Shown: piece after piece, positions 1 to 22,804 of the stretch | Layout: every line of letters begins with the position of its first letter | How positions within the stretch are numbered: position 1 is the stretch's first letter | Assembly: GCA_031425655.1 (NCBI GenBank) | Contig: JANPJS010000269.1 | Span: 1-22,804 of the forward strand | Reading direction: 5' to 3' | DNA: 22,804 nucleotides | Source: Abditibacteriaceae bacterium | GTDB lineage: Bacteria > Armatimonadota > Abditibacteriia > Abditibacteriales > Abditibacteriaceae | The notes under the pieces: model-generated | Told to the model about the DNA's origin: nothing | The model's database searches: none | Seen by the model: only the letters and a program-made list of their open reading frames with translations | Program-made: the position numbers and the translations under genes

Positions 1-261
1 CTGCAAGACCAGGTGGACGCCGGTTTTCTGGACAAGGCGTTTCCGGGGCAGCCGCAGTATGCGTATTTTGAATTGAGCGGGGCGGAGGAGAATGATCCTG
101 ACAAGGTGGTGGCCCACTATACCGTGCTGAAGGCGGCGGGGATGGTGATGAAGGCGGAGCAGCTGGCGGAGAAGACGGGCTATGATTTTGAGGAGGGGGC
201 TCCGGCCTTGGCGGCTGAGGGTTTAACCGCAGAGGGCGCGGAGAGCGCAGAGAAGAATTAG
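1..261 (+). CDS. 3' part of a probable phage portal protein (DUF935 / Mu gp29-like), 5' end outside window
   Basis: Frame open from base 1 to TAG at 259-261. The peptide LQDQVDAGFLDKAFPGQPQYAYFEL...LKAAGMVMKAEQLAEKTGY resembles DUF935 C-termini as I recall them. The last residues (LTAEGAESAEKN) are encoded by a repeat arm. Confidence 0.5.
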   Translation: MQDQVDAGFLDKAFPGQPQYAYFELSGAEENDPDKVVAHYTVLKAAGMVMKAEQLAEKTGYDFEEGAPALAAEGLTAEGAESAEKN

Positions 262-413
262 AGTGTTACATCCCTATAGTGTGTCGGATAGTCTCGCTCC
301 AAGCAGCCCGGCATATCGTCGGGATGGATAGTTGCATCCCTATAGTGTGTCGGATATTCCCCTCTGATAAATCTAAATGTGTTCTCCGTGTCCTCTGCGT
401 CTTGGCGGTTAAA
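222..413. repeat. Imperfect inverted repeat with arms made of ~9-nt tandem units
   Basis: TTTAACCGCAGAGGGCGCGGAGAGCGCAGAGAA (222-254) pairs imperfectly with TTCTCCGTGTCCTCTGCGTCTTGGCGGTTAAA (382-413). Confidence 0.7.
265..356. repeat. 26-bp direct repeat, two copies, 40-bp spacer
   Basis: GTTACATCCCTATAGTGTGTCGGATA (265-290) and GTTGCATCCCTATAGTGTGTCGGATA (331-356), 1 mismatch. Confidence 0.9.
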
Positions 414-417
414 AACA

Positions 418-840
418 TCACGAAGTCAGCAGTTGCCGTTCTGTATTATCGAAGGCGCTATCTTGGGAATTCGGCGGCGGGGCATCTTGGGTTGCGATGG
501 GGCGGTTGTTTTCGTCCACCAAAACTACGCGCGGACGCAGCGCACGCGCTTCGTCATCGGAGCAGAGACCGTAGGCGATGACGATAATAATATCGCCGGT
601 TTGCCCCAAACGCGCGGCGGCGCCGTTGAGACACATGGTTCCGCTGCCGCGCGGGCCGGGAATGGTGTAGGTTTCCAATCGCGCGCCGTTGTTGACGTTT
701 ACGATTTGCACTTGCTCGTAAGGCAAAATATCGGCGAGGTCGAGCAAATCGCTGTCAATGGTCAGCGAGCCGACGTAATTTAAGTTGGCATCCGTCACCG
801 TGGCTCGGTGGATTTTGCCTTTGCACATCGTTCTCAGCAT
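418..840 (-). CDS. panD: Aspartate 1-decarboxylase
   Basis: [29 protein letters not shown] with the Gly-Ser pyruvoyl cleavage site, plus NGARLETY and CLNGAAAR. Start placed at ATG 840, after GAGGG. Confidence 0.97.
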
Positions 841-860
841 AAAACCCTCTGGGAACCGCC

Positions 861-940
861 GAATAATGAACAAGCAACGTCGAAGGCTAAAGGATGGCCA
901 ACTTCGACATTCAAAATTCCGTGTTCGTTATTCGATATTC
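861..940. repeat. Imperfect inverted repeat of ~7-nt units between folK and panD, overlapping the folK stop
   Basis: Minus strand reads GAATATCGAATAACGAACACGGAATTTTGAATGTCGAAG - 16 nt - CTTCGACGTTGCTTGTTCATTATTC. Confidence 0.7.
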
Positions 941-1377
941 CAATCCTCATTCGTTTCCCTGACCCAACCGCCTTCAAGCACATCGCACAGCGGGCGCAAA
1001 ACGAAAGCGCGGCGCGTCATGCGCGGATGCGGCACCTGCAAGCCGGGTTCGTCAATCGCCGTGTCGCCGAAAAGCAGAATATCCACGTCTAAACTGCGCG
1101 AACCGGAGCGCGAACCCTCGCTTGGCACGCGCCCGAACGCCGATTCGACGGCTTGGGTCATGGCCAACAACGCGCGCGGCGAAAGCGTGGTTTCGATGCG
1201 CACGGCGGCGTTGAGAAAATCTTCCGGGCCGCCGCCTTCGACGCTTTGCGTTTCGTAAAGCGCCGAACGCGCGGCGACCGTGATTTGCGGATGATGTTCG
1301 AGCAGCTTGCACGCCTTGCGCAAATTCTCCGCGCGGTCGCCCAAATTGCTGCCCAAAGCTAAATAAGCGGTCGTCAT
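928..1377 (-). CDS. folK: 2-amino-4-hydroxy-6-hydroxymethyldihydropteridine diphosphokinase
   Basis: AYLALGSNLGDR, FLNAAV, RSLDVDILLF and LQVPHPRMTRRAFVLRPL motifs; adjacent to folB. Confidence 0.97.
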   Translation of the reverse strand: MTTAYLALGSNLGDRAENLRKACKLLEHHPQITVAARSALYETQSVEGGGPEDFLNAAVRIETTLSPRALLAMTQAVESAFGRVPSEGSRSGSRSLDVDILLFGDTAIDEPGLQVPHPRMTRRAFVLRPLCDVLEGGWVRETNEDWNIE

Positions 1378-1382
1378 GGAAA

Positions 1383-1745
1383 TTAGACTTCGCGGCTGCG
1401 TTCGATTTCGATACCGAGATATTCCAGCGCGACCGGCAGCGCGATATGCGGTTTGCGAATCCGCACGCGCACCTTTTGCACCATTTCATGCGACAAAGCA
1501 GCGTTTGCGATTCGCTCGGCGAGATGTTCTAAAAGCAGCGCCGATTCGCCTTCGACGATTTCGCGCGCCGCGTCGTAAATAGCGACGTAATTTAAGGTGT
1601 CGTCCAGCGAATCCGAGGCGCCCGCCGCGCGTAAATCGCAGTCGAGTTCGATGTCCACGAGGAACTTTTGTCCGAGTTCGCGCTCGGCGGCGTGACAGCC
1701 GTGTCGCCCGAAAAAGCTCAGGCCCTTCAATAAAATTCGATCCAT
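1383..1745 (-). CDS. folB: Dihydroneopterin aldolase
   Basis: MDRILLKGLSFFGRHGCHAAERELGQKFLVD, SDSLDDTLNY, LLEHLAERIA, KP motifs. Confidence 0.97.
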   Translation of the reverse strand: MDRILLKGLSFFGRHGCHAAERELGQKFLVDIELDCDLRAAGASDSLDDTLNYVAIYDAAREIVEGESALLLEHLAERIANAALSHEMVQKVRVRIRKPHIALPVALEYLGIEIERSREV

Positions 1746-1798
1746 ACCGAGAGGAATTTAACCACAGATGAACGCGGATAAACACAGATAAAGGCTTA

Positions 1799-2047
1799 TC
1801 ACTGCTGGGGCTTGTCTGACTTATTGAGCAAAAATATGGCAATGCTGGTCAGCAAGATTCCGAGCGCGCCTATGACCAATCCCATCCAATCCGGCGCAAC
1901 ATTGCTTTTCCCTACTACTACCTGAAAAGCGCGATAAATCGTGATTGCGCCGACAAAAACGCAATCGGTGCCAAAGAAGAATAACAACAACAGAAAGAGT
2001 TGTCCTACTGCGTTTAAAGATTTTCGATGCCGATTATCTGTGTCCAT
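1799..2047 (-). CDS. Small two-TM membrane protein (82 aa), cassette cargo
   Basis: Two hydrophobic segments (QLFLLLLFFFGTDCVFVGAITIY; WMGLVIGALGILLTSIAIFLL). The ATG lies inside the partial repeat arm, so the start is uncertain. More AT-rich than the flanks. Confidence 0.65.
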   Translation of the reverse strand: MDTDNRHRKSLNAVGQLFLLLLFFFGTDCVFVGAITIYRAFQVVVGKSNVAPDWMGLVIGALGILLTSIAIFLLNKSDKPQQ

Positions 2048-2066
2048 CCGTGACTCTGAACAGCGA

Positions 2067-2294
2067 TTACTGTTTGTCTTTGCCCGTGAAGAGAATGCAG
2101 GCAAGTAGCATTAAAAAGCCGCCGACAGCGCAGAAAACGACGCCGACGAGCGCCAAAAACCACGGTGCCCAGTCGCTGTGCGCTCCCAATGGCAAAGGCT
2201 TAAGCGCATAATAAATCGCAAGCACGCCGCTATAAATGCAGCCGCCTCCGACACAAAACAACAGAAAACAAAATACCTTCCCTGCCAGTTTCAT
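2067..2294 (-). CDS. Small two-TM membrane protein (75 aa), cassette cargo
   Basis: Two hydrophobic segments; residue pattern parallels the neighbouring ORF (G..F..LLF..G..C...G...IY.A ... DK). Confidence 0.7.
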   Translation of the reverse strand: MKLAGKVFCFLLFCVGGGCIYSGVLAIYYALKPLPLGAHSDWAPWFLALVGVVFCAVGGFLMLLACILFTGKDKQ

Positions 2295-2320
2295 AATGCG
2301 CCGCTGTTAACCATCCGTGT

Positions 2321-3205
2321 TTATCCGTGTTCATCCGTGGTTCTAACAATTGCGTCAGTCATGCGCGCGACTTGCGCCATTTGCTTCACGTCGTGAACGC
2401 GCACGATGTCGGCACCGTTGGCAATCGCTAAAGCCGTGGTCGCGGCGGTGCCGAAAAGTCGCTCGCCAATCGGCGCATCGTCGAGAATTTTACCGATGGT
2501 AGATTTGCGGCTCGTCGCCGAGAGCGTCGGGAAGCCGAAATCGCTGAGTTCGCGCCCGCGCCGCAGGATTTCCAGATTTTCATCCACGGATTTGCCGAAT
2601 CCGAAGCCGGCATCTAACGCGATGCGCTCATCCGCGATGCCCGCCGCTCGCGCCGCTTCAACTCGCTCGCGCCAGAAATCAAGAATCTCTTCAATTACAT
2701 CTTGATTCCGCATTCCGCATTCCGCATTCCGCACTTGCCGGCTCCATTCCATCGTTTGCGGCGTGCCGCGCAGGTGCATGAGAATCACGCCACAGTCGAA
2801 TTCGGCCAGCGTTGGGAGCATCGCTGGGTCGAAAGTGCCGGCGGAAATGTCGTTGATAATCGCGGCGCCGGCTTCAATCGCGGCGCGGGCAACGGCGCTT
2901 TTGGTGGTGTCAACCGACAAAGGAACGTCCAATCGCGCGGTCAGCGCCCTTATAAGAGGAAGGACGCGGCGCAATTCTTCGTCTTCGGGCACTTTTTCGG
3001 CGCCGGGGCGCGTGCTTTCGCCGCCGATGTCAAGAATATCGGCGCCGTCTTGCGCTAATTGCAGCGCGTGCGCCAGCATCGCGTCCAAGCCGCGCGCCGC
3101 AACGCCGTCGCCCGAAAACGAATCGGGCGTGGCGTTGACGATGCCCATCACATAAGTTTTGCGATGCAATTCCAGTGAATAACAACCGCATTTCCAAGTG
3201 TTCAT
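2321..3205 (-). CDS. folP: Dihydropteroate synthase
   Basis: VMGIVNATPDSFSGDG, DILDIGGESTRPGA, SVDT, DAGFGFGK, SRKS and RVHDV motifs. True start is probably ATG 3205; the 592-aa ORF extension overlaps the TPR gene. Confidence 0.97.
   Translation of the reverse strand: MNTWKCGCYSLELHRKTYVMGIVNATPDSFSGDGVAARGLDAMLAHALQLAQDGADILDIGGESTRPGAEKVPEDEELRRVLPLIRALTARLDVPLSVDTTKSAVARAAIEAGAAIINDISAGTFDPAMLPTLAEFDCGVILMHLRGTPQTMEWSRQVRNAECGMRNQDVIEEILDFWRERVEAARAAGIADERIALDAGFGFGKSVDENLEILRRGRELSDFGFPTLSATSRKSTIGKILDDAPIGERLFGTAATTALAIANGADIVRVHDVKQMAQVARMTDAIVRTTDEHG
2705..2732. repeat. Heptamer tandem repeat (ATTCCGC)x4 inside folP
   Basis: attccgc attccgc attccgc attccgc; translated in frame as VRNAECGMRNQ between PQTM and DVIEEI. 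Confidence 0.9.
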
Positions 3206-3213
3206 AAGAGGAA

Positions 3214-3332
3214 AAACGGGAAGACGGAAAGGGCGGTAAGACGGGAAGAAAATTTGAATTTCTGACAACACAAAGCTGTTCAAAAACTCCGGTTCCTCTT
3301 CCCGACTTACCGCCCTTTCCGTCTTCCCGTTT
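3214..3332. repeat. 36-bp near-perfect inverted repeat of ~8-nt units (ACGGGAAG) upstream of folP
   Basis: AAACGGGAAGACGGAAAGGGCGGTAAGACGGGAAGA (3214-3249) versus TCTTCCCGACTTACCGCCCTTTCCGTCTTCCCGTTT (3297-3332), 35/36 complementary, 47-nt spacer. Confidence 0.95.
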
Positions 3333-3348
3333 GAATCAACGAAGCGCG

Positions 3349-4125
3349 TTAATGCACGCGCGGCGCGGGAGCCGCATCGGAGGGCGTGAGGTCGGCGACC
3401 ATGTGGCGCAGCGATTCGCGGCCCGATTCGCTGAGATGAAAGCCGCCTTCGGCTAAGGCCGCGTCGAAGTGACGCTCTAAATTCAAGCGAAAGTTGTTTT
3501 GTTCGGCGGCCAGCATGAGGATTTGCTGAGTTTGCAGGCGGTCGAGGGCTTCGACCGCTTCGTTGGCATCGTTGGCGAAGGGAAAATCGCCGTGTGTTTC
3601 GAGAACGCGCTGAAATTCGCGCGACGAGGCGCCAAGTTCGCCTTGCAACTGCATCAGCGTGGCGAGTTTCAAGCGATGCAGCGGGTCGCGCGGCGAAATG
3701 GCGAGCAGGCGCTGCATCACTTCGATGGCCGCGTCCAGTTGGTTGGTTTGCAAATGCGCCGTCGCCAAAAGTTCGAGCGCCGCGTGGTGGCGCGTTTGGC
3801 GCTTGAGGATTTCGCGGCACGCCTGCGCGCCGGCGTCCCAATTTTGCGCGCCCAAATGCGTTTCGGCCAATCCCAGCAAAAGTGAGATTTGCGCGTCCGA
3901 ATTGGCTTCTTCGTTGATTTTTAAAGCGCGTTCTAAGGTGCGAATCGCCGCCGACACGTCGCCGTCCTGCACTTGCCATTCGGCGATTTGCAGCCAGCGC
4001 GCGGCGTCGTGCGGCTCCGCTTTCGCGGCGCGCGATAGAACGCGCGCCGCCGCCGCCCATCGCCGGCTTTCGGCCAGTTTTTCGGCTTCGGCGTCCCAAA
4101 TTTTTACGATTTCTTCGTTGCTCAT
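3349..4125 (-). CDS. Tetratricopeptide repeat protein
   Basis: Repeated helical TPR-like units (AAIRTLERALKIN; AAIEVMQRLLAISPRDP; SSREFQRVLETH). Confidence 0.85.
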   Translation of the reverse strand: MSNEEIVKIWDAEAEKLAESRRWAAAARVLSRAAKAEPHDAARWLQIAEWQVQDGDVSAAIRTLERALKINEEANSDAQISLLLGLAETHLGAQNWDAGAQACREILKRQTRHHAALELLATAHLQTNQLDAAIEVMQRLLAISPRDPLHRLKLATLMQLQGELGASSREFQRVLETHGDFPFANDANEAVEALDRLQTQQILMLAAEQNNFRLNLERHFDAALAEGGFHLSESGRESLRHMVADLTPSDAAPAPRVH

Positions 4126-4152
4126 TGCTTGTGACCGTAAAGAAACAACTTG

Positions 4153-4262
4153 CGTTTTGACAAAATAATGCGAGACAAAATAATGAGTTGATGATTGGGA
4201 GTCTCCAACTAAAAAACGATTGTTGTCGTTATTATTTTGTTTCCCATTGTTTTGTCAAAACG
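4153..4262. repeat. 32-bp inverted repeat with internally duplicated GACAAAATAAT unit
   Basis: CGTTTTGACAAAATAATGCGAGACAAAATAAT (4153-4184) versus ATTATTTTGTTTCCCATTGTTTTGTCAAAACG (4231-4262), 29/32 complementary, 46-nt spacer. Confidence 0.9.
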
Positions 4263-4290
4263 GGAACTTATTTTTTACAAATCCTTGGTT

Positions 4291-4863
4291 TTAGTATGCC
4301 AGAGGCGCCGTTTCAATCGCCGGGGTTTCGCGTCGTCGCAGCACTTCGTAGGCCACAATGCCGAACGCCACGCTGACATTAAGAGAAGTTTTTAGGCCGC
4401 ACATCGGCAGATGCACGACCGCATCGCAGAGTTCCAGCACCTCGGCGCTCAGGCCGTCGGCTTCGTTGCCGAAAACTAAGGCAAGCGGAAAATCGAGCGG
4501 CGTTTCCCATAAAGGCACGCTGCTTTCCGTGAATTCCAGCGCCAAAACGCGGCAGCCGCGTTCGCGCACGATTTCGATGGCTTCAAGTGTGGTTTCGCAA
4601 TGGCGCCACGGCACCACGTCCACAGCACCGAGAGCGGTTTTGGATAAGTGACGATGCGGTGGAGTCGGCGAGTAGCCGCACAGCAAAAGCTCACCGATTC
4701 CGGCGCCGTCGGCGGAGCGAAAGGCCGAACCGACGTTGTGAGCGGAGCGAATGTTATCGAGAATCGCGTAAACCGGCAGGCGTGGCAGCTTTTGCGCCGC
4801 TTCGAGCGCCATTTGGTCGCCGCCATGCTCGTGTCGCACCCAGTAATCTTTTGGTTTTGTCAC
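4291..4863 (-). CDS. SpoU/TrmH-family RNA methyltransferase
   Basis: LDNIRSAHNVGSAFRSADG, LVFGNEADGLS and LPMCGLKTSLNVSVAFGI SPOUT motifs. Start is probably GTG 4863 (alternative ATG 4812). Confidence 0.92.
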   Translation of the reverse strand: MTKPKDYWVRHEHGGDQMALEAAQKLPRLPVYAILDNIRSAHNVGSAFRSADGAGIGELLLCGYSPTPPHRHLSKTALGAVDVVPWRHCETTLEAIEIVRERGCRVLALEFTESSVPLWETPLDFPLALVFGNEADGLSAEVLELCDAVVHLPMCGLKTSLNVSVAFGIVAYEVLRRRETPAIETAPLAY

Positions 4864-4892
4864 GCGGGCAGTGTAGCTTGTGAAGCCAACGC

Positions 4893-5759
4893 TTAGAAAC
4901 TTACGCTGAAATTGAGGCCGGGATCGCGTTTGCCATCGGGGTTGCCGACGGCCAAAGCCGTCACGCTGTAGCGTTGCCAATTGTAAGTGGCGGCCAAGTG
5001 CGAACGCACGCCGTCGTGCAGCAGCGTGGCGCTCCAATGCCGTCCCAAACTGGCATTCACGCCCCACGGCACGAGAACGCGCTTTTCAAATTCGCTGTAA
5101 CTTAGGCCGACATAAGGCGAGATGGGCACGCCCAAATGCGGCTGTAAACTTTTGCTAAGCGTGGCGAAATAAGATTGGCCATTTGGCGTGCCGATGCGGT
5201 CGGAGCTGGTGCCGAAAATCAGCGCCGGACGCGTCCTCGTTTCCCGCACGGCGCGCCAATTCGCTACGATGCCCAATTCTTTCACGCCAGCGTTATATTC
5301 CAAGCCCACACGCCAATCGGGTGAAGCTTGATACGTCAAGATGGTGCGATGTGTGGCGCGCTTGATTTGTCCCGAAATGTATCTTTGCGAAAGTGACCAT
5401 CGCAAAATGGTGTTAGTGCCAGTCCCACGGACTGCGGTGCCTTCGCCCGGTCAGCCAGGTCACGAAGGCACCAGCGAGGCCATGTCCGGCGTTTTCGGCT
5501 TAACGCTCTTTTTGGGAGTTTGGCCGCTGGCCTGCAATTCCCGAAGCGTATCGAAAAGCTGCGAAAAGCGTTCGGGATCGGCTAAAAACTCGTCTTTGCA
5601 GGCGCGGTCTCGCAAATAATAGGTTTTTCCGGCGTATTCGACTGTTTCCGCTGTTGGAGTTGGTTTATCGAGAAGACAATCGGCGCCGGCGGCGAACGCC
5701 GGACGAAGCGAAAAAAGGCTTATTGCGGCCCCGAAAACCAATAAAGTGATGTGCTTCAT
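4893..5759 (-). CDS. Predicted exported double-selenoprotein (288 aa): signal peptide + YHS-like domain + U-P-G-U motif + beta-strand-rich C-terminal domain
   Basis: ORFs 5460..5759 and 4893..5405 share a frame (offset 354). The linker reads ATG GCC TCG CTG GTG CCT TCG TGA CCT GGC TGA CCG GGC GAA GGC ACC GCA GTC CGT GGG ACT GGC ACT AAC ACC ATT TTG CGA TGG; its only stops are the two TGA. The downstream part has no ATG or RBS of its own. The coding status of both halves is clear; the readthrough is inferred. Confidence 0.75.
5420..5434 (-). promoter_or_regulatory. Candidate bacterial SECIS hairpin
   Basis: mRNA CAGUCC-GUG-GGACUG: 6-bp perfect stem with a G-initiated loop, 22 nt after the second UGA and 31 nt after the first. 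Confidence 0.6.
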
Positions 5760-6454
5760 GGCTTTTCCGATGCTGTATCCGGCGTTTTTTCGGCCAGCGC
5801 GCTTTCGATGGCTTGAACAATGACTTCAGGCGAGGTTTTTTCGCCGAAACGCCGCAAAATCTTACCGTCGCGCCCGACTAAAACTAAAGACGGCAGCACG
5901 CTGATTTTGTAATCGCTCCACAGTTTTTCCGTGGCCTGCGCCATCGGATAAGTCGCGCCGGATTTTTTCACGAATTTGGCGACGAGTTCGGGCTTTTCAT
6001 CAATGGCCAGCCCGATAACGCTGAATTTCTTCGCCGCATATTTTTTGTGAAGCGCTTGAAGTTTGGGCAGCGCCGCCACGCACGGTTTGCAGAACGTGCC
6101 CCAGAAATCGAGAAGCAAAACCTGACCTTTGAAATCGCTGAGTTTCAGCGTGCGGCCTTGCAAATCGCGCTGTGCGAACGACGGCGCCGGTTGGCCTTCG
6201 CCGGTATCGAGAAATTCGGTTGGATTTTCTAAGAACTCGACTTTGCACGCGACGGCGCAAAACGAGAACGTTTTGCCACGCAGCGTGGCCGTAGCATTTA
6301 CAGGCTCAACATCGGCGCCTTCGCGAGGCCCGCAGACCGCGCAAACGGCTTGGATAGCAGCTTTCGATGCTGCCGGAGCCGCTAAAACCACGCGCGGCGC
6401 GCATAAAGGCAACGCCAAACCAAGACTCAACATAAAACAAGAAGTAATTTTCAC
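5756..6454 (-). CDS. Exported YHS-domain + TlpA/ResA-like thiol-disulfide oxidoreductase
   Basis: Signal peptide; YHS-like CAVC...RGKTFSFCAVACKVEFLENPTEF; APSF..DLQGRTLKLSDFKGQVLLLDFWGTFCKPC; LPSLVLVGRDGKI. Its stop overlaps the next start (ATGA at 5756-5759). Confidence 0.92.
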   Translation of the reverse strand: MKITSCFMLSLGLALPLCAPRVVLAAPAASKAAIQAVCAVCGPREGADVEPVNATATLRGKTFSFCAVACKVEFLENPTEFLDTGEGQPAPSFAQRDLQGRTLKLSDFKGQVLLLDFWGTFCKPCVAALPKLQALHKKYAAKKFSVIGLAIDEKPELVAKFVKKSGATYPMAQATEKLWSDYKISVLPSLVLVGRDGKILRRFGEKTSPEVIVQAIESALAEKTPDTASEKP

Positions 6455-6497
6455 GAAGCGTTGGACGCGCGGAATGCTGTGAAGATTCGCGCTTTAT

Positions 6498-6588
6498 AAA
6501 CCCGGCGATTGAAATCGCGGCTCCGGGCTTTCAGCCGATCTGCCCAGAGGGCGCCCAGCCTGCGCGGACGGAATTTCAATCGCCCGGC
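6498..6588. repeat. REP-like palindromic element with GCGATTGAAATCGC core
   Basis: CCGGCGATTGAAAT (6502-6515) pairs with ATTTCAATCGCCCGG (6573-6587). The same core occurs at 13618-13631 and partly at 4311-4328. Confidence 0.7.
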
Positions 6589-6594
6589 TCAATT

Positions 6595-8127
6595 TCAACT
6601 TTCCAATGAACTTAAATCGCTGTTGGCCGGGCCATTGACGACATGGCCTCTGGCGTCGAAGCGCGAGCCGTGAGCAGGGCAGTCCCAGCTTTTTTCGCTG
6701 CTGTTCCAACGCACGATGCCGCCCAAATGCGGGCAAACCGCCGATTTTTCGTGCAAAGCTCCGCTTTCATCGCGGAAGCAGGCGATTTTGTGCAAGCCCT
6801 TCCTTATAATGGCGCCTTCGCCGGGCGCGATGTCATCGGCGGAATGCACGTCGCCGCCAGTTACCCAATCGGCGTATTGCGCGGCCATATTGCCGCTTTC
6901 CTTTAGAAATTCGCCCGCCGCGCGCAGAGTTTTGCGCGCCGGATTGTAAAGCCCCGCCCATTCGTTATCGCGGCCCAAAATCAAATCGCGGATGAGAATT
7001 CCCGCAATGGTGCCATGCGTCATGCCCATGCCGCTGTCGCCGGTTGCGATGAAAACATTGGGCGAATCGCTGGGATTACGTCCGATAAAGGCCAAACCGT
7101 CAACCGGTTCGAGCACCTGTCCCGACCAGCGAAACAGCACTTCGCCGAGCGGCGTAAAGCGTTCGCGCGCCCATTCTTCCAAATTGGCGTAGCGCGATTC
7201 GGCGTCGTCGGCTTGGCCGGTTTTGTGATCTTCGCCGCCGACAATCAACACTTCGTTGGCTTCGTCCAACGCTTGCAATCGCACATAATGATAAGGATCG
7301 GCGGTATCCCAATAAAGTCCCGGCTCGACGGCGCCTTTTGGCACTTGGGCGCCGATGACGTAAGTGCGATAGGCTGCTTGTTTGGTGTGCATCGTCACCA
7401 TGTCGTTGAAGGGCGAATTGGTGGCGACAACCACGAATGTGCAAGTGACTTCGTGCCCGCCCGCGACTTCGACGCGCGCCACGTCTTCCGATTCGGTGCT
7501 GATTTTTTCAACGTGGCTGCCGCAGTAAATCTTGCCGTCGTATTTTTCGACGGCGCCGGCCAATCCGTCCAAGTATTTTAAAACGTGGAACTGCCCCTGA
7601 CGCGGAAAGCGCAGCGCCGGGCCGCTCTCGAAATCCACAAGCGGCGCGCGTTCGATTTTCTCGACAGCGTTATGTCCGGCGCGGCGTGCGGCTTCGAGTT
7701 CATCATCGAGAACTTGCGTGTCTTCGCCCGGCGCGGCGAAAAGAAAGCCGTCCAATCGCGCGAAATCGCATTCGATGCCTTCCAGCCGCGTGATGCCTTC
7801 TATTTCATCAATCGCGGCGTTGTGGCTCTCGAAGGCGAGTTGGGCGCCGCGTGCGCCGTGCAAACGCTCAATTTCCACATAGGTGTCGTCAATTTCGTTG
7901 GATAAATGCGCCGTGGTGCGCGAAGTTTCGCCGCCGCCAATCGCGCCATCATCTAACACCACGACCGAGCGCCCGGCTTTAGCCAGTTGATAAGCAACGC
8001 TCAATCCGGCGATGCCGGCGCCGATAACGCAAACATCGGCCTCGACATCTTCGTTCAACGGTGCGTAAACCGGCACTTGGGCGGTGGCAATCCACAGCGA
8101 AATACTTTGTCCTAATTCGGGATTCAT
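6595..8127 (-). CDS. FAD-dependent oxidoreductase (DAO family) with C-terminal Rieske 2Fe-2S domain, YhfW-like
   Basis: DVCVIGAGIAGLS dinucleotide motif; Rieske boxes CPHLG and WDCPAHGSRF; AAGGAG before ATG 8127. Confidence 0.93.
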   Translation of the reverse strand: MNPELGQSISLWIATAQVPVYAPLNEDVEADVCVIGAGIAGLSVAYQLAKAGRSVVVLDDGAIGGGETSRTTAHLSNEIDDTYVEIERLHGARGAQLAFESHNAAIDEIEGITRLEGIECDFARLDGFLFAAPGEDTQVLDDELEAARRAGHNAVEKIERAPLVDFESGPALRFPRQGQFHVLKYLDGLAGAVEKYDGKIYCGSHVEKISTESEDVARVEVAGGHEVTCTFVVVATNSPFNDMVTMHTKQAAYRTYVIGAQVPKGAVEPGLYWDTADPYHYVRLQALDEANEVLIVGGEDHKTGQADDAESRYANLEEWARERFTPLGEVLFRWSGQVLEPVDGLAFIGRNPSDSPNVFIATGDSGMGMTHGTIAGILIRDLILGRDNEWAGLYNPARKTLRAAGEFLKESGNMAAQYADWVTGGDVHSADDIAPGEGAIIRKGLHKIACFRDESGALHEKSAVCPHLGGIVRWNSSEKSWDCPAHGSRFDARGHVVNGPANSDLSSLES

Positions 8128-8335
8128 GGCTGCTCCTTGATTTCGCCCGGCCCAGCAGCAAGCGAAGTGCCGGAGCAAAGAAAGCGTAACGCGACGTTAG
8201 GTTGAAATCGAAAGTGGGCATAATATGAACGCGAAATGTTTTTGTTAAGCAAAAATTGCATCGCCGTGATATAATTTCACCATTCCATTGCCGCATTACG
8301 CCGCCCCGTGGAGATTATCCGAAGGAGATTGTTTT

Positions 8336-9775
8336 ATGTTTGAAACCACTGAACACAGCAATTGTTCGAACGTGCAAACCGTGGCCTCGCGCCGCGAGTT
8401 CCTGCAAACCGCCGGGGCCGGTATGGCCGGTTTGGCTTTAACCGTGCTTCTCGATGGCCAAGACGCGCACGCTGCGGCGCCATCGCTTTTGGTGCCGTCA
8501 AAAGGCGGCGCCAAGAAAATCGCGGTTGCCAACGGGCCACTCGCGCCCAAAATGCCGCCGCTGCCGGCCAAAGCGAAATATGTGATTCACATTTTCGCGG
8601 GCGGCGCGCCCAGCCATGTGGACACCTTCGACCCGAAGCCGGGAATGCAAAAGCACCGCGATCAAACCGTCGGCAATTCGGGCGGCGTGATCTTTCCGTC
8701 GCCTTTCGAGTTCCCCAAATGCGGCAAAAGCGGCCTGGAAATCAGTGAAATCTTCCCCAAATTGGGCGAAGTCGCCGACGAAATGTGCGTGATTCGCTCA
8801 CTGACCGCCGATGTGCCGGCTCACGGCCCCGCCGCCAAATTTATGAACACCGGCTCGCTGGTTTTAACCAAACCCAGCCTCGGTTCGTGGGTGCTTTATG
8901 GATTAGGAACGGAAAACCAGAATTTGCCCGGCTTCGTGGCTTTGGGCGGCAGCCCGGATTGGCGCCAATCGGCGTTTTTGCCTTCCCTTTATCAGGGCGC
9001 CAAAACCGATTACCGCGCCGGAGCGCCCGTAGACAAAGTTTTACCGAACCTGCGCAGCGACTTCGCCACGCAAGACGAGCAGCGTTTGCAGCTCGAATTG
9101 GCGCACAAACTCGACGATATGCACATGGAAAAAGTGCGCCGCGACGAGCAACTCGAAGCGCGCATTGATTCGTTTGAATTGGCTTTTCGGATGCAAACCG
9201 AAGCCATCGAAGCCTTCGATATCACCAAAGAAACGCAGGCCACACGCGATCAATATGGCAAAGGCCAGCTTGGCGCGCGTCTTCTCGTGGCGCGCCGTTT
9301 AGTTGAGCGCGGCGTGCGTTTTGTGCAAGTAGACGCCGGCGGTTGGGATCACCACGCCAACCTGGAAACTTCCATCACGCGCACCGCTGCGGAAATTGAC
9401 AAAGCGGCAGGCGCGCTCATCGCCGACTTGAAAGTGCGCGGCTTGCTCGAAGAGACTCTTGTCATCTGGGGCGGCGAATTCGGACGCACACCGACGACCG
9501 AAGGGCGCGTTGGCGAAGCATCAGGGCGCGATCACCACTCGAAGGTCTATTGCACCTGGATGGCCGGCGGCGGCGTCAAAGGCGGCACGGCTTACGGTTC
9601 CAGCGACGAACTGGGCATGAACCCCGGCACCAATCCCGTGACCGTGCATGATCTGCACGCCACGATTCTGCGCTTGATGGGCTTCGATCATAAGAATCTC
9701 ACCTATCGTTACAACGGGCGCGACTTCCGACTCACCGACAACTTCGGCGAGATCATCAAAGACATCATTGCGTAA
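8336..9775 (+). CDS. DUF1501 domain protein with Tat-like signal
   Basis: SRREFLQ twin-arginine motif; GAPSHVDTFDPKP, ARRLVERGVRFVQV, WDHH, GEFGRTP, GRDH, HDLHATIL; AAGGAG before ATG 8336. Confidence 0.93.
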   Translation: MFETTEHSNCSNVQTVASRREFLQTAGAGMAGLALTVLLDGQDAHAAAPSLLVPSKGGAKKIAVANGPLAPKMPPLPAKAKYVIHIFAGGAPSHVDTFDPKPGMQKHRDQTVGNSGGVIFPSPFEFPKCGKSGLEISEIFPKLGEVADEMCVIRSLTADVPAHGPAAKFMNTGSLVLTKPSLGSWVLYGLGTENQNLPGFVALGGSPDWRQSAFLPSLYQGAKTDYRAGAPVDKVLPNLRSDFATQDEQRLQLELAHKLDDMHMEKVRRDEQLEARIDSFELAFRMQTEAIEAFDITKETQATRDQYGKGQLGARLLVARRLVERGVRFVQVDAGGWDHHANLETSITRTAAEIDKAAGALIADLKVRGLLEETLVIWGGEFGRTPTTEGRVGEASGRDHHSKVYCTWMAGGGVKGGTAYGSSDELGMNPGTNPVTVHDLHATILRLMGFDHKNLTYRYNGRDFRLTDNFGEIIKDIIA

Positions 9776-9781
9776 AACCGG

Positions 9782-9824
9782 AAGGGCAGGCGTCGCTTTG
9801 CAGCGGCGCCTGCCCTTGTTTTTT
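9782..9824 (+). terminator. Rho-independent terminator-like hairpin
   Basis: AAGGGCAGGCGTCGCT-TTGC-AGCGGCGCCTGCCCTT followed by GTTTTTT. Confidence 0.8.
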
Positions 9825-9874
9825 CACTTCAGGGCGGACATGGCGATTTGGTCGCCGATTGTCACTTTACTCCC

Positions 9875-12800
9875 ATGCGCACCCTCTCATTTTTGCTTCT
9901 TTTGTCCATGCCGGCGGCGGTTTTAACAGCGGCGCCGGTTTTTGCTGCCGACGAAAAGCCCGACGCCAAAGGCGTCGAGTTTTTCGAGGCGAACATCCGC
10001 CCCGTTTTAATCGAAAAGTGCTATTCCTGCCACAGCCTTGCAACGAAAGCCAAAGGCGGATTGTTGCTCGACACCCGCGAATCTACCCTGCGCGGCGGCG
10101 GGAGCGGCCCGGCTATCGTGCCCGGCAAGCCCGACGAAAGCCTGCTTTATAAGGCGATTGCCTACGCTCAGGCCGATTTGCAAATGCCGCCCGCGGCCAA
10201 ACTTCCGGCGGCTCAAATCAGTGCCATCCGCGCGTGGATTCAAATGGGTGCGCCCGACCCACGCGATAAGCCTCCTGCGGGCGCCGGAGCCGGCGTTCTC
10301 AACGGCATGACGCCCAAAGCCAAGTCTCACTGGGCTTTCAAGCCGTTGAAAAAGGTCGAAGTGCCCAATCCGCCCGATGACGTGCAATGGCCCGGTTGGA
10401 CGAAAAACGCCGTGGATCGCTTTGTTTTGGCTTCGCTGCAAGCCAAACGCATCGCGCCGAGCGCTACGGCGCCGCGCGCCACGCTGATTCGCCGTTTGAG
10501 CTACGACTTGCTTGGCTTGCCGCCCACGACGTTGGAAATGAAGGCGTTTGTCAATGACAAATCGCCCGATGCGTGGGAAAAAGTGGTGGATAGAATGCTT
10601 GCAAGTCCGCACTATGGAGAGCGCTGGGGGCGTCACTGGCTCGATTCGGCGCGTTACTCCGACACCACAGGCAACGATGACGACGGCGGCAGTATGCGCA
10701 TCTCGGATTATCGCTTTCCCTATGCGTGGACGTATCGTGACTACGTCGTTAAGGCCTTTAACGATGACAAGCCGTATAACCAGTTCCTCATCGAGCAAAT
10801 CGCCGCCGACAAACTGCCGGACGTGAAGCCGAACGACGAGCGACTGGCTGCTCTGGGATTCTTGACGGTTGGCAAACGCTTCGCCAACAACGACGACACC
10901 ATTGACGAGCGCATTGACGCCTTAACTAAATCCACGATGGGCCTGACTGTGGCTTGCGCGCGTTGCCACGACCACAAGTTCGACCCGATTCCGACTGCCG
11001 ATTATTACGCGCTGCACGGCGTTTTCGATTCGCTTTACGAGCCGGAAGAAAAGCCGCAATTGGCGACCGAAGCCAAAGAAGACGACCGCGTGCAGTTCGC
11101 CATGAAACTGGCGACGCTGGAAAGCAAAAACCGCGACGTAATTTACAAAATCCTGCGCGACCGCTTGACGCAGTTCCAGGACGGCGCCGAAGGTTATTTG
11201 CAGATTGCCCTGCTGCCCAACCGCTCGCCGCGCCGCGCTGACTTGGCCAAGCAATACAAGATCAACCCCGACGAGCGCGAGATTTTCGATTCGCTGCGTA
11301 TCGGCGGCGACCACCCGGTTCTTGGCCCTTTTCAACAACTGGCGCGCGTGCCGGACGATTCGTTCGCCGACAAATCCGCCGAACTGATTCCCAGAATCCT
11401 CAAAGACAAGAATTACAACCCGCTGGTCACGGCGATGCTGCGCGATTTGAAGCCGCAGTCGCTGCTCGATTTGGCCAAAGCTTACGGCTCGCTCTTCGCT
11501 AAAGCCAAGCAATCCACGCCGGATTACTTCCGCGAGCGTTCCACGGCGGGCAACAAGATCGTGCCCGTGGATGCGGCGATGGAACAAATCATCAACACGC
11601 CGTATTTCATTCCCGCCGCCGATGACATCTCCACGGCGCCGCAGCAGGCCGAATACTTTTCATCGCGCAAGCTGATGAAAGAAAGGTGGCAGCGTGCCAT
11701 CGAACTGGACGGCAGCGAGCGCCGCTTGCTTTTCGCGGCCATCAACGAATTGCGCCTGACCGAAAAAGGCGCCACGCCCGCCGCGATGATTATTGGCGAC
11801 AAAGCCAACCCGCGCAACAGCCGCATTTTCATTCGCGGCGAACGCTCCCGTCTTGGCGCCGAAGCGCCGCGCCAGTTTTTGGAAATCGCCGCCGGGCCGG
11901 GCCGCCAGCCGTTCAAAGAAGGCGCCGGACGCCTCGAATTGGCCCGCGCCATCGCCGATAAACAGAATCCTCTAACGGCGCGCGTCATGGTCAACCGCGT
12001 GTGGATGTATCACTTCGGCGAAGGCTTCGTGCGCTCGCCGGACGACTTGGGCAATATGTCGGAAACGCCCAGCCATCCCGAACTGCTCGATTATTTGTCT
12101 GGCTGGTTCATGGAGCGCGGCTGGTCGGTGAAGCAACTGCACAAGCTGATTTTGATGTCGAAAACTTATCAGCAGGACAGCGAAACGCGCTTCGACGGCG
12201 AGGAAGGCAACCCCGACAACCGCTTGCTGTGGCGCTCGAATTTGCGCCGTCTCGACTTCGAGGCGATCCGCGATTCGATGCTGCAACTGACCGGCAAAAT
12301 GGACACGACCGTCGGCGGCCAACCGGCCAACATCACCGACGAGCCGTATTCGTATCGCCGCAGCGTTTATGGGTTCGTGGATCGTTTGAATTTGTCCGAC
12401 CTGATGAGTCAGTTCGATTTCGCCAATCCCGAAATGACCAACACCAAGCGCATCACCACGATTGTGCCGCAGCAGGCCTTGTTCTTTATGAACAACGCGC
12501 TGCCCGTCGAAGTGGCGCGGCAGATAGCGGCGCGGCAAAGCGTGACCAACGCACCCGACGACGTGGCGCGTGTCGAAGCGATTTACGAAGTGCTTTTCCA
12601 ACGCGCGCCCAAAGAGCGCGAAATCGCTATGGCCGGTGCATTCATCCAGAAAGCCACGGAAATCTACGACAAAAAAGTGCCCGACGCTTCTGCTGCGGGC
12701 AAAGAAGGCAAGAAAGAGGGCAAAATGGTCTGGAAAGACGGCAAAATGGTCTGGGAAGCCAAAAAGCCGGTCAAAGAAGCGCCCAAACACATCGGCACCA

Positions 12801-12979
12801 TGATGATGCAGATGGATCCGAAAGCCGAAATTGACATGGGCAAAATGTCCGAAATGGCGCGCAACAAGTTCGCAGTGATGAAAAACGAAGGCGACCTTGT
12901 CGAACGCAAACCGCTCACGCCATGGGAGCTTTACGTGCAAGCGCTGCTTTATTCCAACGAGTTCGTTTATGTGAACTAA
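9875..12979 (+). CDS. Planctomycete-type cytochrome c + DUF1549 (PSCyt2) + DUF1553 (PSD1) protein
   Basis: Signal peptide; FFEANIRPVLIEKCYSCH; HWAFKP; YGERWGRHWLDSARYSDT; CARCHDHKFDPI; NPLTARVMVNRVWMYHFGEG; PSHPELLDYL; ends SNEFVYVN. Confidence 0.95.
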   Translation: MRTLSFLLLLSMPAAVLTAAPVFAADEKPDAKGVEFFEANIRPVLIEKCYSCHSLATKAKGGLLLDTRESTLRGGGSGPAIVPGKPDESLLYKAIAYAQADLQMPPAAKLPAAQISAIRAWIQMGAPDPRDKPPAGAGAGVLNGMTPKAKSHWAFKPLKKVEVPNPPDDVQWPGWTKNAVDRFVLASLQAKRIAPSATAPRATLIRRLSYDLLGLPPTTLEMKAFVNDKSPDAWEKVVDRMLASPHYGERWGRHWLDSARYSDTTGNDDDGGSMRISDYRFPYAWTYRDYVVKAFNDDKPYNQFLIEQIAADKLPDVKPNDERLAALGFLTVGKRFANNDDTIDERIDALTKSTMGLTVACARCHDHKFDPIPTADYYALHGVFDSLYEPEEKPQLATEAKEDDRVQFAMKLATLESKNRDVIYKILRDRLTQFQDGAEGYLQIALLPNRSPRRADLAKQYKINPDEREIFDSLRIGGDHPVLGPFQQLARVPDDSFADKSAELIPRILKDKNYNPLVTAMLRDLKPQSLLDLAKAYGSLFAKAKQSTPDYFRERSTAGNKIVPVDAAMEQIINTPYFIPAADDISTAPQQAEYFSSRKLMKERWQRAIELDGSERRLLFAAINELRLTEKGATPAAMIIGDKANPRNSRIFIRGERSRLGAEAPRQFLEIAAGPGRQPFKEGAGRLELARAIADKQNPLTARVMVNRVWMYHFGEGFVRSPDDLGNMSETPSHPELLDYLSGWFMERGWSVKQLHKLILMSKTYQQDSETRFDGEEGNPDNRLLWRSNLRRLDFEAIRDSMLQLTGKMDTTVGGQPANITDEPYSYRRSVYGFVDRLNLSDLMSQFDFANPEMTNTKRITTIVPQQALFFMNNALPVEVARQIAARQSVTNAPDDVARVEAIYEVLFQRAPKEREIAMAGAFIQKATEIYDKKVPDASAAGKEGKKEGKMVWKDGKMVWEAKKPVKEAPKHIGTMMMQMDPKAEIDMGKMSEMARNKFAVMKNEGDLVERKPLTPWELYVQALLYSNEFVYVN

Positions 12980-12991
12980 AGCCGTTAAAAT

Positions 12992-13034
12992 AGCAAAAGC
13001 CGCGCATCCAAATTTTGGATGCGCGGCTTTTGCT
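12992..13034. terminator. Bidirectional terminator-like palindrome, copy 1
   Basis: AGCAAAAGCCGCGCATCCAAA-T-TTTGGATGCGCGGCTTTTGCT between convergent genes. Confidence 0.85.
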
Positions 13035-13072
13035 TTATTGGGTTGCGTGTGGAGAAGCACACTCATCGGGTG

Positions 13073-13507
13073 TTACTGATAAGTCTGCCCGTTGTGCTTG
13101 ACCCAACCTGCCGTGTGACGCTCTTTCGGGTCGTGGTGCGTCCAGTGGACTATACCGCCCTTGTCGTTCCACACGTATTCGCCGTAGAAGCTTACTCTAT
13201 CGTCCTTCTGTAGCCCGACGACTCTTGGTGCAATGTCGATGTTGTGCGCAATAAGCACCGTCTGACTTGATTTAAGGCCAACGATGAAGCGCTGATGCCT
13301 GTCGCCAGCGAGATCGTCCGCCAATATGCGAATTACTACGCCTTCGTCTTGAACCTGGACATTGCTTGTCCTGTTTTTGAAAGCGCGTCCGATTGGAGTG
13401 TCGGTGCTGACCGAACTACCGTTTGGCGCGGGCAACTGAACTGCACTGCCACAGGCAGTCCAATTCAGGGCACATACAATGACTGCGGCAATGTAGATCC
13501 GTTTCAC
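13073..13507 (-). CDS. DUF3465-family lipoprotein
   Basis: ILADDLAGDRHQRFIV, IAHNIDIAPR, GEYVWNDKGGIVHWTHHDP; lipobox-like WTAC; AAGGAG before GTG. Confidence 0.9.
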   Translation of the reverse strand: MKRIYIAAVIVCALNWTACGSAVQLPAPNGSSVSTDTPIGRAFKNRTSNVQVQDEGVVIRILADDLAGDRHQRFIVGLKSSQTVLIAHNIDIAPRVVGLQKDDRVSFYGEYVWNDKGGIVHWTHHDPKERHTAGWVKHNGQTYQ

Positions 13508-13602
13508 AGGTGATATATCTCCTTAACGTTGTATGAGTGTGAATGGTGGATTTTACCTCAACCGCGTTTTCGCCGCAGAGCGCATTTCTCGCGCAGCCGC
13601 AC

Positions 13603-13646
13603 AACAGAGATTATCCTGCGATTTCAATCGCCGCATAATCTCTGTT
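13603..13646. repeat. Palindrome with REP-like GCGATTTCAATCGC core
   Basis: AACAGAGATTAT-CCT-GCGATTTCAATCGC-CGC-ATAATCTCTGTT. Confidence 0.75.
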
Positions 13647-13697
13647 ATTGTGAGTATTGCCAACCCCAATAAATTCATAAGAGAATCTCTTTATCCG

Positions 13698-13746
13698 ACA
13701 AACAAAAGCCGTGCATCCAAATTTTGGATGCGCAGCTTTTGTTTGT
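13698..13746. terminator. Terminator-like palindrome, copy 2
   Basis: ACAAACAAAAGCCGTGCATCCAAATTTTGGATGCGCAGCTTTTGTTTGT, nearly identical to 12992-13034. Confidence 0.8.
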
Positions 13747-13801
13747 TCTGCTCCTCAAGGAGTCAGTGAAGTTGTGAGCGTTTGCTGGCCAAGAAGCGCG
13801 A

Positions 13802-14362
13802 TCAATAGCGCTTTCCGTCGGTTTTATCCGGATCCTTAATCCAGAGATGCACTTTCTCAGTGTCGCCGCTTGGCGTCACGCGAATCGTGACCGCTCCTGA
13901 TTGTGTTGGAGTAAAGCTTTGTGCTTCTGCTGTGTTCCAATCGTAATTGCTTCTGGTTGACGAGCCAACGGCATGAGGAGAAAAGCTCTGCTGTGTATCG
14001 AGGAGGACGTTTCCCTTCGCATCCACGATATTCACAGCGATCTGCGCCTCGGCAGTCATGGAGGATGGATCAGGAACTGGCCAAATTTGCAAAGCGTGGA
14101 GCGAGTTGGGATGCTCGACGGTGAACGAGGCTGGCCCGCTGCTGATTTCTGTTTCAAACAAGGTGGAGGCATTTTCCTGAACCGAGCCTCCGTAGAGGCT
14201 GAAGCCTAAGCTGACACCGATAAGGATGACGAGGCTGCCCAAACCGGCAAATACAAATTTGCCAAAGGGTTTGGCTTTCTTGCCGAGAGATATCAGCCAG
14301 ATACCGATAGCGCCGATGACAGCGACGGCGATAAGTGACGTAACGAGAGCTTTCCAATCCAT
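13802..14362 (-). CDS. Hypothetical membrane protein (2 N-terminal TM + soluble beta-rich domain)
   Basis: GGAGG before ATG 14362 (MDWKALVTS...); two hydrophobic helices. Confidence 0.8.
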   Translation of the reverse strand: MDWKALVTSLIAVAVIGAIGIWLISLGKKAKPFGKFVFAGLGSLVILIGVSLGFSLYGGSVQENASTLFETEISSGPASFTVEHPNSLHALQIWPVPDPSSMTAEAQIAVNIVDAKGNVLLDTQQSFSPHAVGSSTRSNYDWNTAEAQSFTPTQSGAVTIRVTPSGDTEKVHLWIKDPDKTDGKRY

Positions 14363-14487
14363 CAGCACAACCTCCAATCCTGCATATCCAAAAGCGTAGG
14401 ACATCCGTGATTCACGGATATTTGTTGATTTAAAACGAGTATCGCGTTCGTTTTCTGCTCCCTTTGGACGATTCCCATGCGATTACT

Positions 14488-15969
14488 CTACTGGGCGCCG
14501 GCTTTTTTGAAACCAGATTCTTTCACTTGTCTGGTCGTTAATTCCAAGATGGAAATCCAATTGTCCTTGAGCGTGGTGACGCGGTCTTGTATGACGATCC
14601 AGTCCCAAGTGCCTTTGGCTTTGAGCAGCACCACACCGTCGCCACCCTGATGCTTCATCTCTTCGACGGTAGCTTTGCGCCACGCGCCACGCAGAGTGTC
14701 AGCGTGCGCGACTTGCCAAACATAAGTGCCGTTCGGGTTTAGCGTCAGCGTGCCAACATTACCAACGGCAGATTCATTCTGCCGCATAACTCTGTCTTTC
14801 ACCACGTAATCCACCACTCCGCCGATTTTGCTCAAATTCCACGCACCCATTAACCAGTTCTGTCTGGTAGGTGGCCCATAATTATCTCTCAAAGAGAACC
14901 ACAGACTCGAATCGCCGGCGCCAAACTTACCTAAGTCGCGGTAAAATGGACTGCCTACCTCTGCACGAAAGTTCAGACCGCGCTGCTTCAACATGGCGAT
15001 TAACTCCTTTCCAGTCTGATGCCGCTTCTCATACGGGATGCTAAGCGGTTCAGCGCCAAGCCGTGTTTTCAAAAAGCTCAGAATTTCGGCCTCTGTCGTC
15101 AATCCACCACCGGGAGCAGGTGCCGCCGGCTTAACCTCCGGGACGTTTAACGGGACAATCGCAGGTTTAAGCGCTGGGACAGATAGCGGAACGGTTGTGG
15201 GCTGTCCCTGACGCGCGTCTTCGGCCTCCTGCTGGGCGCGTGCAGCGTAAGCGTCGTCCAACGAGACTTTGGCAAGGCGCTCTGTTGATGCGGCCAGTGT
15301 GTTGAGAATCGCGGTGTCTGCCGGATTGAGGGCCAGAGCGCGAAAGAGTGACGCCTTGGCCAACGCATCCTTCTGCTGCTTCAGATAAATGAGGCTCAAT
15401 TGATAGTGAGCTTGGCTGGACTGTGGATTCTGGCGAATCGTGCTGCGGAGCGCAAAAGCGGCCTCGTCGAGATTGCCCTTATTGCGCAGAGTCGAACCTT
15501 GCTGCAAGAGTCCATTTTGGGGCGCACCAGCCGTGCCCGCTGCGTCCTGCCCGCGCGCCTTGGCGCGAGCCGCTAAAAACTCTTCTTCGCTGACTCTGCC
15601 ATCGCCATTAGCATCGTAAGTTCGGACGTTGCCGGCTTCCAACTCTTTGCCGGATAACAAGCCGTTTCCGCTGATATCGAGTCGCTTGAACAGCTTGGTA
15701 TCCTCTTCGGGTGAAGCTGCCGCGCGTCCAGCCATGAACTCGGCTTTGGTGACTTCATTATCGCCGTCGGCATCGTATTTCTTCCAGCCGCCGTCCAACT
15801 CCTTGCCGTCCAGCCATCCATCCTCGGTGATGTCCAACTGCTTCCAGAGTGCCTCATCGTCCGCCGCTTGAACGCAGGCCACGCCGCTACAAAGCAAGCC
15901 CAGCACAAGCAAAAAGGGCGAGTGCCCCACGGTTCTAACGGTCGCTGTGAGTGTCTTGTGCTGTTTCAT
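14488..15969 (-). CDS. Secreted EF-hand + TPR protein with an unrecognised C-terminal domain
   Basis: Signal peptide; four EF-hand loops (DITEDGWLDGKE, DADGDNEVTKAE, DISGNGLLSGKE, DANGDGRVSEEE); TPRs (NPQSSQAHYQL, RALALNPAD); Pro-rich linker; GAGGAAGG RBS. Confidence 0.85.
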   Translation of the reverse strand: MKQHKTLTATVRTVGHSPFLLVLGLLCSGVACVQAADDEALWKQLDITEDGWLDGKELDGGWKKYDADGDNEVTKAEFMAGRAAASPEEDTKLFKRLDISGNGLLSGKELEAGNVRTYDANGDGRVSEEEFLAARAKARGQDAAGTAGAPQNGLLQQGSTLRNKGNLDEAAFALRSTIRQNPQSSQAHYQLSLIYLKQQKDALAKASLFRALALNPADTAILNTLAASTERLAKVSLDDAYAARAQQEAEDARQGQPTTVPLSVPALKPAIVPLNVPEVKPAAPAPGGGLTTEAEILSFLKTRLGAEPLSIPYEKRHQTGKELIAMLKQRGLNFRAEVGSPFYRDLGKFGAGDSSLWFSLRDNYGPPTRQNWLMGAWNLSKIGGVVDYVVKDRVMRQNESAVGNVGTLTLNPNGTYVWQVAHADTLRGAWRKATVEEMKHQGGDGVVLLKAKGTWDWIVIQDRVTTLKDNWISILELTTRQVKESGFKKAGAQ

Positions 15970-16172
15970 GTGACCTTCCTCATTTGTTGAAATCATTCTT
16001 ATTTTAGCACAATTTATGCTTTATAAAATCAACACACGCGGTTAACGGTGCTTGATAATTCGCGTCGAGCGCGCAATTGCGTTGCTGCCAAACACGATTC
16101 GCGTTTTTGTCGCGCTCTATTTGTTGTTATCCTGAGTTTGCAAACCCCAATTAAATCTCAGGAGAAACTCCT

Positions 16173-19100
16173 TTGTCTGCTTCCACTGTTGCTCCGCCTG
16201 TCCGCACGTTTCAGAAATTGCTCGTGGCCAATCGCGGCGAAATCGCCGTGCGCGTGTTACGCGCCGCCACCGAGCTTGGCCTGCGCACCGTCGCCATTTA
16301 CGCGCAGGAAGACCGCTTTGGCGTGCATCGCTTCAAAGCCGATGAAGCGTATCTTGTCGGCGAAGGCAAAGGCCCGGTCGCGGCTTATCTCGACATCGAA
16401 AGTATCGTCGCGTTGGCCAAAGAAAAAGGCGTGGACGCCATTCATCCCGGCTACGGTTTTCTGTCCGAAAACGCCAATTTTGCCCGCGCCTGCCAAAAAG
16501 CGGGCATTGAATTCGTCGGGCCGCGCGCCGAGCTTTTGGAATTGATGGGCGATAAAATCGCCGCGCGTGCCCTTGCCGAAAAAGTGGGTGTGCCGACGCT
16601 ACCGGGAACGCCCGAAGCCATCGCCGACCGCAAAAAGGCGCTCAAAACCGCGCAGAAAATCGGCTTTCCTCTGATTATCAAAGCGGCGGCGGGCGGCGGC
16701 GGGCGCGGAATGCGCGTCGTGCAAAAGCCCGAAGATTTGGAAAATCTGCTCGAAGAAGCGCAAAACGAAGCCGAACGCGCCTTCGGCGACGCGTCCGTCT
16801 TCCTCGAAAAATATATTCCGCGCGCCAAGCACATCGAAGTGCAGATTTTAGGCGACCGGCATGGCAACGTCGTGCATTTGCACGAGCGCGATTGCTCGGT
16901 TCAGCGGCGTCATCAGAAAGTTATCGAAATCGCGCCGTCGGTTGACCTTGACGAGACGATTCGCCACGAATTGTGCGGCGCGGCGGCCCGTTTGGCCAAA
17001 GAAATCGGCTACGACAACGCCGGAACCGTCGAATTCCTGCTCGATACCGACAAAAACGAGTGGTTTTTCATCGAAATGAACCCGCGCATTCAAGTCGAGC
17101 ACACCGTCACGGAAGTGATTACCGGCATTGACCTTGTGCGTTCGCAGGTTCTCATCGCCGAAGGCCACGAATTGCACGGCGAACGCATTGCCATTCCCGC
17201 GCAAAACGAAGTGCCGCGCATTGGTTACGCGGTGCAGGCGCGCATCACGACCGAAGACCCCGAAGCCAAATTTACGCCCGATTACGGCAAAATTCTCGCT
17301 TATCGTTCACCGGGCGGCTACGGAATTCGCTTGGACGGCGCTTCGGGCGCGGTCGGCGCGGTTATCACGCCGTTTTACGATTCGCTTTTGGTGAAGGTCA
17401 CGGCGTCCGGCAGCACTTTTGAAATGGCGCTGGGACGCATGGATCGTGCGTTGCGTGAGTTTCGCGTTAGGGGCGTCAAGACCAACATTCCGTTTCTGGA
17501 AAACGTGGTGCAAAACCCTGCGTTTCGCGCCGGCAAAGCGACGACGACGCTGATTGACACCACGCCGTCGCTGTTTGAATTCGAGCCGCGCCGCGACCGC
17601 GCGACGAAATTGCTCAATTTCATCGGAGAAACGGTCGTCAACGGCAACCCGCACGCGAAAGGCTACAAGCCGGCGCAGGCGCTCAAACGTGTGGCTGCGC
17701 CCGCTTACGATCACAAAACGGAAGCGCCCAAAGGCACACGCCAGCTTTTGCTGGAATTGGGGCCAAAAGGCTTCGCCGACTGGACGCGCAAGCAAAAACG
17801 GCTGCTCGTCACCGACACCACGCTGCGCGACGCGCATCAATCGCTGCTGGCAACGCGCGTGCGCAGCTACGATATGCTGACCATCGCGGGCGCCATCGCG
17901 CAGCGCACGCCCCAACTGTTTTCGCTCGAAATGTGGGGCGGCGCGACCTTCGACACCACGATGCGTTTTCTGCGCGAAGACCCGTGGGACAGGCTGCACG
18001 ATTTGCGCGAAAAAGTGCCGAATATCTGCTTTCAAATGCTGTTTCGCGGCTCGAACGCGGTCGGATATTCCAATTATCCCGACAATATCGTCGCGGGTTT
18101 CGTCAAGCATTCGGCGGACGCGGGCATTGATATTTTTCGCATCTTCGACTCGCTGAATTACGTCCCAAACCTCAAAGTGGCGATGGACGCCGTGCAAAAA
18201 ACGCACGCCATCTGCGAAGCCGCGATTTGCTACACCGGCGACATTCTCGACCCCAATCGCACCAAATATTCGCTGAAATACTACGTGGATTTAGCGAAAG
18301 AATTGGAGGGCATGGGCGCGCATATTTTGGCCATTAAAGACATGGCCGGATTGTGTCGCCCGTATGCGGCGCAGGCCTTAGTCAAGGCGTTGCGCGACGA
18401 AATCGGCATCCCGATTCACTTTCACACGCACGACACCAGCGGCGTCAATGCGGCCAGCGTGCTGCGCGCCGCGGATGCCGGAGTGGACATCGCCGACCTT
18501 GCCATCGCTTCGATGTCCGGTTCAACCAGCCAGCCGAATTTGAATTCAATTGTCGCGGCTTTGCAGCACACGCCGCGCGATACCGGGCTGGATTTAGGGG
18601 CTTTGGACGAGTTTTCTGATTATTGGGAGCAGGTTCTCGAATATTACAAGCCGTTCGATACCGCTCCGCGCGCCGGCACCGCCGAAGTGTATTTGCACGA
18701 AATGCCGGGCGGACAATACACCAATTTGAAGGAGCAGGCAGCGGCGATGGGTCTGGCGCATCGCTGGCCGGAAATCGCGCGCACTTACAAGCAGGTCAAC
18801 GATTTGTTCGGCGACATCGTGAAAGTGACGCCGAGCAGCAAAGTCGTCGGCGATTTGGCGATGTTTTGCATCACGCGCGGCATGAAGCCGGACGATATTC
18901 TCAACCTCGAACCGGGCGCCACACCGTTTCCCGAATCCGTCATTGATATGCTGATGGGCGGTTTGGGCCAGCCTGTCGGCGGCTGGCCCAAAAAACTGCA
19001 AAAAGTCGTGCTCGGCGACCGCAAACCATTGAAAACACGGCCTGGTGCCGGTTTGAAGCCGCTCAATTTAACGAAGGTGCGGGGCGAAATCGAAGAAAAA

Positions 19101-19649
19101 ATCGGACGCAAAGCCTCGGACGACGATCTTTACGATTACCTGATGTATCCCGAAGTCTTCGTCGAGTTTGCGCGCTTCGCCGGCGATTATTCGGATGTTT
19201 CCGTTCTGCCGACGCCGACCTTTTTCTACGGATTGCAGCCTGACGAAGAAATTTCCGTCGAAATCGAGCCGGGCAAAGTGCTGATTATCAAGATGATCAA
19301 CGTCGGCGCCGTGGACAAAGAAGGCCAGCGCATCGTCACTTTCGAGTTGAACGGCATGACGCGCACGGCGGCGATTCAGGATAAATCGGTCAAAGCCGAA
19401 AAACCCGCGCGCCTCAAAGCCGACGCGAGTGACCCGATGCAAGTCGCGGCGCCGATTCCCGGCATGGTGACTTCGCTGGCGTGCAGTGTTGGCGGCAAAG
19501 TGGCGAAGGGCGAAAAACTCATCACGCTCGAAGCCATGAAAATGTATACGACCATCAACGCGCCCGCCGACGGCGTGGTCGAAGCGATTCACGCCGCGGT
19601 CGGCGATACGGTTGAAAGCAAAGATTTGCTGGTGAAATTGCGGGCGTAG
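16173..19649 (+). CDS. pyc: Pyruvate carboxylase
   Basis: KLLVANRGEIA, HPGYGFLSEN, ERDCSVQRRHQK, DTTLRDAHQSL, WGGATFD, HFHTHDT, KVTPSSKVVGD and EAMKM biotin site; AGGAG before TTG. Confidence 0.99.
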   Translation: MSASTVAPPVRTFQKLLVANRGEIAVRVLRAATELGLRTVAIYAQEDRFGVHRFKADEAYLVGEGKGPVAAYLDIESIVALAKEKGVDAIHPGYGFLSENANFARACQKAGIEFVGPRAELLELMGDKIAARALAEKVGVPTLPGTPEAIADRKKALKTAQKIGFPLIIKAAAGGGGRGMRVVQKPEDLENLLEEAQNEAERAFGDASVFLEKYIPRAKHIEVQILGDRHGNVVHLHERDCSVQRRHQKVIEIAPSVDLDETIRHELCGAAARLAKEIGYDNAGTVEFLLDTDKNEWFFIEMNPRIQVEHTVTEVITGIDLVRSQVLIAEGHELHGERIAIPAQNEVPRIGYAVQARITTEDPEAKFTPDYGKILAYRSPGGYGIRLDGASGAVGAVITPFYDSLLVKVTASGSTFEMALGRMDRALREFRVRGVKTNIPFLENVVQNPAFRAGKATTTLIDTTPSLFEFEPRRDRATKLLNFIGETVVNGNPHAKGYKPAQALKRVAAPAYDHKTEAPKGTRQLLLELGPKGFADWTRKQKRLLVTDTTLRDAHQSLLATRVRSYDMLTIAGAIAQRTPQLFSLEMWGGATFDTTMRFLREDPWDRLHDLREKVPNICFQMLFRGSNAVGYSNYPDNIVAGFVKHSADAGIDIFRIFDSLNYVPNLKVAMDAVQKTHAICEAAICYTGDILDPNRTKYSLKYYVDLAKELEGMGAHILAIKDMAGLCRPYAAQALVKALRDEIGIPIHFHTHDTSGVNAASVLRAADAGVDIADLAIASMSGSTSQPNLNSIVAALQHTPRDTGLDLGALDEFSDYWEQVLEYYKPFDTAPRAGTAEVYLHEMPGGQYTNLKEQAAAMGLAHRWPEIARTYKQVNDLFGDIVKVTPSSKVVGDLAMFCITRGMKPDDILNLEPGATPFPESVIDMLMGGLGQPVGGWPKKLQKVVLGDRKPLKTRPGAGLKPLNLTKVRGEIEEKIGRKASDDDLYDYLMYPEVFVEFARFAGDYSDVSVLPTPTFFYGLQPDEEISVEIEPGKVLIIKMINVGAVDKEGQRIVTFELNGMTRTAAIQDKSVKAEKPARLKADASDPMQVAAPIPGMVTSLACSVGGKVAKGEKLITLEAMKMYTTINAPADGVVEAIHAAVGDTVESKDLLVKLRA

Positions 19650-19666
19650 TCAGAACAAATGAAACG

Positions 19667-19690
19667 GCGCGGCGAGAATTCTCGCCGCGC
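19667..19690 (+). terminator. Palindromic hairpin after pyc
   Basis: GCGCGGCGAGAATTCTCGCCGCGC followed by TATTT; related copies at 21195-21227 and 22062-22094. Confidence 0.75.
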
Positions 19691-19737
19691 TATTTCGTAT
19701 GTTGCAACTGGTATCCCGGTGCTTAGTCAAAAACTAA

Positions 19738-20325
19738 ATGACCGATTTTCGGGGCTTTAGCAGTGGGTTGGAATCAAAGTTAGTGGCGTGCCTATTGGCG
19801 CCATTGATTGCCGCTACTGGATATTCGGTGTTTTTGGCGGCGCAAGCGACACATTGGGAAAAGTGCTTCGAGCAAACGGCAGTTGTTTTACTTATCGCAT
19901 TTCATGTGACATTGGCCGTTCGTTTTATAATTGCAAAATGTTTGGTTTTGCCGCCTAATAAACGCACTTCATTGAATCTATTTTTCTTTTTCGTGACGCT
20001 GATTTCTTTTAGCGTGTCTATCTCAGCAGCTCTGACACTATGGCCTATGCGTTGGACTTTTCATGGGTGCAAGCCAAAAATGGAACTATTGGCTGATCAA
20101 GTCGCAGCGGGAAATATGCCTGCATTTCCCATACGAGTAGGGCCTTTCCTAATTGATGACGGCTATATGGAAGAAAATATGGTTAGTCTTTGGTTGCCAA
20201 CTCTTCATAGCACTGAGGTGAGAGAATTCATTCGTGCGCCATATACAGAATCGAGAACGAATTTCCACGACTCGCGGGTTGTTGACTTAGGAAACGGCTG
20301 GTGTTTCAGAGAGCAACCACAATAG
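19738..20325 (+). CDS. Hypothetical membrane protein (about 3 TM), AT-rich
   Basis: 195-aa ORF with three hydrophobic segments; visibly lower GC than pyc. Confidence 0.7.
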   Translation: MTDFRGFSSGLESKLVACLLAPLIAATGYSVFLAAQATHWEKCFEQTAVVLLIAFHVTLAVRFIIAKCLVLPPNKRTSLNLFFFFVTLISFSVSISAALTLWPMRWTFHGCKPKMELLADQVAAGNMPAFPIRVGPFLIDDGYMEENMVSLWLPTLHSTEVREFIRAPYTESRTNFHDSRVVDLGNGWCFREQPQ

Positions 20326-20403
20326 ATATCTCACTCAATCGCCGCATGCAGCGCCTGCGCGAGGCGCTCGTGCGACCAGAGCGGCGCGAAAGTGCGATTT
20401 GGC

Positions 20404-20475
20404 GTCGAAGCGATTCACGCCGCTGTCGGCGATACCGTCGAAAGCAAAGATTTGCTGGTGAAACTGCGGGCGTGA
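20404..20475 (+). repeat. 72-bp copy of the pyc 3' end (19578-19649)
   Basis: Encodes the identical VEAIHAAVGDTVESKDLLVKLRA*. The differences GCG/GCT, ACG/ACC, GTT/GTC, TTG/CTG and TAG/TGA are all synonymous. Confidence 0.97.
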
Positions 20476-20494
20476 AGAGAGTAAACTTCCTTGC

Positions 20495-20719
20495 ATGAGT
20501 TTGCAGGAAATCGAAAAACAGATCGAAGCTTTAACGCCCACCGAGTTTGCGGAATTGGCGCGTTGGATGCTTGCACATCGCCCTGTAGCGCCTCAATCGA
20601 AGAACGCACTTGATGTGTTGTTCGAGAACGCAGGCAGCCTTTCCATGCCGCCCGATTGGGCCGAAGAGCACGAGCATTATTTGTATGGCGTTCCCAAGCA
20701 GCACCAGAATGAGCAGTGA
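20495..20719 (+). CDS. Putative antitoxin
   Basis: 74 aa; ends PPDWAEEHEHYLYGVPK, a tail typical of genes upstream of PIN toxins; overlaps the toxin start. Confidence 0.8.
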   Translation: MSLQEIEKQIEALTPTEFAELARWMLAHRPVAPQSKNALDVLFENAGSLSMPPDWAEEHEHYLYGVPKQHQNEQ

Positions 20720-21129
20720 TGGCGGAGCATTATTTTCTGGACACGTTTTTTGTGCAGGCCATTTTGAATGGTGCCGATGCTTATCACGAGCGAGCCGTGC
20801 AATGGAAGCCGGTGCTGTATCAATCCGAAATTTGGGTTACGGAAGCCGTATTAGTCGAAGTGGGCAATGCCCTGAGTAAAACAAGTCGCACCATAGCTGC
20901 GGACTTTATAATCGGTTGTTACTCTGCGCCTAACATTCATGTCGTTGCCGTTACATCGGAGTTGTTTGAACTTGGTCTTTCCCTTTACTTGGAGAGGCCC
21001 GATAAAGAATGGGGTCTCACCGATTGCATATCGTTCGTGGTGATGACCAGTCAGGGTATTCGTCTCGCCTTGACCGGCGATCATCATTTCGCGCAAGCTG
21101 GATTCACGCCCGTTTTGTCTTCGTTGTAA
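20719..21129 (+). CDS. vapC: PIN-domain (VapC-like) toxin
   Basis: YFLDT, VTEAVLVEVGNALS, DKEWGLTDCISFVVM, ALTGDHHFAQAGF; TGATG coupling to the antitoxin. Confidence 0.92.
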   Translation: MAEHYFLDTFFVQAILNGADAYHERAVQWKPVLYQSEIWVTEAVLVEVGNALSKTSRTIAADFIIGCYSAPNIHVVAVTSELFELGLSLYLERPDKEWGLTDCISFVVMTSQGIRLALTGDHHFAQAGFTPVLSSL

Positions 21130-21159
21130 TCGTGCCTAAAAACCGATACGACGATCAAC

Positions 21160-21248
21160 TGAAACTGCGGGCGTGAAACGAATTTAGAATTGAGAAGCAG
21201 CGCGGCGAGGTTCTCGCCGCGCTGCTTTGTTTTACTTAATTGGGTGAT
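21160..21248 (+). repeat. Cassette leader: 17-bp pyc tail + heptamer repeat + hairpin
   Basis: TGAAACTGCGGGCGTGA, GAATTTA GAATTGA, AAGCAGCGCGGCGAG-GTT-CTCGCCGCGCTGCTT, TGTTTTACTTAATTGGGTGAT. Confidence 0.92.
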
Positions 21249-21253
21249 GCAAG

Positions 21254-21517
21254 ATGACAGTCGAACAAATTGTGGCTGAAGTGCGTGCCATGCCGCCGAA
21301 CGAACGACAGAAACTGCGCGCAGTATTGGATGAGACGCCGGAGGGTGAGGCGACTATACGGGCGCGCGAGCGCGCCTTCGCCGAGAAACTGCGGGCCGAG
21401 AGTGCGGCCTATCGCGTTGACTTTGACGAAACGGCGGTTGTGGATAGCTGGGAGTTCAAGCCTGTTTCCATCGAGGGAAAACCCATTTCGGAAACCATTA
21501 TCGAGGAACGGCGCTAA
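21254..21517 (+). CDS. Putative antitoxin
   Basis: 87 aa; ends GKPISETIIEERR; TAATG overlap with the PIN gene. Confidence 0.85.
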   Translation: MTVEQIVAEVRAMPPNERQKLRAVLDETPEGEATIRARERAFAEKLRAESAAYRVDFDETAVVDSWEFKPVSIEGKPISETIIEERR

Positions 21518-21996
21518 TGGGCCTGCTCTTTCTCGACAGCAGCGCGCTGGTCAAACGCTATGTTGCAGAAACCGGCTCATCGTGGATCAACGGATTAATG
21601 TTGGTATTGGATGCTGACGGCAAGCCGGTGAATACGGTTGTCGTCGCCAACGTGACGCTGGTGGAAGTGACGTCGGCGCTGGCCCGCCGAGCGCGTGGCG
21701 GCAGCATCAGCAAAACGGACGCGGTTGCTCTTCAGGCGCAATTTCGCAGCGAAATCAATATCCGGTTTTTCGTTAAAGATTTGACGGCCTCTCAAATCGC
21801 CGCTGCGATGGACGCCGCTGAGAAACACGTTCTGCGCGGCTACGACGCCGTGCAGTTGGCAGTTGCGCTTTTTTTGAACAAAGAACGCACATTGGACGGA
21901 TTGCCGATGCTGACTTTCGTCGCTGCTGACGCGGAACTGCTCGCCGCCGCGCACGCTGAAGGCTTGCCGGTGGATAACCCAAATCTGCATCCGTAA
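21517..21996 (+). CDS. vapC: PIN-domain (VapC-like) toxin
   Basis: FLDSSALVKRYVAETGS, VEVTSALARR, LRGYDAVQLAVA, FVAADAELLAAAHAEGL. Confidence 0.93.
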   Translation: MGLLFLDSSALVKRYVAETGSSWINGLMLVLDADGKPVNTVVVANVTLVEVTSALARRARGGSISKTDAVALQAQFRSEINIRFFVKDLTASQIAAAMDAAEKHVLRGYDAVQLAVALFLNKERTLDGLPMLTFVAADAELLAAAHAEGLPVDNPNLHP

Positions 21997-22115
21997 AGCA
22001 AAGATTTGCTGGTGAAACTGCGGGCGTGAAAAGAATTTAGAATTTAGAATTGAGAATTGAGAAGCAGCGCGGCGAGGTTCTCACCGCGCTGTTTTGTTTT
22101 ACTTAATTGGGTGAT
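21995..22115 (+). repeat. Cassette leader: 35-bp pyc tail + heptamer repeats + hairpin
   Basis: AAAGCAAAGATTTGCTGGTGAAACTGCGGGCGTGA (21995-22029), (GAATTTA)2(GAATTGA)2, hairpin 22062-22094, TGTTTTACTTAATTGGGTGAT. Confidence 0.95.
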
Positions 22116-22120
22116 TCAAC

Positions 22121-22390
22121 ATGACGCTTGAGCAAATTTTAGAGCAAGTGCGCACGCTGACGCCAGAGGAACAAAGGCAAGTGCGCACGGCGTTGGACGA
22201 GAATTTGGCGTCGGATGAGAACGATGTGCAGGCGCGCGAGTTGGCTTGGCAGCGGCGTATGGAAGAAAATGGCTTGCTGCGCCCTACGGAGCCGCTTACT
22301 GAGGCAGAATTAGAAGAAATGCGGCGCTTCCAGCCGGTCGTTGTTTCGGGCAAACCGGTCTCCGAAACTATTATCGAGGAGAGGCGCTAA
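22121..22390 (+). CDS. Putative antitoxin, paralog of 21254..21517
   Basis: MTLEQILEQVRTLTPEE...ARELAW...GKPVSETIIEERR. Confidence 0.85.
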   Translation: MTLEQILEQVRTLTPEEQRQVRTALDENLASDENDVQARELAWQRRMEENGLLRPTEPLTEAELEEMRRFQPVVVSGKPVSETIIEERR

Positions 22391-22393
22391 TTC

Positions 22394-22599
22394 ATGGCCG
22401 CTTACTTTTTCGATAGCAGCGCAGTGGTTAAGTTCCATATCGCTGAAACCGGCACGGCCTGGGTAAGGACGATTTTGTTAGCGACGAGGCCAGACGGCAC
22501 GTTGGCGAATCCGATATTCATCGCTAACATTACCGAAGTTGAAGTCACTGCCGCCGTGTCCCGTCGGGCGCGAGCCGGTGGTTCGTCTTTGACCAATCC
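22394..22599 (+). pseudogene. vapC: PIN-domain toxin truncated by an insertion sequence
   Basis: FFDSSAVVKFHIAETGT...EVTAAVSRRARAGG matches the previous toxin, then similarity stops at ~22599; the LR.YDA.QLA half is missing. Confidence 0.85.
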
Positions 22600-22690
22600 C
22601 ATAGGCATCAACTTAAGAACTTCGCCTGTGTTCACCCCATTAAAATGGGGCGCTATGCTTACAAACTCATCTTACGCGGTTGGTTTGTGG
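22600..22690. mobile_element. Probable IS4-family (IS231-like) terminal inverted repeat and adjacent IS sequence
   Basis: CATAGGCATCAACTTAAGAA at the point where VapC similarity ends; resembles the IS231 end CATGCCCATCAACTTAAGAA as I recall it. Confidence 0.6.
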
Positions 22691-22709
22691 TAGCGAAACT
22701 GAAGAGCTG

Positions 22710-22804
22710 ATGACCAAGCACAACTTACGCCTGCTCGACCTTTACACGGATTACCTGTTGTCGTCCTTCGGGGCCACCACCGCGACCGGATTATCGCGCT
22801 TGCT
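22710..22804 (+). mobile_element. N-terminus of an IS701-family-like transposase, runs off the window
   Basis: MTKHNLRLLDLYTDYLLSSFGATTATGLSRL; the DLYTDYL.SSFG.TTATGLS motif is one I recognise from IS701-type transposases. Confidence 0.75.

Follow-up and report, generated by a model that had tools for sequence, protein, structure and literature searches.

How bacteria place two selenocysteines (Sec) three codons apart with an in-frame SECIS element is an open question, and the idea that a single SECIS might suffice has merely been raised (PMC13582414). The question arises with a gene of an Abditibacteriaceae bacterium, on the minus strand of the stretch of DNA analysed here (the window; 22,804 nucleotides), whose reading frame is interrupted by two closely spaced TGA codons. 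It had been predicted from the sequence that both UGAs lie inside one hairpin (stem 1), immediately followed by a SECIS-like hairpin (hairpin 2); that the latter may serve both codons; and that the former may pause ribosomes or tune the ratio of a short YHS-only product to the full-length protein. The minus strand indeed reads exactly as quoted in that prediction, and RNAfold returns both hairpins. The features of the locus are as follows.

4893..5759, minus strand: gene, 288 aa with both TGA codons read as Sec; homologs read through in the same frame
5691..5759, minus strand: residues 1-23, a likely signal peptide for the Sec pathway, recognized by eye in the sequence
5562..5654, minus strand: YHS-like domain, residues 36-66 (PF04945, E 3.2e-5, below the Pfam cut-off)
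5460..5462, minus strand: UGA1, predicted Sec100; TGA in 98 of 99 distinct loci; aligns with Cys of CxxC paralogs
5451..5453, minus strand: UGA2, predicted Sec103; TGA in 99 of 99 distinct loci; aligns with Cys of CxxC and UxxC paralogs
5436..5472, minus strand: stem 1 (10 bp plus 5 bp), enclosing both UGAs; a fold of the window sequence, genus-restricted and not a family feature
5420..5434, minus strand: SECIS-like hairpin (hairpin 2), 6 bp, loop GUG at 5428-5426; from folding and covariation
4896..5399, minus strand: predicted 12-stranded outer-membrane beta-barrel; from AlphaFold2 and Foldseek
5756..6454, minus strand: upstream gene with a YHS-like domain and a TlpA/ResA-type thioredoxin with CKPC; from domain searches

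Read through both UGAs, the 288-aa protein consists of the signal peptide, the YHS-like domain, the motif VPS-U-PG-U-PGEG and a predicted barrel ending in Phe. The YHS-like domain scores 24.3 bits with PF04945, where the cut-off is 30.3, and this model matches 19 of 77 family members. AlphaFold2 models the barrel part with 12 strands at a mean pLDDT of 90.3 and the whole mature chain, with Cys substituted for Sec, at 91.7, the motif region reaching 81-86. In Foldseek, the barrel resembles the small 12-stranded barrels FapF, KdgM, and NanC (E 2.4e-6 to 8e-4), with which it shares 9-13% identity. YjbH-like barrels (PF06082) are another neighbor, the corresponding ESM Atlas cluster being 83% YjbH at 0.96; only 1 of the 77 members matches PF06082, weakly and below cut-off (E 0.0019), and the YjbH-like matches that were fetched (L139-L141) carry no Cys/Sec motif. 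The stop codon of the upstream TlpA gene overlaps the start of the barrel gene (ATGA), and we consider the YHS-like/TlpA-type protein a likely partner of the barrel protein.

Several other observations were made in the window. A 592-aa open reading frame (2321-4099, minus strand) carries dihydropteroate synthase in its C-terminal half alone, its N-terminal 310 aa being without a Pfam or NCBIfam match. On the plus strand, 8288-12979 holds a gene pair of DUF1501 (with a TAT signal) and DUF1553/DUF1549/PSCyt1, and two neighboring PIN-domain frames at 20716-21129 and 21517-21996 are likely toxin-antitoxin modules. The intergenic segment 4157-4258 shows identical promoter-like hexamer pairs on opposite strands, suggestive of an inverted repeat; a similar long palindrome occurs elsewhere in the same genome (C70:985-1095), and repeats were seen by eye at 6480-6600. 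A promoter and terminator scan near the barrel gene returned nothing exceeding shuffled sequences, and Rfam at its gathering threshold gave no match in the window.

To see the gene in its family, we collected 112 loci, of which 2 came from genome contigs, 80 were the best of 580 metagenome matches, and 30 came from a sample of 401 genomes of the phylum, the window itself among these; 12 duplicates were dropped, leaving 99 distinct loci. The motif [U/C]xxUPGE is present in 111 of the 112, the remaining locus being cut by a contig end. Around this main family lie paralogs of the forms CxxC (10 loci), UxxC (1), CxxU (2, with a third inside the main family), and one distant UxxU. Full-length Cys homologs among close relatives were not found in the best 120 of 204 matches and appear as distant paralogs alone.

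The paralogs are diverse in their own right. The CxxC forms L130-L134, L153, L154, and L157 are ∼380-425 aa long, place repeated YHS domains (CPVM, FCC) before the barrel, and occur in genomes that also carry selB. Four distant barrel paralogs (L135, L136, and L137 from genomes G283, G339, and G314; L138 from G385) have C-P-L-U or U-P-L-U motifs with a hairpin loop 20-21 nt downstream and represent further candidate selenoprotein subfamilies; G314 holds three forms (UxxU, UxxC, and CxxU). The homolog P0193 reads PACVGWPGEG, with Cys and Trp at the two Sec positions, which is either a variant or a sequencing error. In one subgroup (L039:2553-3857, as well as L050, L066, L075, and L079), a longer second barrel-type frame with a weak PF13557 match lies just downstream.

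Are the UGAs decoded as Sec? The genome holds selA, selB, and selD, all above cut-off, with a tRNA-Sec (anticodon UCA, 8-bp acceptor, G73) directly after selD (C40:91-1281). The selD gene has an in-frame TGA itself (CAG-U-ASK), with downstream hairpins of its own that differ in form from the SECIS of the barrel gene. Across the phylum sample, a selB match was obtained for 217 of 401 genomes, and for 61 of the 66 among them that have a barrel match, as counted by eye, with related genomes not independent and with three of the 66 having motif-less YjbH-like matches. The five barrel-match genomes without a selB match comprise two with the CxxC form, two with UxxU (93% and 67% complete), and one in which the gene is cut. 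Within the 99 distinct loci, 197 of the 198 motif codons are TGA and one, at the UGA1 position, is TGC; the true stops of the same genes are mixed (37 TGA, 36 TAG, and 25 TAA; n = 98). Since TGA is thus the commonest true stop in these genes, a general recoding of UGA can be dismissed.

Gene callers annotate the locus differently, taking UGA1 as an ordinary stop and the barrel as a separate gene with a downstream start. Databases accordingly hold the barrel as a headless fragment of 130-190 aa, in many entries starting with MAVRGT (named ones being from Acidobacteriota and Abditibacteriota), and a stop at UGA1 would leave a whole TlpA in those loci where TlpA is fused to the barrel. Such a start is hard to find, however: an ATG within 12 codons exists in just 6 of the 99 distinct loci, and no part after UGA2 (0/99) has a hydrophobic signal that could serve as signal peptide; in the 70 aa ahead of UGA1, 31 of the 99 show a hydrophobic stretch. 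Nor do the two codons ever drift to TAA or TAG, and there are uninterrupted CxxC paralogs with Cys at both Sec positions. We therefore give the two-gene reading next to no credence.

Alternatively, a system of the tRNA-ReC (SelC*) type that relies on the same hairpin might insert Cys at one or both UGAs, or some other residue might be inserted there. This proposal draws on PMC13582414, in which tRNA-ReC-like genes are reported for Armatimonadota that have UxxU hydrogenases (5 of 5 genomes) and readers are cautioned that UGAs of this kind may be Cys. In the genome studied here, however, ARAGORN at its default threshold and Rfam RF01852, neither of which is a dedicated tRNA-ReC model, find one tRNA with a UCA anticodon, and it is the canonical tRNA-Sec. 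An odd, long "tRNA-Cys" on contig C235 is a poorly paired match that reads as coding sequence, and a relaxed ARAGORN search yielded noise alone. We judge decoding as Cys or another residue to be very improbable; from the sequence evidence, it is very likely that both UGAs are decoded as selenocysteine.

Decoding as Sec calls attention to hairpin 2. In the RNAfold structure of 5472-5420, it is a 6-bp hairpin (5434-5420) with loop GUG, located 3′ of stem 1, and its loop G at 5428 lies 31 nt from UGA1 and 22 nt from UGA2; the energy of the region is −14.2 kcal/mol. In Zhang and Gladyshev's consensus model of the SECIS, which PMC13188914 presents, a loop of 3-9 nt with G within its first two positions tops a stem of 4-16 bp, with 16-37 nt from UGA to loop and an energy of at most −7.5 kcal/mol. 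Hairpin 2 falls within these limits for loop size, stem length, loop G, spacing, and energy. As in known bacterial SECIS elements (PMC13188914), it sits in the coding sequence just 3′ of the UGA with a 6-bp stem and a 3-nt loop starting with GU, at spacings of 22 and 31 nt; what differs here is that two in-frame UGAs are in range of one hairpin and that the family hairpin occurs in two registers.

Conservation supports this assignment. In an ungapped alignment of 98 rows (91 distinct), the six base pairs of the window hairpin are kept in 74.4% of cells compared to 60.9% in shuffles, with a covariation of 0.381 compared to 0.191 and none of 500 shuffles as high; slid controls were 38-51% paired. 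In single folds, the hairpin takes up one of two registers that differ by 4-5 nt; RNAalifold on all 98 rows returned no consensus pairs. When rows are split into registers by peptide motif, an assignment made after the folds were seen, 301/315 and 284/322 cells are paired (33 of the 38 misses in the latter are one G-G), and the loop G is found in 45/45 and 46/46 rows, that is, in all 91 distinct rows. Mapped on the protein tree, pairing was conserved through 12 two-sided and 28 one-sided changes and broken 16 times. One close contig, of depth 3.7, breaks a hairpin-2 pair.

Had the hairpin been equally present in Cys homologs, the SECIS assignment would have been in doubt, and on this point the outcome depends on the stringency of the test. 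With strict limits on a local hairpin, set after single folds had been inspected, all 89 UGA forms pass, as do 135 of 1,284 background positions and 1 of 10 CxxC forms (1 of 7, then 0 of 3 further ones). Looser limits that approximate the published SECIS model likewise accept 89/89 UGA forms, from both UGAs, but 8/10 CxxC forms and 380/889 background positions as well, and so do not discriminate. Compared with synonymous recodings, the hairpin-2 region gains only modestly in stability (mean z −0.78; control, −0.20). With the loose test undiscriminating and the gain in stability modest, the case for hairpin 2 rests on its fixed position, invariant G, and covariation rather than on energy. By these measures, the second hairpin of the original prediction is conserved in TGA-containing homologs and behaves as a SECIS element, with SelB as its predicted ligand.

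Can this one hairpin serve both codons? In 86 of 89 loci, the hairpin-2 loop starts 17-22 nt after UGA2 and hence 26-31 nt after UGA1, both spacings lying inside the published range of 16-37 nt (PMC13188914). A natural example, albeit a single one, is the UxxC paralog L137, which has a G-first loop 31 nt from its sole UGA, the very spacing of UGA1 in the window; in CxxU forms, the hairpin loop is 18-21 nt from the UGA. A second, nearer SECIS for UGA1 was also considered and discarded: only 3-bp stems appear over the PGEG codons, which are too weak and whose third positions vary. Given a hairpin conserved with covariation, both spacings in range, and the L137 hairpin at UGA1 spacing, one SECIS serving both UGAs is the best reading of the data, and the prediction to this effect is supported.

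Mechanistically, SelB-GTP-Sec-tRNA would bind the G-first loop of hairpin 2. With its first base 25 nt past UGA1 and 16 nt past UGA2, the hairpin should stay outside the ribosome at both codons and could be loaded twice. In Escherichia coli, ∼40% of ribosomes insert Sec and 60% terminate (PMC4513850). If 40% insertion held twice independently, ∼16% of products would be full length, so that the short product needs no special stem; failed insertion would yield a short YHS-only product anyway, making a tuning stem dispensable.

What, then, of stem 1? In the RNAfold structure of 5472-5420, ten outer pairs (5472-5463 with 5445-5436) leave UGA1 (5462-5460) as a 3-nt bulge, and an inner stem of 5 bp with one U-G pair (5459-5455 with 5450-5446) closes a CUGA loop that holds UGA2 (5453-5451). 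The whole fold has −33.1 kcal/mol and a z of −4.54, with 1 of 200 dinucleotide shuffles as stable; stem 1 itself reaches z −5.0 against shuffles and −2.56 against synonymous recodings of the same peptide. Such strength in the window is one argument for a stem 1 that delays ribosomes or fixes how much short relative to full-length product is made, if only in the window's genus. Others come from its relatives: 9-10 of the 10 outer pairs are kept in 3 of 98 loci, all from this genus (3 of the 3 members having the gene), with 5/5 inner pairs and z −2.3 to −2.9; a family member keeps 8 of the 10 outer pairs; one two-sided change within the genus turns U-G into G-C at Pro third positions; and the Ser codon before UGA1 is TCG or TCA in these genomes, as opposed to AGY in 64 of 99 loci.

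Beyond this lineage, the stem is not conserved. Over 98 rows, 44.6% of the cells in its ten pairs are paired, compared to 44.9% when shuffled (with 343 of 500 shuffles scoring as high), the mean z against synonymous recoding is +0.16 over 93 loci, and the tree shows 1 two-sided change and 21 one-sided changes against 48 breaks. The only pairs that never vary join Pro CC to Gly GG, so that what conservation there is comes from the codons of these two residues. Even close to home, one inner pair is broken in four of four closely related contigs taken from other runs, as is an outer pair in three of the four, without compensation, and the three genus members are not independent of each other. A further, near-identical contig shows no difference over 5200-5800 but could be where the window's own DNA came from. 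A pausing or tuning stem, as originally proposed, is thus not conserved among TGA-containing homologs.

The position of the stem also speaks against a role in decoding. The ribosome unwinds structure at the mRNA entrance (PMC7026636). Because both UGAs lie inside stem 1, it would have to melt before they are decoded; it would be gone before either UGA enters the A site and could not present them, and any pause would fall several codons earlier.

We also considered whether stem 1 might act as a switch that sequesters the SECIS. When 18 further bases upstream are included (5490-5400), stem 1 grows longer in the predicted fold and hairpin 2 is lost (pair probability, 0.02); in the alternative fold of naked mRNA (5417-5490), the SECIS loop pairs with upstream bases. 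This predicted sequestration in naked window mRNA is a further point in favor of a role for stem 1. Because the longer fold destroys hairpin 2, the two hairpins are predicted to coexist just in a short window or with upstream RNA masked as by a ribosome (0.98 and 0.67), the masked length being that of a ribosome footprint. A conserved switch was rejected, in that the two other genus members, unlike the window, are not predicted to sequester the SECIS (0.99 and 1.0). Over 98 loci, the SECIS probability rises from 0.44 in naked RNA to 0.74 and 0.89 with upstream RNA masked, a rise that masking alone can explain. All in all, we regard a functional stem 1 as unlikely, though less so than the two alternative readings of the UGAs discussed above; it is probably a lineage-restricted by-product, and a stem hiding both UGAs is not a feature of the family.

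Taken together, we consider it highly probable that both UGAs are decoded as Sec via the single hairpin 5434-5420, giving an exported protein whose Sec-Pro-Gly-Sec arm precedes a predicted 12-stranded outer-membrane barrel; the stem around the UGAs is probably a lineage-restricted by-product.

How does this protein relate to known selenoproteins? Closest in coding arrangement are the UXXU group 4 [NiFeSe] hydrogenases, which likewise combine UxxU with one predicted downstream SECIS and for which the authors raised the idea of one SECIS for two UGAs (PMC13582414). The barrel protein is unrelated to them, its family includes a natural UxxC form that places the hairpin at UGA1 spacing, and its genome yielded no tRNA-ReC in the ARAGORN and RF01852 searches. 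Table 1 of PMC13188914 lists 119 selenoprotein families, including UxxU families and two outer-membrane selenoproteins. The catalogued UxxU proteins, i.e., a Prx-like thiol:disulfide oxidoreductase (PF00578), a metal-binding protein (NF041115), and the FmdB family TIGR02605, are alike in having two Sec three residues apart and CxxC homologs; in contrast to the window protein, which matches none of these models, none is a beta-barrel. Conversely, the GSU2204-family MtrB/PioB-type barrel (NF041027) and the FCYXU TonB-dependent receptor (NF049945) are also predicted outer-membrane barrels with Sec, but with one Sec each, and neither model matches any of the 77 members.

No family in that table matches the barrel protein, which we therefore take to represent a selenoprotein family absent from the catalogue. 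NCBIfam gave no match for the window protein, and 8 of the 77 members touch NF041384 weakly (YHS; best E, 2.8e-4). A literature search, which covered the main texts of BSepDB and deep-Sep, and Haft and Tolstoy 2025 through Table 1 of PMC13188914, found no description of a UxxU barrel family; in those two main texts, the terms "UxxU" and "barrel" do not occur.

For clues to function, we looked at the neighbors. By a pattern-based search of 1.5 kb upstream, a TlpA-type CxxC domain is fused to the barrel in 32 of the 99 distinct loci, adjacent in 22, absent in 28, and unscorable in 17. YHS domains recur, be it in the barrel gene, in the TlpA gene, or as repeats in CxxC paralogs. Metal-efflux functions (AcrB/CusA-type RND, P-type ATPase, cation efflux, chromate transporter, ArsR, ArsA) neighbor the gene at a minority of loci, in a scan of 28 plus 168 frames, the latter selected from 327, most of which are unrelated to metals. 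These associations are consistent with an envelope redox or metal site reduced by the adjacent TlpA, for which we see the chances as about even. In such a scheme, the UxxU pair would face the periplasm as a diselenide/selenol or metal-binding site that TlpA keeps in the reduced state, the YHS domains would deliver or bind a soft metal, and the barrel may serve as anchor or gated channel; this is the weakest step of our proposal, and we would lean neither for nor against it.

Whatever its function, this predicted outer-membrane selenoprotein family is a widespread addition to those known; gene callers split its genes in two, and searches based on Cys homologs would tend to overlook it. In nature the family comprises ∼90 distinct sequences, places its hairpin in two registers, and displays every one of the four Sec/Cys combinations, which makes the spacing rules for double decoding testable. 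In its fullest form, a picture in which we place middling confidence, this would be an undescribed, near Sec-only outer-membrane barrel family with a diselenide-forming or metal-binding UxxU arm, whose one SECIS is loaded twice by SelB within three codons and which, in Armatimonadota and Acidobacteriota from soil and sediment, may work together with periplasmic TlpA and YHS domains as an envelope gate, of redox or heavy-metal type and dependent on selenium. If this holds true, its natural UxxU, UxxC, CxxU, and CxxC alleles would make double decoding directly testable.

Follow-up and report, generated by a model that had tools for sequence, protein, structure and literature searches.

The locus and its reading frame

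The window analysed here is a 22,804-nt stretch of DNA from an Abditibacteriaceae bacterium. On its reverse strand, a gene predicted to encode an outer-membrane beta-barrel protein with a UxxU motif (5759-4893) can be translated as a single frame of 288 codons followed by a terminal TAA. In-frame TGA is found only at codons 100 (5462-5460) and 103 (5453-5451), in the context ...DMASLVPS-U-P-G-U-PGEGTAVRG.... The ORF listing of the window cuts this gene in two, into 5460-5759 (99 aa) and a TTG-started frame at 4893-5405 (170 aa), and databases carry the barrel as N-truncated entries of 130-180 aa. The distal frame contains no Met and, by eye, there is no obvious Shine-Dalgarno sequence near its TTG. 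The initial annotation had proposed one frame interrupted only by two TGAs, a distal part lacking start signals of its own, a C-terminus reading GLNFSVSF and a gene that annotation pipelines would split; the translation, the ORF listing and the database entries agree with it on each of these points. Neither TGA is altered in the differences listed over 5451-5462 for contigs of three further runs. The closest named relative, an Abditibacteriaceae MAG, shows 70% identity and puts the source genome within or close to that family of Armatimonadota.

Codons 1-23 (5691-5759) encode a probable signal peptide, with a basic N-terminus, a hydrophobic core and an AFA-A cleavage-like site; these features, like the signal-like N-termini of the homologues, were recognized by eye. 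Residues 1-22 are disordered in the AlphaFold2 model (pLDDT <50). They are followed by a degenerate YHS-like domain (residues ~26-77, 5529-5684) in which Cys28 and Cys54 are kept. PF04945 matches residues 36-66 (E-value: 3.2e-5) at 24.3 bits, under its cut-off of 30.3, and the domain is folded in the model (pLDDT ~80-90).

Immediately upstream on the same strand (5756-6454), with its stop codon overlapping the ATG of the barrel gene (ATGA), is a gene for a 232-aa exported YHS-TlpA/ResA-type thioredoxin. The initial annotation was correct as to the barrel gene and overlooked this one, which proves to be the most constant partner of the family. The protein matches PF00578 (E-value: 1.2e-20) and PF08534 (E-value: 6.3e-20), and alignment shows the redoxin fold with the FWxTxCxPC motif and cis-Pro loop of TlpA/ResA proteins, with scores below the equivalog cut-offs of the named TlpA/ResA models. 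Its CKPC is encoded at 6091-6080, and its YHS domain has four Cys at residues 38-70.

Elsewhere in the window, we take a reverse-strand cluster (418-3270) to resemble panD, folK, folB and folP, and a FAD oxidoreductase-Rieske fusion is encoded at 6595-8178 (reverse strand). Recognized by eye were a divergent pair resembling DUF1501 and planctomycete-type cytochrome proteins (8288-12979), a pyruvate carboxylase gene (16173-19649, forward strand) and three tandem small-gene pairs resembling antitoxins and PIN-domain toxins (20495-22693, forward strand), the last PIN gene of which appears truncated.

Recoding of the two UGA codons

Homologues were compared at 138 distinct loci (L021-L051 and L063-L189, with duplicates removed, and without L032, where the contig stops short of the motif). 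A search for related loci in genome contigs returned one true member and 11 YHS-only matches, and L052-L062 were excluded from all counts. The first predicted Sec codon (Sec100, 5460-5462) is TGA at 131/138 loci and TGY at 7/138, while the second (Sec103, 5451-5453) is TGA at 133/138 and TGY at 5/138. The codon pairs are TGA/TGA (131 loci, UxxU), TGC/TGA (2 loci, CxxU) and TGY/TGY (5 loci, CxxC). Because the same two codons recur in 131 of the 138 loci, whereas the true terminal stops of these genes are mixed (58 TGA, 49 TAG and 23 TAA, n=130), the paired TGAs are not due to chance. Alignment of Cys with in-frame UGA, as in bacterial selenoproteins, is seen in the CxxU and CxxC loci, and stop-free full-length CxxC orthologues (of the type P-T-C-A-G-C-A-G-E-A) occur in protein databases. 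The initial annotation had asked whether homologues have Cys or TGA at the aligned positions and had named two genes split by TAA, TAG or frameshifts as a refuting outcome; TGA or Cys is kept at both positions, and TAA or TAG was found at either one in 0/138 loci.

Some sequences are noted here individually. A stop-free homologue (P0125) has the motif C-V-G-W, with Trp replacing the second Sec, and remoter barrels of the same superfamily (P0143, P0190, P0208, P0211 and P0253) carry no Cys/Sec motif ahead of the barrel. The CxxU forms L175 (G283:C3) and L031 (G031) are unrelated to each other. L175 is very divergent, lies on a long branch and has the motif C-P-L-U-A-A-G-G; its genome carries a UxxU and a CxxC copy as well, which makes L175 the third paralogue there.

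The SECIS element called for by the initial annotation is represented by a hairpin (CAGUCC-GUG-GGACUG, 5420-5434, reverse strand) whose apical G lies at +23 from the second UGA and +32 from the first. Under the bSECIS rule, the loop is 3-9 nt with a G in its first two positions, the spacing is 16-37 nt downstream and the MFE is ≤ -7.5 (PMC13188914). When this rule was applied to each sequence using our own script with MFE folding, the source hairpin gave -8.6 kcal/mol and 133/133 TGA loci passed, as did 2/5 CxxC loci and, for controls shifted to eight positions, 13-44/133. A stricter version requiring a perfect stem, which missed the Pyrinomonadaceae-type hairpin (one G-G mismatch) and whose regex took in 5 spurious motifs, was passed by 68/123. 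The structure predicted from 28 aligned loci has seven stem pairs closed by a 3-nt loop that begins with G; 86.7% of cells pair and 6/7 stem pairs show double-sided changes. Its covariation score was matched by 0/500 shuffles (0.67 vs 0.12-0.23 in slid registers), with a warning from the tool that kinship alone may outscore shuffles. Folded singly, the source hairpin is not unusual (z -0.73 to +0.10). Across the family, hairpin loops begin mostly at +23 or +18 after the second UGA. As both UGAs fall inside the 16-37 nt spacing, one hairpin can plausibly serve both, an arrangement also proposed for UxxU hydrogenases in the accessible part of PMC13582414. The family lends itself to testing how two UGAs separated by 9 nt are decoded with a single SECIS.

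The source genome encodes the Sec machinery that the initial annotation had suggested searching for: selA, selB, selD and tRNA-Sec (selC) are all present, each above its cut-off, and the SelD frame itself has an in-frame TGA. In a sample of 301 Armatimonadota genomes, profile matches to the barrel family were found in 51 and the TGA form in 41. The remaining ten comprise two with contig-edge fragments, four with stop-free forms only and four with weak profile matches. By hand count, selA is present in 39/41 TGA-form genomes vs 155/301 overall, and the other two have selB; as these counts include kin and are not independent, we give no P value. Two 98% complete genomes carrying only the CxxC form (G225 and G241) lack selA, selB and tRNA-Sec, while two with only stop-free forms (G090 and G276) do have selA. 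Within the source genome's own family, 3/26 relatives have the barrel gene, all among the 4/26 that have selA. The profile-based genome search located 44 places with two TGAs, 2 with a single TGA and 9 that are stop-free and of CxxC type; of these 9, 5 were verified. A similar check in Acidobacteriota was uninformative, with selA in 26/26 carriers but also in 18/20 non-carriers. Based on these results, we are highly confident that the locus is one gene in which both UGAs would be recoded via SelB, tRNA-Sec and one downstream SECIS, giving an exported Sec-Pro-Gly-Sec protein. Sec (rather than Cys) at both UGAs and a diselenide in the barrel protein are predictions.

The barrel, its plug and the TlpA partner

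AlphaFold2 models residues 121-288 (4896-5399, reverse strand) as a 12-stranded beta-barrel, both in the source protein (pLDDT 84) and in a natural CxxC orthologue (pLDDT 92, pTM 0.85). The barrel strands have pLDDT >90 and the terminal Phe (F288) is conserved in 92%, so that the model has the even number of amphipathic strands and the terminal aromatic residue of outer-membrane beta-barrels. The best fold matches, among small or plugged outer-membrane barrels of 12 strands, are FapF (Z 16.8, rmsd 2.2, 166 aligned), KdgM and a COG4313 channel; for model 1, VIA-align gave Z 16.3, rmsd 2.4 and 154 aligned for KdgM, Z 15.8, rmsd 2.9 and 169 aligned for the COG4313 channel, and Z 15.7, rmsd 2.6 and 171 aligned for FapF. 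The source barrel protein (P0001) has no thioredoxin Pfam match and its motif sits on the barrel plug, not inside a thioredoxin fold as in SelL and Prx-like proteins; the non-thioredoxin scaffold foreseen in the initial annotation is what the models give.

The plug segment (residues 91-120, 5400-5489, reverse strand) was delimited from DSSP of the two models and fold alignments, which put U-P-G-U-P-G-E-G at the tip of a predicted hairpin. A hairpin is suggested because the short segments either side of the motif are bridged in both models (96-97 with 110-111 in the source protein). For both models, the alignments to EspP and Hbp begin at the motif residues, which correspond to EspP 1022-1023 and Hbp 1100-1101; the accessible part of PMC3564066 describes these as positions within the pore. 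From this correspondence, judged by DSSP strings and alignment ranges as opposed to coordinates, the UxxU is placed in the lumen. Residues R126, R138, S185, D187, R188, K203, Y216, D249 and H254 are invariant, and the polar character of these residues is consistent with a conserved lumen. On the strength of the models, it is very likely that the last 168 residues fold into an outer-membrane barrel of 12 strands whose lumen the linker enters from the periplasmic side, carrying UxxU at its tip.

The initial annotation described the protein as signal peptide, YHS, UxxU and barrel. The UxxU and barrel part of that description stands, while YHS does not define the family: a YHS-like motif precedes UxxU at 33/138 loci, and at 49/138 neither YHS nor a fused TlpA lies ahead of the motif. 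The family core is a signal peptide, a UxxU plug (UxxU-PGEG) and the barrel, with YHS optional. A tblastn search of the 138 loci with the source TlpA found the partner fused to the barrel at 56 loci; at 25 it lies upstream and at 19 downstream, and it went undetected at 38, many of these last being on short contigs; it is thus adjacent or fused at 100/138 loci, and it also occurs beside CxxC forms. In a TlpA tree most fused partners lie apart from separate ones, a pattern that falls short of showing independent recruitment. The source gene shares the degenerate-YHS architecture with a Thermoanaerobaculia-like clade (55% identical). In many Acidobacteriota TlpA is fused, in some cases together with a four-Cys domain and His-rich linker, and the CxxC clade has three YHS domains. 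His-rich linkers, with 4-9 His within the last 45 residues, are present in 17/55 fusions. Gene callers split the family systematically, so fused TlpA proteins are annotated without their barrel.

In two Pyrinomonadaceae-type fusions (L143 and L157), the N-terminal ~140 aa form a four-Cys exported domain (CxxCW...C...C) before TlpA, which has no Pfam match at E ≤ 1e-5. In fused loci such as these two and L164, termination at the first UGA would release a complete soluble TlpA ending S-x-V-P-S/A. Selenium supply could therefore determine how much of the TlpA is free and how much is tethered to the barrel. The source genome also has a DsbD-type gene (G000:C40:3261-5279, reverse strand), a 673-aa frame in which a DsbD transmembrane domain is combined with a CxxC thioredoxin at the C-terminus, located ~2 kb from selD (91-1128) and selC (1187-1277) on the same contig. 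Its product is a candidate electron donor to TlpA.

Beyond TlpA, no neighbour is universal across the family loci. Heavy-metal genes recur, including those for P1B ATPases, CsoR, CusA-like RND pumps, a cation-efflux protein and Cu/Zn SOD. A metal gene was found in 14/60 larger loci vs 1.9% of random 11.5-kb windows of the source genome, a count that is partly circular, as the queries were drawn from the same loci (5/14 matches are the query's own locus), and in which 5/14 loci hold an ArsR-like regulator alone and relatives are not independent. No metal-type neighbour is present at the other 46/60 larger loci, and none was seen in the window from its ORF list and profile searches of four ORFs.

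In phylum samples around a Pyrinomonadaceae and a Planctomycetota genome, carriers numbered 26/301 (all with two TGAs) and 9/301 (all UxxU), respectively. A pattern scan found the family in at least 599 metagenome stretches; it gives no Cys:Sec ratio, as the pattern misses the CxxC clade and the best 80 of the at least 599 were kept. In a quick tree, CxxC forms make up one clade (SH-aLRT 100) amid many UxxU lineages; with a midpoint root only, this suggests, short of showing, that the CxxC clade is derived from UxxU. The source TlpA and the source barrel (the latter with support 98) both group with a small Acidobacteriota clade that includes L187 (G412) and has the same gene order, and transfer of the cassette (4893-6454) between phyla is possible. 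Cys forms are outnumbered by Sec forms here, in contrast to the majority of selenoprotein families, and this scarcity may explain why searches for Cys/Sec pairs missed the family.

Possible functions and comparison with known systems

We propose that a TlpA fed by DsbD would reduce the diselenide of the plug to a diselenol in the oxidising periplasm. The fusions and operon structure make this step probable. The reduced selenolate pair would then ligate a soft metal such as Cu(I), and the barrel would act as a small gated pore for metal capture or passage, with the periplasmic YHS, four-Cys and His-rich modules taking the metal over. A soft metal is favoured because of these modules (YHS in one to three copies) and the heavy-metal neighbours. 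There is a partial precedent in the accessible text of PMC7558416, where Cys pairs are reduced by TlpA ahead of Cu loading and OprC holds Cu at CxxxM-HxM. Several features tell against this chain: the 46/60 larger loci that lack a metal-type neighbour, the 49/138 loci with neither YHS nor a fused TlpA ahead of the motif and the 38 at which TlpA was undetected. Moreover, a globular TlpA could get to a mid-lumen motif only if the plug were mobile, and several of the invariant lumen residues are Arg or Lys, a better fit for an anion than for a bare cation. The whole chain, through to soft-metal capture or gating, is accordingly put forward as a tentative reading that may well prove wrong.

A less likely reading, which keeps the same gene and fold, is a redox relay across the outer membrane, with UxxU as the catalyst on a mobile plug that TlpA would reduce on the periplasmic side and that would in turn reduce an external anion or disulfide at the outer mouth. 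Candidate substrates are polysulfide, thiosulfate, a low-molecular-weight disulfide or a metalloid oxyanion. The fused or adjacent TlpA agrees with a relay, as do the minimal form (signal peptide, UxxU and barrel), which has no metal-binding module, and the basic invariant residues R126, R134, R138, R188 and K203, several of which are predicted from strand order to be near outer loops. Most CxxU/UxxC Sec proteins are, moreover, considered redox-active in the accessible part of PMC13188914. A relay would leave the YHS, His-rich and four-Cys modules unexplained, and no substrate-pathway genes recur among the neighbours. More doubtful still is the idea that the barrel is an outer-membrane counterpart of DsbD/CcdA, in which a tethered diselenide plug carries electrons from DsbD and TlpA to the surface without haems. 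If true, such an electron shuttle would be categorically new and would imply selenium-dependent reduction of external disulfides, metals or metalloids by soil and sediment Acidobacteriota, Armatimonadota and Planctomycetota.

An autotransporter-like role, with the linker threading the barrel to display the YHS or TlpA domain at the cell surface, is improbable. The EstA autotransporter barrel is among the top fold matches (Z 15.8, rmsd 2.8, 168 aligned) and the motif aligns to the lumen segment of such barrels, but the paired segments around the motif suggest, in the models, a hairpin returning to its side of origin. The linker is Pro/Gly-rich and has no helix, TlpA carries an export signal of its own where a separate gene encodes it, and at the surface it would be without an electron source.

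We give slightly less credence again to the view that recoding of the UGAs inserts Cys, through a tRNA-ReC (SelC*), either at both sites or at one of them with Sec at the other, to give a CxxC or CxxU barrel. CxxU and CxxC forms do occur naturally, and the accessible part of PMC13582414 reports tRNA-ReC-like genes in 5/5 Armatimonadota genomes with UxxU hydrogenases and points out that Cys may be inserted at these UGAs. Against this, the sole credible UCA tRNA in the source genome is a canonical 91-nt tRNA-Sec (discriminator G), accompanied by one cysS over its cut-off and one selB. No ReC candidate (≥80 nt, UCA/GCA anticodon, intact T-arm) was seen by eye among 283 relaxed-threshold ARAGORN calls, a result that covers the source genome alone and in which tRNAs may be unassembled. 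The same genome has compact tRNA arrays on contigs C61, C215, C217 and C317 of G000, some with atypical D-arms, and a 91-nt tRNA of ambiguous anticodon at C217:2459-2549.

That the first TGA is a true stop, with a separate barrel gene starting downstream or a pseudogene, is very improbable: the N-truncated database entries, an ATG four codons past the second TGA in the Thermoanaerobaculia-like clade and one locus broken within the barrel (G471) would fit, but neither position ever has TAA or TAG, Cys substitutes in 7 loci, stop-free full-length orthologues are known, the ATG is not conserved and the barrel starting from it would lack a signal peptide, the SECIS hairpin has been conserved and genomes with the TGA form tend to be those with the Sec machinery.

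The preferred reading is a recoded double selenoprotein with a thioredoxin partner. This family is real and apparently undescribed. NCBIfam (release 20) gave no match at E<0.05, either for P0001 or for the 38 members searched, a PDB sequence search gave 0 matches at E ≤ 1, and Pfam gave weak YHS and YjbH matches and nothing else. The 2026 catalogue of 119 families, which lists three UxxU families and two outer-membrane selenoproteins, has no entry that fits (PMC13188914); the families of Haft and Tolstoy (2025) were compared through its table and NCBIfam. Nor was a description found in the literature, in which subscription journals were scarcely covered, including the accessible parts of PMC9312934, the deep-Sep paper (PMC12013277) and BSepDB (PMC13326102). 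The initial annotation had likewise not recognized the architecture as a described family.

SelL is the classic UxxU selenoprotein. The UxxU families in the catalogue are a Prx-like thiol:disulfide oxidoreductase (PF00578), a metal-binding protein (NF041115) and an FmdB-family regulator (PMC13188914), to which the accessible part of PMC13582414 adds variants of Group 4 [NiFeSe] hydrogenases. The barrel family resembles these in having two Sec three residues apart, Cys counterparts and one SECIS that plausibly serves both UGAs. The known proteins have thioredoxin, small metal-binding or hydrogenase folds, whereas here the motif is on the plug of an outer-membrane barrel, and at E ≤ 0.05 the NCBIfam models of known UxxU families matched none of the 38 members. 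The GSU2204 MtrB/PioB barrel (NF041027) and the FCYXU TonB-dependent receptor (NF049945) also combine Sec with an outer-membrane beta-barrel. Those are large barrels of other families with a single Sec, as opposed to ~170 aa, 12 strands and two Sec, and their models matched 0/38 members. The YHS selenoprotein model NF041384 (GxU, one Sec) also gave no match, and both predicted Sec residues lie outside the YHS region.

FapF, the COG4313 channel, KdgM/NanC and autotransporter beta-domains share the 12-stranded fold (Z 14-17, rmsd 2.2-3.1) and a lumenal N-terminal segment, at 7-14% identity. In such plugged barrels, neither a dithiol/diselenide plug nor a TlpA partner is known to us. The barrel resembles type Va autotransporters in fold; its linker is without helix and has the hairpin pattern in DSSP. 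YjbH barrels (PF06082) matched weakly in 2/38 members (best E-value: 0.013, far under the cut-off) and are carried by ESM-Atlas feature neighbours (score 0.96), while a PF06082 search of the source genome gave no match; the small YjbH barrels are at most distant relatives.

In mode of action, the closest analogies may be periplasmic TlpA with ScoI/CoxB, where a Cys pair is reduced before metal loading, and OprC, an outer-membrane transporter with a Cys-based Cu site, both as described in the accessible text of PMC7558416. These are works-like comparisons only: the ScoI/CoxB clients are not barrels, OprC is TonB-dependent with a CxxxM-HxM site and, as far as that text goes, neither contains Sec. 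The family would point to an envelope function, either metal gating or outward electron transfer, for which we found no described equivalent. Every part of it has precedent and none was found for the combination, which joins two rare features, a UxxU motif and an outer-membrane barrel.
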